DNA of 64,000 nucleotides from an uncultured Candidatus Saccharibacteria bacterium (GTDB taxonomy: Bacteria > Patescibacteriota > Minisyncoccia > Phycocordibacterales > UBA9973): the NCBI GenBank assembly GCA_964544225.1, contig CAZIZK010000002.1, positions 141,212 to 205,211 of the forward strand. The letters are read 5' to 3'. The notes under the pieces are model-generated. The model saw only the letters and a program-made list of their open reading frames with translations. It made no database searches and was not told the DNA's origin. Positions within the stretch are counted from its first letter, which is position 1, and each line of letters starts with the position of its first letter. The translations under genes and the position numbers were made by a program. Positions 1 to 64,000 of the stretch are shown piece after piece.

Positions 1-1
1 T

Positions 2-340
2 GGTAAGAAGTTCTTTGGCCCGGACTTTGCATACTATTTGTCCGCTACTATTGGTGAATTTACAAAGACAGTATCTATCATGGACAGCCATAAAGAGATC
101 ATCGATGATCTTCGTGAGACCAACGACTCATTATTGTCTAGTAAGACAAACGAGACAATGCGTATATTGACCATCATTACCTTTATCACCTCCCCTGTGA
201 TGGTTATATCGAGTATCTTTATGATGAACACTGACTTTGTCCTTCTAAATGGTGCTACAGAATTTATTATACTTGTAGGGATAATGCTCAGTATGAGTAT
301 TCTAATATTTATCTACTTCAAACTTAAAAAATGGCTCTAA
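2..340 (+). CDS. CorA-family Mg2+/Co2+ transporter, C-terminal fragment (gene continues upstream of window)
   Basis: Open frame from base 2 with no start. Two C-terminal TM helices, the signature region ...MRILTIITFITSPVMVISSIFMMNTDF..., and the terminal basic tail YFKLKKWL typical of CorA. The canonical GMN motif reads MMN here. Confidence 0.7.
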   Translation, partial: GKKFFGPDFAYYLSATIGEFTKTVSIMDSHKEIIDDLRETNDSLLSSKTNETMRILTIITFITSPVMVISSIFMMNTDFVLLNGATEFIILVGIMLSMSILIFIYFKLKKWL

Positions 341-1692
341 AAGTTTACAATACATTAACACATACAGAGGAAGACTTTGTTCCGATACACAGTGACACTG
401 TATCGCTGTATACTTGTGGCCCTACAGTGTATGACTACCCACATATAGGTAACTACCGTGCGTACGTTTTTGGCGACATGCTAAAGAGGTACCTGACTTA
501 TCGTGGATACAATGTAGACCATGTTATGAATATTACCGATATCGACGACAAGACTATCAAAAAGTCGCAAGAAAAAGGCCAAACTTTGGAAGAATTTACC
601 GACTTCTATACCGAAGAATTCTACAAGGATCGTGACGCTCTCAATATCATCCCTGCGAATAAGTATACAAAGGCTACCAACTATGTAGATGTGATGATAG
701 AGATGATCGAAGGTTTATTGGAAAGTGGTCATGCATACCGTGGTGAAGATGGCTCAGTGTATTTCAAGATAGCAAGCTTCCCTGACTATGGTAAACTCTC
801 GCACCTAGACTTATCAACGCTGAAAGAGAATGCAAAGGGTCGCATGGCAAGTGATGAATATGATAAAGACAATGCCCAAGACTTTGCATTATGGAAAGCG
901 TGGGGTGAAGAAGATGGTGAAGTATTCTGGAACACAACTCTTGGTAAAGGGCGCCCAGGCTGGCATATCGAATGTTCTGCTATGGCCACCAACGAACTTG
1001 GTAATAGTATCGACATACACACAGGTGGAGTCGACAACATATTCCCCCACCACGAGAACGAGATAGCCCAGAGTCAGTGTGTGACCGGAGAGATTTTTGT
1101 AAAATACTGGATGCACAATGAACATCTATTAGTAGACGGCAAGAAGATGGCGAAATCTGCAGGCAACTTCTATACCCTACGCGACTTTATGAAAAAAGGT
1201 ATTACTCCGCTCGGTTACCGCATGTGGCTATACACCGCGCATTATCGTACGCAAGTGAATCTGAGTATTGATACTGTTATGGGTGCAGACAAGGCCCTAG
1301 CCCGCCTCAGAGAGGCTTATAAAGCCCTAGATAGTGGTATTGCTGGCCATGTGGATCAAGCTTACAAGGCGAAATTCGTAGAATATATGGATGAAGACCT
1401 AAATTCACCAAAGGCTGTAGCACTCATGTATGAACTATTGAAAGACGATGAAGTTACTGATGCGAACAAACGCGCAACCCTACTCGACTTTGATCGTGTA
1501 TTTGGGTTCGAGATAGATCAAGTAGAAGCTGAAATAGAAATCCCAGATGAAGTTATGGGTCTTGCCAAAGAGCGCCAACAAGCTCGCAAGGATCAAGACT
1601 GGGCAAAGAGCGACATGCTCCGCGCTAAAATTGAACTCCTCGGATACAACGTCAAAGACACCCCCGACGGATACAAAATCACAAAAATATAA
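331..1692 (+). CDS. cysS: cysteinyl-tRNA synthetase
   Basis: Class I aaRS. HIGH motif (CGPTVYDYPHIGNYR), KMSKS variant (KMAKSAGN), cysteine/Zn-binding context (WHIECS). Size 453 aa. Confidence 0.95.
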   Translation: MALKVYNTLTHTEEDFVPIHSDTVSLYTCGPTVYDYPHIGNYRAYVFGDMLKRYLTYRGYNVDHVMNITDIDDKTIKKSQEKGQTLEEFTDFYTEEFYKDRDALNIIPANKYTKATNYVDVMIEMIEGLLESGHAYRGEDGSVYFKIASFPDYGKLSHLDLSTLKENAKGRMASDEYDKDNAQDFALWKAWGEEDGEVFWNTTLGKGRPGWHIECSAMATNELGNSIDIHTGGVDNIFPHHENEIAQSQCVTGEIFVKYWMHNEHLLVDGKKMAKSAGNFYTLRDFMKKGITPLGYRMWLYTAHYRTQVNLSIDTVMGADKALARLREAYKALDSGIAGHVDQAYKAKFVEYMDEDLNSPKAVALMYELLKDDEVTDANKRATLLDFDRVFGFEIDQVEAEIEIPDEVMGLAKERQQARKDQDWAKSDMLRAKIELLGYNVKDTPDGYKITKI

Positions 1693-1700
1693 ATAAAAAT

Positions 1701-1755
1701 CTGGAAGTTCGACTTCCAGATTTTTATTTTCTTAGACCGTGCTTTAGGCACGGGC
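1701..1755. terminator. tandem hairpins forming a bidirectional terminator between cysS (+) and the histidine kinase (-)
   Basis: ctggaagttcgacttccag followed by a T-run, then ccgtgctttaggcacgg. Perfect inverted repeats. Confidence 0.6.
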
Positions 1756-1760
1756 TGATA

Positions 1761-3440
1761 TTATTTCACACTATCAAGTTCCATCCAGAATGTAGAGCCA
1801 AGGTTTGGGCCTGGTGAGTCTACACCTACATTTCCGTTGTGAGCTTTGGCTATTTCTTTTGCGAGATACAGGCCTAGTCCTGAACCAGAAGAGTTGACCT
1901 TGCCACCTTCACCTCGAGCAAACTTTTGGAACAATGTAGCCTTTACCATTGGTGTCATACCCATGCCAGTATCTTTGATAGCAAAGCGAACTTTACCATC
2001 TACATGACTGAGTCCTACTTCAATACTACCCTCCTTTGTATACTTGATAGAATTGTCGATAAAGTTCAGTGCTACTTGGCGGAGCTTCTCCTTATCGCCG
2101 TGTACATTGTATGGGCCTGTTTTATCATCGGTATATGACAACTTTAGACCCTTCTTCTCGGCAGTTATGGACAAGTCCTTTGCCATGTTGGAAGCAAGTT
2201 CGGTAAAATCGAAATCTATCATCTCATACTTCATACCACCGGACTCGATCTTTGACACACTTAGGAAATCTTCCACCACGATGGCTAGGTTCGAGCTAGA
2301 CTCAAATATACGACTTGCCGCCTCTTTTGCTTTATCATTTATCTTGCCGAAATCTCCATCTACAAGCATTGAAGAGTAACCCTTTATTGCAGTTAGTGGA
2401 CTGCGTAGCTGGTGTGAAGCAAGTGACAGGAACTCGGTCTTTAATTTATCCAATTCTTTCAATTTATCATTTGCATTTTCAAGCTTCATGTTCGTTTCTT
2501 CAAGGCGCATTTTGGAAGCTTCTAGGTCTTTTGACAAGTTTTCAATACGAACACGCTGGTCAGACTCTTTCTTTAGATTTCGGAACAATATAATACTCAA
2601 TACTAAAGTTAATACGATAGTAATGATAGTCAATAATCGGTCGGCATCACCACTGATAAAGAATAGTTGCCCACCCACTAGTACAACAAGTCCAACAACC
2701 AGATAGTGTGTACCTAGTATGTTGAAGTGGAATATATCGAATTCAAATACGGCATAAATAATAGCAAGTAGGAATAGTGGGAGTATAAATAGACTATATA
2801 GATTGATCTCGTATATACCTGTCAGTGATGATATATACTCAGACACACCAAATACTGAAAGGAATAGTATGATACTACCTAGTACTATCAAGTCAGCCTT
2901 CTTATCTTTCTTATCCTGCTTTTTGAAAATAGATTGAACGAAATATATTACTATAGTGATACCAATACCACTCTCTATGAATAACTTGTAGTTATCAAGG
3001 AATGTATTGTTCACAGCCTCGCACACAGACTGGTCGAACCCTAATACGGACTTCTTCATAAGAGTAAATACTAAAGGTACTAGTGTAATACCCACAAAGA
3101 GCATCTTTACCCACTTGGATATATCCCTTTCTCGAACGAATACAAAGGCAAAGTACATAGCCAATACGAAGAACACTATCTCTATGTATAACAAGAATGA
3201 CCATACAGCGTAAACTAAATTGTAGTTACTTGATGTCCAAACTATATAATCACCAACAAGCCATATTGATATAAAAGATACGAATGTAAGAAATATTTTA
3301 GAAAACAGGTTGAACTTTGCCTTAAATGCTACAAATATAGCAAGAAGTAATGAGAGTACAACAGGAATAAGGTGTGAATAAGAAGCGATGACTCGTATAT
3401 CTTGTGTTAAAACATAACATGTATTGATTATTTCATTCAT
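1761..3440 (-). CDS. sensor histidine kinase (multi-TM N-terminal sensor, HisKA + HATPase_c)
   Basis: About 7 hydrophobic helices N-terminal, coiled-coil linker, H-box SHQLRSPLTAIKGY, N/G boxes (NFIDNSIKYT, DTGMGM, GSGLGLYLAKEI). Confidence 0.85.
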   Translation of the reverse strand: MNEIINTCYVLTQDIRVIASYSHLIPVVLSLLLAIFVAFKAKFNLFSKIFLTFVSFISIWLVGDYIVWTSSNYNLVYAVWSFLLYIEIVFFVLAMYFAFVFVRERDISKWVKMLFVGITLVPLVFTLMKKSVLGFDQSVCEAVNNTFLDNYKLFIESGIGITIVIYFVQSIFKKQDKKDKKADLIVLGSIILFLSVFGVSEYISSLTGIYEINLYSLFILPLFLLAIIYAVFEFDIFHFNILGTHYLVVGLVVLVGGQLFFISGDADRLLTIITIVLTLVLSIILFRNLKKESDQRVRIENLSKDLEASKMRLEETNMKLENANDKLKELDKLKTEFLSLASHQLRSPLTAIKGYSSMLVDGDFGKINDKAKEAASRIFESSSNLAIVVEDFLSVSKIESGGMKYEMIDFDFTELASNMAKDLSITAEKKGLKLSYTDDKTGPYNVHGDKEKLRQVALNFIDNSIKYTKEGSIEVGLSHVDGKVRFAIKDTGMGMTPMVKATLFQKFARGEGGKVNSSGSGLGLYLAKEIAKAHNGNVGVDSPGPNLGSTFWMELDSVK

Positions 3441-3447
3441 ATTTTTA

Positions 3448-4251
3448 TTAAATTATTTCTTTTATACCTGGTTTATAAGAAACCCAATACTCACCATCTT
3501 CAATATCCATAGGGGGTATTGGTACTATTAAAGGTTTTTCATTTGTAAGACTATACACATAATCAATTGCAGGAAGCACTATATTTTTTGAAAAAATAGC
3601 ATTTGAACCTGTAGTTAAAAAATTCTCAAATAAAATACCATTACATAGAAACATTAAAAAGAGTTTTTTATAATAATCTTCCGGTTTACCACCATTTTTA
3701 TGTATCCATTCTGATAAATCGTAAAAAGTTAGATTATTAATATGATCATTGTGAGCAAATTCAAATAATTTTCTATGTAAACTTAACAAGGATTCACCTT
3801 TTATTGTCGGAACATCGCACAATTTTTTACCATCGTGTTTACTAAAATCAACAATGGTACATTTTTGAATTTGGTATTCCCCTTTCTTGTCGACACCATT
3901 ATTTATACGAAGTTGACCTAGAGAATGCTTGAAGTCATTATTTGATGTAAATTTATCATCAAGATATTCAAAGAAAATAGGTTTTATATGATTTTCTTTG
4001 GTTATTTGTAAGAAATGTTGTGCATCCATATTCGGTGTAGCTATTTGCCTAAACTGCACACCGCATTTATCACCTGTATTTAAACATTCGGGGATATCAC
4101 CTTTTAAAAGTTCTGTGACTTTTGCAACTAGGTCTTTATTGTTGCGTCTTTCCTCCAATATTTCCAAAGCTTCTGATAGTGGAGTATATACAACACTATT
4201 AAAAAGCTTTTTGTCAGACATTATTTCATCATAATTACCTATAGAAGTCAT
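3448..4251 (-). CDS. hypothetical protein (267 aa), translationally coupled to upstream Cys-rich protein gene
   Basis: Long ORF, 3-nt gap to upstream gene and 7-nt gap to downstream kinase gene. No motif I recognise. Confidence 0.5.
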   Translation of the reverse strand: MTSIGNYDEIMSDKKLFNSVVYTPLSEALEILEERRNNKDLVAKVTELLKGDIPECLNTGDKCGVQFRQIATPNMDAQHFLQITKENHIKPIFFEYLDDKFTSNNDFKHSLGQLRINNGVDKKGEYQIQKCTIVDFSKHDGKKLCDVPTIKGESLLSLHRKLFEFAHNDHINNLTFYDLSEWIHKNGGKPEDYYKKLFLMFLCNGILFENFLTTGSNAIFSKNIVLPAIDYVYSLTNEKPLIVPIPPMDIEDGEYWVSYKPGIKEII

Positions 4252-4254
4252 ATA

Positions 4255-4656
4255 TTACTTTTTCTTATTTATTATTGTCGGTATAATTTCGGGTGGCTCT
4301 GGTACAGTACATATACCCGCGTCGATATCATCATTTGTACATTCTTGTTCTTGACACTGTATGACACCACCTTCACAAGCACTCTGACAGTCTTCGTTCG
4401 AACAGTATTTGAAATCAGAAGCTTTGATGTCGTACACTTTATAGTATGAATAATTGTTAGGTGGACACTCGGCGTCAGGCAATGTACAGTCGCGATAACG
4501 GCATGTCTGGGTAGTTGGGTCACAAGAAGTTTCAACAATAAAATTGAAGTCCTGTTTGAAATAAAAGAAGTAAATCATGCTAGTAATACAAACAACACAA
4601 CAAATCAATAATACTGACAAAAATTTACTTTTAGAATTAATTATATCTTCTGGCAT
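4255..4656 (-). CDS. small membrane-anchored cysteine-rich protein (133 aa)
   Basis: N-terminal TM (FLSVLLICCVVCITSMIYFFYF) followed by about 14 Cys in an extracytoplasmic domain. Looks like a disulfide-rich secreted domain. Confidence 0.5.
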   Translation of the reverse strand: MPEDIINSKSKFLSVLLICCVVCITSMIYFFYFKQDFNFIVETSCDPTTQTCRYRDCTLPDAECPPNNYSYYKVYDIKASDFKYCSNEDCQSACEGGVIQCQEQECTNDDIDAGICTVPEPPEIIPTIINKKK

Positions 4657-4680
4657 ATATGTATTATTTTATCATATTTA

Positions 4681-5592
4681 TTAATTAAAAAGTATCACAC
4701 TACCGCATATCATGATAAGTATAGCGATTATTTTTGGTATCAAGACACCTTTTGACATATCTTCTTTTACAATATTTGGGTAAGTGTATGTAAATATTAT
4801 AGTCATGATCAATAGTATCGCCGGCTGAAAGCTACCTACCAGGTAGACCATGGTAACTGGTGCCAGGAGCAGAGCAAAGTTAGTAAGCATGTTACCAATC
4901 ACTGTTAGGATCTCGCTTGATACGTTTAAAGAAAATATTGTCTTGCCACCGAGCTTGTTCATATGCATGAACTCCTTGCGATATTTCGGTACGAATATAT
5001 AAAGGATTACTCCTGCAATACCTAGACCCACATATTCCCAGAATGATGCTACCCAGAAGTTATCCTCCACTGTTACGTATTTAAATATTATCCCTGCCGA
5101 TGCTATAAGCAGGCAGGCTATCAACATATATAGGGCTGGCTTCCAGCGGAACTTCCTATTATTCTTGAAATCTATCGATACGATACCCACACCAAGCAAT
5201 ACAATCAGCGAGCCTATTTGCTGGTGAACTGTCAGAGTCTCACCTAGAAATATATACCCCAACAAATACCCAAATACTGGCACAGTCAGGAACCACGGTA
5301 CGAGTGTGGATATATCCTCAAGTTCGATAGTGAACAAGTACAATATGATCCATATGATAGTAATGAAGCCGGTAATGATGAGGAGGATCTTGTCTAAGCT
5401 TGATATGTCGAAAACATTTGGATTGAATATCCATATACCGAGTGCCACAAATATACCTATCAAACTCGAGAAAAGTACCAGGCCCCCCGAGCCACGCTCG
5501 CCTATTGAATACTTTGCAACTAAATATTGATCAAATATGTTTACCAATGCCCACAGGAATGGTGCACCGAGTGCTATTAAAAACCAATTCAT
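4681..5592 (-). CDS. EamA/DMT-superfamily transporter
   Basis: 303 aa, about 10 TM helices, two EamA-like halves. N-terminus MNWFLIALGAPFLWALVNIFDQYLV. Confidence 0.65.
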   Translation of the reverse strand: MNWFLIALGAPFLWALVNIFDQYLVAKYSIGERGSGGLVLFSSLIGIFVALGIWIFNPNVFDISSLDKILLIITGFITIIWIILYLFTIELEDISTLVPWFLTVPVFGYLLGYIFLGETLTVHQQIGSLIVLLGVGIVSIDFKNNRKFRWKPALYMLIACLLIASAGIIFKYVTVEDNFWVASFWEYVGLGIAGVILYIFVPKYRKEFMHMNKLGGKTIFSLNVSSEILTVIGNMLTNFALLLAPVTMVYLVGSFQPAILLIMTIIFTYTYPNIVKEDMSKGVLIPKIIAILIMICGSVILFN

Positions 5593-5686
5593 ATAAATAT
5601 TATAACATATCTATATTCATAAATTGCCAAAGGGGTAAAATTTGTGTACTATTTCCATATATTTAATTATTTAATTTTTAATCAAA

Positions 5687-6598
5687 ATGATAGATACAAT
5701 ATTGAGCGCAGGTAAAAATATAGACAAGTCTGATGTGGTGATAGTAAGTGCCGGTTATGAAAAGACAGCAAGTAGCCGTAAAGGTACAGCAAAGGGCCCA
5801 AAGGCTGTTATGAAGATGCTCGATAGCAAGCTCGAGCTCTTTGACCGTAATTTCAAGAAGGAGGCTAGCAAATTTATCGGTATTGCAGCCAAAGACCTAG
5901 GTGATATCAGTAAATTAACTCCCGAAGGTGCATTGAAGAAGATCACGGCTGAATGCGACAAGATAGTGTCCAAAGGTAAGTTCGTATTGTTGCTAGGTGG
6001 TGAGCACTCTGTATCATTAGGCCTATTCCAATCCCTTGCGAAAGTTCACAACCCAAAAGATGTCACAATATTACAAATCGATGCGCACTGTGACCTACGC
6101 GATACTGACGCCGACTACAACCCAAAGCCTACAAAGTATGCGCACTCTTGTGTACTACACCGTGCCACTGACTTACAATACCCACTAGTTCAGGTAGGTA
6201 TCCGCACATATTCAATACACGAATACAAGTATTTCAGTGATCCAAAGAATAATATTACAGTATTTGAATGGGGTAACCCAGACAGTGCCCATGATGTATG
6301 GCAAGCACCAAGTATCGACGAGATACTAGCTTCAATAAAGACAAAGTATGTATATCTAACTATCGATGTAGACGGCTTTGACCCTGCATATATGCCTGGT
6401 ACAGGTACACCTGTCCAAGGGGGCCTAGAGTGGTGGTATGGTGTAGAATTGATCAATAGATTGATAAATGAAAAGGTATTGATAGGTGCCGACATTGTGG
6501 AAGTCTCCCCTATGAAGGATTCCGTCCTTACTGAATACGGCGCAGCCCAGCTAGCGTATAATATAATCACTAATAAGTTCCGAGACAAGTTGAAATAA
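5687..6598 (+). CDS. speB: agmatinase/arginase-family ureohydrolase (likely agmatinase)
   Basis: Mn-binding signature blocks LLLGGEHSVSLG, ILQIDAHCDLRD, LTIDVDGFDPAYMPGTGTPVQGGL. Confidence 0.8.
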   Translation: MIDTILSAGKNIDKSDVVIVSAGYEKTASSRKGTAKGPKAVMKMLDSKLELFDRNFKKEASKFIGIAAKDLGDISKLTPEGALKKITAECDKIVSKGKFVLLLGGEHSVSLGLFQSLAKVHNPKDVTILQIDAHCDLRDTDADYNPKPTKYAHSCVLHRATDLQYPLVQVGIRTYSIHEYKYFSDPKNNITVFEWGNPDSAHDVWQAPSIDEILASIKTKYVYLTIDVDGFDPAYMPGTGTPVQGGLEWWYGVELINRLINEKVLIGADIVEVSPMKDSVLTEYGAAQLAYNIITNKFRDKLK

Positions 6599-6614
6599 GC
6601 ATTATTTGACAGAT

Positions 6615-6652
6615 GTGTATTTTTAGTTTATAAATAAATAAAAATACACATG
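6615..6652. terminator. hairpin (tgtgtattttta...taaaaatacaca) after the agmatinase gene
   Basis: 11-bp perfect inverted repeat with AT-rich loop. Marks the 5' border of an AT-rich cassette. Confidence 0.45.
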
Positions 6653-6653
6653 T

Positions 6654-7202
6654 ATGAAAAAACTATACTTAGCTAAAAGGATACAAAAGAACCCGGATCC
6701 CAGATTTATACTTTCAGTAAATACAAACATGAGCTTGGAAAATGTAATCGAGGCATATGTTGAAAAAATTTATGTCACAAAAAGATACATTTATAATGGC
6801 CCGTGGGTACTAAGAGCACCATTCTATGAAAATGTTTTTGCTGAAAATAATATGCCCCCAGATTTAAAACCTATTAATGTGTGGGAAATGGTCAAACAAA
6901 AAATAGATTCTAGCGATATTTTTATAGGTATAATAAGTGGAAAATCTTATGGAACTATTGCAGAGGTTGGATATGCCTGTAACTCCACTAAAATTGCAGT
7001 ATATGTACTACCTGAAATAAATTTAAGTTATGATGAATTACAAGATTTGTGGTTTGTATTTCAAATGGCATTTAATACAGAAAATTTATGGTTAGATGAG
7101 GATATAAAAAATATAGAAGAATTTAATCATCTAAATATTTTTTCTATTAATGACTATAAATCGTATGTAAGTAAAATAATACCAAATTTTATGAAAAAAT
7201 AA
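6654..7202 (+). CDS. nucleoside 2-deoxyribosyltransferase-like (NDT/Rcl/YtoQ-type Rossmann-like) protein
   Basis: Motif SDIFIGIISGKSYGTIAEVGYACNSTKIAVYVL matches the D...G..sGTa.ElGyA...kpv core of the NDT family, with a conserved Glu in AEVGYA. Very AT-rich gene. Confidence 0.5.
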   Translation: MKKLYLAKRIQKNPDPRFILSVNTNMSLENVIEAYVEKIYVTKRYIYNGPWVLRAPFYENVFAENNMPPDLKPINVWEMVKQKIDSSDIFIGIISGKSYGTIAEVGYACNSTKIAVYVLPEINLSYDELQDLWFVFQMAFNTENLWLDEDIKNIEEFNHLNIFSINDYKSYVSKIIPNFMKK

Positions 7203-7207
7203 AAATC

Positions 7208-7248
7208 AATAAAAACCTTTCTTTTTAAAAAATTGAAAGGTTTTTTTA
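7208..7248. terminator. hairpin aaaaacctttc-N13-gaaaggttttttt between NDT-like and NUDIX genes
   Basis: Perfect 8-bp stem flanked by A-run and T-run. Confidence 0.5.
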
Positions 7249-7271
7249 TTTATGATACAATTACCTTTATA

Positions 7272-7685
7272 ATGAATATACGTATAAACTCTTTAGTTTT
7301 AATTTATAATAAAGAAAAAGTTTTGCTCCAGAAAGGATATGATCATTTTAAAAATATTATTTTTTATAGACCATTAGGAGGAGGTATCGAATTCGGAGAA
7401 AAAGCTGTAGAAGCAGTAAAAAGAGAGATCATGGAAGAAATTGGAGCTACCTTAATAAAGGAAAAATTCCTTACTGTTTTTGAAAATATATTTGAATTTA
7501 ATGGAAATAAATTTCATGAAATAACATTTTTATTTACTGCAGAATTAGCAGAAGAAGAGATGAATAAAAAGAAATTCTTACAAATTTTAGACAAGAAAGG
7601 AGCACAAGCAGAGTGGGTTCTACTATCAGATATAAAAAATGGAGTAGTAAAAATTTTACCAGAAAATTGTATCAATTTTATGTAA
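7272..7685 (+). CDS. NUDIX hydrolase
   Basis: Nudix box GGGIEFGEKAVEAVKREIMEEIGA (GX5EX7REUXEEXGU). The start at 7272 (MNIRINS) is preferred because the 7233 ATG lies inside the upstream hairpin. Confidence 0.8.
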   Translation: MNIRINSLVLIYNKEKVLLQKGYDHFKNIIFYRPLGGGIEFGEKAVEAVKREIMEEIGATLIKEKFLTVFENIFEFNGNKFHEITFLFTAELAEEEMNKKKFLQILDKKGAQAEWVLLSDIKNGVVKILPENCINFM

Positions 7686-7716
7686 AAATACTTAAATTTC
7701 ATTCAGAGTTGAAATT

Positions 7717-7748
7717 AAAAAACACTAGGTCTTGCCTAGTGTTTTTTA
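7717..7748. terminator. bidirectional terminator hairpin cactagg-tcttg-cctagtg with A/T runs
   Basis: Perfect 7-bp stem, A5 upstream and T6 downstream. Lies between the convergent NUDIX and DHS-like genes. Confidence 0.65.
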
Positions 7749-7761
7749 ATTGGTTAGAATT

Positions 7762-8781
7762 TTAGCCTAAATACTGTTGTATTAGTTTGTTAGCCTCGTC
7801 AGGATTTGCCTTCATTTCCAATAGTGCTGTGAGCATTAGTGGGGCTACTATTGTAGCGTCAGATTCCACCACGAACATTGGAGTCTCCTCGGTCAATTTA
7901 TCCCAAGTGATCTTCTCGTTTGGAGTTGCACCGGAATATGAACCATATGATGTTGTAGAGTCAGATATCTGGCAGAAGTATGCCCAAGGCTTTGCCTGTT
8001 GTTCCATATCGTATTTCAGTGATGGAACTACACATATCGGGAAGTCTCCAGCGATACCTCCACCGATCTGGAAGAATCCGATACCCTTGCCCTCGGACAA
8101 TGTCTGATACTGGTCATATAATGCACCCATGTACTCTACACCGCTCTTTGCGATAGTTGCACTACAGTCCCCCATCTTTACGTGTGAAGCAAAGATATTT
8201 CCAAAAGTAGAGTCCTCGTATCCTGGCACCACTATTGGCAAGTTTGCCTGTGCAGCTGCAAGTAGCCAGCATTCATCGGCCTTACCTTCATGATCCTCCT
8301 TGTCTATCTTCTGTATTAATTCGTAGAAATATTCATGCCAGAAACGTCTGTCGCCTTTTGCATCTGCGTCCTTCCACATTGGGACAATAAACTTCTCCAC
8401 CTTGCGGAAAGCCTCATCCTCGGGGATACTAGTGTCTGTAACACGGCGCATACGATCCTCCAATATCTTTGTATCATCTTCTTTTGTAAAGTAACGATAA
8501 TCTGGAAAGTCCTTGTAACTATCATGGGCAACAAGGCGGAAAAGTGATTCCTCCAGGTTCGCACCTGTTACAGACATACCGTGGATAAGGCCTGCGCGGA
8601 TTGCCGGTGCAAGAGTGATACCCATCTGTGCAGAAGACATAGCCCCAGCGACAGCCCAGAACATACGGCCCCCACCTTCTACGTGGCGCCAATACGCTAT
8701 CAATGCATCACGAGTAGCACGAGAGTTAAAGTTCTTATAATTCTTTAAAACAAATTCTAATGTTGGAAGATTTGGATTCAT
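7762..8781 (-). CDS. deoxyhypusine synthase-like protein (bacterial DHS/homospermidine-synthase-like family)
   Basis: MFWAVAGAMSSAQMGITLAPAIRAGLIHGMSVTGANLEESLF aligns with the eukaryotic DHS core [42 protein letters not shown]. Size 339 aa. Confidence 0.7.
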   Translation of the reverse strand: MNPNLPTLEFVLKNYKNFNSRATRDALIAYWRHVEGGGRMFWAVAGAMSSAQMGITLAPAIRAGLIHGMSVTGANLEESLFRLVAHDSYKDFPDYRYFTKEDDTKILEDRMRRVTDTSIPEDEAFRKVEKFIVPMWKDADAKGDRRFWHEYFYELIQKIDKEDHEGKADECWLLAAAQANLPIVVPGYEDSTFGNIFASHVKMGDCSATIAKSGVEYMGALYDQYQTLSEGKGIGFFQIGGGIAGDFPICVVPSLKYDMEQQAKPWAYFCQISDSTTSYGSYSGATPNEKITWDKLTEETPMFVVESDATIVAPLMLTALLEMKANPDEANKLIQQYLG

Positions 8782-8832
8782 AATTTTTAAACTATTAATT
8801 TTATAAATATAAAAACATTATAACATTTTTTA

Positions 8833-8953
8833 AAAATCAAGATATTGCTGTAGATACAAGGCGACGATGAGCATTGCGACCAAAATGTAGACATCTACAT
8901 TGCGGAAGCAAGAGGAGTCGTCAACGCAGTAGGTATAGTAATATCTTGATTTT
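8833..8953 (-). ncRNA. structured intergenic element between speA and the DHS-like gene (candidate regulatory RNA or attenuator)
   Basis: 14-bp perfect outer inverted repeat (aaaatcaagatatt / aatatcttgatttt) enclosing about 90 nt that contain the palindrome atgtagacatctacat and repeated cattgcg motifs. The 176-nt intergenic gap is unusually long for this genome. Confidence 0.35.
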
Positions 8954-8957
8954 TATT

Positions 8958-10340
8958 TTACCAGCCAAAATTCTTGCCCACTTCGTCGGCTGTCTCACGT
9001 TTACGAGCAATAACAATGTGGCCGTTCTCCACTATCAACTTCAATGGTGAAGACAACATGCAGTGGTGTGCTGCTAGTGGGTCTTGGTATGCACCTGTGT
9101 CGAACACGGCTATGTACATCGGGTCGCCACCTTCACTGGAATCATAATCTGGTAATGTTACAGCGCCATCTACGCCTGTATATATGTCGTCACTATCACA
9201 AGATGAACCAGCGAGCCATACATCATTTAACTCGCCATCACGTTTGTTGTTTACTGGTGCCAATGCCCACTTCTGGCCAATAGCCCAAGTGTCTAGCAAG
9301 TCGTTCATAAAGCTTCCGTCTATTACGTACCACTTTTTTGCAGGAGCCTTTTTATTATTTATCGGCTTTGTATCGATAACTTTAAATACAGTTATCTGGG
9401 CAGGGGCTACAATATAGCGACCCCATTCGCAAATCAGGTTTGGGTGCGCAACTCCACGCTTGTCGGCCTCGTCCCTCATTAATTTCAATATCTTATCCAT
9501 TAATTTATCCACTGGATAGCTCTTGTTCCTTGTATACGGTATTGGCATACCACCACCAATGTCGAGTGTGTCGAGTGATGGATTAATCTCCTTTAGTTTA
9601 AAGAATACATCCAGAGCGTATTTAATAGGGCCTAGTACGTCAGACAATTTCTCTATCTGTGAACCTATATGATAATGTAATATTTTTAGATTTTTAAATT
9701 TACCCATTTCCAATATCTCCTTTGCGCCGAACCCAAAACGGTCGATGGGCTTGTTCCAGTACGAATCAGCCTTTACTGGCATGTCTAGGCGTATACCCAC
9801 ATCGTATTTAGAATGCTGTAGGAACTTCAATTCATTTGGCCCTTCGATAAGTGGAAATATCTTCACACCTTTGTGTTGTAGGTCGTCGATGAGGTTTATG
9901 TATTTGTCAGTTTTAGGGCCCGAGCAAAGTATGCGAATATCTGGGTTGAACTTCTCTTGTTCCAACATCTTCTTTATTAGGTACAGATCATTGAAAGATG
10001 AAGTTTCGAGGTGGGCACCCTCACCCACGATACTCATAACAATTTCCTTATTCTGGTTCACCTTCATCGGGTAATGGTAGAAGAACTTGCCTTTGTAGCC
10101 CACCTTCTTTGAAAGTGATGCTGTTAGGTCTAGGAAGTCCTCCAGCCTCTCCTCCACCACGAATGGCAAAAGAATCTCCAGTGATGTACCGAACTTCTCT
10201 GCAAGATATCGAACGTTATAAATATTGTGCCCTTCTTTGATTATCAAGTCACCCTCCTTGCTGTAATCAAAATATTGAGTATTGAACTCGGTAGCCCCAA
10301 GCTTCCAAAGTTTCTTAGAAGCTACTGATTTTTTGGTCAT
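8958..10340 (-). CDS. speA: biosynthetic arginine decarboxylase, SpeA-type (PLP fold-III decarboxylase), short form
   Basis: YPMKVNQ (SpeA-type PIKVNQ PLP-lysine motif rather than the ODC/LysA YAVKxN), YHIGSQ, LDIGGGMPIPY, EWGRYIVAPA, SSCDSDD substrate-loop Cys. 460 aa. Confidence 0.75.
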   Translation of the reverse strand: MTKKSVASKKLWKLGATEFNTQYFDYSKEGDLIIKEGHNIYNVRYLAEKFGTSLEILLPFVVEERLEDFLDLTASLSKKVGYKGKFFYHYPMKVNQNKEIVMSIVGEGAHLETSSFNDLYLIKKMLEQEKFNPDIRILCSGPKTDKYINLIDDLQHKGVKIFPLIEGPNELKFLQHSKYDVGIRLDMPVKADSYWNKPIDRFGFGAKEILEMGKFKNLKILHYHIGSQIEKLSDVLGPIKYALDVFFKLKEINPSLDTLDIGGGMPIPYTRNKSYPVDKLMDKILKLMRDEADKRGVAHPNLICEWGRYIVAPAQITVFKVIDTKPINNKKAPAKKWYVIDGSFMNDLLDTWAIGQKWALAPVNNKRDGELNDVWLAGSSCDSDDIYTGVDGAVTLPDYDSSEGGDPMYIAVFDTGAYQDPLAAHHCMLSSPLKLIVENGHIVIARKRETADEVGKNFGW

Positions 10341-10418
10341 TTCATATAAGCAAGCCTACTGCTCGCACTAAACGAATAATAAAGTAATAATAGCAGAAAT
10401 GAAGGATATGTAAATAGT

Positions 10419-11252
10419 TTAGATATTCTTACCAACAAGGAATCCCTCTGAACCCTTTTTGTTGCAATTATGAGCAAAAACAATCAATCCATCCTTTGAA
10501 GCTTTCACAACCTTGCATCCATCAAGAGCTACAATTTGACCTTTTTTTATTTTTTCGAAATCTTTAAATTTCTTTTTTAAAACAAATGAATCTGTCTTTG
10601 TGTGGTAAATAGAGGTCATTTTAATATTCTCTCTTGCAACTTTTATACTTTTTTTAGATTCTATATGACCTTGAGCTTGCAAGAAAGACTGTATTGCATT
10701 AAATGCATTTTTTATAGACTTTTTATCATTATGCTGACCACACTCGACACAAATACCTACCTTACCTATATCATTCATATAACCCTCGGTTCCACCGGGT
10801 TCAATAGTATTAAAATTGTATAACACTCTTTTGAAATCTTTTGGAAATGAATTGATTATTTTATTTGCATTTTTCTCACAAATTATAAAGGGTGCATTTT
10901 TGTGGGTTGTGGAATGTATATCCAACAATGCATCGGCTTTGTTTAACAATTTCTTTATGAACAATGACCTCTTGTACTCATATGATGATTTTATGTTCTT
11001 AGTATATTTATTATCTCTACTGAATAATCTATTTAAGTTAACTTCAGTAAATCTCTTTTTTTGTTCTATTGCTTTTGGATTACCAAAAATAAATACAACC
11101 TTACCTTTTTGTATTTCTAAGTTTGGTAAAATTAATTTAAAAGCTTCAACTCCACAGCCTTCGTCACCATGAGTGCCTGCCATAATAACACTTACTTTAC
11201 CTGGTTTTATTCCTTTTTTCTCTATTACTTCTTCCATGCATATAAAATACAT
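10419..11252 (-). CDS. succinylglutamate desuccinylase/aspartoacylase (AstE/AspA) family Zn-dependent deacylase
   Basis: N-terminal MAGTHGDEGCG matches the family GTHGNE zinc-binding motif. Size 277 aa. Confidence 0.6.
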   Translation of the reverse strand: MYFICMEEVIEKKGIKPGKVSVIMAGTHGDEGCGVEAFKLILPNLEIQKGKVVFIFGNPKAIEQKKRFTEVNLNRLFSRDNKYTKNIKSSYEYKRSLFIKKLLNKADALLDIHSTTHKNAPFIICEKNANKIINSFPKDFKRVLYNFNTIEPGGTEGYMNDIGKVGICVECGQHNDKKSIKNAFNAIQSFLQAQGHIESKKSIKVARENIKMTSIYHTKTDSFVLKKKFKDFEKIKKGQIVALDGCKVVKASKDGLIVFAHNCNKKGSEGFLVGKNI

Positions 11253-11332
11253 TAAATAAATTTTATATGCAAATAAAAAAGGCCCGTGCTGTATATACAG
11301 TCGGTGCCCTTTTTCAAAATATTGTTTGTTTA

Positions 11333-12565
11333 CTAATCAGCTTTGATTAGCTCACGAGCTTCATCCAACATATTGAATGCATGCTCGTGTGAAAGAAAAG
11401 AGATAGCGGTCAGGTCCACAGAACCATGCCTTATGATTCCTGGATTTGTAACGAGTACAAAACCACTCTTTTTTGGCACGAGGCGTTTACCCAACAACAC
11501 CTGAAGTTCTGCAAAAGATGATACCTTTGCGTGGCTGGTGTGCTGATGCCGAACAAAGTGAGGCTTGCCCTCCATTTCTTTATTCTTCAGATACCGGTTT
11601 ACAGCATCATAGATGAACAGGATCGCACCTTTGCGTGGATTCAGGTCACTCCAATAGAAGTGTCCATCATTGCAAACAAGGATATCACAACACATAAAGC
11701 CAAGGCCTCCGCGTTTTGCAATACACTCGGTCAGCATTTTGTACTCTACAAAAATACTGTCCAACAAATCGTTTGGGATTTTTGTGGGAAAAATTGTTCC
11801 CACATAGCTAACATTCTCAGCCAGCTGCTCAAAACAATTCAGGAACTTTACGTTTCCATTAAAATCAATTTCCCAATGCATGGAGATTTCCATTGCCACG
11901 GGGATAAGCTTTTCAATAATGTACTCATCTTTGAGTGCATCATATTCAGCTTTTGATTTTATCGGGACTATTGTTCCGAGGCCTGCACCACCGGTACCAT
12001 ACACATGCTTTGCGATGTACCCATTTTGGCTTTCGCCAAGCATTAATACAACATCTTCCCACTCTACTCCACCGTGTGTTTTATCAACATACGGTAATGC
12101 AGAAATTCCGGCTTGCTTGCAAAGCTCCTTGAAATTTGATTTCCTTTGGAACTCATTTGCAAACTCGAAATTGATATAGGAAGGCATCTTTAACTCTTCA
12201 GCCAAGCGCTGTTCCTTTACCGACGGAGTAAAAAACTCCAGTCGTACATCATACCCATTTACCGCTTTCAGCAGACTTGATTTAACCTCATTTTTGTTCA
12301 AGATTAATTCAGAAAGGATCTGATTTTGCTCAAAAGGCCCAGCGGTTAGTAAAGTTGGGATACTGAAACCAAGATGCTTCCAGTATTTAACATAATCAGA
12401 ATCAATAGGGTTCGTTGTTATTACAACATCACCTGATTTACCCTGACTAAGGGCTGCTCTTTGATCGAAATCTTGTTCAGATTCCAACCCTAAGAAATGT
12501 GGATTACTTTGGCTATCAATGATAACTCTTCGTACCCTTGCTGCTTCAACCGATTCTCTTTTCAT
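11333..12565 (-). CDS. ATP-grasp family ligase (amide/peptide ligase-like)
   Basis: C-terminal ATP-grasp hallmark CDILVCNDGHFYWSDLNPRKGA (D.l...dG..y.lE/DlNprpG) and a Gly-rich loop GTGGAGLG. 410 aa, N-terminal pre-ATP-grasp-like region. Confidence 0.6.
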   Translation of the reverse strand: MKRESVEAARVRRVIIDSQSNPHFLGLESEQDFDQRAALSQGKSGDVVITTNPIDSDYVKYWKHLGFSIPTLLTAGPFEQNQILSELILNKNEVKSSLLKAVNGYDVRLEFFTPSVKEQRLAEELKMPSYINFEFANEFQRKSNFKELCKQAGISALPYVDKTHGGVEWEDVVLMLGESQNGYIAKHVYGTGGAGLGTIVPIKSKAEYDALKDEYIIEKLIPVAMEISMHWEIDFNGNVKFLNCFEQLAENVSYVGTIFPTKIPNDLLDSIFVEYKMLTECIAKRGGLGFMCCDILVCNDGHFYWSDLNPRKGAILFIYDAVNRYLKNKEMEGKPHFVRHQHTSHAKVSSFAELQVLLGKRLVPKKSGFVLVTNPGIIRHGSVDLTAISFLSHEHAFNMLDEARELIKAD

Positions 12566-12676
12566 TTTGCTATTATTTTATTTTAAACATAATATACAAC
12601 ATTTTACAAAAAATGCAATACCTACATAAAAATAACCCCACCAAATGGCAGGGTTATAAATTTGTTTTAATAAGTC

Positions 12677-12985
12677 TCAAATTGGGATTATTTTTATATC
12701 CCACTCCCAGCCATTTAGCCGGTATTGAGTTTTTGATACAATTTTTTGATCTGGAAATTTTTGTTCTATCAACCCAATAGCAATATTTACTATAGGTTGG
12801 TATTTAAAACTTTCCTCTTGAATAATTCTATCATTCAATCTTCGGATCACTATCTTTGGAGTAATTCCATCCGAAGCGATTCTCTGCTCCGCAATAAAAT
12901 TTTTACCCAATCTCCTTTGAACATAAAGTGAGATAATTGGTAAAACTTCAGGTAGTATGGACTTTATGTTTTGTGTCTTTTCCAT
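12677..12985 (-). CDS. hypothetical small protein (102 aa)
   Basis: ORF only. AT-rich region between the ATP-grasp gene and dnaJ. No motif recognised. Confidence 0.3.
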   Translation of the reverse strand: MEKTQNIKSILPEVLPIISLYVQRRLGKNFIAEQRIASDGITPKIVIRRLNDRIIQEESFKYQPIVNIAIGLIEQKFPDQKIVSKTQYRLNGWEWDIKIIPI

Positions 12986-12996
12986 ATTCTTAGAGT

Positions 12997-13254
12997 TTAA
13001 AGGATTTTTACAGTTAGTTCATTTGTGTTGTTGAAAATGAAATCAAATTTATTGGAACTGAATTCAAATGAAATCTTTTCCTTTAATTCTTTTACCACTT
13101 CTGCTGATAGTGCCAATTGAACATTGGGATTACGGATAACAATACTATCCAATTCCAGAGATATAATCTCCAATGAAAAATGTGATCTCCTCCATACTAT
13201 TTCCTGCACTTTAGACAGAAAATTGTGATCTACTTGAGTTACTACTCTACTCAT
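12997..13254 (-). CDS. hypothetical small protein (85 aa)
   Basis: ORF only. Adjacent to the 102-aa ORF on the same strand. Confidence 0.3.
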   Translation of the reverse strand: MSRVVTQVDHNFLSKVQEIVWRRSHFSLEIISLELDSIVIRNPNVQLALSAEVVKELKEKISFEFSSNKFDFIFNNTNELTVKIL

Positions 13255-13321
13255 AATATTACGTTTTTATTTTTCAACACAATAACACAAAAAGTGATTT
13301 TACGCAACAATACTAAAACAA

Positions 13322-13375
13322 AAATACATAGGACGGTCCTATGTATTTCCCAGATAGTTACCAGGTAACTATCTG
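13322..13375 (-). terminator. dnaJ terminator: two tandem perfect hairpins followed by a T-run on the minus strand
   Basis: cagatagttacc-agg-taactatctg (10-bp stem) and aaatacatagga-cg-gtcctatgtattt (12-bp stem) with T-run. Confidence 0.65.
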
Positions 13376-14476
13376 TTAGATTCCCTCTTCTTTTAGCTTC
13401 TCGATTAGTTCGCGGGACTTTTTATTTAGTTTGTTTGGCATCTTGATCTGGATACGTAGGATAATGTCACCACGATTTCGTCCACCTTGTGGCACACCCT
13501 TGCCACGCACTCGTAGTAGTTCGCCATGACCGATACCTTCGGGGATTGTTACTTCGAGCTTACCATCCAGTGTTGTAAGCTCGTATTTCATGCCTAGGAG
13601 CGCTTCTGAGAGCTTTATAGGTAGATCCATAGTTAGGTTGGCACCATCACGTTTGAAAGTACTGTGGGGCTTTACATTGATCTTGATATACAAGTCACCA
13701 CTTTGGCCACCCTTTACCGCCTCGCCCATTGCTGTCATGCGGATCATTTCGCCATTGTTTATACCTGCTGGGATCTTGATATCTATCTCAGACTGTTTGC
13801 GGGCTACACCTGCACCACGACATTCGGTACACTTTTCTTCAGGAATTTTTCCAGCACCTTCACATTTGCTACACTCTACAACTGTCTGGAATGTGCCAAG
13901 CATGGAGCGCTTCATCTCGCGGACTTTACCCTGACCATTACATGCCGTACAAGTGTTTGTCTTTGTACCTTTCTTTGCACCAGATCCACTACAGATGTCG
14001 CACTGTGATTGCTTTGTGATTAGTACCTTCCTCTCTACGCCGAATACTGAATCCTCGAAGCTAATATCTATCTCAGTAGAAATGTCGCGTCCACGGCGTG
14101 ACTGTGCACGGCCACGGCCCATACCTCCGCCGAAAAAGTCACCAAATATATCACCAAGGTCACCCATGTCGAACTCTACTCCGCTACCATTTTGGAATCC
14201 TGAAAAGTCGAATCCGCCAAATCCTCCGCCTTGGCCACCACCGTATCCACCACCGAAGCCTTGTGGGCCGTCGGCTGAACCAAACTGATCATAGCTTGAA
14301 CGCTTCTTGTCATCAGAAAGAACCTGGTAGGCTTCGTTGACCTCCTTGAATTTACTATCGTCACCTTTATTTTTATCTGGGTGGTATTTATGAGCAAGTT
14401 TATGAAAAGCCTTCTTTATCTCATCCTTACTTGCCCCCTTATTTACCCCCAATGTTTCGTAGTAATCTTTCGCCAT
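13376..14476 (-). CDS. dnaJ: chaperone DnaJ
   Basis: J-domain with HPD (YHPDKN), G/F-rich linker, four CxxCxGxG zinc-finger repeats, C-terminal domain. Confidence 0.95.
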
Positions 14477-14498
14477 AGTATTTTTATACTATCACAAA

Positions 14499-16391
14499 TT
14501 ATTTCTGCTCACCACTCTCATTAGTTTCTGCATCCTTGATCTCTTCTGATTGAGGTTCAGCTGTAGTGCCGGCCTCTGGAGTGGCACCTGCCTTGCTCAT
14601 AGCTTCACCAATTTTTGACATCTCGGCTGACAATTCCTCGGCGGATTTCTTGATAGCGTCTATGTCTGTGCCATCCTTTGCAGTGCGAAGTGCTGTGATC
14701 TTTTCCTCTACACTTGCCTTCAAAGTTGCATCTACCTTATCGCCGTATTCCTTTATAGACTTCTCGGCAGAGAATATCATCATCTCGGCAGTATTCTTCT
14801 CATCCACTAGGGCCTTCTTCTTTGCGTCTTCTTCGGCATGTAGCTCGGCATCCTGTTGCATCTTCTTTATATCCTCGTCTGTTAGGCCTGAACCTGCTTC
14901 GATACGGATACTCTGTTCCTTGCCACTTGCTTTATCCTTTGCCTTTACATTCAATATTCCGTTCGCATCTACGTCGAAAGTAACCTCTACCTGTGGCATA
15001 CCACGTGGTGCTGGAGGAATACCGTCCAGAATAAATCGGCCTAGAGATTTGTTGTCAGTTGCCATTGGGCGCTCACCCTGAGTGATGTGTATTTCTACAC
15101 TTGTCTGATTGTCGGCAGCAGTAGAGAATGTTTGTGATTTGGAACTTGGGATAGTTGTATTACGCTCTATCAACTTTGTAGCGACACCTCCAAGAGTCTC
15201 GATACCGAGTGATAGTGGTATAACATCGAGCAACAATACATCCTTTACATCACCTTGCAATACACCTGCCTGCACGGCTGCACCTAGGGCTACAACTTCA
15301 TCTGGGTTGATAGAACGGTTTGGTTCCTTGCCACCGAACAATGCTTTTACCGCTTCGATTATGGCTGGCATACGAGTCTGTCCACCAACGAGGATCACTT
15401 CATTGATCTCATTCATCTTGAAAGGTGAAGCTTCCATCGCGCGCTTTGTAATAGCGATCGACTGTTCGATATATTCAGAAGCTAGAGATTCTAATTGTGC
15501 ACGAGACATCTTCTCCACCAAGTGCTCGGGGCCGTTGGCACCACTTGTGATAAATGGAATATTTATTTCAGTTTCAGGAGTTGTAGAAAGTTCGATCTTT
15601 GCCTTTTCTGCAGCTTCATCCAGACGCTGGATAGCAAGAGGGTCCTTACTGATATCAATACCGGTCTTCTTCTTGAACTCGTCTGCAAGCCAGCTTATTA
15701 TCTTCTGATCGATATCGCGGCCTCCCATATGAGAGTCTCCATCTGTAGACTTTACTTCAATAACGTCGCCTGACACTTCTAGAACTGACACATCGAAAGT
15801 TCCACCCCCAAAGTCGTAGACAACTATCTTTTCATCTTTTTTTGTATTGAAGCCGTATGCAAGGGCTGCTGCTGTAGGCTCATTAATAATCCTCTTTACA
15901 TCCAACCCTGCGATAGCACCTGCATCCTTTGTGGCTTTACGTTGTGAGTCGTTGAAGTATGCTGGAACTGTAATGATAGCCTCGGTTACCTTCTCGCCCA
16001 ATTTTGCCTCTACATCGGCCTTTATCTTTGCTAGTATCATTGCAGATATTTCCTCGGGGCGTGACCACTTGTCACCAATGTTTACTTCTGCTCCACCGTC
16101 TGTACCTGCTTGGATCTTGAAAGGAGCGGTCTTTTGAGTCTTCTGGATTTCTGGATCCTCAAATCGGTGACCCATGAAGCGCTTTATACCGTAGATAGTG
16201 TTGGCAGGGTTTGTAACAGCCTGACGCTTTGCGAGCAAGCCTACAAGCCTGTCACCATTCTTACCCACAGCAACGATAGATGGAGTTGTACGTCCACCTT
16301 CGATATTCTCGATTATCTTTGGCTGACCACCTTCAATGATAGCCACCGCACTGTTTGTTGTACCCAAATCTATACCAATTATTTTACTCAT
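14499..16391 (-). CDS. dnaK: chaperone DnaK (Hsp70)
   Basis: [18 protein letters not shown], full-length Hsp70 with acidic C-terminal tail. Confidence 0.97.
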
Positions 16392-16458
16392 ATGTTTTTA
16401 TATATTAATTAATAATAATTTCTAATTTGTAAATCAATTATATACTCACTTTTACTTT

Positions 16459-16496
16459 TTGACAAGTATTTAGCGACCGCTGAATACTTGTATATC
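16459..16496. promoter_or_regulatory. TTGACA -35-like hexamer overlapping a 28-bp near-perfect palindrome (candidate operator) in the dnaK / regulator divergent intergenic region
   Basis: ttgaca at 16459-16464. caagtatt-TAGCGACCGCTG-aatacttg at 16463-16490 (8-bp perfect arms, spacer itself partly palindromic gcgaccgc). Confidence 0.45.
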
Positions 16497-16522
16497 GATA
16501 ATATACATGATAATATATTTTT

Positions 16523-17035
16523 ATGTCAAGTAAAAAGGACTATTCGAAGAAAATCATAAATATATTGGCGAAAAAGCCAGCCGTAGCTATAAATGACATA
16601 GTGGGTAATGACGCCGGCAAGTCCAAATATGCCATTATTCGCTCCATAAAAGGCCTACAGGAGGCTGGATTGGTAGAACAGGTATCTTCAGGTCAGAACG
16701 ATTATGCCCGCCTTACAAAGCAAGGCAAGAAAAAGGCCCTCAGTATCCGCCTAGATAGCACAGATAGCCTCAGTACCAACTGGGATGGCAAATGGCGCAT
16801 AATACTCCTAGACCTGCCCGAGAGTCGCAAGAACGAACGCGAGAGCCTTCGCTACCTACTAAAAAAAGCAGGGTTCACCTGCATGAAGAATTCTGCTTGG
16901 ATATCCCCTTACCCATTCGAACACATGTTCTACAATATTAAAAAGGATCTGAGTCTCACCACTGAAATGATGATCATCGTCACCGACAACCTCGACCCCG
17001 AAACAGAGAACGCATTTCTAAATTTACATAAATAA
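16523..17035 (+). CDS. putative transcriptional regulator: N-terminal winged-HTH plus C-terminal Cas2-like/PaaX-C-like domain
   Basis: N-terminal about 60 aa HTH-like (KKPAVAINDIVGNDAGKSKYAIIRSIKGLQEAGLV). C-terminal WRIILLDLPESRKNERESLRYLLKKAGFTCMKNSAWIS follows the Cas2 beta-alpha-beta pattern (hhhhhD..., RR.K..K.L...G, RvQ.SVf). Divergent from dnaK. Confidence 0.5.
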   Translation: MSSKKDYSKKIINILAKKPAVAINDIVGNDAGKSKYAIIRSIKGLQEAGLVEQVSSGQNDYARLTKQGKKKALSIRLDSTDSLSTNWDGKWRIILLDLPESRKNERESLRYLLKKAGFTCMKNSAWISPYPFEHMFYNIKKDLSLTTEMMIIVTDNLDPETENAFLNLHK

Positions 17036-17058
17036 AAACACCCATTGGGTGTTTTTAT
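17033..17058. terminator. bidirectional terminator acaccca-t-tgggtgt with flanking A/T runs
   Basis: Perfect 7-bp stem between convergent genes. Confidence 0.6.
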
Positions 17059-18044
17059 TTATGTTTATGATTACGCCGGAAAGCACGATCTAAGCTTTTT
17101 ATATCTTCAAATTTTTTCTCTAGATATGGTTCGATGATCTTGTGTGCATCATACTCTATAGAACCGGGTTTGTTATATTCTTTTAATTGTGATTTTATAA
17201 AACTGTGCTCTTTAGATGTTACAACATCACCAGCAATTCTTAAACCATCTTGAATCATTTGCAAAGTAGAGCCAACAGGATGTTCATCAAATTGTTTAGC
17301 ATGAGCCCATTCAGCAACTAAATCTCTTAATTGGAAATGTCCACCCAAGCTTTTATAATCTTGTGCATTTATAAAAACAGTATGTGTAAAAGAATTATAA
17401 TGAGCTACTTTATTATCATTGGAAATCAAAAAATCTCGGTTTTTACCGAAAGTCCAATCTATTTTAGGAGACCCACATTCTTTTTCCACCTCCCACAACT
17501 TTTTATAAATAGTGTCATTGTATTCATACTTTTTAGGATAGTATCTACTTAATGATCTTTCAAAATATTTCAAAGTTTCCTGTTCATTTTCCAATTCTTG
17601 TTTTTTATCATTTATCTTATCTAATTTTGATAAAAATTTAACTAATTCCTGTTTATTAAAATTTATAAAATTTTCTGGAAGTGTTAATTTACTATCACCT
17701 TGCGAAGACCAACCAATAATATATTCTTTGAAAAAATGCATTTGTTCTTCTTCACTAAGAGAATCCAAACCTCCTAAATAATTCAATATATGGGTAGTTT
17801 GCTTGTCTGAGTGTGTATATACCTCTTTACCATCAACATTTGAAGCTTCTATTGTATTATTATGGGTAGCTTGATAATCAGCTATCAAACCAATAGTTAT
17901 GATAGTTGCCACTTGTCGTGTCCTCTTTAAGAATTTTAAAGCTTTTTCTTTAACCTGCTCTAAAGTAGACTTTTTTTCAGGAGTCTTTGGTTCTTCAGTG
18001 GTATTTACCGGTTCTGGATTTGTTTGTTTATTTATTCCCTCCAT
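17055..18044 (-). CDS. hypothetical protein (329 aa), Lys/Glu-rich, inserted between grpE and the dnaK regulator
   Basis: ORF only. N-terminal region with a probable TM (VATIITIGLIA). No motif recognised. Confidence 0.45.
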   Translation of the reverse strand: MEGINKQTNPEPVNTTEEPKTPEKKSTLEQVKEKALKFLKRTRQVATIITIGLIADYQATHNNTIEASNVDGKEVYTHSDKQTTHILNYLGGLDSLSEEEQMHFFKEYIIGWSSQGDSKLTLPENFINFNKQELVKFLSKLDKINDKKQELENEQETLKYFERSLSRYYPKKYEYNDTIYKKLWEVEKECGSPKIDWTFGKNRDFLISNDNKVAHYNSFTHTVFINAQDYKSLGGHFQLRDLVAEWAHAKQFDEHPVGSTLQMIQDGLRIAGDVVTSKEHSFIKSQLKEYNKPGSIEYDAHKIIEPYLEKKFEDIKSLDRAFRRNHKHK

Positions 18045-18176
18045 TTTCTAATTCTGTATTATTTATTTCATTTACAAAAGGCTCGGCTTCTTTTATGAGC
18101 TCCTTTGCGTCTTTTTCAAGAATGCTTAATAAGTCTTTTATATCTTCTTCGGTCATGGGTATATTATATACTTTTT

Positions 18177-18734
18177 TTATTTTAAACTATAGACTTTTAC
18201 TCTTGCGGGTCTTATGATACGGTCGCCTATTTTGTACCCTGATTGCACAATAGTTGCAATAGTATGGTCTTGCGATGCGTCAGTAGTTTCAATAGTCTCG
18301 ATACTTTCATGTAGATTTGGGTCAAAGGCTACACCTGTCTGGTTGATAGCAGTTACATTGTTGTCCTCCAATACACGGGCGAACTGTGCACGTATGTATT
18401 CAATACCATTGCGCCAGTTTGCATCTACCTTCTCCCAAGCCTCTTTGTTACCCATAGCCATGTCAAAACTGTCGAGGGCTGGCAACAAGTCCTCTACAAA
18501 GTTGCTAGTTACTAGAGCCTTGATATCCTTTACCCTATTGTCTGTATCTTTCTGCAAGTTCACATAGTCGGCCTTTGCCCTCTGCCAGCCTGTTAGATAC
18601 TCCTCCTTTTCCTTCCTACAAACTTTTAAATCTTCGCGCAATTTCTTTGCGACGTCTTTTGTAGGCAGGGCCTCACCATCCTCGGTACTCTCGACAAATT
18701 CTAAGTCTTCGAATTTTTCTTCATTTTCTTCCAT
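18177..18734 (-). CDS. grpE: nucleotide exchange factor GrpE
   Basis: Coiled-coil N-terminus, GWQRAKADYVNLQKD, C-terminal beta domain with FDPNLHESI. Confidence 0.9.
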   Translation of the reverse strand: MEENEEKFEDLEFVESTEDGEALPTKDVAKKLREDLKVCRKEKEEYLTGWQRAKADYVNLQKDTDNRVKDIKALVTSNFVEDLLPALDSFDMAMGNKEAWEKVDANWRNGIEYIRAQFARVLEDNNVTAINQTGVAFDPNLHESIETIETTDASQDHTIATIVQSGYKIGDRIIRPARVKVYSLK

Positions 18735-18744
18735 AGTTTTCGTA

Positions 18745-18750
18745 TTATAA
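18745..18750 (-). promoter_or_regulatory. exact TATAAT -10 box, 11-16 nt upstream of the grpE ATG (very short leader, no SD)
   Basis: Minus-strand reading ...ttgTTATAATacgaaaactATG. No Shine-Dalgarno visible. Confidence 0.35.
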
Positions 18751-18752
18751 CA

Positions 18753-18783
18753 AAAAACACCTCCTTTCGGAAGTGTTTTTTTG
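18753..18783 (-). terminator. rpsI-operon terminator hairpin + T-run (minus strand)
   Basis: Minus strand: aaaaaaacacttccgaaaggaggtgttttttg. 8-bp stem with one mismatch. Confidence 0.55.
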
Positions 18784-18786
18784 AGA

Positions 18787-19197
18787 CTAACGTTTTGACC
18801 ATTGAGGGCTCTTTCTCGCTTTCTTCAAACCGAATTTCTTTCTTTCTACTTGACGAGGGTCGCGCTTTAGCATCTTGTTCTTCTTCAATGTTGAACGTAG
18901 TTCACCATCACTTTCAACTAGACAGCGAGCGATACCATGACGTACTGCTTCTGCCTGAGCGTGCACACCACCACCCTTTGTTGTTACGATAACTTCGAAC
19001 TTCTCTACACCTTCTGAAATATTTAGTGGGTCTGTAACTATCTTCTGGAGTTCTAGTGTTGGGAAGTAAACTTTCATTTCCTTGCCGTTGATAGTATATG
19101 AGTTCTTGCTAGCTTTGATAAGCTTTACAACTGCTGTTGATGTCTTGCGACGTCCAACTGCACGAATATATTCTTTTGTTGTTTTCTTTTCTGTCAT
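18787..19197 (-). CDS. rpsI: 30S ribosomal protein S9
   Basis: C-terminal RDPRQVERKKFGLKKARKSPQWSKR and GGGVHAQAEAVRHGIARCLV. Confidence 0.95.
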   Translation of the reverse strand: MTEKKTTKEYIRAVGRRKTSTAVVKLIKASKNSYTINGKEMKVYFPTLELQKIVTDPLNISEGVEKFEVIVTTKGGGVHAQAEAVRHGIARCLVESDGELRSTLKKNKMLKRDPRQVERKKFGLKKARKSPQWSKR

Positions 19198-19200
19198 ATA

Positions 19201-19563
19201 TTATTCTTTTATTGTTAAATTCTTCATCATAAGTGGACGAAGCTTGTTCGCAGGCAACATGTTGTATATTGCTAGACGGTAAAGCTCGGCTACACCCTTC
19301 TTGTCCAAGATAGCCTTGTTTGAAGCGAACTTCAAACCTCCTGGAAAACCTGAGTAGCGTTCATGCATAGTCTCGAGCATTCTCTTCTCAGACATCTTTG
19401 TCTTTGATGCATTTATGATCTCTACCTTTACAGTTGGAGCAACGTTTGCTGTGTAGTCTGGACGGTCTTTACCCATCAGAGCTTTTGCAACCACAGAAGA
19501 AACACGTCCTAGGGCCTTACCCTCTGCATCAATAGTTATTTTTGTTTTATTTGTGTTTGTCAT
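19201..19563 (-). CDS. rplM: 50S ribosomal protein L13
   Basis: Typical L13 N-terminus (IDAEGKALGRVSSVVAKALMGK) and operon position before rpsI. Confidence 0.93.
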   Translation of the reverse strand: MTNTNKTKITIDAEGKALGRVSSVVAKALMGKDRPDYTANVAPTVKVEIINASKTKMSEKRMLETMHERYSGFPGGLKFASNKAILDKKGVAELYRLAIYNMLPANKLRPLMMKNLTIKE

Positions 19564-19568
19564 AAATA

Positions 19569-19922
19569 TTATATAAATTCTATTATTGCCATCTTACTTG
19601 CATCACCAAGACGTGGAGGTAGCTTTGTAACACGTGTGTATCCACCTGTGCGATCCTTGTATTTTGGTGCGATAGTATCGAACAATTTACCTGCCTCTGC
19701 ACTGCGATTGTAAAGACGTGATATAACCAGTCTGCGTGCAGACAATGTGCCTACGTTACAGTTTGTTATTAGCTTCTCGATCATTGGTTGTAGTTCCTTT
19801 GCTTTTGCCTCTGTAGTCTCTATACGGCCGTGTGCAATCATAGCAAGCACAAGACCCTTCATAAGAGCGTTACGTTGGTTCTTTGTTCTTCCGAATTTTC
19901 TTTTGTTATCGTGATGACGCAT
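19569..19922 (-). CDS. rplQ: 50S ribosomal protein L17
   Basis: MRHHDNKRKFGRTKNQRNALMKGLVLAMIAHGRIETT is the canonical L17 N-terminus. Follows rpoA. Confidence 0.92.
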   Translation of the reverse strand: MRHHDNKRKFGRTKNQRNALMKGLVLAMIAHGRIETTEAKAKELQPMIEKLITNCNVGTLSARRLVISRLYNRSAEAGKLFDTIAPKYKDRTGGYTRVTKLPPRLGDASKMAIIEFI

Positions 19923-19956
19923 ATAATTTCATTAATTAAACAAGTGTGTTACTAAA

Positions 19957-20934
19957 TTATTCTTTCAGTGTTAAACCATAATTACCTAAAACTTTCTTGA
20001 TCTCTTGGATACCTTTCTCACCGATACCTTCGATGTCAAGCAAGTCCTCCTTCTTCTTACGTGCAATACCTCCTACTGTGCGGATATTTGCAGTCATAAG
20101 AGAATTGAGTGTACGTGTTGAGAAGTCTAGAGTGTCGATACGAGTCTTCAGTATATCTGTAAATTCACCACTCTCCTCCTTTGACTCTTCCTTTGAGGCA
20201 ACCTGAGCTACTTCAGCGGCTATTTCCTTTGCCTTTATCTTTTCCTTTGTGAAGCCTGCGATAGAAACTAACTGTTCGATCATTATCTCAATAGCGTTCT
20301 CCAAAGCCTGCTTTGGTGTAAGAGTGCCATCTGTCTCGATAGTCATACGTAGACGGTTGTGGTTTGTCTTGTCACCTACGCGCATGTTCTCTACTTCGTA
20401 TGATACACGGCGGATAGGAGTAAATATAGCATCTACTGCAATAGCACCGATCTCTGTCTTTGCCTTTTGGTGCATGTCCTTTGATACGAAGCCTAGGCCC
20501 TTTTCGATAGTCATTTCAATATTCAAAGATGCCTTGCCTGTAAGCTCAGCTATGTACATATCTGGGTTTAGTACTTCTACCTGGCCAGATGTTGTAATAT
20601 CAGATGCAGTAACAGTCTTTGGACCCTTTACTGAAAGTGTTACAGTCTGTGGCTCGTCTGTTGAAAGACGGAAGCGTACAGTCTTTAGATGTAGGAGGAT
20701 TGTGATAACGTCTTCCTTTACGCCGTCGATAGTTGAGAATTCGTGATCAACACCATCGATCTTCAATGATGTGATAGCTGCACCTGGGAGTGATGAAAGG
20801 ATGATGCGACGTAGAGAGTTACCTAATGTGTGGCCATAACCAGGATAAAGGCCATCTATTTCGTAGATACCTTTTGTTTCTTCCTCTTTAACTGTTGTTA
20901 ACTTTGATGGCAATATGATGTTTAAATCAGACAT
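19957..20934 (-). CDS. rpoA: DNA-directed RNA polymerase alpha subunit
   Basis: N-terminal domain ([24 protein letters not shown]) and C-terminal alphaCTD (HhH). 325 aa. Confidence 0.95.
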   Translation of the reverse strand: [325 protein letters not shown]

Positions 20935-20991
20935 ATGATTTGGGCAAGCAATGCTTGCAAATTATTATTTATAAAAAATAACCATACGTTA

Positions 20992-21600
20992 TTATCTACT
21001 GTAGAACTCAAGCACTGTGTTGAGATCGAGATAATCTTCTGTATTCTTTGGCTTACCTTCTACGACCCCAGTAAGCGTTTCTACATTGAACTTTAACCAT
21101 GCTGGCATAGTGTATTCCTTCATCTTCTCCGCAACATTTGCGAACAATACACTCTTCTTGATTCCTTCACGAACAGATATCTTGTCGCCTACACGTACAC
21201 GCTGTGATGCAACTGTACTTTTTACGCCATTCACTAGGAAGTGTCCATGAGATACCATCTGACGAGATAGACGGCGTGTGTGTGCAAGACCTAGGCGGTA
21301 TACCACGTTATCAAGTCTTGTTTCTAGTAGTTCGAACAATTGTTCCTTTGCTGGAGTAGTCTTTGAAGCTACAGATTCGTTGATGTAGTTTGCGAATTGC
21401 TTCTCACTTAGTCCGTAAGTAAAGCGAACCTTTTGCTTCTCGATGAATTGTAGAGCGTAACCAGATAGCTGCTTTGGGCGCTTGTCCTTGCGAGCTTTAT
21501 CGTGGCGAGCAGTAGACGCAACGAATTTAGGTGTTTGACATTTCTCAAACACTCCAGGACCCAATCTTCGGCAAATTTTATATTTTTGTGCTGTTTTCAT
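20992..21600 (-). CDS. rpsD: 30S ribosomal protein S4
   Basis: KICRRLG N-terminus, S4 RNA-binding domain (RLDNVVYRLGLAHTRRLSRQMVSHGHFLVNG). Confidence 0.95.
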   Translation of the reverse strand: MKTAQKYKICRRLGPGVFEKCQTPKFVASTARHDKARKDKRPKQLSGYALQFIEKQKVRFTYGLSEKQFANYINESVASKTTPAKEQLFELLETRLDNVVYRLGLAHTRRLSRQMVSHGHFLVNGVKSTVASQRVRVGDKISVREGIKKSVLFANVAEKMKEYTMPAWLKFNVETLTGVVEGKPKNTEDYLDLNTVLEFYSR

Positions 21601-21603
21601 ATT

Positions 21604-22014
21604 TTATACTCGTCTTGGTTTCTTAGGTTTAGGACCATTGTGTGGAACTGGTGTCATGTCTTTGATCATTGATATTTCAATATCATGAGCCATGAACGCA
21701 CGTACTGTAGGCTCACGACCACTACCAACTCCCTTTATAACTACATCTACTTCTTTTATACCGATAGCCTTTGCCTTTTCACCCAATACAGAACCTACTT
21801 TTGATGCAGCAAATGGTGTACCCTTCTTTGCTCCACGAAAACCTTGGCTACCTGCTGATGTCCAGAACAATGTGTTACCTTCTTTGTCAGATACAACAGC
21901 CTTTGTGTTGTTGAATGTTGCTTCAACGTGCAAAGTACCTGCAACCACCTTCTTCTTTGGAGTTTTTACAGCCTTTGGAGCACTATCTTTAGTTTTTGTA
22001 TTTTCTTTTCCCAC
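21604..22014 (-). CDS. rpsK: 30S ribosomal protein S11
   Basis: GTLHVEATFNNTKAVVSDKEGNTLFWTSAG...GVGSGREPTVRAF. Confidence 0.95.
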   Translation of the reverse strand: MGKENTKTKDSAPKAVKTPKKKVVAGTLHVEATFNNTKAVVSDKEGNTLFWTSAGSQGFRGAKKGTPFAASKVGSVLGEKAKAIGIKEVDVVIKGVGSGREPTVRAFMAHDIEISMIKDMTPVPHNGPKPKKPRRV

Positions 22015-22058
22015 GGTTTTAAAAGTTATAAATTGTTAAATAAAAATCAAGTTCAATC

Positions 22059-22439
22059 CTAAGTCTTTTCTGCCTTTCTGCGACCGCTTGTCATAGTCTT
22101 GCGAACGTTACCACGAACAGTACGAGAGTTTGTCTTTGTGCGCTGGCCATTTACTGGCATACGACGCATGTGGCGAACTCCACGGTAAGCTTTGATGTCT
22201 TTTAGACGCTTTACATTTGCTGCTATTTCACGCTTTAGTGTACCTTCGATAGTTAGACTTTCGATAACCTTACGGATAGCGTTCTCCTCATCTACTGATA
22301 GAGAGTCAGCTTTACGTATAGGGTCAACACCTGCTTCGGCTAGAACTTTACGTGCACGTGATAGACCAACACCATACAGAACTGTAAGTCCTATATCGAG
22401 ATGCTTTTCATTTGGGATGTTTATACCTAGGATTCTCAT
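22059..22439 (-). CDS. rpsM: 30S ribosomal protein S13
   Basis: MRILGINIPNEKHLDIGLTVLYGVG, C-terminal basic tail. Confidence 0.95.
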   Translation of the reverse strand: MRILGINIPNEKHLDIGLTVLYGVGLSRARKVLAEAGVDPIRKADSLSVDEENAIRKVIESLTIEGTLKREIAANVKRLKDIKAYRGVRHMRRMPVNGQRTKTNSRTVRGNVRKTMTSGRRKAEKT

Positions 22440-22441
22440 AA

Positions 22442-22552
22442 TTATTGTTTTTGTTTATGCTTAGGATTTGTACAAATAACACGCAAATGACCTGCGCGCT
22501 TTACGATCTTACAATTTGAACAAATTTTTTTAACTGCGGCTTTGATTTTCAT
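22442..22552 (-). CDS. rpmJ: 50S ribosomal protein L36
   Basis: Not in the supplied ORF track (36 aa). Manual translation of the minus strand gives [36 protein letters not shown] with the C-x2-C-x12-C-x4-H zinc ribbon. Canonical position between infA and rpsM. Confidence 0.85.
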
Positions 22553-22669
22553 ATTTATAAAAATGACGAAATAAAATTAAAAGAATAAAGGATAATTACC
22601 CTAAATTCTTTGTTCGGCATATATCGGTGAATACTACACTATATCTATTAAAAATGCAAGTGGATATCA

Positions 22670-22888
22670 TTACAAGCGCTTTGTTATGCGCCCTTTGCCG
22701 CCATATGGGTCTAATAATACTTCTACCCTGTCTCCTATTAAGACCTTGATCCTGTGCATACGCATCTTACCAGACAAATATGCAATAAGTAGATCCTCCT
22801 TGCCTATATTGACTCTGAATTGGGTGTTCGGCAGAGCTTCCTCTACTGTACCTATAACTGTATTTGTACTGTCTTGTTTTTGATTCAT
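22670..22888 (-). CDS. infA: translation initiation factor IF-1
   Basis: S1-like OB fold: GTVEEALPNTQFRVNIGKEDLLIAYLSGKMRMHRIKVLIGDRVEVLLDPYGGKGRITKR. Confidence 0.9.
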   Translation of the reverse strand: MNQKQDSTNTVIGTVEEALPNTQFRVNIGKEDLLIAYLSGKMRMHRIKVLIGDRVEVLLDPYGGKGRITKRL

Positions 22889-22932
22889 GAATTAGTTCTA
22901 TAATAATACCAAATATATTAACGATAGTCAAT

Positions 22933-24369
22933 TTATTCAGTCTTTACAGTGATATAATTGGCTTTTTTAGGCAAGTTCTTCTGCCAAGGTGGGCGCAATA
23001 TTACACGAACATTCTCTATACCTGGGTCAGCCTTGAATATTTTATCCAGTTGGTCCACCTGCATGCCGACTATCGTTGTATGCAACTTCTCTAGATCTGG
23101 GTTCCATACCAAGTCGCCATCGCCAGACAAAGTAAAGTTAATATTGGTTGTTGATTTATTGATAACATCTGTTGGGTTCTTGTAAGCGAATATTAACTTT
23201 GACATGTCGGGTACTGATATTTCAGATATCTCATCAGCACCAACATTGGCATAGACAGCCTTTATGATAGCCTTCTGTAAATCTTCGGACTTGATCAAGA
23301 CGGCAGAGAGTGTGGCCTTGGCCTCGATCTTTGCATCGCTTGTTTTAGATGTTAGATTGTCTGAATTCAAATCTAATGTAAATTGTGAACTACCTGGGTA
23401 AAATATGTAGCCTGGTGGGACTTGGGCTTGGAGCTTCTTTTCTAGCTTGTTACGTAGCAACACTCCTATGTCGGTACTGATTGTGCCCTTTTCTGTAGCT
23501 GAAGGTGTGTATACATTGCCAGTCGCTCCACCTGAAAGCGATGTCTTTGACCGGGCATATATCTTGGTAGCCTTGGCGGTACCTTTGTAGCCAAATATTA
23601 CAAAGTCGCGAGGGTCACCATTGTACTTCTCGCCTGGGTTCTGCGCTGTGATACCTACCACAACACTACCTGGCACCACTTTTGTACCTGACATAGTGTA
23701 GCCTGGTATAGTTACAGCCTTGTCTGTCATATATATGTTCTTTGCATCGTCCTCTAGGCGTGTATTGATAAGTAGCTTTACTGGAGTCTTTGCAAAGGCA
23801 TTGTATATAACCACTTCCCCACGGGCCTTTGTGGAAAGCTCTTTTGTTTCGGTAAAAGTCATTTCCTTACTCTCGGTACCGTCGACTATCATTATCTCAA
23901 AGTGTAGTGCTGAAGACTCGGTCCTTTGCATGTTGAAAGCTTCATCGACAAATGTAAAATGTTGGACTTTATTGTGTACATATAAAGTTGCATGAGCAAA
24001 TATTACAGACAATGCGTATAGTAGGCCGATAAAAGCGAGCGCCAATATTATAAATATGGGCAATTTATTGTTGCGAGGCTTCTTTACTACGACTTTTTTA
24101 TTTATATGAACAGGTTCGTGGTGAACATGATGAGTTTTGCTTGCTTTTGTTACCTTGCCTTCCTCCTTGATTTTGATAGTTGCGACTTCTTCGTCAACAG
24201 AAGAATCGGTGTCTTGCTCCAGGAACTTCTTCTTTGACAACTTTTCTTCGAAAGTTTTGTCTTCGACAGGTTCAATAATATCCGTATCCTTCTGTGTGGA
24301 CTTCTTTTCTTTTACGACAGATATTTTGTTGTTTACACGAACTATATCTTGGATTGGGTTTCTTTTCAT
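22933..24369 (-). CDS. hypothetical membrane protein (478 aa): basic/acidic cytoplasmic N-terminus, single TM, large extracytoplasmic domain
   Basis: TM at LPIFIILALAFIGLLYALSVIFAHA. No catalytic motif recognised. Confidence 0.5.
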   Translation of the reverse strand: MKRNPIQDIVRVNNKISVVKEKKSTQKDTDIIEPVEDKTFEEKLSKKKFLEQDTDSSVDEEVATIKIKEEGKVTKASKTHHVHHEPVHINKKVVVKKPRNNKLPIFIILALAFIGLLYALSVIFAHATLYVHNKVQHFTFVDEAFNMQRTESSALHFEIMIVDGTESKEMTFTETKELSTKARGEVVIYNAFAKTPVKLLINTRLEDDAKNIYMTDKAVTIPGYTMSGTKVVPGSVVVGITAQNPGEKYNGDPRDFVIFGYKGTAKATKIYARSKTSLSGGATGNVYTPSATEKGTISTDIGVLLRNKLEKKLQAQVPPGYIFYPGSSQFTLDLNSDNLTSKTSDAKIEAKATLSAVLIKSEDLQKAIIKAVYANVGADEISEISVPDMSKLIFAYKNPTDVINKSTTNINFTLSGDGDLVWNPDLEKLHTTIVGMQVDQLDKIFKADPGIENVRVILRPPWQKNLPKKANYITVKTE

Positions 24370-24403
24370 ATTATTTATTTAAGATAAATTAATTACATAT
24401 TAA

Positions 24404-25591
24404 TTATAAAGGTAACATACGTGCTAATGCAATAGCTTCTACCATCAGGAACTGGTCACATATACCATCGGTAACTTTGCACATGTCCAAAAGTGCGGGC
24501 CCTTCGACAGTTACTACTGTGAACTTCTTGTCGGTAACAATGTATTGCGAATAATCACCACTTTCCAACACACCTTTGAACCATGATGCTGTGTCCGAGT
24601 CACCTACTAGGAATACTGTTGTTGGCAATGATATGGTTCTAGGCAGTGAAAGTATCGCATCGCGGAAAAGCTTTACCCAATCTTCGTGGATCTTCTGTAA
24701 TACTCCATCGACTTTGACCCTCTCTTCGTCGCTGAGCATACCTGTCGCATACATTCGGAATAGTGATCGTGCACCCTCTTCATCTTTAGCTAAAGATGTG
24801 GCAATACTGCGGATCACCGAGTTCTTACCCATAGGGAAAGACATCATAGCAGACAAAACACTGTTGGAAACTATGGCTACGTCAGTGATCTCGGCATTTA
24901 TATCGATTAGTAAGTACGATGGCGCTGTAATATACCTATCGCGGGCAGTAATAAACAATGATGATACAAAAGAACTATATGACACCTTTGTATTGTGGAA
25001 TACACGGGATACTGACTCCTCGATACCTTGTATACATGATTCCGGGCTAATACTTATAAATAGGTTGATATCGATAGAAGTAGCACGTTTACCTATTGGG
25101 TTGTCTGTACCATAGCCGTTGAGCAAACTATGAAGGACTTTACCTTCGAGTAATTTTGGCTTTGTGTATGAGCCAGCATACATCTTGCTGTATTTATCAG
25201 AAATCATCTTTAACTCTTTATCAATCATCTCATCGACGATCTTCTTTGTGATTAGGAAGGGTGTAGTCTTCTCCAGGTGGATTGTGCGTGTTTCGGACAC
25301 ATACCATGGCGAGTTGAGTGTACAGTATACTTGATCTGGGGCGCCAAGCTTCTTGTCATATAGATTCTGTGCGCAAGCAGCCAAAGATTGCTTCATGTCG
25401 GTGAAGAACTTGTCGAAATCCAACTCGGGTTGGAAAGATATAGGTACACGTGTCTGAGCTATAATATGTGGCGCCCAAAAACCAGTCGTATCCTTTGTAA
25501 ACTTCACAAGTGCCCCGCCAACTGAACCCGAGCCAATACCAAACATAGCTACGAGTTTACTATCATCTTTTTTTGTAGAAAAAATTCCCAT
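24404..25591 (-). CDS. hypothetical protein with possible actin-like ATPase (ASKHA: FtsA/PilM/MreB-like) fold
   Basis: N-terminal phosphate-1-like loop VAMFGIGSGSVGGALVKF. Weak overall. 395 aa. Confidence 0.35.
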   Translation of the reverse strand: MGIFSTKKDDSKLVAMFGIGSGSVGGALVKFTKDTTGFWAPHIIAQTRVPISFQPELDFDKFFTDMKQSLAACAQNLYDKKLGAPDQVYCTLNSPWYVSETRTIHLEKTTPFLITKKIVDEMIDKELKMISDKYSKMYAGSYTKPKLLEGKVLHSLLNGYGTDNPIGKRATSIDINLFISISPESCIQGIEESVSRVFHNTKVSYSSFVSSLFITARDRYITAPSYLLIDINAEITDVAIVSNSVLSAMMSFPMGKNSVIRSIATSLAKDEEGARSLFRMYATGMLSDEERVKVDGVLQKIHEDWVKLFRDAILSLPRTISLPTTVFLVGDSDTASWFKGVLESGDYSQYIVTDKKFTVVTVEGPALLDMCKVTDGICDQFLMVEAIALARMLPL

Positions 25592-25634
25592 GTAGTTCTA
25601 TTATACTACATAGGAATTTTTTGTGTAGATTATT

Positions 25635-27374
25635 TTAATCTAATATTGATTTTATGCGTCGCACACCAGCAGACACTGCTTCTTCTTTTTGGATTTTGAA
25701 GTGTCCAAGCTCCGAAGTATTTGTAACATGAGGTCCACCGCAGAACTCTTTTGATACTGCATTACCATTATTATCCTCAATAAAGTAAACTGAAACTGTT
25801 TCTGGATATTTTGCGCCGAACTCCATCTCGGCACCGAGACTTTCCGCCTCAGAAAGTGGCATCTCACGCCTGATCACATTCAGGCCTTGTGATATCTTTT
25901 CATTTACCATGTCCTCTACTTTCTTTTTTTCCTCATCAGTCATCTTGCGGTCAAATATAAAGTCGATACGTAGGCGTTCCTCGGTAATATTACTTCCACG
26001 CTGTTTAACACTCTTGCCCAATACCTCTTGCAGGCTTGCAAGTAATAGGTGGTGCGCAGTGTGTAGCCTAATAGTCTTTTCATTATGATTCGCAAGGCCC
26101 CCTTTGAACATGCCGGAGCTTGCTGTTTGTGATAATTTCTGGTGCTCGGCCATCTTTTTATTGAAATCTTCCCTATCTATTGCTATACCCTTTTCCTTTG
26201 CCAATTCTTCAGTCACTTCTATAGGGAAGCCGTATGTAGTTGCAAGTATAAATGGGTCTGTACCCTTCTCGAACTCTTTCAAGCCTTGCTCGAGAGTCTT
26301 TGTGAATTTATCATTCTCGCCTTTTATAACTTGGTTTATATTAGAACTATCAATATTTATGTAAGCTTCTTTGTATTTATCCTTTATTAGATTGATACAT
26401 GAATCGATATGACTGAAATCCAAACCCAATTTTTGATTATTCAATATTGCACGGCGAAGTAGTCGGCGAAGTATATAACCACGATCCTTGTTACTTGGTA
26501 GTACACCATCGGCTATCATAAATACAGATGTACGTATATGATCAGTGATAATACGAGCACTGCGTTCGTTGTAATCTGCAGTATTACTCTTTATATATTC
26601 CATTACAGCTTGCAATAGATCAGTATCGTATGCAGTATTCTTGCCTTGCATCACAGCTGTCATACGCTCCAGGCCCGCACCAGTGTCCACATTCTTCTGG
26701 CTCAACTTGCCTACAACTTTGCCATCCTTCTTTTCGTACTCCATGAATACGTCGTTCCAGATCTCTATTATCCTTTCCTCTTGGACAGCTTTTATAAAAT
26801 CATCTTTATTTAGGTCACCTATGCCACACACCATGTCGTAGAACATCTCACTACAAGGGCCACATGGGCCATTGTCGCCAGGACTCCACCAGTTATCTTC
26901 CGCAGGTAATGCGTATATCCTATGTTCAGGTATACCTAGGCTCATCCAAATATCTTTACTCTCGGTATCAATATCAGCATTCTCATCACCGGCAAATATA
27001 GTAACGTAGAGCCTATTTGGGTCAAGGCCAAGACCCTCTTCCTTACTAGTTAGGAATTCATAACTCCATTTTATAGCTTCGTCTTTGAAATAGTCACCAA
27101 GTGACCAGTTACCCAACATTTCAAAGAAAGAAAAGTGCCTATTGTCACCTATGTCATCCAGGTCGCCTGTACGAACACACTTCTGTATATCGGCAATTCG
27201 GTTACCCATTGGGTGCTTCTGACCGAGTAGGTATGGTACTAGTGGTTGCATACCAGCTGTGTTGAACAATACCGAAGGGTCGTTCTCGGGTACGAGTGAT
27301 GCAGAAGGTATTATATTGTGTCCACGAGATTCAAAGAATTTCAAGAATCGTGAACGAATTTCATTTGATTGCAT
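25635..27374 (-). CDS. alaS: alanyl-tRNA synthetase, short form (catalytic + tRNA-recognition + editing domains, no C-Ala domain)
   Basis: Class II motifs (FESRGHNIIPSASLVP, FNTAGMQP, RIADIQKCVRTGD, FEMLGNWSLGDYFK), editing-domain HTAHHLL and CGGPHV. Only 579 aa. Confidence 0.85.
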   Translation of the reverse strand: MQSNEIRSRFLKFFESRGHNIIPSASLVPENDPSVLFNTAGMQPLVPYLLGQKHPMGNRIADIQKCVRTGDLDDIGDNRHFSFFEMLGNWSLGDYFKDEAIKWSYEFLTSKEEGLGLDPNRLYVTIFAGDENADIDTESKDIWMSLGIPEHRIYALPAEDNWWSPGDNGPCGPCSEMFYDMVCGIGDLNKDDFIKAVQEERIIEIWNDVFMEYEKKDGKVVGKLSQKNVDTGAGLERMTAVMQGKNTAYDTDLLQAVMEYIKSNTADYNERSARIITDHIRTSVFMIADGVLPSNKDRGYILRRLLRRAILNNQKLGLDFSHIDSCINLIKDKYKEAYINIDSSNINQVIKGENDKFTKTLEQGLKEFEKGTDPFILATTYGFPIEVTEELAKEKGIAIDREDFNKKMAEHQKLSQTASSGMFKGGLANHNEKTIRLHTAHHLLLASLQEVLGKSVKQRGSNITEERLRIDFIFDRKMTDEEKKKVEDMVNEKISQGLNVIRREMPLSEAESLGAEMEFGAKYPETVSVYFIEDNNGNAVSKEFCGGPHVTNTSELGHFKIQKEEAVSAGVRRIKSILD

Positions 27375-27438
27375 AGAGGTAATATATCAAATTTTACGTA
27401 TTATTGCACTTTTTTTATTATCTTATTTCATTAAATTT

Positions 27439-28569
27439 TTATTTAACGACCCCACCTGCAAGGCATGCATCCCCATAGTAGATTACGACAGATTGGCCCG
27501 GGGCAACAGTTGGGTCGGGGTTGGTAAATGACACAGTCATAGTCTGTGTATCTTTATTATAATCCAATACTTCAACAGGCAAATATTCACCATGGTATCG
27601 CACCTGTGCAGTGTACTTGGAAGCCTTGCTTCCAAGTAGTATCTCACCACGAACTACCACATTACCCAGCTTCACTTCCCATAGGTCGGACCTATGGGAA
27701 GTGTTTTTGTCAAGATTTGCGTATTTATCAACAGAGACCGTAATAGTATTGTTCACAATATCTTTTGCAATTATAAAGTACGGCTTATCGTTTGGGGTTT
27801 TCTTTATGATATTGAAGCCGTGGCGTTCACCTAGTGTGTATAACAATGCGCCCTCGTGAGTACCGATAATATTGCCATCGGTATCTAGCACATTACCCTC
27901 GGTACTTTTTATATAATGCTTTAGGAAATCTTTCATATCCAATGGGCCCAGGAAGCAGACACCTTGGCTATCTTTCTTGTCAGCAACTGGAATATTAAAT
28001 TTTGTAGCCAACTTTCTAACTTCACTCTTCTCTAAATGACCTATCGGGAATAATGTATGGGCTAGATCGTCCTGTGTCAAAGTCCAAAGGAAATAACTTT
28101 GGTCTTTCGCTTGATCTTTGGAGCGAGCAAGAGAGAATACTTTCTGAGAAGCGACGGGTGAACCTATTATATTCTGTGCATAATGCCCTGTAGCAATAAA
28201 GTCTGCGCCACGTTCACGTGCGAACTGCCAAAATACTCCAAACTTCACTTCACGATTGCACATTACATCTGGGTTTGGAGTACGGCCAGCCTTGTACTCA
28301 CTGATCATATAATCGGCTACGCCCTCTTTATAAGCCTGTTCTGCATCACATTCCAGAAATGGCACGTCCAGGTGTGCGCACACACGCATAGCGTCCCTAC
28401 GCTCGTCACGCCAAGTACACTCGATAAAGTCGGGTTGCCATGTGCGGATAAAAACTCCAACAACGTTGTACCCTTGTTTTTTAAGCAACGCTAAAGAAAC
28501 CGAGCTATCCACTCCGCCACTTACACCCACGAATACTGTTGTATCCTTTATATCCTTCATGTTTTTCAC
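27439..28569 (-). CDS. mnmA: tRNA-specific 2-thiouridylase MnmA
   Basis: PP-loop VGVSGGVDSSV, catalytic Cys context (CNREVKFG, GVCFLG). 376 aa. Confidence 0.9.
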   Translation of the reverse strand: MKNMKDIKDTTVFVGVSGGVDSSVSLALLKKQGYNVVGVFIRTWQPDFIECTWRDERRDAMRVCAHLDVPFLECDAEQAYKEGVADYMISEYKAGRTPNPDVMCNREVKFGVFWQFARERGADFIATGHYAQNIIGSPVASQKVFSLARSKDQAKDQSYFLWTLTQDDLAHTLFPIGHLEKSEVRKLATKFNIPVADKKDSQGVCFLGPLDMKDFLKHYIKSTEGNVLDTDGNIIGTHEGALLYTLGERHGFNIIKKTPNDKPYFIIAKDIVNNTITVSVDKYANLDKNTSHRSDLWEVKLGNVVVRGEILLGSKASKYTAQVRYHGEYLPVEVLDYNKDTQTMTVSFTNPDPTVAPGQSVVIYYGDACLAGGVVK

Positions 28570-28611
28570 TATATAATAAATATATGTTAAAAGCTATGGT
28601 AATATAAGTAT

Positions 28612-29325
28612 ATGCATAAACTTATTCTTGTCATACTTATTACCCTATCAATAATACTTGGCATTAGACTTTTTTTAAATGAAAAAGTTACTACTGTTGT
28701 AAACACACCCGAACCAATATCTGAAAACACTCAAGACACAGCAAAGCAACCAACTACTGTAGTAAAATCTGAACAAGTAGTAAAGCCTGTTATAGACCAA
28801 ATGTATCTTATACGTAACTACTCTAAAGAACTTTTTAAAGGCACGTATATAGTAGTGTCTGTTCCAAAGCAAGAACTGTACACAGTAAATAATGGTAAGG
28901 TATTGAAAACATATAAAATATCAACTGCTAAAAAAGGTGTAGGTAATATTATGAATAGTTTGCAGACTCCACTTGGCCTACACCAAATCGCAAGCAAAAT
29001 AGGAGCTAATGCACCTATCGGCACTATTATAAAAGCTGGTGTGGTTACCGATAAAACAACTGAAATAATAATAGAGCACAAAAGTATTGGTACCGACTTG
29101 TTGATTACACGAGTTATGCCCTTAACAGGACTTGAACCAGGTATAAACAGAGGTGGTAAAGTTGACTCTTATAACCGAGGGATCATGATCCATGGAACTC
29201 CAGAAGAAGGACTCATAGGCGAGGAAGTCAGCCATGGGTGTATACGCATGATAAATACTGACATTATTGAATTGTTTAACTCCATACCAAAAGGTACAAA
29301 AGTTTTAATAGAAAATGAACTTTAG
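28612..29325 (+). CDS. L,D-transpeptidase (YkuD-domain) with N-terminal membrane anchor
   Basis: Catalytic HG...SHGCIRM motif (IMIHGTPEEGLIGEEVSHGCIRM), N-terminal TM. Confidence 0.85.
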   Translation: MHKLILVILITLSIILGIRLFLNEKVTTVVNTPEPISENTQDTAKQPTTVVKSEQVVKPVIDQMYLIRNYSKELFKGTYIVVSVPKQELYTVNNGKVLKTYKISTAKKGVGNIMNSLQTPLGLHQIASKIGANAPIGTIIKAGVVTDKTTEIIIEHKSIGTDLLITRVMPLTGLEPGINRGGKVDSYNRGIMIHGTPEEGLIGEEVSHGCIRMINTDIIELFNSIPKGTKVLIENEL

Positions 29326-29326
29326 A

Positions 29327-30190
29327 TTATTTAGACCAGCGGGCAAATATTCCACAAGGTAATAGCCTGTCACCTTTTGATTCTTCTATTACCAACTCAC
29401 CTATTTCTATTTTGCCATCCTTCCCCTTCATCATATCCTTTAGAGTATTTTCATAAGCGATCGGTGAATATCCAGCTGTGTAGCCGTTGATCAATACGAA
29501 AAGTGGGTCATCTGATAGTACAGCTTGGCATAAGTCCATCAATTCTATAAAATGTTCCTCGATCTTCCACAATTCATCTTTCGGACCGTGGCCAAAAGCT
29601 GGTGGGTCCATAACAATAGCATCGTATTTATTACCCCTCTTTACTTCGCGACGCAAGAATACGATACAATCCTCCACTATCCAGCGTATTGGCTTGTCGG
29701 CAAGTCCTGAGAGTTCCGCATTCTCACGGCCCCATGATACAGCAGTTTTAGAGCCGTCTACATGGCATACTTCGGCACCGGCATTTGCACAAGCGAGGCT
29801 TGCACCACCAGTATATGCAAATAGGTTCAATACTTTAGGCTTGTCCATCTTTGACCCTTTAATCACTTTTTCCATCCATTGCCAGTTTGCTAACTGCTCG
29901 GGGAAAAGCCCTGTGTGTTTAAAAGATGTAGGGCGTATAGAAAAAGTAAATCCACCAAATTCGATATTCCACTTCTTTGGTACTGTTGGCTTTAACTTCC
30001 ACTCATTCTTCATACCACGGCGGATAAATACCGCGTCGGCATTGTTCCAAGTATTTGTAGCAATATTCTGCTTCCACAAAGCTTCTGGATCTGGTCGTGA
30101 GAATACAACATCAGCATATCTCTCTAGCTTATATCCGTTGCCAGAATCTAACAATTCATAATCTTTACTTGGTCCTGTTCTTAATATCAT
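29327..30190 (-). CDS. class I SAM-dependent methyltransferase (COG1092/RlmI-like rRNA MTase family)
   Basis: SAM-binding motif I LNLFAYTGGASLACANAGA, acidic motif II EVCHVD, motif IV AIVMDPPAFG. Confidence 0.6.
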   Translation of the reverse strand: MILRTGPSKDYELLDSGNGYKLERYADVVFSRPDPEALWKQNIATNTWNNADAVFIRRGMKNEWKLKPTVPKKWNIEFGGFTFSIRPTSFKHTGLFPEQLANWQWMEKVIKGSKMDKPKVLNLFAYTGGASLACANAGAEVCHVDGSKTAVSWGRENAELSGLADKPIRWIVEDCIVFLRREVKRGNKYDAIVMDPPAFGHGPKDELWKIEEHFIELMDLCQAVLSDDPLFVLINGYTAGYSPIAYENTLKDMMKGKDGKIEIGELVIEESKGDRLLPCGIFARWSK

Positions 30191-30197
30191 AATTTAT

Positions 30198-30746
30198 TTA
30201 TATATTTAATAATTTCTCATACAAAGCATACAATGCACGGGCATCAGACAGTGCAGTGTGGGCTTTCTTGTTATCAATATTGAAATACTCGCACAATGTA
30301 CGCAAAGAATATTTATCGATATCGTCACGGCCATGTAGCTTGGCAAAGGCCATAGTGATAGTGTCGATACGTAGATAATGCATTGTATTGGCAATACCTG
30401 TTTCTTTGAAAGCTTTGTCTATGAACCCTGCGTCAAAGCACAAGTTGTGTGCCACCATAATACAATCCTTCGTCTTGTCCGCCAACATCTGCATGCCTTC
30501 TGGTAATGTATAGGCCAATACCCAGTCCGCCTCGTCATATTTATTCACTCTCAGTGACACTGGGTCGGCTGTTTCTATATGAGCAGGCTTAATCTTTATA
30601 TCAAATTCATCTACCAATGTAAAAGTGGGTTTGTCGCCAGTCCAATCCTGATCAACAAGAACAACACCTATTTCTATAAGCTCGTGTTTATCATTGTCGA
30701 AACCAGTTGTTTCTGTGTCTATAAATGCTAATCGGTGTTTCCTCAT
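30198..30746 (-). CDS. DnaQ-like 3'-5' exonuclease (DEDDh)
   Basis: Exo I AFIDTETTG, Exo II VAHNLCFDAGFI, Exo III YHTALSDARALYALY. Confidence 0.85.
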   Translation of the reverse strand: MRKHRLAFIDTETTGFDNDKHELIEIGVVLVDQDWTGDKPTFTLVDEFDIKIKPAHIETADPVSLRVNKYDEADWVLAYTLPEGMQMLADKTKDCIMVAHNLCFDAGFIDKAFKETGIANTMHYLRIDTITMAFAKLHGRDDIDKYSLRTLCEYFNIDNKKAHTALSDARALYALYEKLLNI

Positions 30747-30751
30747 TTAAT

Positions 30752-31666
30752 TTATCTCAAATATTTTGCAATATTGTGCTTGTGGTCTGTATAAGTAACA
30801 GCCGTGTGTATCATACCATCTTTATCGTGTAAATAATAAATAGCGTTACTTGCTACAGGTTCTACTGTTGCATTCAGTGCAATTAGGCCAAAGTTGGTAA
30901 TAGGCTCAGTTGGTAAGCCTTTTACCTTGTAAGTTATAGGTGCCACATCTACCTGCAGTGGCATACCTTTTTGTAACCTATTCCACAATATACCTGATAT
31001 AATATTGGCATCAGATTTACCTTTTGCCTCTTCTTCTACGAGTGATGCCATGACTACTATATCTTCTTCGCTATAGCCATTGTAACCTTTATCGAGTACC
31101 TTTTTTGTCTTCTTTGTGAAAGTTGTCTCAAGTATCGATACTATTTCATCGATTGAAGTCATTGGATAGAAGAAATAAGTATCCGGGAATAGATATCCCT
31201 GCTTGCCGTCTACTTGATCCAAAAAATTTATCTTATCAAAGTTATCGATCTTACTAGATAGTATATTTGCTATTTCAATATTTGTCTTACCTTCGGGTAT
31301 GGTAACCTTTATCGGTGACACGTGGTGCAAACCTCGTGAGAGCCTGTACCCCACCACTGGTAGTGATATACCCTTTTCAAATTTATAATCCCCTACACTC
31401 AGGCTCTGGTCAGATCCAAAGAATGCTACAAATGATTGCAATAATTTCGGAGATTTTACCACCCCAGCTTGATATAGTTGCTCTGATACATCTTTTATCG
31501 ATTGGCCATATGTGATATGCACAATAACATCAGCTTTATTATTTGGAGATTTTAAAAACAAGAAATAGAAAGATATTAGAAATACAAATATCAAAATAAA
31601 TAAAACAAACAAGCGCTTTGCCGGGCGCCTAGTTGTTGTATTATTTATCTCTATATTTTCTTCCAT
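30752..31666 (-). CDS. mltG: endolytic murein transglycosylase MltG (YceG family)
   Basis: N-terminal TM, YceG signature GLPTEPITNFGLIALNATVEP ... YYLHDKDGMIHTAVTYTDHKHNI. Confidence 0.75.
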   Translation of the reverse strand: MEENIEINNTTTRRPAKRLFVLFILIFVFLISFYFLFLKSPNNKADVIVHITYGQSIKDVSEQLYQAGVVKSPKLLQSFVAFFGSDQSLSVGDYKFEKGISLPVVGYRLSRGLHHVSPIKVTIPEGKTNIEIANILSSKIDNFDKINFLDQVDGKQGYLFPDTYFFYPMTSIDEIVSILETTFTKKTKKVLDKGYNGYSEEDIVVMASLVEEEAKGKSDANIISGILWNRLQKGMPLQVDVAPITYKVKGLPTEPITNFGLIALNATVEPVASNAIYYLHDKDGMIHTAVTYTDHKHNIAKYLR

Positions 31667-31690
31667 CGTTACGAAATTTTATTGTAATAA

Positions 31691-32989
31691 TTATGAAGGC
31701 AAGTTTGCAGGAGGCTTCGCGATCTTGCTCTCTACACGCTTGAATGATGGAGTCTCAGATACCATACCTGGGAAGTGGAACAATGTTGCCAATTCTTCGA
31801 CACTCAGTACAAATATCTCTGGCCGTCCAGGTGGTAGGAATGTTCCTATGAGTTTCGGATACTTGAAGGAGTATTGTATAGGTGGGTGGAACATGACACG
31901 TAGGCGGTAGAAGTCTACATGGCGACGCTTGATCTTGTTGAGTGCAAGTCCTGTAGGGTCTGACCATGGCGCATCGAACTGTGTAGAGTTGAAGCGTTCT
32001 AGCTGGTTACGATTCGGGTAAGCAAACTGGCGGAATATAAGGCGCACTGAACGACGTAGGTTCATAAATTCGTCGAATGATACCAGGTCCTTGTTCGCAA
32101 GAGTAACCACACGGATACCACAGTCAAAGTGGATCTGGTTAATATGGCGAAAAGTTTCTTTTACCAAGTCCTTCAGTGGGTCAGGAGTACGCATATCCTG
32201 ACCAAAGTCGTCTTTATTGTCGTTCTTCTGAGTACGAGTATATGGCTTCAGTAATGTAGCGATCTCTTCCATCGCGGCCTCGTAGATGCTGATATGGCCA
32301 CCTGTATTGTGGCTGTGATATTGCTTGATATTCTGACGCACTATGATCTGTATCCAGACTTGTTCACCAGGCTTCAGTGAGCCCAGGTATTCAATAGTTG
32401 GGGTTAGTGGGTCGATCTTGAACTCTTCCTTCACACCAGTCTTCATATCATCACCAAAGTCTTTGTAAGTTTTTATCGGGTATATATCATGCTTTTCCTT
32501 CTTCCAGTCGGCACCCCAGGTATTCCACTTTCCATTCTTTGTGATCTGAGGTATGTGAAATACATAATCATCTACCTCGAACACTTTTGCCTGTGGGTAT
32601 TGTGAATATATCTGTGTCTCTACTAGGTTACGCATACGTGATGGTGTACGGATAAAGAAGTGTACTTTGCCATCGATAGACACCATCTCGCAAGAGAACC
32701 AGAACCAAGGCGCACCTTGTATATACACTTCCCAGAAGCCTTTCATACTCTTGTGATAGAAAGCGTTCGAGAATATGAGCTCCATAGCTGCAGGAGTCTT
32801 GTTCACATCACGAGGAACCATGATCTCCAGTAGTGTCCACTTGATACCCATGATGAACCTCTCTTGGCGGTAGTGGTGCCATACATGAAGTGCAATAAAT
32901 GACAAAGGTATAGGCATGAGGTAACCAATGATCTTTAATAAAACATTTAGTAGGTTTATATTGTGTGCTGCTAGGAATTCATTAAGCAT
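31691..32989 (-). CDS. hypothetical membrane-anchored protein (432 aa)
   Basis: N-terminal TM (NVLLKIIGYLMPIPLSFIALHVW), large soluble domain. No motif recognised. Confidence 0.5.
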   Translation of the reverse strand: MLNEFLAAHNINLLNVLLKIIGYLMPIPLSFIALHVWHHYRQERFIMGIKWTLLEIMVPRDVNKTPAAMELIFSNAFYHKSMKGFWEVYIQGAPWFWFSCEMVSIDGKVHFFIRTPSRMRNLVETQIYSQYPQAKVFEVDDYVFHIPQITKNGKWNTWGADWKKEKHDIYPIKTYKDFGDDMKTGVKEEFKIDPLTPTIEYLGSLKPGEQVWIQIIVRQNIKQYHSHNTGGHISIYEAAMEEIATLLKPYTRTQKNDNKDDFGQDMRTPDPLKDLVKETFRHINQIHFDCGIRVVTLANKDLVSFDEFMNLRRSVRLIFRQFAYPNRNQLERFNSTQFDAPWSDPTGLALNKIKRRHVDFYRLRVMFHPPIQYSFKYPKLIGTFLPPGRPEIFVLSVEELATLFHFPGMVSETPSFKRVESKIAKPPANLPS

Positions 32990-32992
32990 ATA

Positions 32993-33076
32993 TTATTTGA
33001 TATACCCAATAAGCAAGCCTATGATGATTAGGCCAATTGCAATAATAATTAAATTCACAAAACCTCTTTGATACAT
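32993..33076 (-). CDS. candidate 27-aa hydrophobic micropeptide (single TM), coupled to downstream 432-aa gene
   Basis: Manual translation: MYQRGFVNLIIIAIGLIIIGLLIGYIK. Its stop is 3 nt from the next ATG. Below the ORF-track size cutoff. Sits just downstream of a terminator and a promoter-like region. Confidence 0.3.
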   Translation of the reverse strand: MYQRGFVNLIIIAIGLIIIGLLIGYIK

Positions 33077-33100
33077 ATTAAATATTATATCACACACAAA

Positions 33101-33132
33101 ACAAAAATTCCTGATAATTCAGGAATTTTTGT
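33101..33132 (-). terminator. perfect hairpin aattcctga-taat-tcaggaatt with A/T runs
   Basis: 9-bp perfect stem. Terminates the 343-aa HTH gene. Confidence 0.65.
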
Positions 33133-33145
33133 GAAAATCTTTTTA

Positions 33146-34177
33146 TTATATTGCAGTGTACAAGCCCTGCTTGTTCTTCTTGAAATATTTTGAGTTCTGC
33201 AAGTTCACAAGGATTGTGTTCTTCTTCAAGTAACGTTCCTTCATGACTGCTTCTACTATGTCGTCTTTTGACATTGGGCCATTTGCCTTCAATAGATCCT
33301 TTATAACATCGCGGACAACGCCAGTCTTGTAACCCCATTCCTTTAGCGCGTATATACCACGGCCTACTAGAACGAAACGCTGGTCCTTTATAAGTTCGTT
33401 GTGGCAAGTTGCTGTATGAGTCTTCTTACCGAAAGTATCACAGATAGAGTTAGCTACTTCACGGAAGTGCATAGGGCTACCATGCTTGCGCATCATAAGG
33501 AATGCATAATCCTTGATACCACGAGTCTTGATATTTGAAGAAGTAGACTTACCCCATTCACCGAGTGGGTTCTTACTCATCTTCTTGCTCATTGATAACC
33601 ATCGGCGAGCCATCTCTTCGTCACGGTATTTATCAGAAAGGTCCTTCAATTCATCTAGGAACTTCTTTACCAATTCACTTTCTGGAATCAATTCATCGTC
33701 ACTTAGGTTTGTATACAAGTTCTTCAGAGCGTTGTGAATATTTTCTGACACAGAGTCATCGATACTCCAGCGACTCTTGAAATGTTCGTCTTCCTTACTC
33801 TTTGTAAAGTCATCACCTAGTGTTAGGTATAGGTGTATATGGTTCTGAGTTGTTAAGTCCTTTGAGATATGTGACAGTAGTTCATCTTCACCAACGATAG
33901 AGCCTAGCTTCTGCATAACCTCCTTTAGTTCTGTAAATACAGATTGTTCTGTTTTATATGCATCAGATTTGCGGATCAAAGATAGTGCCGAGTTCTCGAT
34001 CTGGCGAACACGTTCGCGAGTAATGCCATACTTGCCACCAATAGCCTCGAGAGTCTTGCGCTCTGGTTCATCACCAAGACCAAATCGACTTATGATAACT
34101 TCATAAGAACGTTCTGGTAAGTGAGACAGGATCCTCTTTGTGACTTGCTTTGGTTTAAATGTTACTGTTGTTGGCAT
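33146..34177 (-). CDS. DNA-binding protein with N-terminal sigma-70 region-4-like HTH and C-terminal HARE-HTH-like domain
   Basis: N-terminus ERSYEVIISRFGLGDEPERKTLEAIGGKYGITRERVRQIENSAL is a classic sigma70 r4 pattern. C-terminus PMHFREVANSI...RFVLVGRGIYALKEWGY resembles the HARE-HTH of the RNAP delta subunit. Confidence 0.5.
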   Translation of the reverse strand: MPTTVTFKPKQVTKRILSHLPERSYEVIISRFGLGDEPERKTLEAIGGKYGITRERVRQIENSALSLIRKSDAYKTEQSVFTELKEVMQKLGSIVGEDELLSHISKDLTTQNHIHLYLTLGDDFTKSKEDEHFKSRWSIDDSVSENIHNALKNLYTNLSDDELIPESELVKKFLDELKDLSDKYRDEEMARRWLSMSKKMSKNPLGEWGKSTSSNIKTRGIKDYAFLMMRKHGSPMHFREVANSICDTFGKKTHTATCHNELIKDQRFVLVGRGIYALKEWGYKTGVVRDVIKDLLKANGPMSKDDIVEAVMKERYLKKNTILVNLQNSKYFKKNKQGLYTAI

Positions 34178-34289
34178 TTGATTTTATATTTATCTATTTA
34201 TAATAAATTTAGCTTTAATCATAATATCATTACTATCATATAAAGTCAACTATTTTTAAAACCCTTATATTATAAGGGTTTTAAAATGT

Positions 34290-36083
34290 TTACTTCGATG
34301 ATTTGTTACGTGAACGAGCAGATTCAGTCAAAAACTTCTTGCGCAAACGTACGTTCTTTGGTGTAATTTCGAGGTATTCGTCGTCAGCCATGATCTCAAG
34401 CCCTCGCTCGATAGATAGTATGTATGCAGGCTTCACATTTACCGCTTCGTCAGAGCCAGAAGCACGCATGTTGGTTAGTTGTTTACCCTTTATTGGGTTT
34501 ACGGCCATCTCATCACCCTTTGTAACGTTACCGATAACCATACCCTCGTACACCTGAGTGCCGTGTTCTACATACAATATTCCACGCTCTTGTAGATTCC
34601 ACAATGCAAACGCTACAGCCATACCAGATATCATAGATGTCATTGAACCTACATCACGCTTCTTTATCTCGCCAGCGTAATCCTTAAATCCGATAAATTG
34701 TGAAGATAGTAGCCCCTCGCCTTTTGTGTCCACAACGAACTGTCCGCGATAGCCGAGTAGCCCACGAGTTGGCATCTCTATTAGGATACGAGTTATACCC
34801 TCCTTATCATTCATAGAAGTTATCATTCCACGACGTGCAGTTAGCTTCTCTATCACTGAGCCTGCCAATTCTGAACGTACATCGATAGTTACCTCTTCAT
34901 AAGGTTCCTTCTTGCCATCGCCTTCGTCTTTGATGATAACGTGTGGTTGTGACACTTGTAGTTCATAACCTTCACGACGCATGTTTTCCAGCAATACAGC
35001 AATATGCAATTCACCACGTCCGTATACTAGGTATCCATCTGGTGCGTCAAAGTCTACTTTCAAACCGACGTTGATCTCCAATTCCTTCTCCAATCTTTCG
35101 CGGATCTGGCGACCTGTAACGTATTTACCTTCACGGCCAGCAAATGGTGAGTCGTTCACCAAGAAGTTTAGCGAGATAGTTGGCTCATCGATAGCGATAG
35201 CGGGCATAGGGTTAACAGTTGGGTCAGTACAGATTGTCTCACCGATGAATACGTCTGGTATACCTGCAACGATAGCGATGTCACCTGTTGTTAGAACGTC
35301 AGCTTCTTTACGAGCGATACCATGGAATGTAAACATCTTTGTGATCTTTGCATTACGAGACTCACCATCAGCCTTCTTTACTATCAGATTTGAACCTGTT
35401 TTAACAGACCCAGCATATGCACGCACGATAGCCAAACGTCCTAGGAAGTTGTCATATCCGAGGTTGAAAACCTGAGCTTGGAAAGGCTTCTCGGCGTCCT
35501 TTGAAGCTTCTGGAACAACTTCTAATATTAGGTCTAGTAGTGGAGTTAGGTCCTTTGATTCATCTGCTAGGTTCTTCTTTGCGATACCTTGGCGACCGAT
35601 AGCGTAGATAGTTTTGAAGTCGATCTGTTCGTCGTTGGCACCAAGCTCAAGGAATAGTTCCAGAACTTCTTCGTGAACTTTGTCAGGATTTGCAGCTGGC
35701 TTGTCGATCTTGTTTATAACTACGATAGGTTTGAGCCCTAGTTCCAAAGACTTCTTTAATACAAAACGTGTCTGTGGCATTGGACCTTCTTGGGCATCTA
35801 CTAGTAGTAGAACAGAGTCGATAGCACGTAAAACGCGCTCTACCTCAGAGCCGAAGTCCGCGTGTCCTGGAGTGTCCACGATATTGATCTTTGTACCTTT
35901 GTAATTAACTGAAGTGTTCTTCGAGTAGATAGTGATACCACGCTCAAGCTCCAAGGCGTTTGAGTCCATACTTGCACCGTCGTCATTCATACCACACTGC
36001 TTCATAAGCTCGTCTGTCAGAGTTGTCTTGCCGTGGTCCACGTGGGCGATGATTGCTATGTTTCTGATTTCTTGGTTTTCCAT
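34290..36083 (-). CDS. typA: translational GTPase TypA/BipA
   Basis: [36 protein letters not shown]-like domain order. 597 aa. Confidence 0.95.
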
Positions 36084-36223
36084 AATTTTGTTATTTAAAA
36101 TAAAAATAAAACGCCTTATTGGCGAAATGTATATGGATTATAGCACACAAGTATTGACAACGCAAGGAAAATATGGAAATAAAAAACCGACATTTTCCAT
36201 GTCGGTTTTTTATTTATTTTGAT

Positions 36224-37321
36224 TTAGAATAATTTTGCAATATCGTGATATGTGACTACTGCCATAAGTAACATCAGTATACCAAAGCCGATAGCATTGG
36301 CCATATTAGCCACCTTTGGCTTTATACGTGAACCCTTGATCTTCTCTATTAGTAGGAACAAGAGTCTTCCACCATCAAGCGCTGGAAATGGAAGCAGATT
36401 GATCACAGCCAAGTTGATAGATATAAGTGCAGTGAATGATAGTAGGTAGATAAATCCAAAGCTTGCTGCAGAGCCCACCATATTTACAATACCTACAGGG
36501 CCTGTAATTGCTGACATATCGGCTTGTCCTATCACTGCATTATGTATCAGAGTATAGAAGCCTTTTACTGTTGCTCCTACCAGATTCGTAGACAATTTCA
36601 AACCTTCCCACAGAGCCTTGTGTAATGGTAGTGACAATGTTCCAACCATATCCATACCAATACCTATGCCTGGTTCCTCCCCAGCCATATTATCTTGTGG
36701 AGTTAGCTTTGTAGTTAGAGACTCTTCTTTGCCACGATTGTATGTAATGGTTATCTCGTCTTTTATATGTGTGCGGATAAAGTATTGTACCGCTGAAGTT
36801 GAAGGAACCTCAGTTTCGCTTTTATTTGATGACAAGTGTGTTATACGGTCACCCACCTCAAGCCCTGCTATGTCTGCAGGTGAACCGGGCAATATATTTG
36901 TCACAGCGAGTTGCGCATTCTCTAGTTTTGCACCAGCTGGTACAGAGTCAACAGATGTAGGCAACCCTGTCATAAATCCAACAGAGAATAGTAGCCATGC
37001 AACGAGGAAGTTCATCGCTACACCTGCGAACAGTACTGCGGCTTGTATATATCGAGGCTTGTTAGCAAAGCTACGCATAGCATCGGGGCCATTGAGTGAC
37101 TCTTCATCCGGATTCTCGCCAAAGATTTTTACATAACCACCAAGTGGTAGTGCATTGAAGCTATAGCGTGTCTCACCCTTCTTTACACTTGCGATACGTG
37201 GTGGAAAGCCGAAAGCGAATTCATCTACCCTAATGCCACTTTTCTTTGCGACAATAAAATGCCCAAATTCATGCGACACAACCAATATCAAAAGTATTAC
37301 AAGGAAAATTATTATGTTCAT
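36224..37321 (-). CDS. rseP: RIP metalloprotease RseP (site-2 protease, M50 family)
   Basis: HEFGHFIVAK (HExxH in TM1), PDZ domain, C-terminal LDGG motif (PFPALDGGRLLF). Confidence 0.9.
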   Translation of the reverse strand: MNIIIFLVILLILVVSHEFGHFIVAKKSGIRVDEFAFGFPPRIASVKKGETRYSFNALPLGGYVKIFGENPDEESLNGPDAMRSFANKPRYIQAAVLFAGVAMNFLVAWLLFSVGFMTGLPTSVDSVPAGAKLENAQLAVTNILPGSPADIAGLEVGDRITHLSSNKSETEVPSTSAVQYFIRTHIKDEITITYNRGKEESLTTKLTPQDNMAGEEPGIGIGMDMVGTLSLPLHKALWEGLKLSTNLVGATVKGFYTLIHNAVIGQADMSAITGPVGIVNMVGSAASFGFIYLLSFTALISINLAVINLLPFPALDGGRLLFLLIEKIKGSRIKPKVANMANAIGFGILMLLMAVVTYHDIAKLF

Positions 37322-37325
37322 ATTA

Positions 37326-37859
37326 TTAATTCATTACTTCAGTTTCCTTCTTTGCAAATATTGCTTCGAGGTTACTATTACTTTCATCTACACATTTCTG
37401 GATATCATCCTTACCCCTCTTTTGTTCGTCTTCGGTTAGGTCATCTAATAGGTCCATCTCCTCCTGGCGGGCTTTGCGTACAGATATACGTGCATCCTCG
37501 AGCTTGTCTTTCAATACTTTTACTAATTTTTGTCTTGTTTCAGTAGTAAGCATGGGGAATATTGCACGCACACCATCACTGTCTGACAATACTGAAAGAC
37601 CTAGGTTGGCAGCTTGGATCGCCTTCTCGATCTCTTTTATATGAGCTTTGTCCCATGGGGCGATGCGCAGAGTCTTTGGGTCCTCTACTGTAACACTCGC
37701 AACGTTCTTTATAGGCTGGTAGCTACCATAACTCTCGATATTTACAGAGTCCAGTATCATAGGTGTTGCACGGCCTGTATGCACAGATCCGAACTCTTTT
37801 GATAACCATTCCTCTATCTTTTTTAATTCTTGTTTAAAATTTTGTGTATTGTATGCCAT
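37326..37859 (-). CDS. frr: ribosome recycling factor
   Basis: VHTGRATPMILDSVNIESYGS, KIAPWDK, C-terminal coiled coil. 177 aa. Confidence 0.95.
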   Translation of the reverse strand: MAYNTQNFKQELKKIEEWLSKEFGSVHTGRATPMILDSVNIESYGSYQPIKNVASVTVEDPKTLRIAPWDKAHIKEIEKAIQAANLGLSVLSDSDGVRAIFPMLTTETRQKLVKVLKDKLEDARISVRKARQEEMDLLDDLTEDEQKRGKDDIQKCVDESNSNLEAIFAKKETEVMN

Positions 37860-37868
37860 ATGTTTGTA

Positions 37869-38546
37869 TTATATCACAAGTGCTATATGTTCTAAAATCA
37901 TCTTTACCGCAGAGCCTGGTAGTGCCAGGTTGTGGCGTGCTTTCAGTATCTCTTCGTATTTAAATATATTATCTTTTGTTATGCGACCCTCTTTGTCATG
38001 CATCAACTTCTCTAAGTTATCGAGTATCGAAACTGCGTGGTCACGTAGTGGGCCACTGGTTTCGGCGTCTTTATGCATAGCTACTACTTCAGCAATACTT
38101 TTAATACGGTCACCTATATTCTGCTTCAAGAAATTGCGAGCGAAAGTATCTGGGCTCACAAAATCTGTATATATCACATGTGCACGTGAGCGCAATGTAT
38201 TATGCAATACATCCACCTTTGGCAATATGAAGAACATGTATGTGCCTTCGGTCGGCTCTTCGAGCATCTTTAGTAATGCATTCTCGGCTTCGTGGTTAAT
38301 ACCAGTGGCTTTAACTATAAAATATTTATTCTCACCATTGTTGGACCTTTCGGATTGATAACTATTTAACAAAAGAGCCTTTTCTATATTTAATGATTCA
38401 TAATTCTCGATCATCAGATTGCTTGTATTTATTCCACGAGATATTAGGAAGTCTTTTAGATTTTGTTCGGTCTGATCTGCCTCGCCTTCTATCAGATATG
38501 CGTGGTGTAGAGTATGACCTATCTTTTTATCGAAAATATTTATCAT
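37869..38546 (-). CDS. holB: DNA polymerase III delta'-like clamp-loader subunit (short)
   Basis: HAYLIEG (degenerate P-loop position typical of delta'), NALLKMLEEP sensor motif. Only 225 aa. Confidence 0.5.
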   Translation of the reverse strand: MINIFDKKIGHTLHHAYLIEGEADQTEQNLKDFLISRGINTSNLMIENYESLNIEKALLLNSYQSERSNNGENKYFIVKATGINHEAENALLKMLEEPTEGTYMFFILPKVDVLHNTLRSRAHVIYTDFVSPDTFARNFLKQNIGDRIKSIAEVVAMHKDAETSGPLRDHAVSILDNLEKLMHDKEGRITKDNIFKYEEILKARHNLALPGSAVKMILEHIALVI

Positions 38547-38550
38547 TTAT

Positions 38551-39621
38551 TTATTCTATCACGTCTAGTGGAAACAATTCAGCCAACTCGCCTGAATAAT
38601 AAAACTCGTAAGCCAAATCACCAAAATTATAATCCTTACCTGCGACTTGTATAACAGCACCGCCTGACATCGGTTCGGCCTTTGGCTTGGAATAGTAGAA
38701 CCCTAGGTTGTAAAGTGTCGCCAACACATCGGGCCTGTTGTTTATATTGTATCCGGCATTCTGCCATTGTGTCTGTATCTGTCTCATATATAACCCTACA
38801 TATAGATACGAGTAGTATGGGTCCTTTACATTTGTGATGCGACTCATCCTCTCTGCATATTTATCAACACCTTCTCTATAATCTAGAATGTGCTCATATT
38901 GTGGACCAAGGTAGTAAGGTGAATTTATATCTTTTAGATTATCTTCTATTTGTGTTGCGGTCTTTGGCTTTATACCAGCGATACCGTAGGAAATATCTGA
39001 TAGGGATGCTAACAATTTCATCGGCTCGAAATATTGCTTGAAAGATTCCCTTCTATTCCCAAAAAAGCGGAATTGCTCGCCGATAATACCACCGAGCAGT
39101 AACCGGGTAGATATCCCAGCATCCTTTGCAGCTTTGTTTATTGTAGCCTGGTCACGAGTAAACGAATACTTCATGACACCCCACTCGGCAGTGTCGGCCC
39201 ATTGGTATGCAGTATTAGGTAGGTCCACACTCTTTACATTCTTTGTATAACAAGTACGCATTTGTTTATTGAAGTCAGTATTGTTTGCAAATCGTGTGCT
39301 TGCAGTATTGATCATAGACTCTATAGTCTTATCGCTTGCGCCACTTGTCAGACTCTTGTATATTGCCACGCCTGTAGCTGGCGCATAAATATTTAGTACT
39401 TCTATCTGGCAAACATTCTTCATGCTAATATCGTTTTCATTATTTATATTATATATAGAACCGGTAAAGTATGAATTGCGTTGGCTCACTGAACCAGCTA
39501 CATTTAAAAGTCCGAATTTCTGTGCGAAAAATACAAACACAAATACAATACCAATAATGGCAAAAATATAAATAAAAATATTAAATATTTTATTCTTTTT
39601 CAAACTATTGATTATAAACAT
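38551..39621 (-). CDS. hypothetical membrane-anchored protein (356 aa)
   Basis: N-terminal TM (IFNIFIYIFAIIGIVFVFVFFA), extracytoplasmic domain with no motif recognised. Immediately downstream of mreB on the same strand. Confidence 0.5.
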   Translation of the reverse strand: MFIINSLKKNKIFNIFIYIFAIIGIVFVFVFFAQKFGLLNVAGSVSQRNSYFTGSIYNINNENDISMKNVCQIEVLNIYAPATGVAIYKSLTSGASDKTIESMINTASTRFANNTDFNKQMRTCYTKNVKSVDLPNTAYQWADTAEWGVMKYSFTRDQATINKAAKDAGISTRLLLGGIIGEQFRFFGNRRESFKQYFEPMKLLASLSDISYGIAGIKPKTATQIEDNLKDINSPYYLGPQYEHILDYREGVDKYAERMSRITNVKDPYYSYLYVGLYMRQIQTQWQNAGYNINNRPDVLATLYNLGFYYSKPKAEPMSGGAVIQVAGKDYNFGDLAYEFYYSGELAELFPLDVIE

Positions 39622-40634
39622 TACTTTTTCGAGATTATTGTCTTCTTGTATGTGTCTAGGTGGTTGAGTGCCTCACCGGTTCCGTTCACCACACAATATA
39701 GTGCATCATTTGCCAGGCGGGCTTTGACACCAGTCTTCCTATACACCAAGTCGGGCAAGTTACGTAACTGCGATGAACCACCTGTCATGATAATGCCTGA
39801 GTCGATAATATCGGCAGCAAGTTCCGGAGGTGTCTCGGCCAATACATCCTTGATGGCACTTACCATCATGCGTAGTTCCTTGTCGATAGCACGGACTATC
39901 TCGTTTGTAGATATCTGAGCTGTGCGTGGTAGACCTTGCACAAAGTCACGCCCTTTTATAGTCATGGTTAGTTCCTCTTCCAGTGGGACAGCAGCGCCGA
40001 TCTTCATCTTTATTTCCTCGGCTGTCTTATCACCAATAGCTAGGTTGAATGTCTTCTTTATATAGTCTGTTATCGCTGCGTCGATCTTGTCGCCGGCACA
40101 TTTTACAGAAGTCGATGCCACAATACCCCCGAGTGCTATCACAGCTACGTCTGTTGTACCACCACCGATATCTACGATCATGTGGCCGTTTGATTCATGT
40201 ATTGGAATACCTGCACCGATGGCTGCAAGGATTGGCTCCTTCACTACATAAGCGTTCTTTGCACCGGCACGTATAGCAGCCTCTACCACCGCACGACGCT
40301 CGGTAGAAGTAATACCCGCAGGTACAGACACCATCACGTCAGGCTTGAACATGTTCCACTTGCCCAGTGCTTTGTGTATGAAATATTTCAACATTGCTTC
40401 GGTTACGCGGTAGTCAGCTATAACACCGTCCTTCATAGGCCTGTATGCGATGATCGATTCTGGAGTCTTACCTATCATGTCCTTTGCTTCCTTCCCAATA
40501 GCAAGAATACTATTATCCTGTTCAGATACAGCTACCACTGATGGCTCGTTCAGCACTACACCACGGCCCGGGAAATACACCAGCGTGTTGGCTGTGCCTA
40601 AATCGATACCCAATTTTCTAGAAAATATTCCCAT
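39621..40634 (-). CDS. mreB: rod shape-determining protein MreB
   Basis: LGIDLGTANTLVY, DIGGGTTDVAVI, actin-fold motifs. 337 aa. Confidence 0.95.
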   Translation of the reverse strand: MGIFSRKLGIDLGTANTLVYFPGRGVVLNEPSVVAVSEQDNSILAIGKEAKDMIGKTPESIIAYRPMKDGVIADYRVTEAMLKYFIHKALGKWNMFKPDVMVSVPAGITSTERRAVVEAAIRAGAKNAYVVKEPILAAIGAGIPIHESNGHMIVDIGGGTTDVAVIALGGIVASTSVKCAGDKIDAAITDYIKKTFNLAIGDKTAEEIKMKIGAAVPLEEELTMTIKGRDFVQGLPRTAQISTNEIVRAIDKELRMMVSAIKDVLAETPPELAADIIDSGIIMTGGSSQLRNLPDLVYRKTGVKARLANDALYCVVNGTGEALNHLDTYKKTIISKK

Positions 40635-40657
40635 TTGTATGGGTGATTATACCACAA

Positions 40658-40700
40658 TCTCCCAAATAAAAAACCCGCTCTTTTGAAGAGGGGTTTTCCA
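40658..40700 (-). terminator. hairpin + T-run terminating the 40719..41630 gene
   Basis: Minus strand: ggaaaacccctcttcaaaagagcgggtttttt (imperfect 9-bp stem). Confidence 0.5.
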
Positions 40701-40718
40701 AAATTTTAAACTTTAGTT

Positions 40719-41630
40719 TTATTCCAAAGCCCAACCGATAAAAGTTTTACCGGAAAGTTTGTACGAGGACCATATCATGGCAATAAATGTAAGAACAATG
40801 TAAACAATGGATATCATCGCCATACTAGAAGCTATAAATAGCATAGCAAAAACAATGACAACTTCTATAAAATAAAACCAGTCACTGGACCAAAAATTTA
40901 TCACTCTTTTCTTGGGCCAATCTGCAGACAAAGATTTTAACACAAGTATGGCTACTAAATACACACACATGATTATACTCCACCAAATATTCCAACCTAT
41001 TTCATCTGCATATATTGCGCCAAAAATAAATAATACAAAAGATATTACACTCATAAACGTTGAAAAAAAACTATCTCTAGAAACATCATTAGATTCAAGA
41101 TATTTATTAGTATCTGCTTTTTTTCTGTAAAAATGACGCGTACTATAAATTATAGAAATAAAGTAAAAGATAAATCCTAAAAAAATAAAATTTAAATCAT
41201 AATCAATTTCTTTATTTATTTTAGAATAGAAAATACCCTTTTCTTTATCAACAGCTGGCGTCTTTGTAAACATTTCTGTTCTTGAAAATAGTAAGCTGTT
41301 TTTATTTGAAGGTTTTTCAAACTTTCCTACACTGTCTCCAAAAAGTACCAGTGGGGGTCTTACGGAAACTTTCCAATCAAAGATCTGACCCTGGTAATAC
41401 AGATAGGTTAAATCTTCGTTATTGAATTGGGCTAATACTTTAGCCAATTGTGGGTCAGAAATTTTCATTTCCGAAATAGTATGACTGTAGACAGTTTTTA
41501 TTATGTTTACAATCTTGACCTTCATTCCACTCACACTGATCTGTTTAATATTTTCATTTTTTACAGAATCCTGTCCCTGCAGAGTTGCTAATCCTAACAA
41601 AAGGAATAACAAAATGATTAGTTTTCTCAT
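40719..41630 (-). CDS. hypothetical polytopic membrane protein with N-terminal signal peptide (303 aa from ATG at 41630)
   Basis: Signal peptide MRKLIILLFLLLGLATLQG, followed by about 5 TM helices in the C-terminal half. The ORF-track extension to 41672 is a TTG/ATG artefact reading through the promoter-leader repeat. Confidence 0.5.
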   Translation of the reverse strand: MRKLIILLFLLLGLATLQGQDSVKNENIKQISVSGMKVKIVNIIKTVYSHTISEMKISDPQLAKVLAQFNNEDLTYLYYQGQIFDWKVSVRPPLVLFGDSVGKFEKPSNKNSLLFSRTEMFTKTPAVDKEKGIFYSKINKEIDYDLNFIFLGFIFYFISIIYSTRHFYRKKADTNKYLESNDVSRDSFFSTFMSVISFVLFIFGAIYADEIGWNIWWSIIMCVYLVAILVLKSLSADWPKKRVINFWSSDWFYFIEVVIVFAMLFIASSMAMISIVYIVLTFIAMIWSSYKLSGKTFIGWALE

Positions 41631-41648
41631 AGTCGTATTTATTTGTTT

Positions 41649-41682
41649 TTCTTTACAATACAACTTCCACACAAAATGTCAA
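41649..41682 (-). promoter_or_regulatory. promoter-leader module copy 1: TTGACA-16-TATTGT plus a 22-nt leader identical to copy 2
   Basis: Minus strand: TTGACAttttgtgtggaagttgTATTGTaaagaaaaacaaataaatacga(ct)ATG. A 35-bp block (41631-41665) is identical to 42344-42378. Confidence 0.5.
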
Positions 41683-41696
41683 CAAGATAAAACATA

Positions 41697-41775
41697 ACTG
41701 CGTTAGGCCTTGCCTAACGCAGTACAAACACCAAAATAAAAACCCATCATTTCAAGACGGGTTTTTGTGCAATCA
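41697..41775 (-). terminator. two tandem hairpins terminating the 41798..42343 gene
   Basis: ctgcgttagg-cctt-gcctaacgcag (perfect 10-bp stem) and aaaacccatc-atttcaa-gacgggttttt. Confidence 0.55.
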
Positions 41776-41797
41776 CGATAATGTGATTGTAGTATTT

Positions 41798-42343
41798 TTA
41801 CCTAAATGGTTTTGAATCAGACCAGAACGGTATTTTTCGGTTTGCAGACAAAGCTGTACCATAAGACGGGAGGCTACTCCACATAAATGCTATGTCAAAA
41901 CTTTTTGAAAATATCTGCCAAAATCTTATAACATTATTAAGTGTTAATTCCTCTTCCTCGTAAGGTATTTTTACTTTTTTAAGAAAAAGCTTTAGGCTTT
42001 CTTTGCTCTGCTCCAAATCCTCGTATTTATTTTGACTCGAGAACAAAACAAATTCATGATTTATATCTTCAAATATATATAGAGATTTTTCGCTTGAAAC
42101 AGATTTTCCTTTTTCTTTTTCCCAAATCCACCCTTCAAAACTTTTAAAGAATAAAAGTATGTGCTCTAACTCATACCTCAGATTATTACTATTTGGGATA
42201 AGCACAATTTTCCTGTAGTAAGGAGGACGGAATCGACTTACTGTTTGAGGGAGTAGATTCTTTGATATTTCAATCACAAAATTATATCTTTTTACTTGCC
42301 CCTCGGGTAGTAAAATCAAAAAAGGTAATTTATTATTTTCCAT
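41798..42343 (-). CDS. hypothetical protein (181 aa from ATG at 42343)
   Basis: ORF only. Shares an identical promoter-leader with the downstream membrane-protein gene. Confidence 0.45.
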   Translation of the reverse strand: MENNKLPFLILLPEGQVKRYNFVIEISKNLLPQTVSRFRPPYYRKIVLIPNSNNLRYELEHILLFFKSFEGWIWEKEKGKSVSSEKSLYIFEDINHEFVLFSSQNKYEDLEQSKESLKLFLKKVKIPYEEEELTLNNVIRFWQIFSKSFDIAFMWSSLPSYGTALSANRKIPFWSDSKPFR

Positions 42344-42361
42344 AATCGTATTTATTTGTTT

Positions 42362-42395
42362 TTCTTTACAATACAACTTTCAGATTAATTGTCAA
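42362..42395 (-). promoter_or_regulatory. promoter-leader module copy 2: TTGACA-16-TATTGT plus conserved leader
   Basis: Minus strand: TTGACAattaatctgaaagttgTATTGTaaagaaaaacaaataaatacgattATG. Confidence 0.5.
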
Positions 42396-42455
42396 ACCCA
42401 AAGGCTATTCTACTTGCTACTTTCTACTTGCTACTTATTCTGCTACGATGTGTAT

Positions 42456-44420
42456 ATGTATATCGCTACTGTTATCCCTATTTCAAAAAGTGTTCAGAAA
42501 GAACAGCTAACATATTTCACTGCAAAGGAAATCCCCCTTGGCTCTGTTGTTATGGTGCCTGTACGTTCACGTACAGTCGAGGCAATAGTCATCAATCTAG
42601 AAGAAGCAAAGGATCTGAAGAGTGCAGTCAAAGACGCATCCTATCAACTAAAAAAGATCGAGAGTGTCAAAGGTATCGCCCCGTATCGCAAATCTTTCTT
42701 TGAAGCATGCGAACTAATGAAGAACTATAGTGTCAGTACTACAGGCACAGTGATCGATGCATTACTTCCACAAATATTGATAGAGAAGTACGCCGATATA
42801 AAAAAGGTTCCATATATAGAGCCCGATATTGCGAGGAAAGATATAAAGCACGAGAAGCTAATATTCCAAGCACTGACAAAGGACCGCATGTCTTGGTACC
42901 GTACACTGATCCGCGAATCTTTTGCAAAGAAGGAGTCAGTATATATATGTGTACCTACAGAGTATGATATCGATAAATTCTATGCCAATTTTTCAAAAGG
43001 TATCGAACAATATGTTTACAAGTTCCACAGCCATATAGCAAAAAAGAAGTTGGTAGAGGATTACAACAGTGCAGTTACCGAAGTTCACCCAATACTTATA
43101 ATAGGTACAGGCATGTACCTGTCGATACCACGCTATGACATACGCACTATAATAGTCGAACACGAAAGTTCGGAGAGTTACAAACAAATAGGCCGGCCTT
43201 ATATCGACATCCGTAGCTTTGCCGAAGTCTTGGCAGGTTGCGAAAAGATAAAGCTGATATATGGTGACACACTATTGCGCCCAGAGACATTGCACAGGCA
43301 TGACATGGGTGAGTTGGGTGAAGTAGCTTCCCCACTTTTCCGCCTGCCACAAGTCGAGCGACAGATTATTGTCGACATGAAAGACGAAGTCGATGATAAG
43401 GGCCAGCACTCTTTCACTGTACTTTCAGATACGACAAAGAAGATGGTGGCATACGCATTGGAACACAACGAATCAGTATTCCTATTCTCTGTACGTAAAG
43501 GGTTGGCGGGTATTACTGTGTGCCATGATTGCGGACACACATTATTGTGTGAAAATTGTCATACTCCAGTAGTGCTCTATGGTAGCAAGCAAAAGACTGC
43601 CGACAAGGAAGCGACCGACAGGATATTCATGTGCAACAAATGTGGGCACAAAGGTAGCACCCAAGTCAGATGCCCAGACTGCGACAGCTGGAACCTCACA
43701 CCACTTGGTATCGGTACCGACAGAGTTGTCGAAGAGTTGTCGCGCGAGTTCCCCGAAGCCACAATAGTGCAGATAGACAAGGAAACAACTAGCAACGATA
43801 GTGAGATGCAAAAAGCTTGCAACGTTTTCTACAATACAAAAGGTGCAATACTCGTAGGTACCGAGATGGCCTTCTCTTGCATGAAAGAAGAAGTGACTCA
43901 TAGCGCTATTGTGTCACTAGATGGGCTACTATCAATACCTAGCTACAATATAAACCAAAAGATACTGCACTTGATCGAGAAATTGTCTTCAGTAACTATA
44001 CGCAACATGATTATCCAGACTCGTATCCCTGACAATATAGTGCTAAAGCATGTATTGGTAGGTAATGTACTTCCACTATACAGGAGCGACCTAAAAGAGC
44101 GCGAGGACTTCGGCTACCCACCATACAAACGATTGATAAAGATCACCTTTACCGGCACCGCTAGGGAGAACGAGAAGGCCCGCGATTATCTGGAAAAGAT
44201 CTTTACTCAATACGAACCCCAAATATTCTCGGCCTTCGTGTCTCGTGTAAAAGGCCAGTATATTACAAATACTGTAATAAAATTAGACAAGACAATTTGG
44301 CCATTTCCCCCAAAAGAAAATTTATTAAAGGACAATACTAACTATCACGACTTGTATAGCAAGCTCGCCTCCCTACCACCCCAGTTCTCCATCAACGTGG
44401 ACCCAGAGGATCTACTATAG
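42456..44420 (+). CDS. priA: primosomal protein N' (PriA)-like, with degenerate helicase ATPase motifs
   Basis: PriA-type Cys-rich zinc region (CHDCGHTLLCENCHT...FMCNKCGH...RCPDCDS), PriA-like N-terminus (IATVIPISKS). The Walker A position reads QALTKDRMS instead of GxTGSGKT, and the DEEH box reads IIVEHESSESYKQ. Confidence 0.65.
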   Translation: MYIATVIPISKSVQKEQLTYFTAKEIPLGSVVMVPVRSRTVEAIVINLEEAKDLKSAVKDASYQLKKIESVKGIAPYRKSFFEACELMKNYSVSTTGTVIDALLPQILIEKYADIKKVPYIEPDIARKDIKHEKLIFQALTKDRMSWYRTLIRESFAKKESVYICVPTEYDIDKFYANFSKGIEQYVYKFHSHIAKKKLVEDYNSAVTEVHPILIIGTGMYLSIPRYDIRTIIVEHESSESYKQIGRPYIDIRSFAEVLAGCEKIKLIYGDTLLRPETLHRHDMGELGEVASPLFRLPQVERQIIVDMKDEVDDKGQHSFTVLSDTTKKMVAYALEHNESVFLFSVRKGLAGITVCHDCGHTLLCENCHTPVVLYGSKQKTADKEATDRIFMCNKCGHKGSTQVRCPDCDSWNLTPLGIGTDRVVEELSREFPEATIVQIDKETTSNDSEMQKACNVFYNTKGAILVGTEMAFSCMKEEVTHSAIVSLDGLLSIPSYNINQKILHLIEKLSSVTIRNMIIQTRIPDNIVLKHVLVGNVLPLYRSDLKEREDFGYPPYKRLIKITFTGTARENEKARDYLEKIFTQYEPQIFSAFVSRVKGQYITNTVIKLDKTIWPFPPKENLLKDNTNYHDLYSKLASLPPQFSINVDPEDLL

Positions 44421-44427
44421 TTTTATT

Positions 44428-44485
44428 CCCAGATAGGGACTCGGTCCCTATCTGGGAGGTATTAAAATACCTATTTTATTCTTGA
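44428..44485 (+). terminator. priA terminator: hairpin cccagataggga-ctcg-gtccctatctggg followed by a second small hairpin ggtatt-aaaa-tacc and T-rich tail
   Basis: Perfect 12-bp stem. Confidence 0.6.
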
Positions 44486-44648
44486 CTTTTTTATATAAAT
44501 ATGTTATAAACTAAAAGTTCCTAATGTTTGGAAATATAGGGTAAAGAAACATATCCAGAATGGCATGTAGCAAACAAAATCCGTTTTTCTAATTGCGGTA
44601 ATCAGAATATTCCCTTATGGTACTGGGAAGAAAATATGTACAAAAAAA

Positions 44649-45512
44649 ATGTTATTAGTTCTTTTAAAAATCAATGTTGGATCTACGATCCTCTATCTTT
44701 TTGTTGGTGTATTATGCATGTATGTAGGCATTCGTCGTCTACGTAAAGACAAGCGGCAAAACAAAAATCTTTTGTTAAACATGACTAATCCTACTGAGGA
44801 CCTCGCAACAGAATCAACAAGTAGCCTGTCAGATGAAGTCTCTAATGATGAGACTACCCAAACAGAGTCAGTTGAAAAAATTGAGTATGGGCCTGGTGAT
44901 TATCATGTTGACCCAAAAGACAAGAACCTTTTTATGAGTCATCTACAAAATGAACTTACAATGAGGGTTATCTTGAATTCGAGTTCAAAAGATTGGCTAT
45001 CTATCTCATTTTCTTTTCCTCACAATTTTACAAATGACTCCTTGAATCAAATCTTGGGTTCATGTATTGGGGTAAACAAAGTCACTATTGGTGATAAATA
45101 CTCAATAGAAGTAGAAAAGTCTTCTGCTAGAAAATGGCTTGGTTTAGAAGATACAATTTTAAAATTGTTGTTTCGTTATATGTACAACACATATAATTAC
45201 ATACATGAAAAACAAGGAATTAAAGTTGTATTAGACCATAAAAACCGTTGCACTTTCTATTGGAGACTTGAAACTAAAAATCACTTAGATTTTGGCAGAG
45301 CTTTGTATGCGATTCATGGGATTGAACAGGACATTGTTGAATCTTACCCATTGTGTATGAATCATGAAGGTAATTATAATTTTTCTTTAGGTAAAGCTGA
45401 GATGTTTAGCTGGGAAGAATTATTTCCTGAAATTGAAAAGGTAATGCAGCATTATTTTCCTTCAGGTGTAAATCTGACAGGATATGTTCCAACAAAACAA
45501 GTATTAGCATAA
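44649..45512 (+). CDS. hypothetical membrane-anchored protein (287 aa)
   Basis: N-terminal TM (GSTILYLFVGVLCMYVGI), acidic Ser/Thr-rich linker. AT-rich. No motif recognised. Confidence 0.45.
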   Translation: MLLVLLKINVGSTILYLFVGVLCMYVGIRRLRKDKRQNKNLLLNMTNPTEDLATESTSSLSDEVSNDETTQTESVEKIEYGPGDYHVDPKDKNLFMSHLQNELTMRVILNSSSKDWLSISFSFPHNFTNDSLNQILGSCIGVNKVTIGDKYSIEVEKSSARKWLGLEDTILKLLFRYMYNTYNYIHEKQGIKVVLDHKNRCTFYWRLETKNHLDFGRALYAIHGIEQDIVESYPLCMNHEGNYNFSLGKAEMFSWEELFPEIEKVMQHYFPSGVNLTGYVPTKQVLA

Positions 45513-45520
45513 ATTATGCA

Positions 45521-45559
45521 ACAACCCCGTATAAATACAACTTACGGGGTTGTTTTTTA
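45521..45559 (+). terminator. hairpin caaccccgta-N12-tacggggttg + T-run
   Basis: 10-bp perfect stem followed by TTTTTT. Confidence 0.65.
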
Positions 45560-45607
45560 TTACCTGTTTTGTTGTATAATAAGATCAAACAATTAAAAAA
45601 CACTGCT

Positions 45608-46186
45608 ATGAAAAAAGTCTTTATCTTTTTGGGTTGTTTAGTTTACTTTACATTCCCCATTATTAAAAACAAGAGAACTTGGATACCAATAGAAAAGAAA
45701 TCCAAGATCAGTGATCCTAAGCCAGAAAAAAGAAAAAGTTCGGCTTGGTCGAGTAACTCTTTGCACAAATTAGTATTACTGTTTATTTTATTTCTAATGT
45801 TTATGCCTACCAAAGCACAAACGCAAGAAGAAACTTACGCAGAATACATGGCAAAAGAAAGTTATCAAGAAATTGATACAAGTGGTATTGATTCACTAAA
45901 CTGTGATTCTTTCGTAACCAAATTGACTCGTACACAAGTGAAGATTGGATTTACCAGCTCAGTAATTGTTGACCCAAAAGCAATAATTTCAGTAAAAAAT
46001 TCCGATTGGAACATTTTACTACAAAAAGATTCCATTTATTTCGAGTTCTTGTCAGACACAACAGCCATTGTGCTACTTGAAGGAAACTTATTTAAAAGAA
46101 GTGGACATTGGTGGTGTTATTGTACAAAAGATTCTAAGGACTGGTATATAGACCAGATAGGATTACTAAGACAACAGCTAGAATAG
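45608..46186 (+). CDS. hypothetical secreted/membrane protein
   Basis: Start chosen at MKKVFIFLGCLVYFTFPI (signal/TM-like). Second hydrophobic segment LVLLFILFLMFMP. No motif recognised. Confidence 0.45.
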   Translation: MKKVFIFLGCLVYFTFPIIKNKRTWIPIEKKSKISDPKPEKRKSSAWSSNSLHKLVLLFILFLMFMPTKAQTQEETYAEYMAKESYQEIDTSGIDSLNCDSFVTKLTRTQVKIGFTSSVIVDPKAIISVKNSDWNILLQKDSIYFEFLSDTTAIVLLEGNLFKRSGHWWCYCTKDSKDWYIDQIGLLRQQLE

Positions 46187-46208
46187 CTCTAAAATAAAAT
46201 GACATCTA

Positions 46209-46248
46209 GGCTCTGGAGGGTATTTATACCCTTTAGAGCCTATTTTTT
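46209..46248 (+). terminator. 14-bp stem (two G-U pairs) hairpin + T-run
   Basis: ggctctggagggta-tttat-accctttagagcc followed by tatttttt. Confidence 0.55.
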
Positions 46249-46319
46249 ATACCCAATTGCCATATTAGCCATATACCTCTTGCACGAAATGGCTTTATAT
46301 GATATCGTAATTGTTACAT

Positions 46320-46571
46320 ATGGCAAATACAACAGTAGAAGTAAAAAAGAACGCAAACGAAAACAACATGAACCTCATGCGTCGTTTTTCACGCAAGGTG
46401 CAAGAAACTGGCAATATCCAGAAAGTAAAAGGCAAGCGCTACAATGAACGCAAGCTTTCAAAGCTAAAAGTAAAGGAAGCAACTCTAAAGCGTCTAGCAA
46501 AGAGAAAGGTAAATGAGAAGCTTTTCAAACTCGGTAAACTAAACAAGACTTCACGTTTTACAAAGAAATAA
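46320..46571 (+). CDS. rpsU: 30S ribosomal protein S21
   Basis: VEVKKNANENNMNLMRRFSRKVQETGNIQKVKGKRYNERK resembles the S21 core (ALRRFKRSCEKAG...RREFYEKP), with a basic C-terminal tail. Start at MANTTVEV. Confidence 0.7.
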   Translation: MANTTVEVKKNANENNMNLMRRFSRKVQETGNIQKVKGKRYNERKLSKLKVKEATLKRLAKRKVNEKLFKLGKLNKTSRFTKK

Positions 46572-46573
46572 AA

Positions 46574-46960
46574 ATGTCTTTGAAAGAGTCCAACATCGTT
46601 ATAAACAAAACAAAAGGCAAGCTTCCAAGCTTGCCTTTTGTTTCTATTGCAAGATCCATACTTGGCAAGGATTATGATATCTCTGTAGTATTTGTATCGG
46701 GTGCAAAATCAAGAATCATAAACCGTACATATCGTAGCAAGGATTATGCCACCAATGTATTGTCATTCCCTCTTACAAAAAATTCTGGCGAGATCGTAAT
46801 GTGTCCCGATGTTATGAAGAAGGAATACTCCTCTTTCGACATGAATTACAAGAAATTTGTGACTTTTTTATTTATCCACGGTTGTCTACATTTGAAAGGA
46901 ATGGAACATAGTAGTACAATGGAGAAAGAGGAGAAAAAATTTCTAAAGAAATTTTCTTAA
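46574..46960 (+). CDS. ybeY: endoribonuclease YbeY
   Basis: Zinc-binding HxxxHxxGxxH motif: IHGCLHLKGMEH. 128 aa. Confidence 0.8.
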   Translation: MSLKESNIVINKTKGKLPSLPFVSIARSILGKDYDISVVFVSGAKSRIINRTYRSKDYATNVLSFPLTKNSGEIVMCPDVMKKEYSSFDMNYKKFVTFLFIHGCLHLKGMEHSSTMEKEEKKFLKKFS

Positions 46961-46990
46961 TATAATAAACCTCTATAGAATTATTTAATT

Positions 46991-48160
46991 ATGCGGCGAT
47001 CAATTGCTTGTGGTATAGACGTAGGCACTCACACAGTTCGTGTGGTGGTTATTGAACGCGACAAGGCAACATCACAGCCGACAGTTATTGCCCGTGGCCA
47101 GGCCGGCACATCTGGAGTTCGCCTTGGTTATATTACCAACATAGACTCTGTGGCTGTATCTATCCGCGAGGCTGTAAAGAAGGCCGAGGATGCCTGCGGT
47201 GTAAAGATCAAGCGCGCATATATATCTGTAGGTGGTATAGGCCTTTCATCAGAAGTATCTATCGGTAGTGCTATTATATCTCGTGCCGACAAAGAGGTTA
47301 CCGAACTAGATATCCAGAAGGCCATAGCTGAGAGTGAAGAAAATATAAACCTATCCAACAAAAAAGTGATCCATGTTGTACCCACTATGTACAAGCTCGA
47401 TGGCAAAGAAGTTCATGGCCGACCAGAAGGTATGAAGGGTGTGAAGCTAGAGGTAAAGACATTGTTCGTAACTGTATTGAAGCAACACATAGAGGACCTA
47501 GCCACAGCTGTTACCGAGGCTGGTATCGAGGTGCTGGATATTGTAGCAGGTGCAGTTGCTGAAAGCACTTTGATACTAACTGAGAAGGACAAGATAGCTG
47601 GATGCGCACTATTGAACATTGGTGCAGAGACAGTGAACCTAGCAGTGTTTGAAAACAACGTTCTAACATCACTCCAAGTATTCTCTATTGGTGGAATGGA
47701 TATTACCAAAGACATAGCTCTGGGATTCAAAGTAGCCCTGGATGAAGCTGAGGGTGTAAAGATTGGTCAGGTTACAGGCGACTACCCAAAGAGGAAGCTC
47801 GACGAGATAGTCGATGCCCGCCTCGGTGACATATTCGAACTAGTAGAGAACCACCTAAAGAGGATAAAGCGCAGTGGCCTACTACCTGCTGGAGTTATTA
47901 TCACCGGTGGAGGCTCACGAGTAGTCCAGATAGAAAGTGTAGCAAAGGAGTATCTACGCCTACCTGCACATGCAGGCATGAAGGCCGAACATAATGCATC
48001 GAGATACAAGATTCGTGATGAAGCCTGGTTCACAGCCCTGGGCCTTGCCCTATTGGCAAATCCAAAGATATCCGGCACCGACACAGGTATGTCCGCCGGT
48101 GACACCATAAAAGGCATGCGTACGTTCTTTAAAAATCTATTATCCCAACTCCTCCCATAA
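46991..48160 (+). CDS. ftsA: cell division protein FtsA
   Basis: Actin-fold phosphate-1 IACGIDVGTHTVRVVV, FtsA-like 1C-subdomain arrangement. 389 aa. Same strand and close upstream of ftsZ. Confidence 0.8.
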   Translation: MRRSIACGIDVGTHTVRVVVIERDKATSQPTVIARGQAGTSGVRLGYITNIDSVAVSIREAVKKAEDACGVKIKRAYISVGGIGLSSEVSIGSAIISRADKEVTELDIQKAIAESEENINLSNKKVIHVVPTMYKLDGKEVHGRPEGMKGVKLEVKTLFVTVLKQHIEDLATAVTEAGIEVLDIVAGAVAESTLILTEKDKIAGCALLNIGAETVNLAVFENNVLTSLQVFSIGGMDITKDIALGFKVALDEAEGVKIGQVTGDYPKRKLDEIVDARLGDIFELVENHLKRIKRSGLLPAGVIITGGGSRVVQIESVAKEYLRLPAHAGMKAEHNASRYKIRDEAWFTALGLALLANPKISGTDTGMSAGDTIKGMRTFFKNLLSQLLP

Positions 48161-48220
48161 ACAACCGCACCTTGCGGTTGTTTTACTTTTAGTCTAATAT
48201 GAAAGAAAAATTTAAAAAAT

Positions 48221-49144
48221 ATGAATATTCTATTAGGAACCCAAAAACCATTCAGTAAAGAAACTGAACTAGCGATCGACAAAATTCTAAAAAACTCAGG
48301 TCATGAATTAATAATTCATGAAAACAGTCTAAAAGAACTTTTAGTGAAGAAATTTTCAAAAATTAATGGACTGATTGTCAGAAGTGATATTGTAGATGGG
48401 GAGACATTAAAGATGTTTCCAAATTTACAGATTATTGTTCGTGCAGGTTCAGGCTATGACAACATTGATGTGGCCGAGTGCACCAAACGTGACATTGTAG
48501 TGGAAACCACTCCAGGTGCCAATGCCAATGCAGTAGCCGAGCTTACTATTGCATTACTGTTCCGACACTCACGCAATGATTTAAATGGTACTGTCGGGTA
48601 CGAATTGTCTGGTAAAACGCTAGGTATTCATGGGTTTGGTAACATAGGTAAACTTATTGCAAAGAAGGCCGTAGCTCTGGGTATGCAGGTATATACATAC
48701 GACCCATTTATTCCAAATCAAATGATTGAAGTATTAGATGCTCATGTGGTAACAAATATAAAAGATTTGTATAAAAAATGCCAACATGTATCACTCAATA
48801 TTCCATTGAATGATAGTACTAAGAAAATTATCGGCAAAGATCTGATGTCGTCTATGCCACCAAATGCAGTACTTATAAATACAGCACGCGGGGGTATTAT
48901 CAACGATCAGGAACTAAAAGATGTTCTTGGTGTAATAAGACCAAATGACTTTTCATACATTTCTGACGTGGAACTTCCTTGTCGAGAATGGCTGGAAAGA
49001 ATTTATCCAAAACCTAAAGTATTTTTCACACCAGTAAAGCAAGGTGCGCAAACTGCCGAGGCTAACATGAACGCCGGCATCGCAACTGCAAACCAAATTG
49101 TAGAATTCCTCAAAACCGGAGTTGCAAAATTCCGAATCAATTAA
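48221..49144 (+). CDS. D-isomer-specific 2-hydroxyacid dehydrogenase (NAD-binding)
   Basis: GIHGFGNIGKLIAKKA (GxGxxG), INTARGGIIN, catalytic-domain arrangement. 307 aa. Confidence 0.8.
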   Translation: MNILLGTQKPFSKETELAIDKILKNSGHELIIHENSLKELLVKKFSKINGLIVRSDIVDGETLKMFPNLQIIVRAGSGYDNIDVAECTKRDIVVETTPGANANAVAELTIALLFRHSRNDLNGTVGYELSGKTLGIHGFGNIGKLIAKKAVALGMQVYTYDPFIPNQMIEVLDAHVVTNIKDLYKKCQHVSLNIPLNDSTKKIIGKDLMSSMPPNAVLINTARGGIINDQELKDVLGVIRPNDFSYISDVELPCREWLERIYPKPKVFFTPVKQGAQTAEANMNAGIATANQIVEFLKTGVAKFRIN

Positions 49145-49164
49145 AATTTTAGGGGTATAATCCC

Positions 49165-49200
49165 CTTTTGTAAAATCCCATCGTAACTGTTGGGATTTTT
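49165..49200 (+). terminator. hairpin atccca-N10-tgggat + T-run
   Basis: aaaatcccatcgtaactgttgggatttttttatttat. Confidence 0.5.
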
Positions 49201-49366
49201 TTATTTATATTTTATTTTTTAGTAAAATTTTAGTATTGAAAATGACACAATTGTCTATTTTGTCAATAAAAAGTCGAGCTTGTTTATTTTGAATATTTTC
49301 TGCTATTATGGGTAGGTAATATTAATAGATTGAAGACGAAAGTCTCCGTAACAACAGAAACACTAT

Positions 49367-50569
49367 ATGCCTAAAATAAACCCAGCAGTAGAGTCCTTTG
49401 CCCGAATCAAAGTTATCGGTGTCGGCGGTTCAGGTAAGAATGCTCTAAATCACATGATCAGCTCCAAAGTAAAAGGGGTTGAATTTATCGTTATGAACAC
49501 CGATACTCAAGACCTTCACAACTCTCTAGCCGAGAAGAAGATCCACATAGGGAAGAACTTAACAAAAGGCCTAGGTGCAGGTATGAACCCAGAAGTGGGT
49601 CGCCGTGCAGCCGAAGAAACAAAAGCTGAAATCCAAGACGTTATAAAGGGTGCCGACATGGTATTCGTAGCGTGTGGTATGGGTGGAGGTACAGGTACAG
49701 GTGCTGCACCTATCATTGCTCAGGCTGCAAAGGAACAAGGCATACTGACAGTAGCTGTGGTTACAAAGCCGTTCTCATTCGAAGGTAACCAGCGTATGCG
49801 CCTAGCCGAGGCCGGCCTTGCCGAACTTGAACGCGAGGTAGATGCAATCCTTGTTATCCAGAACGATCGCCTTCTAGCCATATCAGGACCCGATGTTGGA
49901 TACCGCCAAGCTTTTGCAATGTGTGACGAGATATTGAAGCAGGCTGTAGAAGGTATCTCAGAACTGATCACTACTCCGGGTATGATCAATGTGGACTTTG
50001 CCGATATCAAAGCTGTTATGTCAGACGCAGGCTCAGCACTCATGGGTGTGGGTAATGCTTCTGGTGAAGGCAGGGCCGAACGTGCCGCTATGGATGCTAT
50101 CAACTCACCACTTTTGGACCTATCTATATCAGGGGCCAAGGGTGTATTGTTCGCAATATCTGGTGGCGAGGACTTAACAATCCACGAGATCCAAGAAGCC
50201 GCTCGTATCATAACTGAGAGCGTGGACAAGGATGCAAAGATTATCTTTGGTACTATCCACGATGAAAAGTTGAAGAAGGGCGAGATGAAGGTAACAGTTA
50301 TCGCTACTGGCTTCCCTACTGACATGCCAAAGAAGTCATTGTTCCAATCTTCACAAATGTCCAAACCTGAGCCAACAATATCTAACACTTCAAAGGAAGA
50401 TATACTGTCTGCAGTAAAGAAGGAGATAGCTACAGAGCGCCCAGTATCTGCAAACAGCGACTATATAAAGAAAGTTGAAAAGCCAGTAACAACTGAAGAT
50501 GAGTTGTTCGGCGACGATACAGACGACTGGAGTGCAGTACCTGCATTCTTGCGAAGAGGAAAAAAGTAA
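49367..50569 (+). CDS. ftsZ: cell division protein FtsZ
   Basis: GVGGSGKNALNHM, tubulin signature GGGTGTGAAPIIAQ, T7 loop, C-terminal conserved peptide (DDWSAVPAFLRRGKK). Confidence 0.95.
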   Translation: MPKINPAVESFARIKVIGVGGSGKNALNHMISSKVKGVEFIVMNTDTQDLHNSLAEKKIHIGKNLTKGLGAGMNPEVGRRAAEETKAEIQDVIKGADMVFVACGMGGGTGTGAAPIIAQAAKEQGILTVAVVTKPFSFEGNQRMRLAEAGLAELEREVDAILVIQNDRLLAISGPDVGYRQAFAMCDEILKQAVEGISELITTPGMINVDFADIKAVMSDAGSALMGVGNASGEGRAERAAMDAINSPLLDLSISGAKGVLFAISGGEDLTIHEIQEAARIITESVDKDAKIIFGTIHDEKLKKGEMKVTVIATGFPTDMPKKSLFQSSQMSKPEPTISNTSKEDILSAVKKEIATERPVSANSDYIKKVEKPVTTEDELFGDDTDDWSAVPAFLRRGKK

Positions 50570-50582
50570 GTAGTAAGTAGTA

Positions 50583-50733
50583 AAAAACAGAGATAGTCCT
50601 TGAGAAAAGACTTGCGCAGGAGTTTAGAAAATAAACGAACCATGTGAGTATTATTTTCTTGAACAACGAGCAGAGGAATTTTCCAGCAGGAAAATATACG
50701 TGTTTTTCGAGAGGAGCTATCTCTGTTTTTTTG
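50583..50733 (+). ncRNA. structured element downstream of ftsZ (complex terminator or small structured RNA)
   Basis: 11-bp perfect long-range stem aacagagatag (50586-50596) / ctatctctgtt (50717-50727), preceded by an A-run and followed by T7. Internal perfect hairpin ttttcc-agcag-ggaaaa (50679-50694). Confidence 0.3.
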
Positions 50734-50761
50734 TTGCCATTTTTATGTTAGAATAGACTTT

Positions 50762-51709
50762 ATGTACGATTTAATTATTTTAGGTGGAGGCCCTGCAGGT
50801 ACAGCAGCTGCTGTATATGCCGCCCGTAAACAACTCAAGACTGCAATTATCACTACCGAATTCGGTGGCCAATCTACCGTATCTGAGACTATTTATAACT
50901 GGATAGGTACCCCCGAGATAGCTGGTACAAAGCTAGGCGAAGATCTAAAGAAGCACGTCATGTATTACAAAGGCGAATTTCTAGATATTATCGAAGGCGA
51001 GAAGATACAGAAGATATCAAAGACTGAAAATACTTTCAATGTTAAAAGTGAAAGTGGCAAGGAATATAGTGCAAAGGCTGTATTGGTAGCTACTGGTAGT
51101 GGCCGTAGGAAGCTACAAGCACTAAATTCTGACAAGTTCGAACACAAAGGTATTACTTATTGTGCGTCTTGTGACGGCCCATTGTTTGCAGGCCAAGACG
51201 TAGTAGTTATCGGTGGTGGTAATGCTGGATTTGAAAGCGCAGCCCAGCTACTTGCCTACTGTAACTCGGTAACCCTAATACACAAGAACGAGGAATTCAA
51301 AGCCGACGAGATCACTGTAAAGAAGGTTATGGCCAATCCAAAGTTCAAGGCTATTACAAATGCCGACACTGTTCGTGTAGATGGCGTAGCCCCAGCCGAA
51401 GGCTTGCCAGAATTCGTATCATCTCTAACCTATAAGGACAACAAATCAGGGCAGGAACACACCCTAAACACTACAGGGGTATTCGTAGAGATAGGCCAGA
51501 TACCAAACACAGGCTTTGTAAGTGGCCTTGTGGACCTTACACCAACCAATAACATAATAGTGGACCCAACTACCCAAGCCTCCTCTGTGGCAGGTCTATG
51601 GGCCGCTGGTGACTGCACCAATGGTAAGTACCATCAGAACAACATCGCCGCTGGTGACGCTGTTCGTGCACTCGAAGATATATATATCTGGATCCACAAG
51701 AATTCATAA
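50762..51709 (+). CDS. trxB: thioredoxin-disulfide reductase
   Basis: FAD-binding GGGPAGTAAAVYAAR, redox-active CASCDG, NADPH-binding GGGNAG. 315 aa. Confidence 0.9.
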   Translation: MYDLIILGGGPAGTAAAVYAARKQLKTAIITTEFGGQSTVSETIYNWIGTPEIAGTKLGEDLKKHVMYYKGEFLDIIEGEKIQKISKTENTFNVKSESGKEYSAKAVLVATGSGRRKLQALNSDKFEHKGITYCASCDGPLFAGQDVVVIGGGNAGFESAAQLLAYCNSVTLIHKNEEFKADEITVKKVMANPKFKAITNADTVRVDGVAPAEGLPEFVSSLTYKDNKSGQEHTLNTTGVFVEIGQIPNTGFVSGLVDLTPTNNIIVDPTTQASSVAGLWAAGDCTNGKYHQNNIAAGDAVRALEDIYIWIHKNS

Positions 51710-51961
51710 TAAAATGGGTTGCCATTACTGACAACCCATTTACCTAATGTAAAAAATTTTGTTTTTGTACTTTTTCTTAGTTTTTCTTTTTTTCTCCTTT
51801 CTTTTTTGAATTGTTTGTCTTCGGCAACTTCACCGAATAATTTTCGTTGTCCCAATCATGGTAATTACGACTTCCCCAGTTATTGTGAAAGGTGTCCCCT
51901 CCACGACCACTAGGCCTGTCTGATTTTCCATGATGTCTTGTTCGCCCTGACATTGTTCTGT

Positions 51962-52453
51962 TTATTTAAATAAGTTTAAAACATATGTAAACCAACTCAA
52001 TTTAATGGATGGTAAAACTGAAAGAATGGTTGGCTTTTTATGGAGGCCAACTTTGTTGATATCAAATACGACATTGCCATATCTTTTTATCTCCATTCTT
52101 ACACGGACTTCTTTTATTGCATCACGCAACATCTTTTTCTCATCATGATCTTTCCTATGATACTTTTTATCGTGATGGAAATGTTTGAATCCAAATTTGG
52201 ATTCTGTACCGTCATTAACAAAGAATTCATGTAACTCCATCTCAAAAACCTTTAAAACCTCTTCCAATGAATCCTTCGTCATGTCATTAATCCTTTGGTT
52301 CAATAACATGTTGCATTTTACGAAATTTTTACTGGGAAGTTTTTCAGCTTCTTTTTGGCTAATACGTTTCCCCTCATTTACAGCTTGAGCAGCTGTATTA
52401 GAGAAGATTTTTCTTGGCAAACTACATAGAGCTCTCTTAACCATATTAAACAA
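51962..52453 (-). CDS. hypothetical protein (163 aa), basic/His-rich
   Basis: ORF only. Confidence 0.4.
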   Translation of the reverse strand: MFNMVKRALCSLPRKIFSNTAAQAVNEGKRISQKEAEKLPSKNFVKCNMLLNQRINDMTKDSLEEVLKVFEMELHEFFVNDGTESKFGFKHFHHDKKYHRKDHDEKKMLRDAIKEVRVRMEIKRYGNVVFDINKVGLHKKPTILSVLPSIKLSWFTYVLNLFK

Positions 52454-52493
52454 TTTTAATTTTTATAAATGGTACCATAACCATATAATATGT

Positions 52494-52525
52494 AAACCCC
52501 CACACTCATGCATGAGTGTGGGGGG
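52494..52525 (-). terminator. perfect 13-bp palindrome ccccacactcatg/catgagtgtgggg
   Basis: Downstream (minus strand) of the nucleotidyltransferase gene. Confidence 0.55.
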
Positions 52526-52554
52526 TAAACCCACTTATATATAAATCTAAGTTT

Positions 52555-53307
52555 CTACTTTTTTACTATCTGTTCTAGCCTTTCTAGCTCCTCTATCGAG
52601 TTGACCCCTAGGGCCTCTTCTGGACTGATAGATACACTGGCAATACTTGCCTCATTTGCCGCCATTTGGACCAGATCAGTCAGATAGTACTCGCCTTGGG
52701 CATTGGTATTACCTATCTGTTCTAGACTATCAAATAGCCATTTCTTGTCGAATGCAAAGTAGCATGGGTTGATCTCGGTTATAACCTTTTGATCATCACT
52801 AGCATCCTTGAACTCGACGCTCTTTAGTATCTTGCCATCAATATCACGAACAATACGGCTGAATGGCTTATAGAATACTTCATACCAGCCTTCAAAGTTG
52901 GGCACGGTAACTGTAGCCATAGTTAATACAGAAGCACTTGCCCGGTGAACATTGTTGAGGTTCGCTATCATTGCGCCTGTTACAGCTGGTGCATCGCCGT
53001 ATAGGACTATTACAGTGTCGACTTCTTCATCGATACTATCCTTTGTGATCTTTACTGCATGGCCTGTACCTAGCTGTTCCTCTTGGTATACGAACTTGGC
53101 CTTTAAACCTACATGGTTCATGACCTCCTCCTTCTTATATCCTACTACTACAATAGGCTTTGTCTGTACGCCACTGTGCTTTACAGCGTCTAATAGGTAG
53201 TCGATCATAGGGCGCCCATGAAAATGCACGAGCACCTTTGGGTGCTCGACATTCATTCTTTTACCTTTGCCTCCGGCAAGGATTATAACTTGAGTCTGTG
53301 GGTTCAT
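52555..53307 (-). CDS. GlmU-type sugar-1-phosphate nucleotidyltransferase domain protein (no hexapeptide acetyltransferase domain)
   Basis: VIILAGGKGKRM, QEEQLGTGHAV, LYGDAP, YYLTDLV closely parallel the GlmU N-terminal uridylyltransferase domain. Only 250 aa. Confidence 0.75.
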   Translation of the reverse strand: MNPQTQVIILAGGKGKRMNVEHPKVLVHFHGRPMIDYLLDAVKHSGVQTKPIVVVGYKKEEVMNHVGLKAKFVYQEEQLGTGHAVKITKDSIDEEVDTVIVLYGDAPAVTGAMIANLNNVHRASASVLTMATVTVPNFEGWYEVFYKPFSRIVRDIDGKILKSVEFKDASDDQKVITEINPCYFAFDKKWLFDSLEQIGNTNAQGEYYLTDLVQMAANEASIASVSISPEEALGVNSIEELERLEQIVKK

Positions 53308-53332
53308 AACCGAAATATTTTATATTGAAAAT

Positions 53333-53695
53333 TTATCTACTCGTACCGTACAAAGTTACATTATAAACATTAAAAGGAACTTCATCTAATACACAAGTAG
53401 GAGTTAATGCAGGTAGGTGTAATCCAAGAATCCAACGTCCAGAACTAACAGCACTAGAAGTACGTGTACCTACCGGTATATGCAATAATGCTGGTGTCCC
53501 ATATGTACCAGAAGTAGATATATCACCTTGTCCTGGACAAACCAAGCTAGGAGTAGTTGGGTACGATGTTATACGCCCACCAAATGGTCTGTACATATTT
53601 AAATAAGCAAATGTCGTATTAGCCATAAAGCTAGCAAATAGCAAAACAAATACAAAAACACCCGCATCTAGTATTCCTTTTGTTTTATTCTTCAT
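53333..53695 (-). CDS. hypothetical small secreted protein (120 aa)
   Basis: N-terminal signal/TM (GVFVFVLLFASFMANTTFA). Ser/Thr/Gly/Pro-rich. Confidence 0.4.
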   Translation of the reverse strand: MKNKTKGILDAGVFVFVLLFASFMANTTFAYLNMYRPFGGRITSYPTTPSLVCPGQGDISTSGTYGTPALLHIPVGTRTSSAVSSGRWILGLHLPALTPTCVLDEVPFNVYNVTLYGTSR

Positions 53696-53970
53696 CCCGT
53701 GTGAAATTTAATCCTTATAATAAATGGTTTCTTTACATGCCATTTGCCCTATTAAATTTAATAACAACAGAAAGTAATTATTAAATTTCTATCGGGATTC
53801 ATATATGTATTGTACCACAAATAAGTCAATTAATAAAGGGATTCTACTGGGACCGCGAGTACGCTTATCGCCGACTACATCGGCAGGTACTTTTCCGGTT
53901 GTAAACAACACGGAAAAGTCTTTCGCTTCCCGGACGCATGTAAAGCAGTTCACATGCTTAGGGTCACGCA

Positions 53971-54000
53971 ATAAAAAAGACCGCATAAAGCGGTACTTTT
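53971..54000 (-). terminator. hairpin accgc-ataa-gcggt with A/T runs, downstream of tRNA-Glu
   Basis: aaaaaagaccgcataaagcggtactttttt. Confidence 0.55.
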
Positions 54001-54009
54001 TTAAACGCG

Positions 54010-54081
54010 TGACCCTACCGGGAATCGAACCCGGATTAACGGCTTGAAAAGCCGGCGTCCTAACCGTTAGACGATAGGGCC
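54010..54081 (-). tRNA. tRNA-Glu (anticodon UUC)
   Basis: Manually folded: acceptor GGCCCUA/UAGGGUC (one G-U), D-arm GUCU/GGAC, anticodon loop UUUUCAA, T-arm CCGGG-UUCGAUU-CCCGG, discriminator A. 72 nt, CCA not encoded. Confidence 0.8.
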
Positions 54082-54133
54082 AAAAAACACTGAAATAGTA
54101 TACCACTTTTTACAAAAAATGCAAAAATTAAGG

Positions 54134-54206
54134 TGCGCGGTGAGGGATTCGAACCCCCGACATCGTCAACGTCAATGACGCGCTCTACCAACTGAGCTAA
54201 CCGCGC
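54134..54206 (-). tRNA. tRNA-Val (anticodon GAC)
   Basis: Manually folded: acceptor GCGCGGU/ACCGCGC, D-arm GCUC-AGUUGGUA-GAGC, anticodon stem CGUCA/UGACG with loop UUGACGU, T-arm GGGGG-UUCGAAU-CCCUC. 73 nt. Confidence 0.8.
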
Positions 54207-54212
54207 AATTCT

Positions 54213-54788
54213 TTATTTATCCAAAAACTTTTTTACTATTTCTGTCGCATCTAGGACCGCTTTATTCAGATCAATATTCTCCACAACAGCGTCGCACTTC
54301 CCTTCGTAAGTGAACTCTTCTTCGGCGCGGGCTATGCGCATATTTATCTTGTCCTCTGTCTCGGTACCGCGTGACACTAAGCGCTCGCGGATCAGTTCCA
54401 ATGGAGTCTTTACGAAGACTACCAGTGCACTGTCGCCATATATTTCCTTTATATGCATTGCACCTTTTACATCCACATCTGACACTGGAACTTTGTCGAG
54501 TTTATGAATCCTTTCTATTTCTGATTTTAATGTTCCATAAAATGTGTCTTTATAAACTTCTTCATGTTCGATAAATTCGCCTGCCTCTACCTTACTACGA
54601 AATTCATCAGCTGTTATAAAGTAATAGTCCACTCCATCACGCTCACCACCACGTATGGCTCGGCTAGTTGCACTCACGTAGAATGTCAGGTCGGGTATCC
54701 AGCCCATAACACTACGCAGAACTGTGGTCTTACCACTACCTGACGGTCCGCAGAATACTATGATCTTGTTCTTCCAGTTCTCGTGCAT
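54213..54788 (-). CDS. gmk: guanylate kinase
   Basis: P-loop GPSGSGKTT, SATSRAIRGGERDGVDYYF. 191 aa. Confidence 0.9.
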   Translation of the reverse strand: MHENWKNKIIVFCGPSGSGKTTVLRSVMGWIPDLTFYVSATSRAIRGGERDGVDYYFITADEFRSKVEAGEFIEHEEVYKDTFYGTLKSEIERIHKLDKVPVSDVDVKGAMHIKEIYGDSALVVFVKTPLELIRERLVSRGTETEDKINMRIARAEEEFTYEGKCDAVVENIDLNKAVLDATEIVKKFLDK

Positions 54789-54838
54789 ATATATGCTAAT
54801 ACTACTAAAATCTGACTTTTTTTGCTAGAGTATTAAAT

Positions 54839-55903
54839 ATGAGAATTTTAAGCATAGAAACAAGTTGTGACGACACAGGTATAGCCATAGTGCAATACAG
54901 TGGAAACAATATCACTATCTTGTCGAACATAGTAAATACTCAGACCATACACGCCGGCTACGGTGGTGTATTCCCTGCTATGGCCAAACGCGAACATATA
55001 GCCAATATCCAAGGCGTATACGAAGAAGCCTGCCAAAATGCTGGTATCGATGCCAGTGCCTTGAATGTAGACGCTATCGCCGTTACCGTAGGCCCCGGAT
55101 TGGAGCCATCACTTTGGGTGGGTATCACATTTGCAAAGGAACTTTCTGATAAATTCAATATCCCGATAATCAAGGTGAACCATATGGAGGGCCACTTATT
55201 ATCTAGTCTCTTGCCAACATATGAAATAGGTAAAGAGGTAGAGTTCCGTGCTATGCCACAAAAGGCCATATCACTACTTGTGTCGGGTGGGCACACACAG
55301 CTAGTACATATAGACGGTGTGGGTAATTACGATATCATAGGCACGACACTGGACGATGCTGTGGGTGAAGCATTCGATAAAGTTGCTCGTATGCTCGACC
55401 TGCCATATCCAGGTGGACCAGCTATTTCCAAACTCGCTGAAGCATACAGAAGTAAGAATATTGAAACAGGGTTAAAGTTCCCCCGCCCAATGTTGCACTC
55501 GGGTGATTACAATTTCTCCTTCTCGGGGTTAAAAACTGCAATCCTTTACTACATCCGTGACTTACAAAAAGAACATTCCGACATTCTTGAGAATGTCGGA
55601 ATAAAAGAAGCCATAGCTTGCGAGTTCGAGAACGCTGCCATCGAAGTAATAGTAAAGAAGACCGTAAAGGCTGTAGAAGAGTATGGTGCTACTCATGTCC
55701 TACTAGGTGGAGGTGTAGCAGCCAATAAATATTTACAAAATGAATTGGACCGCGTAGGCGCAGAAAATGGGTTCATTATATACCACCCTGTTCGGCAAAT
55801 CACTGGCGACAATGCCCTGATGATATCTATCGCCGGGTACTTCAACCCAAATAATAAAAAAATTCCCGATGAGCTAAAAGCCATCGGGAATCTCAAAGTG
55901 TAG
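54839..55903 (+). CDS. tsaD: tRNA N6-adenosine threonylcarbamoyltransferase TsaD
   Basis: MRILSIETSCDDTGIAIV, metal-binding HMEGHLL, VSGGHT. Kae1/TsaD family. 354 aa. Confidence 0.9.
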   Translation: MRILSIETSCDDTGIAIVQYSGNNITILSNIVNTQTIHAGYGGVFPAMAKREHIANIQGVYEEACQNAGIDASALNVDAIAVTVGPGLEPSLWVGITFAKELSDKFNIPIIKVNHMEGHLLSSLLPTYEIGKEVEFRAMPQKAISLLVSGGHTQLVHIDGVGNYDIIGTTLDDAVGEAFDKVARMLDLPYPGGPAISKLAEAYRSKNIETGLKFPRPMLHSGDYNFSFSGLKTAILYYIRDLQKEHSDILENVGIKEAIACEFENAAIEVIVKKTVKAVEEYGATHVLLGGGVAANKYLQNELDRVGAENGFIIYHPVRQITGDNALMISIAGYFNPNNKKIPDELKAIGNLKV

Positions 55904-55904
55904 G

Positions 55905-56318
55905 TTATTTATCCCACACATTTTTGCCAAAAATATTTGGCTTTAGAAACGTTCTTTCATCCTGCACATTTGCATATTCAGCAGGATCTGTAACAGGAAT
56001 ACCATTTCTTATAATAAGCCTATATATAGCAATAGCCCCATACCAAGATATAAATATTACCTGTTTAGTTGTATAAGCAGACCGTATCCAACTAAAATTT
56101 GCATTATAGTTCCAAGAATCGTACTTAGGAACACGCATTGGTGGAGTGCGTCTTTGTGAAGCTTCATATGCTTCCTTTTCAATTTTATCCATGATCTCAG
56201 TCATTCTAGACCAAGCATCAGAAAAATTTCTAAAAGGCTCTGCTTTATTTAACTCACAAAAGAACCTTTTTACCCTTTCGGATTTACTTTCATCTTTTTC
56301 TTGTAAATTTGTTACCAT
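55905..56318 (-). CDS. hypothetical protein (137 aa)
   Basis: ORF only. One hydrophobic segment (VIFISWYGAIAIYRLII). Confidence 0.4.
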   Translation of the reverse strand: MVTNLQEKDESKSERVKRFFCELNKAEPFRNFSDAWSRMTEIMDKIEKEAYEASQRRTPPMRVPKYDSWNYNANFSWIRSAYTTKQVIFISWYGAIAIYRLIIRNGIPVTDPAEYANVQDERTFLKPNIFGKNVWDK

Positions 56319-56407
56319 TGCTGTAAAAATTTATTTTTATACAAATTACTACATTTATAGATATTTGTCAATTATCCATAAATCACCAAAAATGCTATAT
56401 TTTACAT

Positions 56408-58597
56408 ATGGAAAATAAGGAACCTAATATAGATTCGAAATTACTTTCACCCTACAACCCAGGCGCTACCGAAGACCGTATTTATAAACTCTGGGAGGAG
56501 AGCGGTTTTTTCAACCCTGATATATGTATAGAAAAGGGTGTGACAGATGAAAATGCGGAGCCCTTCTCTATCGTGTTACCACCACCAAATGTTACAGGAA
56601 CTCTACACATAGGTCACGCAGCTATGCTCGTGATCGAAGACATAATGGTACGCTTTGCGCGCATGCAAGGTCGCCCAACACTATGGCTACCTGGTACTGA
56701 CCACGCAGCTATCGCTACTCAGAGCAAGGTAGAAAAGATATTGGAGAAGGAAGAAGGCAAAAGAAAGTCAGACTTGGGTCGCGAAGAATTTCTAAACCGT
56801 GTAAACCAATTTGCCCAAGAATCACACGACACAATAGTGAACCAGATGAAGAAGATGGGTACATCTGTGGACTGGTCCCGCGAAGCATTTACGCTCGATG
56901 ACAAGCGCAACTTTGCTGTACGCACCGCTTTCAAGAAGATGTACGACGATGGCCTGATATATCGTGGCCACCGCATAGTGAACTGGGATCCAAAAGGCCA
57001 AACTGTAATATCTGATGACGAAGTTGTATATGAGGAGCGTAAGGCAAAGCTGTACACATTTAAATACTCAGCCGACTTCCCTATCTCTATATCAACAACT
57101 CGACCTGAGACCAAAGTTGGTGACACAGCAGTAGCTGTAAATCCAGCAGATGAGCGCTATACACAATACATAGGTAAAGAATACGATCTTGTATTCTGTG
57201 GAGTTCCAATCCATATCAAGATAATTGCCGATGAAAGTGTAGAGAAGGATTTCGGTACAGGAGCATTAGGTGTCACACCGGCACACAGCCAGATAGATGC
57301 AGACATAGCAACTCGACACAATCTACCAACAATGCAAGTTATCAACGAATTTGCAAAGATGATGATAGGTGCCGACAACCTAATGGGTAAGAAGGTTACA
57401 GAAGCTCGCGAAATAATTACCGAATGGCTACGCAATGAAGGATTAATGGAGAAAGAAGAGGAAATAACTCAGAATGTTTCTACTGCAGAACGTACAGGGG
57501 CTATTATCGAACCATTACCAAAGTTACAATGGTTCATAAATGTAAACAAAGGAATTGCCGATCGTGGTAACAAAACTCTAAAGGAACTAATGCTTGCCCC
57601 TATTAAAGATGGTGCGATAGGTATACTGCCGGACCGTTTTGAAAAGGTGTACTACAACTGGGTAGAGAACTTGCGTGATTGGTGTATTAGTCGCCAGATA
57701 TGGTACGGACACAGAATCCCTGTATGGTACAAAGGTGAAGAAATATATTGCGGTATTGAATCACCTGAGGGTGATGGCTGGGTACAAGATGAAGATACAC
57801 TAGATACATGGTTCTCTTCAGGCCTTTGGACATTCTCCACACTTGGCTGGCCAGACATGGATAGCCCTGACTTGAAGAAGTACCACCCTACTACAGTCCT
57901 TGAAACAGGTTACGATATCATATTCTTCTGGGTGGCACGTATGATACTAATGTCGCAATACCTAATGGGTGAAGTACCTTTCCGTACTGTATACATGCAC
58001 GGCCTTGTTCGCGATGCAAAGGGTCGCAAGATGAGTAAGTCACTAGGCAATATTATCGACCCACTAGATATGATAACGAAATATGGTGCCGATGCTGTAC
58101 GTATGTCACTAATCATTGGTACAGGCCCTGGTAACGATACTAAAATGTCAGAAGATAAAATAAAGGCTTACAAACACTTTGCAAACAAGTTGTGGAATAT
58201 TACACGATTCATCATGACATATACCGAAGGCACACAATACGACCCAACATTTAAGAACTTTACGAATGTAGATTTGAAATTAATAAAAGAGCGCGATGAA
58301 CTGATCAGCACAATCACAAAAGAAATATCTGAATACAAGTTCTACCTTGCAGGCGACAAGATATACCAATACACTTGGGCACGACTTGCCGATGTGATAC
58401 TGGAGGAAAGTCGCCCAATATTTATGGATGGTACCGATGAGGACAAAGCTTCACGTGCACAGTTCCTTCTTTCAACTCTGCAAACAATTATTAAAACTCT
58501 CCACCCATTCATGCCATATGTCACAGAAGAATTGTGGTCAATATTACCAATTGATAACAAGAACCTATTGATGGTTACAAAATGGCCACAGTCATAA
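56408..58597 (+). CDS. valS: valyl-tRNA synthetase (short form, no C-terminal coiled-coil)
   Basis: PPPNVTGTLHIGHA (HIGH), KMSKSLGN, ValRS-type editing/CP1 region. 729 aa. Confidence 0.9.
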   Translation: MENKEPNIDSKLLSPYNPGATEDRIYKLWEESGFFNPDICIEKGVTDENAEPFSIVLPPPNVTGTLHIGHAAMLVIEDIMVRFARMQGRPTLWLPGTDHAAIATQSKVEKILEKEEGKRKSDLGREEFLNRVNQFAQESHDTIVNQMKKMGTSVDWSREAFTLDDKRNFAVRTAFKKMYDDGLIYRGHRIVNWDPKGQTVISDDEVVYEERKAKLYTFKYSADFPISISTTRPETKVGDTAVAVNPADERYTQYIGKEYDLVFCGVPIHIKIIADESVEKDFGTGALGVTPAHSQIDADIATRHNLPTMQVINEFAKMMIGADNLMGKKVTEAREIITEWLRNEGLMEKEEEITQNVSTAERTGAIIEPLPKLQWFINVNKGIADRGNKTLKELMLAPIKDGAIGILPDRFEKVYYNWVENLRDWCISRQIWYGHRIPVWYKGEEIYCGIESPEGDGWVQDEDTLDTWFSSGLWTFSTLGWPDMDSPDLKKYHPTTVLETGYDIIFFWVARMILMSQYLMGEVPFRTVYMHGLVRDAKGRKMSKSLGNIIDPLDMITKYGADAVRMSLIIGTGPGNDTKMSEDKIKAYKHFANKLWNITRFIMTYTEGTQYDPTFKNFTNVDLKLIKERDELISTITKEISEYKFYLAGDKIYQYTWARLADVILEESRPIFMDGTDEDKASRAQFLLSTLQTIIKTLHPFMPYVTEELWSILPIDNKNLLMVTKWPQS

Positions 58598-59289
58598 CAC
58601 TCAAAACTATTGTTTATGCAATACTCGGAGGGGCTCTCCCCGCAGTATTCTGGCTATGGTTCTGGCTTCGTGAAGAGGACAAGAACAATAAGGAGCCAAG
58701 AGGGTTAATAGCATTGTCATTTATCACAGGTGCACTCGTAGTTATACTTGCACTCGGTGTAGAGAGGCTTACATCACAATTCATGGGGCCTGGAACTGTA
58801 CGTACTATCGCCTGGGCTGCCGTAGAAGAATTGTTGAAATACGCAGCTGTAGCAACTGTAGTCATAGGTAGCAGTGCCATACGCAAGCCTATCGACTACC
58901 CTATGTATTTTATAGCAGTGGCATTGGGCTTTGCAGCACTCGAGAATGTCCTATTCCTACTACACCCTATCGCAACCAATGGAACTATCGTTGGTGCACT
59001 CACAGGTAACTTGCGATTCCTCGGTTCCACACTATTGCATGCTATTGCAAGTGCGATGATCGGTTCAGCTATGGGGCTGGCATTCTATCAGGATTGGTTC
59101 CGAAGAAATTTATATGTATTTATTGGAGTAATCAGTGCTATTACCTTGCACTCATTGTTTAATTTATTTATAATGAAAGGAAGCGGGGAGAATTTCCTAC
59201 AAGTATTCGGATTCATCTGGATCGTCGCGATTATAAATATACTTATTTTTGAAAAGCTAAAGCGTATGGGTGGTGAAGTAGACGCTTAA
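58582..59289 (+). CDS. PrsW-family intramembrane metalloprotease-like protein
   Basis: Polytopic. EExxK motif (VEELLKYAAV), FAALEN, His-containing helices (LLHAIASAM, LHSLFN) matching PrsW/CAAX-protease-like signatures. Overlaps the valS stop by 16 nt. Confidence 0.6.
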   Translation: MATVITLKTIVYAILGGALPAVFWLWFWLREEDKNNKEPRGLIALSFITGALVVILALGVERLTSQFMGPGTVRTIAWAAVEELLKYAAVATVVIGSSAIRKPIDYPMYFIAVALGFAALENVLFLLHPIATNGTIVGALTGNLRFLGSTLLHAIASAMIGSAMGLAFYQDWFRRNLYVFIGVISAITLHSLFNLFIMKGSGENFLQVFGFIWIVAIINILIFEKLKRMGGEVDA

Positions 59290-59301
59290 ATTTAAATTAT
59301 T

Positions 59302-59811
59302 ATGACAAAAAAGAAATCATTTTTTGAAAGACTCACAGGTGGTATGCGCATGGATGATGAAGAAGAAGTGGATGAATCAGTCACTACAAAACGTGGCTCT
59401 ACTATAGCGAATCTTCACACAAAGAACCCTATTATAAAAGGCATGGATGCCGATGAAGAGTCTACTGAGGTGGAAGACGAGGAAGGCCAGCTAACAGTCG
59501 ATGTATACCAAACAGCCAATGAAATAGTGGTTCAGACTATGGTAGCAGGGGTTGAACCTCAGCACCTATCAGTAACTATCACACACGAGATGATCACTAT
59601 CCGTGGCAAGCGCGAGGCTCCTCGTGGTATCGATGAAGACAAATACATTACTCGCGAACTTTATTGGGGTTCATTCTCACGAACTATCGAGTTCCCCCAG
59701 GAAATAGAGCCCGATGAAGCCGAAGCAGTGGAAAAGAATGGATTGCTAACTATCAAACTCCCTATCATAAACAAACAAAAGCAAACAGTTCTAAAAGTAA
59801 AATCATTCTAA
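59302..59811 (+). CDS. Hsp20/alpha-crystallin family small heat shock protein
   Basis: Alpha-crystallin domain (LTVDVYQTANEIVVQTMVAGVEPQHLSVTITHEMITIRGKRE...LLTIKLPI), acidic N-terminal region. Confidence 0.8.
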   Translation: MTKKKSFFERLTGGMRMDDEEEVDESVTTKRGSTIANLHTKNPIIKGMDADEESTEVEDEEGQLTVDVYQTANEIVVQTMVAGVEPQHLSVTITHEMITIRGKREAPRGIDEDKYITRELYWGSFSRTIEFPQEIEPDEAEAVEKNGLLTIKLPIINKQKQTVLKVKSF

Positions 59812-59815
59812 ACAA

Positions 59816-59841
59816 AAAGCTCCCATACGGGAGCTTTTTGT
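59816..59841. terminator. bidirectional terminator gctccc-atac-gggagc with A/T runs
   Basis: aaaaagctcccatacgggagcttttt. Confidence 0.65.
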
Positions 59842-59859
59842 TTATTAGTTATTTTTTTG

Positions 59860-59932
59860 TGCTCGGGACCAGGGTCGAACTGGTGACCTATCCCTCTTCA
59901 GGGGAGCGCTCTACCAACTGAGCTACCCGAGC
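59860..59932 (-). tRNA. tRNA-Phe (anticodon GAA)
   Basis: Manually folded: acceptor GCUCGGG/CCCGAGC, D-arm GCUC-AGUUGGUA-GAGC, anticodon loop CUGAAGA, T-arm ACCAG-UUCGACC-CUGGU, discriminator A. 73 nt. Confidence 0.8.
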
Positions 59933-60078
59933 ATTTTGTAAACCATTTATCTTTAATTTAAAGTGCGTGTCGCGTTATCCCTACCAAAACAGCTACCTGA
60001 ACAAATTGTTTAAAACCATTTATCTTTAATTTAAAGTGCGTGTCGCGTTATCCCTACCAAAACAGCTACCCGAGCGAT
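59933..60078 (-). repeat. two tandem 73-bp direct repeats derived from the tRNA-Phe 5' end
   Basis: 57-nt identical core at 59941-59997 and 60014-60070, period 73 bp (the tRNA length). Each unit begins (minus strand) with about 22 nt matching the tRNA-Phe 5' end (GCUCGGGUAGCU...UUGGUAG), then diverges into non-tRNA sequence. Confidence 0.7.
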
Positions 60079-60374
60079 TAATTCTGAATTTGATTCAACA
60101 ATTCTTGCAAATGTTTAACATCTGGAACAGAGTTACTAACCTTCTTTAGAGTATCTACATCATCGCTTACACCATTATAATAAGACAAAAGACCGTCTAT
60201 ATATGGCTGTATAAAGTAGTATGCACCAAATGAGATTCCAAGTATTATAATCCAATAAAATACTCGGTATATCTGGGTCCATCGCTGGATACGAAGCATC
60301 TTGCGAAGCATATCATTGTTATCCTTCGATAAACGAAGGTTTTCTTGTAGCATCTTTTTTACTTCAGGATCCAT
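60078..60374 (-). CDS. hypothetical small membrane protein (98 aa)
   Basis: Single TM (IYRVFYWIIILGISFGAYYFI). Stop codon 4 nt from the tRNA-derived repeat. Confidence 0.4.
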   Translation of the reverse strand: MDPEVKKMLQENLRLSKDNNDMLRKMLRIQRWTQIYRVFYWIIILGISFGAYYFIQPYIDGLLSYYNGVSDDVDTLKKVSNSVPDVKHLQELLNQIQN

Positions 60375-60433
60375 AGACAGATATTAGCATAAAAGCCTAT
60401 AAAAATAAAGGTGCCCTCACTTGCTTTATAATG

Positions 60434-60505
60434 TGCCCTCGTCAGGAGTCGAACCTGAATCAGCTCGTTAGGAGTGAGCCGTTCTATCCATTGAACTACG
60501 AGGGC
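60434..60505 (-). tRNA. tRNA-Arg (anticodon CCU)
   Basis: Manually folded: acceptor GCCCUCG/CGAGGGC, D-arm GUUC-AAUGGAUA-GAAC, anticodon loop CUCCUAA (A-C mismatch closing the stem), T-arm UCAGG-UUCGACU-CCUGA. 72 nt. Isotype is less certain than for the other three. Confidence 0.65.
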
Positions 60506-60563
60506 ATTATACTAAAAGCACCCTTTCGGGTGCCTCTATAATACGATATTTCGAGATAAATTG

Positions 60564-60803
60564 CTATTCTGTAATACCCAATAGTTCTACTATCTTTGGC
60601 TTGTTAAAACCTACGATAAGGTTGTTGTCTATCTGTATAACTGGCACACCCATCTGACCAGACTTCTGGATCATTTCAGTACGCTTTGCAGGATCCTCCC
60701 CTACGTTATAGTCGGTAAATTCTACATTGTGTTCTTTAAAGAAATCCTTGGCCATGTGGCAAAAGTGACATGTTGGTGTACTGTATATTGTAACTGTACT
60801 CAT
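60564..60803 (-). CDS. glutaredoxin-like/NrdH-like thiol-disulfide oxidoreductase
   Basis: CxxC active site TCHFCH near the N-terminus, thioredoxin-fold spacing, cis-Pro context GVPVIQI. 79 aa. Confidence 0.8.
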   Translation of the reverse strand: MSTVTIYSTPTCHFCHMAKDFFKEHNVEFTDYNVGEDPAKRTEMIQKSGQMGVPVIQIDNNLIVGFNKPKIVELLGITE

Positions 60804-60877
60804 AAAATAAATATAAATTAATTAATAAGGTCTAGGTATTGTATCACAAAAAATCAAAATGGGTAAACTACGCACAA

Positions 60878-61270
60878 TTAATTAAAAAGGTTCTTAAAGA
60901 ATCCAATAAATCCGGAACTTTTCTGTACTATAGGAGCCTGCGGGTTCGCTACATCATCCTTGTTATCTTGGTCGACTATTACCACCATCTTCTCACCTGG
61001 CTTTACTAGCTGATATTTATCTCGGATAGCTTCTTCGGTACCTATCTCTGTATTTAGCTTGTCTATATTGCCTTGTAAGTTGGCTTCCCTCCCTTTTAGT
61101 GAGTTGATCTGGGTCGATACTGTATCTTTCTTCTTCTTTGTATCACGCATTTTGTCCACCAAGCCGATCATATTATACATAAATACCAATACTACACACA
61201 AAAGTAAGAATAGTGTCAATGGTGAATATTTAATACTAGTTTTTTGTGATGTTTTTTGCAAATCTTTCAT
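60878..61270 (-). CDS. septum formation initiator (FtsB/DivIC-like)
   Basis: N-terminal TM, coiled coil, EEAIRDKYQLVKPGEKMVVI matches the FtsB ARE.LG...PGE signature. Confidence 0.6.
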   Translation of the reverse strand: MKDLQKTSQKTSIKYSPLTLFLLLCVVLVFMYNMIGLVDKMRDTKKKKDTVSTQINSLKGREANLQGNIDKLNTEIGTEEAIRDKYQLVKPGEKMVVIVDQDNKDDVANPQAPIVQKSSGFIGFFKNLFN

Positions 61271-61403
61271 ATTCTGGTATGATTATAACATGTTTTTCGA
61301 CCCTAAACACCAACGCAAAATAAGGACAGTTTTTGGCATAATATCAGTACTTATCATAATCAGTATGATATTACTTTACATGCCGATATTCCAATAAAGA
61401 TTA

Positions 61404-63263
61404 CTATTCTTTATTGCGCATCATTTTTAGGAAGACATCATGAGGGATGTTTACTTTTCCGGCTGCCGCCATCTTCTTCTTACCCTTCTTTTGCTTCTCC
61501 CATAGCTTCCTCTTACGAGTGATATCACCACCATACATGTGCTGAGTCACGTCTTTACTAAAAGCTTTTACACTTTCAGAAGATATAATACGTCCTAGGG
61601 CCTTGCCCTGGATCTTGAAGGCGAACATTTGTCTTGGCATTACCTTTTGTAGTTTCTCTACCTGAGTCTTTGCCTCCTCTTCTACACGGCGACGTGACAC
61701 AATACGAGTAAAGGCCACCATTGGCTCGTCAGCTACTAGTATGTCTAGGCGTACTACATCGGCCTCGCGGTATTCACCTATATCATACGATATCGATGCG
61801 TATCCAGAACTGAGGCTCTTTAGTTCGTCAAAGAAGTCACGCATTAGTTCACGCAGTGGCATCTCGATAGTTAGGGCGGATCTATTGTCGCCAAAGTTCT
61901 CGGTTATATTTACAGTTGCTTCGTGGTCGTATAGGAATGGCATCAATACAATAATGTATTTTGTAGGCAATATGATCTTTACATCTACCCATGGCTCAAA
62001 TATCTTTACGATATTACCATCATCAGGGAACATGTGTGGTGAGTAAACCACTTGTTCCTTGCCACCTTTTAATACCACTTTATAGTTGATAGATGGCATA
62101 GTTACCACCAGGTCCAGGTCGAACTCGCGACTCAAACGTTCGGTAATTATTTCCAAGTGCAACATACCTAGGAACCCACAGCGGAAGCCTCGGCCCAGCG
62201 AGCCCGATGTCTCTTCTTCATGCGAGAACGATGAGTCTGAAAGGCGCAGTTTACTAAATGCGGCTTTTAATTCTGGAAAGTCGTCCGCACTCTCTGGGTA
62301 TACCGATGCCCACACCACAGGACTTGGCTTCATATAGCCTGGTAGTTCTGGTGAAGGGTTCTTTGTATATGTTATGGTGTCACCCACCGATGCGATACCC
62401 GGCTTCTTTATACCTGTAACTATGTAGCCTATTTCCCCTACACTTATTTTATCTCTCGGAGTTTCTTCGGGTGAGAATGTTCCAACTTCAAGTGAGATAA
62501 ATTTCTCATCAGATATAGCAAATATCATAGACTCACCTTTTATAAAGCTACCGTCCACAACACGTACATACACTATTACCCCACGATGATTGTCGTATTT
62601 AAAGTCAAAAACTAGTGCCCTGTTCAAGTTAGAACTATCTGAACCAGTAGATGTTGTTATAAAGTCTTCTTTACGAAATTCAGGTGAAGGAACACGCTTT
62701 ACTATCTCATCGAGAAGTTCGGCGACACCTGCACCCGTCTTACCAGAAACTTCCAATATTTCACTTGGATCAATATTTAACAACAAAGCCAATTCCATCT
62801 TTACATCGTCTACACGAGCAAGTGGCGAGTCTATCTTGGACAATACAGGGATGATTACAAGGCCTGAATCGCGTGCCATCTGTAATGTGGTAAGTGTCTG
62901 CGCCTGGACACCTTGAGTCGAGTCTACGAGCAATATAGAGCCTTCTACGGCCTTTAGGGCACGTGATACCTCGTAAGAGAAGTCGATATGCCCCGGTGTA
63001 TCGATCAGGTTCAAAATGTATTCCTCTTTTTCATCCTTACTACTTTCTACATTCTGCTTGCTACTTCTCCAAACCATACGAACTGGTTGCATCTTTATGG
63101 TTATGCCACGCTCACGCTCTAGCTCCATCGAGTCTAGGACCTGGTCCTTCATCTTGCGGGCCTCAATAGTACCTGTCACTTCCAACATACGGTCAGCGAG
63201 TGTACTCTTGCCGTGGTCAATGTGAGCTATGATACTGAAATTTCTAATATTTTTTATTTCCAT
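61404..63263 (-). CDS. lepA: elongation factor 4 (LepA)
   Basis: IRNFSIIAHIDHGKSTLADR, DTPGHIDF, LepA-specific C-terminal domain. 619 aa. Confidence 0.95.
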   Translation of the reverse strand: MEIKNIRNFSIIAHIDHGKSTLADRMLEVTGTIEARKMKDQVLDSMELERERGITIKMQPVRMVWRSSKQNVESSKDEKEEYILNLIDTPGHIDFSYEVSRALKAVEGSILLVDSTQGVQAQTLTTLQMARDSGLVIIPVLSKIDSPLARVDDVKMELALLLNIDPSEILEVSGKTGAGVAELLDEIVKRVPSPEFRKEDFITTSTGSDSSNLNRALVFDFKYDNHRGVIVYVRVVDGSFIKGESMIFAISDEKFISLEVGTFSPEETPRDKISVGEIGYIVTGIKKPGIASVGDTITYTKNPSPELPGYMKPSPVVWASVYPESADDFPELKAAFSKLRLSDSSFSHEEETSGSLGRGFRCGFLGMLHLEIITERLSREFDLDLVVTMPSINYKVVLKGGKEQVVYSPHMFPDDGNIVKIFEPWVDVKIILPTKYIIVLMPFLYDHEATVNITENFGDNRSALTIEMPLRELMRDFFDELKSLSSGYASISYDIGEYREADVVRLDILVADEPMVAFTRIVSRRRVEEEAKTQVEKLQKVMPRQMFAFKIQGKALGRIISSESVKAFSKDVTQHMYGGDITRKRKLWEKQKKGKKKMAAAGKVNIPHDVFLKMMRNKE

Positions 63264-63266
63264 ATT

Positions 63267-64000
63267 TTATTCTATAAATCCTCCAGCTTGATGATTCCAC
63301 AAATCAGCATATACACCATTTTTCTCTATTAATTCTTTATGACTACCTTGCTCAACTATATTACCTTCTTCAAGTACTATTATCCTATCCATCTTCTGAA
63401 TTGTTGAGAGTCTATGTGCAATAACTATGGTTGTCTTACCTTCCATAAGTTCACCAAAAGCTTCTTGGATATAACTTTCAGAAACACTGTCGAGCGCTGA
63501 TGTTGCCTCGTCCAATATTAATATTGGTGCATTCTTTATCATAGCACGGGCAATAGACACTCTCTGGCGTTCACCACCAGATAGCTTGACCCCACGCTCA
63601 CCCACCTTTGTATCATAAGTATTTTGTAGCTTTGAAATAAATTCATCTGCATGCGCTTTCTTTGCCACCTCTGCCACTTCTTCATTTGTTGCATTAGGCT
63701 TACCATATGCAATATTCTCGCGGATAGTTCGGTGGAACAATATTGATTCCTGTGGCACATAGGAAATAGCCGAACGCAGATCATCCTGAGTTACGTTGCG
63801 TATATCCTGACCATCGATAGTTATAGAACCTGCTGTAACATCCATGAATCGTAGTATCAAGTTCGTTATAGTAGACTTACCAGCACCAGAGTGACCCACC
63901 ACACCAATACGCTCACCGGGTTTGATATCGAGGTTAAAATTCTTTAGAACTTCTTGATTATTATTATTGTAAACAAAGTCTACATTGTTAAACACCAAAT
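63267..64000 (-). CDS. ABC transporter ATP-binding domain (C-terminal NBD of an MsbA-like exporter), partial - N-terminus beyond window end
   Basis: Walker A GHSGAGKST, signature LSGGERQRVSIARAM, Walker B ILILDEATSALD, H-loop. ORF still open at base 64000. Confidence 0.85.
   Translation of the reverse strand, partial: LVFNNVDFVYNNNNQEVLKNFNLDIKPGERIGVVGHSGAGKSTITNLILRFMDVTAGSITIDGQDIRNVTQDDLRSAISYVPQESILFHRTIRENIAYGKPNATNEEVAEVAKKAHADEFISKLQNTYDTKVGERGVKLSGGERQRVSIARAMIKNAPILILDEATSALDSVSESYIQEAFGELMEGKTTIVIAHRLSTIQKMDRIIVLEEGNIVEQGSHKELIEKNGVYADLWNHQAGGFIE

Follow-up and report, generated by a model that had tools for sequence, protein, structure and literature searches.

A two-gene, strain-variable, AT-rich cassette was found between two extremely conserved genes, an agmatinase gene and a convergent deoxyhypusine-synthase-family (DHS-like) gene. 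With moderate confidence, we consider it an accessory deoxynucleotide salvage or sanitation module residing in a recombination-prone slot between conserved polyamine genes. As judged from its sequence, the first product, a 182-aa protein, is the representative of a divergent, previously unannotated family within the nucleoside 2'-deoxyribosyltransferase (NDT) superfamily and is no bona fide NDT; the second is a NUDIX hydrolase. The fold class, the equivalence of Glu104 to known catalytic residues, the Nudix box, the conserved adjacency of both genes, the variability of the slot and its composition are what the analysis demonstrates in the 64,000-nt window (the whole stretch of DNA that was analyzed) and in related loci, which carry L numbers below. 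The genes and boundaries of the slot are as follows.

5687-6598, + strand: left-flank agmatinase, which anchors the slot as a conserved gene (TIGR01230 at 201 bits, cut-off 174)
6599-7789, no strand: strain-variable AT-rich cassette, the segment without homology in the closest relative (L031/L032)
6654-7202, + strand: 182-aa protein, a divergent NDT-superfamily member; the predicted nucleophile Glu104 is codon 6963-6965
7272-7685, + strand: 137-aa MutT-like NUDIX hydrolase (PF00293, E = 5e-14, 52.8 bits against a cut-off of 21.1)
7762-8781, - strand: right-flank DHS-like gene, homospermidine-type (PF01916), convergent, a conserved anchor of the slot

Composition and Boundaries of the Cassette

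Windowed GC content ranges from 0.21 to 0.30 over positions 6600-7700 as compared with 0.41-0.46 in the flanks. The two ORFs of the cassette (6654-7202 and 7272-7685, both on the + strand) have the lowest GC among the 62 ORFs of the window (0.277 and 0.261; mean 0.398, sd 0.052), and their GC3 values are 0.208 and 0.167 against 0.368 (sd 0.083) over the window ORFs. Windowed GC, per-ORF GC and GC3 hence confirm the AT-rich segment between the agmatinase-like and the convergent DHS-like genes that a sequence-only reading of this DNA had pointed out, and the bounds assigned to it there (6600-7760) very nearly match the segment lacking homology in the closest relative. Fast evolution was ruled out as the cause of the low GC, because the fast-evolving neighbors EamA, HK and Agm show normal GC3. 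Further AT-rich ORFs are located at 3448-4251, 10419-11252, 17055-18044 and 40719-42343, so the AT anomaly of the cassette is real but not unique within the window.

The blastn alignment with L031 covers positions 3042-6598 at 94% nucleotide identity and resumes over 7790-10414 at 91.5%; homology ends exactly at the agmatinase stop codon and returns 28 nt inside the DHS-like gene. The L031 slot is occupied instead by two unrelated AT-rich genes, one for a membrane protein of 165 aa and the other lipoprotein-like (257 aa), and the slot is empty in L033/L034 (52 nt) and L035 (40 nt). In these comparisons, relatedness was gauged by the nucleotide identity of the flanks, since the DHS-like protein retains over 80% identity between phyla (its matches at 82-88% identity include Myxococcota and Nomurabacteria) and is therefore unsuitable as a measure. 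The pair also fills this slot in AT-rich relatives that are more distant, its composition there being host-like, which makes cassette exchange by recombination through the conserved flanks likely. The breaks of homology with L031 coincide with the ends of the conserved flanking genes, fitting homologous recombination instead of a mobile element. The locus gives the impression of a hotspot at which cassettes are exchanged, not of a single insertion of foreign DNA. TGA accounts for 78% of the Gly codons in neighboring genes of L015, a genome using code 25, and for 0 of 5 in the 182-aa homolog (P about 5e-4); we take this codon usage as a sign of transfer between lineages, one transfer having arrived in a genome with a reassigned stop codon.

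The horizontal acquisition that had been proposed from composition and flanking terminators is supported by the closest relatives, which lack the cassette or hold other cargo, and by the sharp breaks; the part that fails is the terminators, which do not mark the ends of an element. Phage origin was rejected because a scan of viral contigs turned up no relatives.

Hairpins and Promoter-Like Sites

Five structural or promoter-like elements were mapped around the two genes.

6606-6634, + strand: promoter-like TTGACA-N17-TATAAA upstream of the 182-aa gene, overlapping hairpin 1; a candidate promoter, as read from the sequence
6613-6651, + strand: hairpin 1, an AT-rich stem-loop located past the stop codon of agmatinase and ahead of the start codon of the 182-aa gene, with no U-tract after it
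7211-7251, + strand: hairpin 2, located between the two genes, with a stem resembling that of an intrinsic terminator (AAAAACCTTTC / GAAAGGTTTTT) and a T-run after it
7233-7261, + strand: promoter-like TTGAAA-17-TACAAT with a TG extension, 11 nt upstream of the NUDIX ATG
7713-7751, no strand: hairpin 3, a perfect 17-bp palindrome stem between an A-run and a T-run (z = -4.8 on the + strand, -5.2 on the - strand)

Hairpin 1 has an MFE of -13.5 kcal/mol (z = -3.16), and none of 200 shuffles folded equally well; for hairpin 2, folded over 7211-7245, z was -2.47 and 4 of 200 shuffles did so. Hairpin 3 serves the convergent NUDIX and DHS-like genes as a terminator in both directions, and one hairpin of the same architecture sits in the empty slots of L033 and L035. 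A terminator-like hairpin with a U-run also occupies the position of hairpin 2 in L029, L016, L001 and L019; because it separates the 182-aa and NUDIX genes in five genomes, these are probably not strictly cotranscribed. The Rfam scan of the window returned only 4 tRNAs, and the hairpins match no known RNA family. Regarding the promoter-like sites, the one upstream of the 182-aa gene was omitted by the promoter scanner, whose rule demands T as the last base of the second hexamer, and the one at 7233-7261 is a joint-best site of the scanned region (10/12), which is weak evidence since the regional site count equals the shuffle expectation.

The description of the cassette as hairpin-bounded therefore needs to be divided: the shuffle tests show that the three hairpins are real, and they are gene-level terminators or promoter-overlapping structures, not the ends of a mobile element. 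A hairpin-bounded mobile element was rejected given the lack of terminal repeats (no flanking inverted or direct repeats beyond chance were found around the cassette) and the hairpins acting as terminators and being alike in relatives and empty slots. The ORF and Pfam content of the cassette includes no recombinase gene. Also rejected was the splitting of an ancestral terminator hairpin by the cassette, as the sequences do not fit.

The 182-aa Protein Belongs to a Rare Branch of the NDT Superfamily

The AlphaFold2 model of the 182-aa protein (pLDDT 94.5) predicts the three-layer alpha/beta (flavodoxin/Rossmann-like) fold common to NDTs, and the solved structures nearest to the model are NDTs; a failure to match this fold, which had been named as a possible refutation of the earlier assignment to the NDT/Rcl/YtoQ type, was not observed. 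A Foldseek structure search of the PDB and of the viral BFVD library gave nothing significant. In direct sequence searches, the protein matched neither PF05014, PF15891 nor PF11071 in Pfam, nor any model in NCBIfam, and its sole direct Pfam match was DUF4062 over residues 74-105 (20.4 bits, E = 6e-4), below the 24.7-bit cut-off. The combination diagnostic of DUF4062/TIR proteins, a PF13271 match above cut-off plus closest fold similarity to TIR, was not found. The family is very small: its profile (A1) collected just 64 representatives among 1.84 billion, its size is about 18-26 clusters among the same 1.84 billion, and a metagenome scan contributed only three new loci.

Membership in the NDT superfamily follows from transitive profile evidence together with the sub-threshold PF05014 matches of other members, more than half of the family matching PF05014 in this way. 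Thirty-four of the 35 distant matches of the A1 profile are PF05014 by Pfam, and hhalign related A1 to the bridging family A2 with a probability of 99.7% (E = 1.3e-25, 144 columns). Across family and bridge members, PF05014 was matched by 32 of 44 sequences as compared with 4 of 44 for DUF4062. The link to PDB structures required adding A2 to the profile: the family profile alone had no match in a PDB sequence search even at E = 10, and 34 of the 35 PDB matches of the merged profile lie in the NDT superfamily, none of them a TIR and the best being the NMP glycosidases BcmB and MilB (E = 2e-4 to 1e-3).

The G-T-x-x-E-x-G motif with the Glu after the central strand is present in the 182-aa protein, in which residues 95-116 read SGKSYGTIAEVGYACNSTKIAV. 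Glu104 and Gly100 are invariant across 44 sequences, and Glu104 aligns, via profiles A2 and A3, with the catalytic Glu of BcmB/MilB (PGTHIEIGWA) and of TbNDT (CGTAFEVGCA). The position of Ser98, six residues before Glu104, is occupied by Ser in 14 of 17 family members, by Ala in the other 3 and never by Asp; Tyr5 (strand 1) and Arg9 are invariant in the family, and Lys97 is nearly so. For comparison, DNPH1 uses Glu104 as the nucleophile, Ser98 for phosphate binding and D80 as the general acid, and MilB binds phosphate via Ser97 and Arg23, a strand-1 Phe-to-Tyr change shifting its preference to deoxyribose (PMC10603095); the roles of the DNPH1 and MilB residues equivalent to Ser98, Arg9 and Lys97 are described in PMC10603095 and PMC3834327. 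The position of the general-acid Asp, located through alignment to BcmB/MilB and spacing relative to DNPH1, is Val80 by this sequence-based comparison and is invariant in the family. Consequently, chemistry on ordinary bases would need a relocated acid, perhaps the invariant Asp131; alternatively, the substrate may carry a good leaving group. The NDT/Rcl/YtoQ assignment is thus upheld in its fold, its profile link to PF05014 and its aligned Glu104, and has to be qualified in that the matches lie below Pfam thresholds and the canonical general acid is missing.

The NUDIX Protein and Its Conserved Pairing

The second product had been read as a canonical NUDIX hydrolase, which was corroborated by the PF00293 match and the conserved, canonical Nudix box GGIEFGEKAVEAVKREIMEEIGA (residues 37-59, nt 7380-7448). 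Its closest solved relatives are AtNUDX1 (E = 8e-9), 2pqv, 4kyx and 3gwy. The orthologs are 135-137 aa long, keep the box, exhibit the group motifs F-x-R-x-x-GGGIEF and ENIFE...HEI-x-F and comprise about 14 clusters, a family approximately as small as that of the 182-aa protein. Compared with the NCBIfam equivalogs (MutT, NudC, ADPRase, RppH), 12 of 12 matches were far below cut-off, the best score being that of MutT TIGR00586 (31.2 bits vs 97.9), and the NudC model reached 24.9 vs 158. The NCBI record starts the gene at TTG 7233 (150 aa), an unlikely start because it lies inside the terminator.

The NUDIX gene is located directly downstream of the 182-aa homolog in the window and in L001, L005, L009/L017, L011/L025, L014, L016, L018, L019, L020/L042, L029 and L043, an adjacency found in about 12 distinct genomic contexts whose outer flanks differ. 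A deoxynucleoside kinase (dNK) gene lies between the two genes in three lineages (L005, L011/L025 and L014), with none in the window, and HIT, HAD and a second NUDIX are found near the pair in L020/L042 and L014. In the lineage of L027/L028, the slot retains the NUDIX but no 182-aa gene, and 182-aa homologs without a NUDIX neighbor occur in L015, L021-24 and L040. The recurrent adjacency and the intervening dNK agree with the nucleotide-processing duo proposed earlier, and our search of the literature on NDT with Nudix and dNK, on NDT in Patescibacteria and on YtoQ function yielded no paper describing this pair.

Proposed Function and Alternative Explanations

Regarding substrates and direction of flux, we infer that the 182-aa enzyme would cleave an N-glycosidic bond via a covalent (deoxy)ribosyl-Glu104 intermediate. 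Its most likely substrate would be a 2'-deoxynucleoside 5'-monophosphate (dNMP), given that Ser98 is as in DNPH1/MilB (nucleoside-specific NDTs have Asp), that Arg9 and Lys97 are conserved and that the strand-1 Tyr5 is invariant; base exchange on nucleosides is less likely. The minimal MutT-type NUDIX would turn (deoxy)nucleoside tri- and diphosphates into monophosphates. The two enzymes and, where present, the dNK may in this way converge on the dNMP pool, which would suit a role in salvaging, catabolizing or sanitizing deoxynucleotides, scavenged or non-canonical, in reduced genomes of the Patescibacteria type. Each gene has promoter-like and terminator-like elements of its own, and the module moves between genomes, probably by homologous recombination via the conserved flanks.

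The choice of a phosphorylated substrate separates this proposal from classical salvage as in Lactobacillus, in which the 182-aa protein would swap bases between deoxynucleosides, the dNK would phosphorylate them and the NUDIX would only house-clean. We regard the latter as unlikely: true NDTs are the top structural neighbors, a weak PHROG match to 'nucleoside 2-deoxyribosyltransferase' was obtained (E = 1.2e-3) and the dNK sits between the genes in three lineages, but the Asp of nucleoside-specific NDTs six positions before the Glu is Ser/Ala, the best sequence matches are NMP glycosidases, the conserved basic R9 and K97 suggest a phosphorylated ligand and the general-acid Asp is absent. This last feature would be tolerable if the pair served an NAD pathway, with the 182-aa protein as a DUF4062/TIR-like NAD+ or NMN glycohydrolase acting on a nicotinamide leaving group, and the NUDIX as an ADP-ribose/NAD+ pyrophosphatase removing or supplying the product. 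Some NUDIX orthologs are labeled 'ADP-ribose pyrophosphatase YjhB' by JGI, and the adjoining DHS-like enzyme is NAD-dependent. The only direct Pfam match of the 182-aa protein is, furthermore, to DUF4062 (E = 6e-4), whose members have now been established as TIR-like NADases (bioRxiv 10.64898/2026.05.01.722283). Still, an NAD-related role appears very unlikely, as PF05014 is far commoner than DUF4062 among the members (32 vs 4 of 44), the PDB matches of the merged profile are NDT, MilB and DNPH1 and include no TIR, the invariant Tyr5 suggests a deoxyribose substrate, the 137-aa MutT-like NUDIX is devoid of the ADPRase N-terminal domain and scores far under the NudC cut-off (24.9 vs 158 bits), and the dNK plays no part in NAD metabolism.

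The genomic setting bears on two further explanations. Strain variability, AT-richness and a hotspot location are typical of defense cargo, and the spread over phyla is patchy with signs of horizontal transfer; the pair might accordingly act in anti-phage defense or nucleotide signaling, the NDT/TIR-like enzyme making or destroying a nucleotide-derived signal, or depleting or destroying phage-specific (modified) nucleotides, the NUDIX processing the product and a membrane effector carrying out the response in some genomes. The superfamily does contain immunity NADases of the TIR and DUF4062 types, the NUDIX matches the PADLOC candidate single-gene family PDC-S07 (E = 1.6e-6; L018 copy 4.7e-11), the dNK matches PDC-M51B and, in L018, the gene just upstream, in the same orientation, encodes a Cap15-type 2TM CBASS effector (Pfam 57 bits; PADLOC E = 3.5e-36), with no CD-NTase detected and no hairpin detected between the Cap15-type gene and the pair. 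We find defense unlikely nonetheless, because the PDC matches concern generic folds, PADLOC gives no match for the 182-aa protein, the Cap15 association is limited to 1 of ~15 loci, most loci stand beside housekeeping genes (e.g., NusA, Tig, RNase R, S16, DnaK/J), both proteins are minimal enzymes with no sensor or oligomerization domains, and a metabolic role is suggested by the recurrent deoxynucleoside kinase partner. A new minimal nucleotide-based conflict module spreading among Patescibacteria through conserved-flank hotspots is likewise quite unlikely; the pair would then either destroy phage-specific modified deoxynucleotides (hm-dUMP/hm-dCMP type), the NUDIX converting triphosphates first, or make or degrade a nucleotide signal to which effectors respond, for instance the Cap15-like protein fused into the L018 operon, with the NDT-like enzyme replacing CD-NTase or TIR. 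Lastly, in the window, L005, L016, L029 and L027/28, either the pair or just the NUDIX is situated between agmatinase and DHS, and the L027 NUDIX begins 5 nt past the agmatinase gene, as might be expected if the pair belonged functionally to the polyamine pathway (arginine decarboxylase (ADC), DHS-like, agmatinase). Such a role is hardly credible, since close relatives with the same polyamine genes have the slot empty or filled with other cargo, polyamine genes are absent from at least 7 contexts of the pair, which is inverted inside the slot in L016, and no known polyamine step needs such enzymes.

If the pair does handle deoxynucleotides, as we favor, it bears on how nucleotides are salvaged and cleaned in ultra-small, host-dependent Patescibacteria. 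The 182-aa family is an unannotated, very rare branch of the NDT/DNPH1/MilB group in which the predicted nucleophile and a putative phosphate-type Ser persist without the general acid; it nearly always occurs together with a NUDIX clade of its own, and both proteins are small, soluble-looking enzymes, leaving the predicted function open to biochemistry. The locus also illustrates accessory gene flux, with differing AT-rich cargos swapped into one slot.

Comparison with Known Systems

The closest sequence relative of the 182-aa family is the unnamed NDT-like family A2 (CDHGCxHG...HG motif; PF05014/PF15891-positive), with which it has in common a (V)Y-x-A-(G/K)-(K/R)-I-x-K-N stretch following strand 1 as well as Y-x-G-P, S-D, YGTIAE-x-GYA and DLWF. 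The Cys/His cluster of A2 and its conserved Cys at the acid position are lost in the 182-aa family, and whereas some A2 members are fused to HNH, REase_MTES_1575, DUF559 or RING, the members of the 182-aa family are always stand-alone and of ~182 aa.

Among characterized enzymes, the (2'-deoxy)nucleoside 5'-monophosphate N-glycosidases DNPH1/Rcl and MilB/BcmB/BlsM resemble the 182-aa protein in G-T-x-x-E with the Glu nucleophile aligned, in the strand-1 aromatic Tyr followed by a basic residue and, as compared by sequence, in a Ser at the same -6 spacing from the Glu as the 5'-phosphate-binding DNPH1 Ser98/MilB Ser97. Identity to this group is nevertheless below 20%, the 182-aa protein alone giving no significant match. 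It differs further in a ~60-residue insertion from strand 1 to the core (residues 9-72, with the invariant N48-G49-x-W51), in the replacement of the general-acid Asp (DNPH1 D80) by the invariant Val80, and in an additional C-terminal helical region bearing the invariant D131-L-W-F motif. The NDTs (PF05014; LlNDT 1f8x, TbNDT 2a0k, 7o62) match in the position of the Glu nucleophile, and the dNK pairing recalls Lactobacillus-type salvage, which combines an NDT with a deoxynucleoside kinase. In contrast to them, the 182-aa protein misses the PF05014 cut-off, has Ser/Ala for the -6 Asp, lacks the general-acid Asp (LlNDT D72) and is ~30-40 residues longer, with a large insertion. The DUF4062/TIR-like NADases (Swarozyc, Evangelion, TEP1) belong to the same superfamily and have a conserved Glu at a topologically equivalent site, but the DUF4062 match of the 182-aa protein is below cut-off, PF05014 is favored family-wide by 8 to 1 and accessory sensor or oligomerization domains are missing. 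As for the MutT-type NUDIX enzymes (AtNUDX1, MutT, CTP pyrophosphohydrolase), the cassette NUDIX shares with them the canonical box in a single ~137-aa domain and differs in its equivalog scores, which are far below cut-off, and in forming its own small ortholog group with its own motifs.

Layout and Composition of the Cassette

The sequence-only reading had described an AT-rich segment encoding a protein with a nucleoside 2'-deoxyribosyltransferase (NDT)-like motif and a canonical NUDIX hydrolase, bracketed by three strong hairpins. This was confirmed, with motif and Nudix box both present, GC at 0.21-0.30 over 6600-7700 vs 0.41-0.46 on either side, and all three hairpins real. The two ORFs have the lowest GC among the 62 long ORFs of the window (mean GC 0.398, sd 0.052; mean GC3 0.368, sd 0.083).

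Features of the cassette and its flanks (genes from ORF listing and family scans)
5687-6598, +, agmatinase
6613-6651, hairpin 1, z = -3.2
6654-7202, +, 182-aa ORF, GC 0.277, GC3 0.208
7211-7245, hairpin 2, then a T-run, z = -2.5
7272-7685, +, NUDIX, 137 aa, GC 0.261, GC3 0.167
7713-7751, hairpin 3, perfect 17-bp stem, z about -5, both strands
7762-8781, -, DHS-like gene (deoxyhypusine synthase family), convergent

Hairpin 3, lying between convergent genes, is a bidirectional terminator; hairpin 2 is terminator-like, with an equivalent U-run hairpin between both genes in four other loci (L029, L016, L001, and L019). A promoter-like element read from the sequence (TTGACA-N17-TATAAA) overlaps hairpin 1 just 5' of the 182-aa start, and another promoter-like site lies ahead of the ATG of the NUDIX. 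Searches around the cassette turned up neither direct nor inverted terminal repeats. Taken together, the cassette comprises two small transcription units rather than an element with ends. The NCBI record gives a 150-aa NUDIX starting at a TTG inside hairpin 2; because the orthologues have 135-137 aa, we favor the ATG at 7272 as the probable start.

The DHS-like gene, followed by an arginine decarboxylase (ADC)-like gene, encodes a protein 82-88% identical to Myxococcota, "Deltaproteobacteria," and Nomurabacteria MAG proteins. Its cluster with the ADC-like and agmatinase genes (5687-10340) resembles a homospermidine/bis-guanidino-aza-nonane type route, although every NCBIfam equivalog score falls below its cut-off.

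Strain Variability and Probable Transfer

The closest relative (L031/L032) shares 94% nucleotide identity with the window over 3042-6598 and 91.5% over 7790-10414; homology ends right after the agmatinase stop codon and restarts 28 nt inside the DHS 3' end. In between, L031 carries other cargo (5993-7463), namely two unrelated, AT-rich genes (GC3 about 0.23) for a 165-aa multi-pass membrane protein, which matches Yip1 weakly, and a 257-aa lipoprotein-like protein. In L033/34 (L033:4280-4331) and L035 (6021-6060) the slot is empty apart from one bidirectional terminator hairpin. The cassette thus varies between strains. The same slot is occupied by the pair in more distant, AT-rich genomes, with gene order identical to the window in L029, with an additional deoxynucleoside kinase (dNK) gene in L005, and with the pair inverted in place in L016.

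The sharp homology breaks and the cassette-free closest relatives support the horizontal acquisition that had been proposed. In the window the cassette is AT-richer than its flanks; in the same slot of L029, L005, and L016 its composition is host-like. Identity ranks of cassette and flanks agree, and the module tends to be AT-richer than its neighbors in several further genomes. The simplest reading is that the slot is a hotspot at which homologous recombination through very conserved flanks swaps the cargo, DHS being >80% identical across phyla; the window copy may have been retained, or else regained from an AT-rich relative.

Transfer is independently suggested by an Absconditicoccaceae MAG (JBAQPP010000007.1, L015:7998-8552) using code 25, in which TGA is read as Gly. 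There, neighboring genes carry 8-43 in-frame TGA each (78% of Gly codons), whereas the 182-aa homolog uses TGA at 0/5 Gly codons (P about 5e-4); a recent transfer from an organism with the standard code is probable. Another homologous protein, P0013, shows Trp where Gly is conserved, as if a native TGA-Gly copy had been mistranslated with code 4.

In the window itself (1-64000; 60 genes, 18,578 codons), TGA never occurs in frame or as a stop (TAA 53, TAG 9). Out of frame it is frequent, with 389 + 669 occurrences, and upstream of 12/59 genes it is the first stop encountered in frame. This pattern suggests that TGA is unassigned or avoided, or that its reassignment from a stop codon is at an early or late stage. 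None of the four window tRNAs has a UCA anticodon.

A second variable region (10419-12565) adjoins the ADC-like gene; L031 lacks counterparts of its AT-rich AstE/AspA-family gene (10419-11252, GC 0.30) and of the 410-aa gene after it, and has other genes there. In the source genome, AT-rich ORFs appear to be markers of the flexible gene pool.

A Rare, Divergent NDT-like Family

A word-indexed search yielded 17 homologs of the 182-aa protein (34-60% identity), and an exhaustive search of 1.84 billion representatives gave 64 matches to the family profile, just 18 below E = 1e-30; the family is rare. No Pfam or NCBIfam model passes for the protein, the sole direct match, DUF4062, being under its cut-off. 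The fold is NDT-like, in line with the earlier reading; AlphaFold2, with the family alignment as input, gave a confident model (pLDDT 94.5). At the profile level, hhalign linked the family (99.7% probability, 144 columns) to a bridging family (A2) formed by its weaker profile matches, with PF05014 in 34/35 members. PF05014 is touched by 32/44 family and bridge members and DUF4062 by 4. A2 and the merged profile (A3) match almost exclusively NDT-superfamily structures (BcmB, MilB, TbNDT, BlsM, NDTs, DNPH1, and YtoQ). Foldseek with the model found no significant match, and the relationship is therefore remote.

In the A2 and A3 alignments, the motif YGTIAE(104) falls over the catalytic Glu of these structures. 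DNPH1 uses E104 as nucleophile and D80 as acid, and binds phosphate through S98, six residues ahead of the nucleophile; MilB retains S97 and gains R23 (PMC10603095, PMC3834327), and its strand-1 Phe-to-Tyr change moves preference to deoxyribose (PMC10603095). In the 182-aa family the residue six positions ahead of the Glu is Ser/Ala; the Asp that nucleoside-specific NDTs have there never occurs. The family also has invariant Tyr5 and Arg9, and at the general-acid position an invariant Val80. By sequence comparison, the active site thus appears partly conserved, and this, together with the profile links, places the family as a divergent NDT-superfamily member with probably altered acid catalysis, leaning to the nucleotide-glycosidase type.

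The A2 members (P0042-P0080), the nearest sequence relatives, share a conserved Cys/His cluster (CDHGCxHG...HG) and have Cys in place of the general acid. Fusions to HNH, REase_MTES_1575, DUF559, or RING domains occur in some of them and hint that this sister family may act on DNA or in conflicts.

The NUDIX Partner and Gene Neighborhoods

The NUDIX is a minimal MutT-like domain (PF00293), in keeping with the canonical hydrolase first proposed. Among solved structures, the nearest to it are AtNUDX1, 2pqv, 4kyx, and a CTP pyrophosphohydrolase, and all NCBIfam equivalogs scored far under cut-off. Close orthologs, sharing the Nudix box and extra motifs, form about 14 clusters, as few as the 182-aa family.

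The pairing was borne out by neighborhoods: the NUDIX lies directly 3' of the 182-aa homolog in the window and 11 other loci or locus pairs (L001, L005, L009/L017, L011/L025, L014, L016, L018, L019, L020/L042, L029, and L043), while outer neighbors vary from locus to locus. A dNK (PF01712) lies between the two on the opposite strand in L005, L011/L025, and L014. Further nucleotide enzymes occur in the vicinity: a HIT protein in L020/L042, and a HAD hydrolase together with another NUDIX in L014. Homologs in L015, L040, and the alphaproteobacterial loci (L021-L024) have no NUDIX neighbor.

Those alphaproteobacterial homologs (L021-L024:6625-8528), the most distant (34-36% identity), lie directly 3' of a queuine tRNA-ribosyltransferase (TGT, E = 8.5e-123) on the same strand, and may be linked to modified-base (queuine or preQ) salvage. 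One lineage (L027:5105-6411, L028:109-1531) has the NUDIX ortholog in the agmatinase-DHS slot without the 182-aa gene; given the 5-nt gap after the agmatinase stop codon, the NUDIX and agmatinase are probably co-transcribed. A 267-aa AT-rich ORF in the window (3448-4251, -; GC 0.294, GC3 0.187), with no Pfam, PADLOC, or PHROG match, is also present and AT-rich in L031, and its homolog (50% identity) lies directly 3' of the pair in L001; it may be a third associated gene.

Possible Function

We slightly favor an accessory module for deoxynucleotide salvage or sanitation, in which the NUDIX would convert (d)NTPs or (d)NDPs to (d)NMPs, the dNK, where present, would supply dNMPs from deoxynucleosides, and the NDT-like enzyme would use Glu104 to break the glycosidic bond; the missing general acid is a main weakness. 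Classical nucleoside transferase salvage is unlikely. A defense or signaling module is comparably improbable; a defense-like neighbor occurs in a Chryseolinea MAG (JBGSJE010000015.1, L018:7362-8991), where a Cap15-type 2TM CBASS effector (PADLOC E = 3.5e-36; Pfam Cap15_CD_rec 57 bits) lies directly 5' of the pair on the same strand. The homolog and the NUDIX are not separated by a hairpin, and effector and pair may form a three-gene operon; no CD-NTase (cyclase) was detected near the effector, no PADLOC model matches the 182-aa protein, and the collections searched hold no viral relatives. An NADase with an ADPR/NAD pyrophosphatase seems less probable still, and a part in the polyamine pathway very improbable.

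The literature searched describes neither the 182-aa family, its altered active site, and its dedicated NUDIX partner, nor the swappable-cargo behavior in a conserved slot. Already known in kind are the fold, the chemistry of the Glu, and pairings of NDT-like proteins with NUDIX.

Follow-up and report, generated by a model that had tools for sequence, protein, structure and literature searches.

A putative ligase/hydrolase module for an arginine-family amide in a Patescibacteria genome

Two adjacent minus-strand genes, one coding for an ATP-grasp ligase and the other for a zinc amidohydrolase of the AstE/AspA family, are best read as an uncharacterised module that putatively forms and cleaves a dipeptide-like or N-acyl amide of the arginine family. 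The enzymes have recognisable identities and folds, their catalytic residues are intact, and their adjacency is conserved. To build an amide with the one and cleave it with the other is chemically coherent, and we put at about even the chances that the pair serves a small-molecule amide in arginine-family metabolism. In the literature, we found no description of this ligase family, or of a module associating ATP-grasp and AstE proteins, in Patescibacteria. The features needed for the argument all lie in the window, that is, the whole 64-kb stretch of DNA that was analysed:

5687..6598 (+): 303-aa arginase/agmatinase-family gene, context (PF00491, 9e-61)
7762..8781 (-): 339-aa deoxyhypusine/homospermidine-synthase-like gene, context, polyamine branch from arginine (PF01916, 6e-36)
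8958..10340 (-): 460-aa arginine-decarboxylase-like PLP enzyme, context (PF02784 and PF00278)
10419..11252 (-): 277-aa AstE/AspA-family zinc amidohydrolase, predicted N-acyl-amino-acid or dipeptide deacylase (PF24827, AF2 fold)
11333..12565 (-): 410-aa ATP-grasp carboxylate-amine ligase (predicted activity), pre-ATP-grasp and ATP-grasp regions, BesA/PGM1 structural clade
12580..12609 (-): promoter-like site TTGTAA-18-TAAAAT, 5' of the ligase start codon (consensus scan only)
12632..12657 (-): terminator-like hairpin followed by a T-run, between the small ORFs and the ligase (11 pairs, 5 GC)
12677..12985 (-): 102-aa ORF of a strain-variable small-ORF cassette, apparently outside the module (no family match)
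12997..13254 (-): 85-aa ORF, first gene of the variable cassette, apparently outside the module (no family match)
13320..13350 (-): terminator-like hairpin after dnaJ, upstream edge of the variable cassette

The two enzymes and their catalytic residues

The initial annotation had placed both open reading frames correctly, and the motifs that it quoted, MCCDILVCNDGHFYWSDLNPRKGA and GTGGAGLG in the 410-aa protein and AGTHGDEGCG in the 277-aa protein, are indeed there. Its view of the former as an ATP-grasp ligase is borne out by a PreATP-grasp domain (PF18604, 31.8 bits for a cut-off of 27.5), by the fold and by invariant residues. Models of the ATP-grasp catalytic domain remain below threshold (PF02222, 19.9 bits, cut-off 27; PF02655, 18.6 bits, cut-off 23.2) and PDB sequences match only at E >= 0.05, so that membership of the superfamily rests on fold and motifs. 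The structural similarity on which the annotation had staked its proposal is present: the AF2 model (pLDDT 92.9) has an unambiguous ATP-grasp fold, with its pre-ATP-grasp, RAGNYA and kinase-like domains, and this predicted structure confirms a genuine ATP-grasp ligase. Among 22 sequences, K142/K146, K186, G190/G192/G193, D294, D307 and R311 are invariant and N309 nearly so. When catalytic residues are assigned by their position in the secondary structure of the model, not by superposition, K186 ends strand 183-187, just before the Gly-rich loop 190-GTGGAGLG-197, while D294 stands in the middle of a strand (289-298) and D307-x-N309 at the end of strand 303-309. This set agrees with the published list of ATP-grasp hallmarks, comprising a linker lysine, a lysine that ends RAGNYA strand 2, a flexible Gly-rich loop, a mid-strand aspartate and an ExN-type metal motif (PMC4431377).

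BesA, PGM1 and 8YND are the closest structural neighbours of the ligase, clearly above other ATP-grasp families. Sequence identity is low, at 19% for BesA (L-propargylglycine--L-glutamate ligase of Streptomyces cattleya; PDB 8YI6) and 15-18% for PGM1 (pheganomycin peptide ligase; PDB 3WVQ/3WVR) and 8YND ('ATP-grasp peptide ligase from Streptomyces'); the closest solved relatives of the family are at 15-19%, and it is without a characterised member. BesA is an enzyme of actinomycete secondary metabolism, whereas the window ligase is found in a reduced genome, in the company of arginine and polyamine genes, with a dedicated hydrolase alongside. Unlike PGM1, it is without the C-terminal domain PF18105 (not detected at E <= 0.1, while a distant homologue, P0071, has it) and without a conserved precursor-peptide gene. 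The L-amino-acid ligases LdmS/SAOUHSC_02373, BL00235, RizA and BacD were also compared with it. Homologues of the ligase form 21 clusters, at 34-96% identity, and in the sequence collections searched here members of the family are few and come almost entirely from Patescibacteria.

The second gene had been annotated as an AstE/AspA-family deacylase, and domain match, catalytic residues and fold all uphold this view. The protein matches PF24827 (AstE_AspA_cat) at 9e-23, with 81.3 bits for a cut-off of 25, over model positions 2-189 of 192. Its AF2 model (pLDDT 94.4) has AstE as its closest solved structure (TM 0.77-0.80), followed by DoeB, CphZ and ASPA. The zinc triad H28/E31/H113, the clamp R67/N74/R75 and the base E170, invariant in sets of 32 and 39 sequences, align with the HGxE and DxH motifs of ASPA/ACY3; AstE and aspartoacylase (ASPA/ACY3) have the same triad, Arg / Asn-Arg clamp and catalytic glutamate. 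The C-terminal barrel-sandwich hybrid domain (PF04952) scores 14.9 bits, short of the cut-off of 25, while residues 208-276 of the model form an all-beta C-terminal domain and the model aligns with AstE structures over some 300 columns. The NCBIfam equivalog cut-offs are not reached, be it for aspartoacylase (PRK02259, 72.6 versus 180) or for astE (TIGR03242, 46.1 versus 305.65), and the window enzyme, at 277 aa, is shorter than AstE and ASPA (313-350 aa). Judged by its sequence, it is a member of the family and an orthologue of neither. AstE itself belongs to arginine catabolism, but the other genes of the AST pathway are absent from the window. Members of this family cleave N-succinyl-Glu and N-acetyl-Asp, to which the structural match with DoeB adds N-acetyl-DABA. 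Homologues of the deacylase make at least 408 clusters, about 20 times as many as those of the ligase, and with such numbers both genes are conserved genes and not chance ORFs.

Recurrence of the pair and the small ORFs beside it

In the window, 80 nt separate the ligase from the deacylase, with no terminator-like site between them, so that the two genes are probably co-transcribed. The promoter-like site upstream falls in DNA that is kept in two related loci (L025 and L053); it is a weak candidate, because such sites are as numerous as shuffling would lead one to expect. Between positions 7000 and 17000, Rfam models gave no riboswitch or leader RNA, with two sub-threshold chance matches only.

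The annotation had asked whether the pair co-occurs elsewhere, and it does. Our survey of the context of the ligase family covered 37 non-redundant loci, or groups, a neighbourhood being taken as within five genes. Six non-redundant lineages, whose ligases range down to 46% identity, have an AstE-like gene directly after the ligase gene, at a distance of about 65-85 nt and within three different sets of flanking genes. More broadly, a hydrolase of the AstE, M20 or S66 type lies at most five genes from the ligase in 27 of the 29 informative loci. A second, distant AstE subfamily (26-37% identity) appears in five cassettes of the sister clade (L009, L035, L041, L042 and L045); in L041, it occupies the slot held by an M20 peptidase in ten other loci. 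Strict mutual exclusion of AstE and M20 was considered and is not upheld, as L009 carries both. One distant homologue of the ligase, P0106, is a fusion with an alpha/beta-hydrolase.

This recurrence has to be weighed against the view that the two genes are neighbours but independent of each other, the AstE-like protein being a general N-acyl-amino-acid deacylase of an arginine/polyamine locus of Patescibacteria beside which a ligase with an unrelated substrate was inserted. The disparity in number of clusters fits such a view, and syntenic relatives (L054 and L055) keep an AstE-like gene beside agmatinase, EamA and DHS genes without any ligase. Elsewhere, ligase-free orthologues adjoin GNAT, TrpR-like and hut genes. 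The deacylase gene further differs from the ligase in composition (GC 0.299 versus 0.414) and evolves faster than both its neighbours, with 79% amino-acid identity to its L053 counterpart where the ligase has 92%. Yet the same order and spacing in six lineages, the separate recruitment of another AstE subfamily to sister-clade cassettes and the presence of a metallohydrolase near almost every ligase locus all argue for a functional association, and we hold independence to be unlikely. Horizontal acquisition of the AT-rich gene is not upheld either: in every locus examined, the GC content of the AstE gene is lower than that of the ligase, which, together with its faster evolution, suggests weaker constraint rather than recent transfer.

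Upstream of the ligase on the coding strand, in DNA of 31-33% GC, come the two small ORFs, which the annotation saw as possible substrates or partners in reversible peptide or protein tagging, following a ligase/deacylase architecture that it credits to Iyer et al. 2009 (comparative genomics of amidoligases), where it is reportedly proposed. Their products would then be substrates or carriers, by a logic akin to that of RimK and LysW. Their position next to the ligase and the presence of PGM1 among its three closest structures speak for this idea: PGM1 attaches an acid N-terminally to ribosomal peptides. The window ligase has in common with the tagging ligases RimK, LysX and ArgX its superfamily and acyl-phosphate chemistry. 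ArgX and LysX work in arginine and lysine metabolism, where an M20 hydrolase (LysK) follows. Against the tagging idea, fold comparison sets RimK and LysX far from the window ligase, and we found neither a RimK-type sequence or fold nor a conserved nearby protein substrate with an acidic C-terminus; LysW and S6 end in acidic residues, but neither small ORF product does.

Nor do the ORFs follow the ligase through evolution. They have no match in Pfam, NCBIfam or PHROG, no homologue in 24 ligase-bearing loci (tblastn), and are absent from ligase loci at 55-60% ligase identity. In strains with ligases of about 92-96% identity, they give way to unrelated ORFs, as in the slot of the 102-aa ORF, which holds a 120-aa ORF in L025 and a 134-aa ORF in L053; a single near-identical copy of the 102-aa ORF was seen in another sample. 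The 3' end of the 85-aa ORF is kept in L025, and its likeness to a 110-aa ORF of L053 is marginal (21% identity, E 1.4). The terminator-like hairpin at 12632..12657, between the ORFs and the ligase, is kept in L025. It also marks the exact point at which homology with L053 sets in again, after stopping at 13265, just past the hairpin at 13320..13350. The ORFs make up a separate unit flanked by hairpins and, on this comparison of sequences, appear not to belong to the ligase/hydrolase module. Tagging with these ORFs as substrates is accordingly rejected, being largely refuted for the small ORFs and, as an account of the pair, highly improbable.

Arginine genes, polyamine genes and epimerase cassettes

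The annotation had also stated that the pair was not part of any canonical pathway. This needs revising, as across the family the context of the ligase is arginine metabolism. ArgRS lies at most five genes away in 17 of the 37 groups, a context that partly reflects related genomes with a common gene order. Genes for ArgG, ArgH, NAGS-like and ArgE-like proteins stand near the ligase in some loci, an AstA-like gene is directly downstream in two planctomycete loci, and two loci from separate contigs (L029 and L034) have ligase and arginine deiminase fused in frame, in a protein whose cluster counts three members. In the window, tblastn queries for ArgRS, PALP, MR_MLE, M20, NAGS-like, ArgE-like, ArgG, ArgH, AstA-like, S66 and ADI proteins found none of these genes in the 64 kb. 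As the relatives of the ligase sit among arginine genes, the most likely role of the pair is to make and recycle a small amide related to arginine, and not to tag proteins.

In the window clade, an arginine decarboxylase (ADC) adjoins the pair. Here the stop codon of the deacylase is 78 nt from the start codon (10340) of the co-oriented arginine-decarboxylase-like gene, found at the same position in L021, L026, L027 and L053; its best NCBIfam matches are the speA/PRK05354 models, under their cut-offs, just as the models for homospermidine and deoxyhypusine synthase match the next gene below theirs. This neighbourhood might suggest a polyamine conjugate, with the ligase acylating agmatine, putrescine or homospermidine, or coupling them to an amino acid, and the deacylase undoing the reaction, for control or storage of polyamines. 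Besides the ADC, DHS-like and agmatinase genes beside the pair, such a view can invoke the same arrangement in L021, L026 and L053, the company of agmatinase and DHS genes that AstE-like orthologues keep even without the ligase, and an AdoMet decarboxylase gene in cassette L004. ATP-grasp enzymes can indeed acylate polyamines, as when HsvC joins L-Val to amidinospermidine (PMC6187163). However, the counterpart of the invariant R67/N74/R75 clamp binds, in AstE, ASPA and CphZ, a free alpha-carboxylate beside the scissile amide, and an acyl-polyamine has none. The pair is also kept without polyamine genes in L003/L005 and L031, and over the whole family ArgRS, ArgG/H and NAGS-like genes predominate over them. 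The polyamine idea draws a measure of independent support from the deacylase, though none from the ligase family at large, and we hold it to be quite improbable.

The sister clade suggests another use of ATP, the stereo-inversion of amino acids. The ligase would make an L,L-dipeptide, an epimerase of the enolase superfamily would flip its C-terminal residue, and a peptidase would free it, either supplying D-amino acids for the cell wall or salvaging D- into L-forms; in the window, the scheme would survive in reduced form, the epimerase being encoded elsewhere. The order PALP, ligase, MR_MLE, M20 is found in 15 of the 37 groups, with PALP and ligase overlapping by 4 nt. The best match of the MR_MLE protein is the Thermotoga-type L-Ala-D/L-Glu epimerase (6.7e-44), the M20 protein is PepT-like, and four loci have genes for S66 LD-carboxypeptidases. 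Dipeptide epimerases typically carry a DxD motif, but the MR_MLE family of the cassettes has 'DLT' at the expected position. It is chemically feasible for an ATP-grasp ligase and a dipeptide epimerase to act in tandem (PMC13338154). Still, no MR_MLE or PALP gene is present in the 64-kb window or adjoins any ligase of the window clade, and both the arginine-deiminase fusion and the linkage to ArgG/ArgH are left unexplained, which makes stereo-inversion, in our opinion, a shade more doubtful still.

A small amide made and cleaved

Our preferred reading, that of a small amide in arginine-family metabolism, would proceed as follows. The 410-aa BesA/PGM1-type ligase would phosphorylate a carboxylate with ATP, and attack of an amine on the acyl-phosphate would give a dipeptide-like compound or an N-acyl amino acid, in which the newly formed amide is flanked by a free alpha-carboxylate. 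Of the two partners, one would most likely be arginine or a close relative (ornithine, citrulline or the precursor glutamate). The 277-aa AstE/AspA-type zinc amidohydrolase would cut exactly such bonds, freeing the amino acid again, which could then supply ArgRS as well as the neighbouring succession of arginine decarboxylase, agmatinase and homospermidine-synthase-like genes. We infer that the hydrolase acts on the product of the ligase and that arginine or a near derivative is a substrate, the purpose being perhaps that of a reserve or buffer, or of a transient protecting group. As AstE-like orthologues occur without the ligase, however, the substrate of the deacylase cannot come only from it. 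Furthermore, a ligase and a hydrolase acting on the same bond from one operon make a futile cycle, unless they are regulated or split by an intervening step, and no gene for such a step (PALP, MR_MLE, M20, ArgRS, ArgG/H or ADI) is present in the 64-kb window.

Among the systems compared, CphZ together with cyanophycin synthetase is, by analogy, the closest to making and breaking an arginine-containing amide. CphZ/AotO has the same fold family as the window hydrolase (TM 0.69), with no sequence match at E <= 0.01. From arginine-linked genes, it frees arginine from the beta-Asp-Arg isopeptide made by an ATP-grasp-containing synthetase, and its residues H50/E53/H179, E251 and R102/N112/R113, the equivalents of the window triad, base and clamp, go with a guanidinium pocket, D222/E223 in AbCphZ (PMC9974463). 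No equivalents of D222/E223 were made out in the window hydrolase, whose conserved acidic residues E151 and D/E156 are not diagnostic for a pocket of this type, since the motif is common to ACY3. The window ligase, in contrast to cyanophycin synthetase, is not CphA-like, and no polymer is implied.

By extension of this analogy, the ligase family may lie at the heart of an arginine pathway that has gone unrecognised in Patescibacteria, one in which an arginine-containing dipeptide or isopeptide is synthesised at the expense of ATP; we offer this as a tentative proposal, somewhat doubtful as it stands. The compound, either a 'monomeric cyanophycin' (beta-Asp-Arg or gamma-Glu-Arg type) or else Arg-Glu/Asp, might act as a reserve of arginine and nitrogen, or as a protected intermediate for partner enzymes such as the fused arginine deiminase, the ThrC-like PLP enzyme or the enolase-type epimerase, before an AstE-like or M20 hydrolase frees the product. 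In the window, the pathway would be reduced to its two-gene minimum, which would supply ArgRS and polyamine synthesis with arginine.

Patescibacteria have a minimal metabolism and depend on their hosts for amino acids. A conserved ligase that consumes ATP beside arginine genes in such genomes is likely to be physiologically important. The identity of its product would give the BesA/PGM1 clade a new reaction, and could throw light on the storage, protection or stereo-inversion of arginine-family amino acids in these organisms. Nature provides leads to this function, in the arginine deiminase fusion and in the recurrent ligase-epimerase-peptidase cassette beside ArgRS.

The gene pair and its surroundings

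The two genes proposed in the initial annotation, and every motif quoted for them, were recovered in open reading frames (ORFs) arranged as follows.

Features around the pair (coordinates, strand, nature)
16391-14499, minus: dnaK
14476-13376, minus: dnaJ
12656-13265, minus: strain-variable cassette
13254-12997, minus: 85-aa ORF
12985-12677, minus: 102-aa ORF
12565-11333, minus: 410-aa ORF, the ligase
11252-10419, minus: 277-aa ORF, the AstE-like gene
10340-8958, minus: 460-aa arginine-decarboxylase-like gene (ADC)
8781-7762, minus: 339-aa deoxyhypusine/homospermidine-synthase-like gene (DHS)
5687-6598, plus: arginase/agmatinase-family gene, just past the DHS-like gene
5592-4681, minus: EamA transporter gene, just past the DHS-like gene

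Ligase and deacylase genes are 80 nt apart, and 78 nt separate the latter from the decarboxylase gene. Between the agmatinase and DHS-like genes, a very AT-rich segment (6654-7685, plus strand; GC 0.25-0.28, GC3 0.17-0.21) carries a 182-aa ORF with weak DUF4062 and nucleoside 2-deoxyribosyltransferase-like matches, together with a NUDIX hydrolase ORF. A 170-aa ORF that lies upstream of dnaK and divergent from it (16523-17035, plus strand) contains a PaaX central (Cas2-like) domain and may encode a transcriptional regulator. A 329-aa ORF that matches nothing in Pfam (17055-18044, minus strand; GC 0.30, GC3 0.20) is a compositional outlier.

The two small ORFs had been proposed as substrates or partners of the pair. 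They are instead a strain-variable cassette, flanked by two terminator-like hairpins (13350-13320 and 12657-12632), the second of which is followed by a promoter-like site for the ligase gene. These hairpins are conserved among three strains, those of the window, L025 and L053, whose ligases are about 92-96% identical. DNA identity among the three is about 83-92% on either side of the cassette (equivalents L025:1-430 and L053:912-1700), and homology between the window and L053 ends at 13265 and restarts at 12656. The slot holds ORFs of 85 and 102 aa in the window, an 85-aa-like and an unrelated 120-aa ORF in L025, and ORFs of 110 and 134 aa in L053; the first ORF of the window resembles that of L053 only faintly, at the N-terminus (21% identity, E 1.4). 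In lineages at 55-60% ligase identity dnaJ lies directly upstream, with zero ORFs between. None of the five small ORFs matched Pfam, NCBIfam or PHROGs, and tblastn did not find them in 24 ligase-bearing loci.

Predicted chemistry of the two enzymes

The 410-aa protein carries a PreATP-grasp domain (PF18604) above the Pfam threshold; models of the ATP-grasp catalytic domain score below theirs, and solved structures give marginal sequence matches only. Across the family (alignment A1, 22 sequences), K142, K146, K186, G190, G192, G193, E218, D294, D307, R311 and K312 are invariant. In the AlphaFold model (pLDDT 92.9, pTM 0.90), K186 closes a strand that leads into the Gly-rich loop GTGGAGLG; D294 is in mid-strand and D307-x-N309 at a strand end, a placement that agrees with the canonical ATP-grasp layout of PMC4431377. 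Taken together, domain, invariant residues and model layout make the protein an ATP-grasp enzyme of the BesA/PGM1 kind and a predicted carboxylate-amine ligase acting on small molecules or peptides. A RimK-like protein tagger was considered for its identity and rejected; that the pair tags proteins seems to us very improbable indeed.

The 277-aa protein is a genuine zinc amidohydrolase of the AstE/AspA family. It matches PF24827 with 81 bits, and neither its zinc triad (H28/E31/H113) nor its carboxylate clamp (R67/N74/R75) nor its general base (E170) varies in sets of 32 and of 39 homologues. The folds nearest to its model (pLDDT 94.4) are authentic AstE structures (TM 0.77-0.80), then DoeB, CphZ and aspartoacylase. 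It is neither an astE nor an aspartoacylase equivalog, falling short of both thresholds. To our knowledge, all characterised members of the family deacylate amino acids that are acylated on the alpha-amine and have a free carboxylate, and the bond they cut is of exactly the class that a BesA-type ligase forms. The family includes arginine-releasing dipeptidases, as CphZ frees arginine from beta-Asp-Arg (PMC9974463).

The window's AstE-like gene is AT-rich (GC 0.299, GC3 0.245), against 0.414 for the ligase gene and 0.427 for ADC. It also evolves faster: its product is 79% identical between the window and L053, as compared with 92-94% for the neighbouring ligase and ADC. Because all nine other loci examined show this GC offset too, we take it as a sign of weaker constraint, not of recent transfer.

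Conservation and arginine context

The ligase family is a small one: it comprises 21 clusters among 5.8 billion, and of 1.84 billion representatives searched with a profile, 53 matched at E <= 1e-30. We sampled 48 ligase loci, falling into 37 groups at 90% ligase identity, and the neighbour-joining tree of the ligases has two clades. The initial annotation would have given up the association had the pair never co-occurred in other genomes; co-occurrence was looked for and found. Within the window clade the gene immediately downstream of the ligase is invariably AstE-like, in six non-redundant lineages down to 46% ligase identity (window/L025/L053; L021/L026-28; L030; L001/2; L003/5; L031). This order persists in three flanks: one has dnaK-dnaJ upstream and ADC downstream, one has ArgRS downstream, and in the third an M1 peptidase gene precedes the pair and a TrpR-like gene follows it. 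Of the 29 groups in which four or more neighbours are visible, 27 encode a hydrolase (AstE, M20 or S66) no more than five genes from the ligase, and a fusion with an alpha/beta-hydrolase occurs in one distant homologue.

The sister clade commonly shows another order: ArgRS, a ThrC-like PLP enzyme, the ligase, an enolase-superfamily epimerase and a PepT-like M20 peptidase, the PLP-enzyme and ligase genes overlapping by 4 nt. We find this cassette in L004, L008, L011-L016, L023, L035 and L037-L041 (for example L013:4025-11580), with NAGS-like and ArgE-like genes and ArgG/ArgH nearby. A BtpA-family gene follows the epimerase in L009 and L035, and L041 has a second ligase paralogue. A distant AstE subfamily (26-37% identity) occurs in L009, L035, L041, L042 and L045 of this clade; in L041 it takes the slot held by M20 in ten other loci. 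Stereo-inversion by ligase, epimerase and peptidase is plausible for the sister clade, this chemistry being workable in an engineered system (PMC13338154). For the window we judge it quite improbable: none of the sister-clade cassette genes, and with them no step between ligation and hydrolysis, was found in its 64 kb.

Enzymes of arginine metabolism surround the ligase genes, some acylating or deacylating, others modifying the guanidino group. Their presence suggests that one ligase substrate is arginine or a close relative (ornithine, citrulline or glutamate). ArgRS lies within five genes of the ligase in 17 of 37 groups; ArgG, ArgH, a NAGS-like acetyltransferase and an ArgE-like deacetylase are recurring neighbours, and the window clade adds the arginine decarboxylase-like gene. 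A sister lineage has an in-frame fusion (796-799 aa) of the ligase with a full-length arginine-deiminase-like domain. This protein, P0024 (cluster of three), has the ligase family as its N-terminal 400 aa, is encoded on different contigs at L029:8001-10391 and in L034 (799-aa ORF), and its gene is preceded by one for an S66 LD-carboxypeptidase. In both planctomycete loci an AstA-like gene (arginine N-succinyltransferase family) lies directly 3' of the ligase; these metagenome-assembled contigs, outside Patescibacteria, carry the ligase homologue at L019:9288-10400 and L024:1527-2639, with a NAGS-like gene upstream.

A possible turnover of arginine compounds

Our main reading, to which we give an even chance, is that the pair forms and hydrolyses a dipeptide-like or N-acyl amino acid of the arginine family. 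The ligase would use ATP to make an acyl-phosphate and couple it to an amine, arginine being either acyl donor or amine, and the AstE-like enzyme would hydrolyse such compounds and make the freed amino acid available to ArgRS and to the polyamine branch of ADC, agmatinase and DHS. The compound could act as a small store or a buffer, comparable to cyanophycin dipeptides; alternatively, the acylation could give temporary protection, on the lines of BesA chemistry or of the arginine routes through N-acetyl and N-succinyl intermediates. The pairing of ligase and hydrolase is a known design, and the components belong to known superfamilies. The literature that we searched contains no description of this ligase family, or of an ATP-grasp and AstE module in Patescibacteria. 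The novelty lies in a subfamily of BesA/PGM1-type ligases that is uncharacterised and linked to arginine, that occurs in two alternative cassette architectures and that includes a natural fusion to arginine deiminase; the module is readily testable in vitro.

A polyamine-amide conjugate has a precedent in HsvC (PMC6187163) and fits the linkage of the AstE-like gene to polyamine genes, but the hydrolase conserves a clamp for an alpha-carboxylate and some pair-bearing loci are without polyamine genes; we hold it improbable.

A strict reading of the arginine turnover, in which one enzyme makes what the other breaks, is weakened by the base composition and faster divergence of the AstE-like gene, by the absent cassette genes, and by the spread of AstE-like genes and their presence without the ligase. 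They are far commoner than the ligase, with at least 408 clusters at E <= 1e-10, more than 120 of them at 47% identity or above. That the two genes are neighbours unrelated in function is, with hydrolases so regularly near the ligase, unlikely in our opinion. Since orthologues occur without the ligase, the AstE-like substrate must also be produced without it. In two such loci (L054/L055) the AstE-like gene stands beside agmatinase, EamA and DHS, in a gene order that matches the window (histidine kinase, EamA, agmatinase, DHS, CysRS). In four others (L049-L052) it adjoins genes for a GNAT acetyltransferase and a TrpR-like protein, with HisRS or histidine-utilisation genes (urocanase, histidine ammonia-lyase) close by, the GNAT enzyme being perhaps the other source of its substrate.

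Follow-up and report, generated by a model that had tools for sequence, protein, structure and literature searches.

The window (the whole stretch of DNA that was analysed, 64 kb in length) contains a chaperone operon, dnaK-dnaJ, on the minus strand and an open reading frame of 170 codons on the plus strand. The two are read away from each other across a 131-bp gap at 16392-16522, just as the first-pass annotation had it. The features of the locus are the following, with the source of each assignment in brackets.

13376-16391, minus strand: dnaK-dnaJ, the candidate target operon (ORFs and synteny with the regulator gene)
13376-14476, minus strand: dnaJ (ORF list)
14499-16391, minus strand: dnaK (ORF list)
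16392-16522: intergenic region of 131 bp between dnaK and the regulator gene (divergent genes on either side)
16437-16442, minus strand: predicted dnaK-directed -10 box TATAAT, 17-bp spacer (promoter scan)
16460-16465, minus strand: predicted dnaK-directed -35 box TTGTCA, overlapping the left arm of the operator (promoter scan, 11/12)
16459-16488, plus strand: alternative promoter TTGACA-N18-AATACT (promoter scan, 10/12)
16462-16491, no strand: candidate 30-bp operator ACAAGTATTTAGCG-AC-CGCTGAATACTTGT, 14-2-14, arms agreeing at 13/14 positions (inverted repeat)
16488-16516, plus strand: predicted mirror-image promoter of the regulator gene (sequence and 173-locus profile)
16523-17035, plus strand: regulator gene, 170 aa, wHTH and PaaX_M, no PaaX_C (ORF list)
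17026-17064: perfect 19-bp hairpin with A and T runs on either side, a bidirectional terminator (inverted-repeat scan)
18177-18734, minus strand: grpE, context (ORF list)

The hairpin at 17026-17064 separates the regulator gene from a convergent ORF of 329 aa, and the regulator gene is therefore monocistronic. In the lineage of the window, the regulator gene stands between grpE and dnaK, and grpE has no operator of its own. The known elements of chaperone-gene control were searched for in the window and in orthologous loci. Neither hrcA nor the HrcA domain (PF01628) was found among the window ORFs. CIRCE (TTAGCACTC-N9-GAGTGCTAA) was absent from the window at up to 4 mismatches, including the regions upstream of dnaK and grpE, and likewise from dnaK and grpE at 80 genome loci (850 kb, up to 4 mismatches); the HAIR inverted repeat was absent from the window. 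No cas genes or toxin-antitoxin partner were present nearby among the window ORFs, and the repeat scan of the window yielded no CRISPR array. The earlier observations that hrcA is missing from the locus, CIRCE from the regions upstream of dnaK and grpE, and cas genes and CRISPR arrays from the window were thus confirmed.

The domain composition and fold of the 170-aa protein were determined from profile searches and a structural model. The HTH-like region proposed for the N-terminus proved to be a canonical wHTH, of which residues 5-70 resemble the Csa3/CasR/CARF-wHTH regulators (PADLOC, E 2e-7), with weaker matches to TIGR01884 (E 0.1) and DUF6293_C (E 0.0015). The Cas2-like character of the C-terminal half was borne out by PF20803 (PaaX_M, 'PaaX protein central Cas2-like domain'), which in Pfam matches residues 85-162 with an E-value of 7.1e-20 (71.3 bits; cutoff 24), and by Foldseek, which relates the domain to Cas2 and VapD with a probability of 0.8-0.9. 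The Cas2 family proper (PF09827) was not matched by the 170-aa protein at E ≤ 10 in Pfam; some paralogs do match PF09827, and some are annotated as Cas2. An AlphaFold2 model based on 23 close homologs (pLDDT 59) was replaced by one based on an alignment of 108 sequences (pLDDT 85). In the model, the C-terminal domain has the ferredoxin-like topology beta-alpha-beta-beta-alpha-beta with an acidic residue after beta-1, and its sequence follows the motif 'hhhhD...R..L...GF..hQ.SVW'. The model stops past this domain; the chain ends at residue 170 and has no Pfam match to PaaX_C. The top structural match, over the full length, was E. coli PaaX (8A39). Searches of PDB sequences with the single protein or with a narrow family profile did not reach PaaX, which was found by Pfam and by the fold comparison alone.

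The acidic residue at the end of beta-1, D97, is invariant in 23 orthologs (alignment A1) and kept in at least 90% of the 108 sequences of alignment A4. Its position is the one at which Cas2 carries its metal-binding Asp; E. coli PaaX has a Ser at the aligned site. Within the clade, the mean pairwise identity is 87% for the Cas2-like domain versus 65% for the wHTH. Proteins of this architecture are abundant: the short PaaX-like proteins of Patescibacteria (wHTH and PaaX_M, about 170-200 aa) form 2864 clusters at 50% identity (E ≤ 1e-3), the majority of 180-200 aa, with the common motif WDGxWR...D.PE...R..LR..L...GF...S.W..P (alignments A2 and A4). The 170-aa protein shares their two domains and their length, and it is best explained as a transcription factor of this short PaaX-like type, composed of a wHTH and a Cas2-like dimerisation/sensor domain. 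That a regulator should have recruited a Cas2-like fold is, in itself, nothing new, as that fold defines the middle domain of the PaaX family (PF20803).

Given the PaaX_M domain and the JGI label of many homologs, 'DNA-binding transcriptional regulator PaaX', the protein might be taken for an ordinary PaaX, i.e. a phenylacetyl-CoA-responsive repressor of aromatic catabolism. PaaX itself is represented by the E. coli (PDB 8A39) and Jannaschia (3L09) proteins, by TIGR02277 and by the Pfam families PF07848, PF20803 and PF08223. Against TIGR02277, however, the score is 41.3 bits with a cutoff of 264.55, over profile positions 39-139 of 279; BLASTP with E. coli PaaX aligns the WDGKW motif only, and paa genes are absent from the window and from every orthologous locus examined. 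The failed family cutoff and the absent PaaX_C domain rule out a PaaX ortholog, and an ordinary PaaX function is scarcely credible.

The palindrome in the intergenic region had been described as caagtatt-N12-aatacttg at 16463-16490. The position was exact; the element is in fact longer, with 30 bp from 16462 to 16491, and includes a CG-rich core in addition to the outer 8-mers. The consensus of the operator family is RCAAGTATTTCGYG-RY-CRCGAAATACTTGT, with the core TTTCGYG-RY-CRCGAAA and the outer arms ACAA and TTGT. A 30-bp weight matrix was derived from the orthologous loci and scored on 80 loci and a shuffled control. Exactly one site of at least 12 bits was present in 76 of the 80 orthologous genome loci, whereas the 399 kb of shuffled sequence had no such site. 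The window operator scores 43 bits, and no second position in the 64 kb reaches 8 bits. The latter includes a match at 60239-60266 with one mismatch to the outer 8-mers, which lies inside a 98-aa ORF, has no CG core and was rejected as a chance match. Since the window contains 49 inverted repeats of at least 13 nt, chiefly terminator hairpins, palindromes of this size are common, and the significance of the operator rests on its position and conservation. The half-site TTTCGYG is similar to TGATTCGYG, the PaaX box of E. coli (read in the paaA and paaZ promoters of the E. coli K-12 sequence), a likeness that fits a PaaX-type wHTH as the probable binder.

A single strand of the palindrome folds well (-9 kcal/mol, z = -5.3), and the element could in principle work through a hairpin of its own strands, in the manner of RNA thermometers, terminators or cruciforms. 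The genes on its two sides start in divergent directions, however, and neither predicted transcript includes it. The arm pairs show no compensatory covariation beyond what two independently evolving arms would produce, and at the centre the pair is always AC or GT and never complementary. In Rfam, the intergenic region had no match; sub-threshold matches were obtained for the terminator hairpin alone. The chance that the palindrome functions as a hairpin is very slight.

The promoters around the operator were predicted from the sequence and from an operator-anchored profile of 173 unique loci. On the dnaK side, the -35 position is conserved in the profile, as is an ATTATA box at -24 to -19 relative to the operator, which is also present in two distant orthologs (L211 and L212). 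On the regulator side, the right arm of the operator contains a -35-like TTGTAT (16488-16493), which is followed by an extended -10, TGaTAATAT (16508-16516); the corresponding T-G-n-T-A-n-n-A-T at relative positions 47-55, conserved over the 173 loci, exactly mirrors the dnaK -10 about the operator centre. In 96 of the 173 loci, 60-64 nt separate the start of the operator from the ATG of the regulator gene. In the window, the regulator transcript presumably starts at or next to the ATG at 16523, which would make it a leaderless mRNA. The TTGACA hexamer reported to overlap the palindrome was found on the plus strand at 16459-16464; most simply, it is the opposite-strand view of the predicted dnaK-directed TTGTCA. 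If the alternative promoter TTGACA-N18-AATACT were used, the operator would cover it from -35 through -10.

One arm of the candidate operator overlaps the predicted core promoter of the chaperone operon. The operator centre is situated about 46 bp upstream of both predicted transcription starts, and the operator touches the upstream four bases of each -35. Activators that contact RNA polymerase often occupy such a geometry, and the 170-aa protein could bind the palindrome as an activator or dual regulator, which under stress would bring RNA polymerase to its own gene as well as to dnaK. The dnaK promoter, however, is already near consensus (TTGTCA-17-TATAAT, 11/12) and should need no activator. 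The other known dedicated regulators of chaperone operons with palindromic operators, HrcA, HspR and CtsR, are repressors. PaaX, the relative that has been characterised, is likewise a repressor; it is autoregulated and works by steric hindrance of RNA polymerase (PMC9493321). We consider activation unlikely and favour repression.

The association of regulator, operator and chaperone genes was then followed through related genomes. The regulator gene is divergent from dnaK in nearly all of the 80 genomes, with regulator identities of 55-75%; the DnaK proteins of the clade are 72-95% identical to that of the window (tblastn), a range to which the 87% of the Cas2-like domain comes close. A metagenome scan that was blind to genes and used the half-operator as its pattern gave 120 matches, of which about 114 adjoin the regulator gene and/or dnaK and none adjoins another chaperone gene. 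Five high-GC or hairpin-bearing contigs were set aside: partial pattern matches in high-GC contigs (L107, L187, L190 and L194) and a match in an AT-rich hairpin contig (L189) were judged to be due to chance or artefact. In L116, dnaK and the regulator gene each seemed to have an operator; this locus was not used either, as the contig is a mirror-image duplication and an assembly artefact. With the synteny of nearly all of the 80 genome loci and of the 120 metagenome loci taken together, regulator gene, operator and Hsp70 operon are linked over about 190 independent loci. Three loci (L020, L050 and L072) contain the regulator gene with no recognisable operator.

The distance from the operator to the ATG of dnaK varies from 18 bp to more than 1400 bp, in contrast to the distance to the regulator ATG, fixed in 96 of the 173 loci, and the protein might merely regulate itself or control distant genes, with dnaK as an incidental divergent neighbour. 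The variation is explained by small same-strand genes that have been inserted downstream of the promoter, and the dnaK-directed -10 stays at a fixed distance from the operator. Genes for a J-domain protein and a trypsin-like peptidase are among those that have come to lie between operator and dnaK in other genomes, which speaks in favour of the repressor model. In five genomes (L048, L015, L006, L068 and L074), an insertion of 0.7-3.7 kb separates the regulator gene from the dnaK-side genes; the sole operator remains in front of the dnaK-side genes, and the region upstream of the regulator gene scores as background. At the loci of four distant orthologs (42-47% identity), the grpE-dnaK-dnaJ operon is intact and diverges from the regulator gene; an operator is still recognisable there at 15-21 bits and is followed by grpE as the first gene. 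In two of these loci (L211 and L212) the operator is nearer to grpE (57-66 bp) than to the regulator gene (146-205 bp). These arrangements make it highly improbable that dnaK is no target, and they argue for an operator that follows the chaperone promoter.

Paralogs of 26-38% identity are found in unrelated contexts and not near dnaK. Such proteins, and the conserved features of the Cas2-like domain, raise the question whether the palindrome is bound by another factor or has another role in the DNA, with the 170-aa protein being a nuclease or toxin of the Cas2/VapD type or a regulator of unlinked genes, and with gene order as its only link to dnaK. In favour are the conservation of D97 at the position of the metal-binding Asp of Cas2, the paralogs that match PF09827 and the stronger conservation of the Cas2-like domain relative to the DNA-binding domain; moreover, binding is not provable from synteny alone. 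Against it stand the canonical wHTH, the likeness of the half-site to the PaaX box, and the distance between operator and regulator start codon, fixed in 96 of the 173 loci, which is typical of autoregulation. The operator core, in addition, diverges in step with the regulator in the distant orthologs, and the toxin-antitoxin partner, cas gene and array are all absent nearby. The general pairing of operator and regulator is partly confounded by the common synteny of both with dnaK. On balance, a role unrelated to dnaK is distinctly unlikely, less so than mere autoregulation and more so than activation.

Comparison with PaaX shows which parts of the system are shared. In both proteins an N-terminal wHTH is followed by a Cas2-like middle domain, and the PaaX half-site holds TTCGYG (E. 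coli Pa promoter, TGATTCGTG-N13-CACGAA; Pz, CGCGAATCA), the PaaX boxes being TGATTC/GAATCA (PMC9493321). The window protein, however, has 170 rather than 316 residues, with the whole of PaaX_C missing, and an Asp instead of the Ser of E. coli PaaX where Cas2 has its metal site. Between the inner half-sites there are 2 bp here and 13 bp in PaaX, so that the spacing is shorter by about one helical turn. The candidate target is the Hsp70 operon instead of aromatic catabolism, and the hosts are Patescibacteria instead of Proteobacteria.

The arrangement also resembles HrcA/CIRCE in having a dedicated regulator gene by grpE-dnaK-dnaJ (in the distant orthologs just upstream of grpE) and a palindromic operator within a housekeeping-type promoter. 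HrcA has an unrelated fold, however, and hrcA is the first gene of its operon whereas the regulator gene here is divergent; CIRCE differs in sequence and has a 9-N9-9 geometry as opposed to 14-2-14. HspR, which acts on HAIR, represses the dnaK operon of Actinobacteria, Helicobacter and Campylobacter. The narrow dnaK-centred regulon and the autoregulation proposed here are like those of HspR, and by this analogy a feedback through DnaK is plausible; unlike the window protein, HspR is a MerR-family member whose gene forms part of the dnaK operon, and HAIR is a different inverted repeat. The C-terminal domain shares fold and motif with the ferredoxin-fold nucleases Cas2 and VapD, but is fused to a wHTH and has no cas1, CRISPR array or antitoxin nearby. 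The wHTH is similar in sequence to those of Csa3/CasR/CARF-wHTH regulators, but here there is no CARF domain and no CRISPR context.

The fold, the operator with its promoter overlap and the coupled evolution of the regulator with the operator and the Hsp70 operon are direct results of the computations, and the proposal of a non-HrcA regulator with a wHTH and a Cas2-like domain, dedicated to the dnaK operon through a promoter palindrome, gains support from the fold, the roughly 190 linked loci, the operator that follows the chaperone promoter and the lack of CIRCE at the 80 loci. We infer that the 170-aa protein is the operator binder, that binding means repression and that heat or unfolded protein provides the signal. 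Probably, though by no means certainly, the protein acts in Paceibacteria/Nomurabacteria as a dimeric repressor of both the Hsp70 operon and its own gene. It would occupy the 30-bp palindrome as a dimer or a dimer of dimers; the outer arms of the palindrome hold the predicted -35 boxes of the back-to-back promoters of dnaK-dnaJ and the regulator gene. Because both -35 boxes are in these arms, occupancy would block RNA polymerase at both promoters, and the Hsp70 operon and the regulator itself would be repressed. Proteotoxic stress would lead to release, and both would be induced.

The regulator could itself be thermolabile and receive the signal in this way, or titration of DnaK/DnaJ could convey it to the very strongly conserved Cas2-like domain. 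As PaaX_C, which is credited with inducer binding in PaaX (PMC9493321), is absent, the sensing mechanism cannot be read from homology. In so far as it was visible here, the regulon is made up of the Hsp70 operon and the regulator gene. The idea that the palindrome recurs at other heat-shock promoters did not hold for hsp20 (59302-59811), which is in the window and has no site; if the protein is a heat-shock regulator, its regulon must be very narrow. Probes for GroEL/GroES gave no match in 1.74 Mb of collected loci.

A more far-reaching version of the repressor model is speculative and, in our estimate, rather unlikely, if less so than activation. Here the protein would represent a further, unrelated family of chaperone repressors beside HrcA, HspR, CtsR and RheA, specific to CPR/Patescibacteria, with the Cas2-like domain itself as the stress sensor, either by binding DnaK/DnaJ (chaperone-titration feedback) or through a retained metal/nuclease site of the Cas2 type (D97). 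If so, a proteostasis sensor would have been made from a fold that is elsewhere familiar from CRISPR adaptation and from toxins, and the family would connect Cas2/VapD with PaaX in evolution.

Most CPR/Patescibacteria have not been cultured, and their very small genomes encode few regulators; to our knowledge, almost nothing is known about their transcriptional regulation. In the literature on PaaX/Cas2-like proteins and on the regulation of dnaK in Patescibacteria/CPR we found no description of such a regulator, and the sequence data indicate that the locus most likely encodes an undescribed kind of chaperone-gene repressor beside dnaK in a large group of ultra-small (CPR) bacteria. As a candidate, it offers a complete regulatory unit for a class-level clade: a single protein, a single 30-bp operator, a pair of mirror-image promoters and a single target operon. 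Confirmation would place a new protein family among the few dedicated regulators of bacterial chaperone genes, show control of Hsp70 without CIRCE at dnaK in these organisms and provide the first function for one branch of the very large family of short wHTH-Cas2-like proteins. The operator motif can be used as an annotation marker for these genomes. Automated pipelines name members of the family 'hypothetical', 'PaaX' or even 'Cas2'.

The chaperone genes dnaK and dnaJ are separated by an AT-rich spacer of 131 bp from a divergently oriented gene for a putative regulator of 170 residues. The spacer holds a palindromic element, the candidate operator, and the locus is organized as follows:

13376-14476, minus strand, dnaJ
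14499-16391, minus strand, dnaK
16462-16491, operator palindrome
16523-17035, plus strand, regulator gene (170 aa)
17026-17064, perfect 19-bp hairpin at the 3' side of the regulator gene, which looks like a bidirectional terminator
17055-18044, minus strand, 329-aa ORF between the regulator gene and grpE
18177-18734, minus strand, grpE, beyond the 329-aa ORF

The ribosomal cluster rpsI-rplM-rplQ-rpoA follows after grpE. The 329-aa ORF matched no Pfam family and gave no tblastn match in any of 80 genome loci; in several of these loci grpE comes directly after the regulator gene without it, and the ORF appears to be a lineage-specific insertion. On the other side, a polyamine-type gene cluster (5687-12565) adjoins the chaperone operon on its dnaJ side; its members are an arginase/agmatinase family protein, a deoxyhypusine-synthase-like protein, an Orn/Arg/DAP decarboxylase, an AstE/AspA-like deacylase and an ATP-grasp enzyme.

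The gene neighbourhood was compared in 80 loci, each drawn from a separate genome in the GTDB collection. Nearly all loci of sufficient length have the regulator gene pointing away from dnaK and towards a convergent grpE, the usual order being rpsI, grpE, regulator (opposite strand) and dnaK. Four distant orthologs (42-47% identity) are transcribed away from an intact grpE-dnaK-dnaJ operon, and four paralogs (26-38% identity; L207-L210) lie in unrelated neighbourhoods. Since the association with dnaK is found in the orthologs, distant ones included, and not in the paralogs, the Hsp70-operon linkage belongs specifically to this orthologous group and persists through rearrangement of the operon. 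Among the paralogs examined (alignment A2, and P0322, P0352, P0304 and P0350 in L207-L210), several have a hydrophobic, membrane-helix-like N-terminus.

The palindrome reported in the first-pass annotation was found exactly at the position described there and extends to 30 bp (16462-16491: ACAAGTATTTAGCG-AC-CGCTGAATACTTGT), its arms agreeing at 13 of 14 positions. The window contains 49 inverted repeats of at least 13 nt, chiefly terminators, so the existence of such a palindrome is by itself insignificant and its position and conservation are what matter. Two other palindromes, both perfect and neither an obvious terminator, are located within the 5' part of ybeY (46608-46643, arms of 17 nt) and in an intergenic gap (52497-52524, GC-rich, 28 bp, CCCCCACACTCATGCATGAGTGTGGGGG). 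A consensus search followed by a weight matrix yielded the 30-bp family element RCAAGTATTTCGYG-RY-CRCGAAATACTTGT. Of the 80 loci, 76 have exactly one site of at least 12 bits, in each case in the interval from dnaK to the regulator gene; shuffled sequence (399 kb) gave zero weight-matrix matches. The site at 16462-16491 scores 43 bits and is the only one of at least 8 bits in the 64-kb window. An independent scan of metagenome contigs with the half-element TTTMGYGRYCRCNRAAWACTTGT, which used no protein information, retrieved at least 120 matching stretches. Among the 120 matches listed, about 114 have the regulator gene and/or dnaK directly beside the site and none has groEL there; the remainder comprise one mirrored contig, one contig with an AT-rich hairpin and chance matches in high-GC sequence. 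Locus L116 was rejected as a case of a duplicated operator, the whole contig being a mirror-image duplication that looks like an assembly artefact of public metagenome data; the long AT-rich hairpin of L189 (5350-5500) also looks like an assembly artefact and can mimic duplicated operators.

Mirrored arm positions are Watson-Crick complementary just as often as independent columns would be; each arm evolves as a separate copy of a shared consensus. At the centre the dinucleotide reads either AC or GT in every case and is never self-complementary in either orientation, and an Rfam scan at the operator gave no match. Such an operator pattern would be expected of a two-fold site bound by a protein and not of a hairpin.

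Promoter elements were sought in 173 unique loci anchored on the operator (position 1 is 16462 in the window):

positions -24 to -19 (16437-16442), minus strand, predicted -10 box of dnaK, ATTATA (TATAAT on the dnaK strand), conserved in the 173 loci
positions -1 to 4 (16460-16465), minus strand (complement), predicted -35 box of dnaK, TTGTCA, in the left operator arm
positions 27-32, plus strand, mirror-image -35-like TTGTAT in the right operator arm, conserved
positions 47-55 (16508-16516), plus strand, mirror-image -10, TG-n-TAnnAT (TGaTAATAT in the window), conserved

The predicted dnaK promoter, with TTGTCA and TATAAT exactly 17 bp apart, is near consensus (promoter score 11/12). In 96 of the 173 loci the regulator ATG follows the operator start by 60-64 nt, which places it 6-9 nt beyond the -10 box; in the window the extended -10 ends 6 nt ahead of the ATG. 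No Shine-Dalgarno sequence precedes this ATG (16508-16525), and the regulator mRNA may be leaderless because of the short distance from the -10 box. The TTGACA hexamer of the first-pass annotation, on the plus strand, would most simply be the base pairs of the dnaK -35 box viewed from the other strand; an alternative plus-strand promoter, TTGACA-N18-AATACT, is possible. With the mirror-image promoter as with this alternative, a protein bound at the operator would cover core elements of both divergent predicted promoters.

The distance between operator and dnaK varies among loci, because many genomes carry small inserted genes of the same strand downstream of the promoter and ahead of dnaK. Examples are:

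L066 4876-5748, J-domain protein with DUF4352
L009 5033-5908, trypsin-like peptidase
L003 5378-5902 (also in L028 and L015), AAA_18 or shikimate-kinase-like protein
L056 5416-5829, low-molecular-weight phosphatase

Such genes would be carried along under the dnaK promoter and share its regulation. In five genomes (L048, L015, L006, L068 and L074) the regulator gene is 0.7-3.7 kb away from the operator; in all five the single operator stays before the dnaK-side transcription unit, and the 400 bp upstream of the displaced regulator genes score as background (-6 to -16 bits). In the distant orthologous loci L211 and L212 the operator is 57-66 bp from grpE and 146-205 bp from the regulator gene, with a TATAAT box again 17 bp off. 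That the operator stays with the chaperone side in the displaced and distant cases argues that the chaperone promoter is the conserved target; autoregulation would follow from the usual divergent arrangement.

The winged helix-turn-helix (wHTH) and Cas2-like domains proposed for the protein in the first-pass annotation were both recovered by (i) Pfam, (ii) an AlphaFold2 model and (iii) Foldseek. Residues 85-162 match PF20803, 'PaaX protein central Cas2-like domain' (E 7e-20), and the N-terminal half gave weak winged-helix matches; the NCBIfam PaaX equivalog model scored 41 bits, below its cutoff of 264.55. In the AlphaFold2 model, built from 108 diverse homologs (mean pLDDT 85), residues 3-64 form a three-helix bundle and a beta-hairpin wing, followed by a linker helix, and residues 91-169 a beta-alpha-beta-beta-alpha-beta-alpha domain. 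An earlier, poorer model had already placed the C-terminal domain beside many Cas2 and VapD structures. The top Foldseek match spanning both domains was E. coli W PaaX (8A39; E 2.4e-5, 172 columns), with further matches to Jannaschia PaaX (3L09) and Rv0674 (3KFW); BLASTP against E. coli PaaX aligned only the WDGKW motif at the start of the Cas2-like domain. The combination of the two domains is already known from PaaX, where it makes up the N-terminal two thirds; the C-terminal domain of PaaX is missing from the window protein. The suggestion that a Cas2-like fold had been recruited into a regulator is borne out as to the fold; its presence inside a transcription factor is not new, being recorded as PF20803.

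The wHTH (residues 5-70, 16523-16735) resembles that of Csa3, CasR and CARF-wHTH proteins (PADLOC, E 2e-7), with further matches to TIGR01884 (E 0.1) and DUF6293_C (E 0.0015), and some paralogs are annotated as 'CRISPR-associated endonuclease Cas2' and match PF09827. Judged by these similarities, both domains have CRISPR-associated relatives; a search of the window found neither a cas gene nor a CRISPR array, as had been noted before. The Cas2-like domain is by far the better conserved, with a mean pairwise identity of 87% (residues 87-155) versus 65% for the wHTH (residues 1-70) in 23 orthologs, and of 74% versus 43% in 66 orthologs. Asp97, at the position of the metal-binding Asp of Cas2, is present in 23/23 orthologs and at least 90% conserved in the wider family, whereas E. 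coli PaaX has Ser. The constraint on this domain exceeds the need of a plain dimerisation module, and its exceptional conservation suggests that it contacts some equally conserved partner.

A word-indexed search retrieved 1804 homologs. The best 120 of the 1804 have 57-100% identity and carry the public labels 'hypothetical' or 'PaaX'; where named, their sources are Patescibacteria, Paceibacterota, Nomurabacteria or Minisyncoccia. Searched exhaustively, 1.84 billion cluster representatives gave 2864 clusters (at 50% identity) with E <= 1e-3, 405 with E <= 1e-10 and 10 with E <= 1e-30, the members being mostly 180-200 aa. The small number at the strictest threshold compared with the many at 1e-3 indicates that the window protein is part of a tight orthologous group within the short wHTH-PaaX_M proteins, a family that is very large in Patescibacteria.

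We infer that the regulator itself binds the operator because gene and operator co-occur almost universally, the geometry is autoregulatory, the operator core is altered where the regulator has diverged most (L203, core TTTTATG-CA-CAAAAAA, with an altered recognition helix), and the half-site resembles that of PaaX. In E. coli K-12 the paaA promoter Pa (L202 1876-1903, in the paaZ-paaA intergenic region) has an inner inverted repeat TGATTCGTG-N13-CACGAA and the paaZ promoter Pz contains CGCGAATCA, in agreement with the described PaaX boxes TGATTC/GAATCA (PMC9493321). The core TTCGYG is common to both systems, but in the Patescibacteria operator (TTTCGYG-N2-CRCGAAA) the inner boxes stand nearer to each other than in Pa by roughly one helical turn, the E. 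coli repeat being spaced 11 bp wider. One may speculate that this reflects a tighter dimer without the C-terminal domain.

The regulator would bind as a dimer, or a dimer of dimers, joined through the Cas2-like domain, as the 'dimerization motif' described for PaaX in a review (PMC9493321) suggests. On the 30-bp operator, such a dimer would occlude the -35 regions of both promoters and thereby repress dnaK-dnaJ (grpE-dnaK-dnaJ in other lineages) together with its own gene, and stress would release it. Repression is favoured over activation because the dnaK promoter is already near consensus and because the known regulators dedicated to chaperone genes, HrcA, HspR and CtsR, all act by repression. 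PaaX, which represses through steric hindrance, points the same way; its C-terminal domain, absent here, is credited with inducer binding (PMC9493321). Purely by analogy with HspR-DnaK and HrcA-GroEL, the releasing signal might be DnaK/DnaJ titration or intrinsic thermolability. Overall, we hold with fairly high confidence that the protein binds DNA and regulates the Hsp70 operon through this operator; our confidence that it does so as an autoregulated repressor is moderate.

The earlier proposal of a non-HrcA system agrees with the lack of hrcA in the window and of CIRCE, the HrcA operator, at dnaK or grpE, over about 850 kb searched in the window and 80 genomes. The palindrome was also expected at other heat-shock promoters; it was not found at hsp20, the case covered here. 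The surroundings of hsp20 in the window, which starts 12 bp after a PrsW-family gene, contain neither an operator copy nor CIRCE (58582-59811):

58582-59289, plus strand, PrsW-family intramembrane protease gene
59302-59811, plus strand, hsp20

The gene for GroEL was in none of the retrieved loci. Within the loci covered, the regulon consists of the Hsp70 operon and the regulator, and is thus more like that of HspR than that of a global heat-shock regulator. The literature searched held no description of the short two-domain subfamily, of strict Hsp70-operon coupling across a class-level Patescibacteria clade, or of a 30-bp operator with mirror-image promoters. The protein would represent a dedicated, operon-linked regulator of chaperone genes from a family not previously tied to that role. 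Elsewhere in the window, a 343-aa protein (33146-34177, minus strand) combines an N-terminal sigma-70 region 4 domain with a HARE-HTH domain, an unusual architecture for a sigma-related protein.
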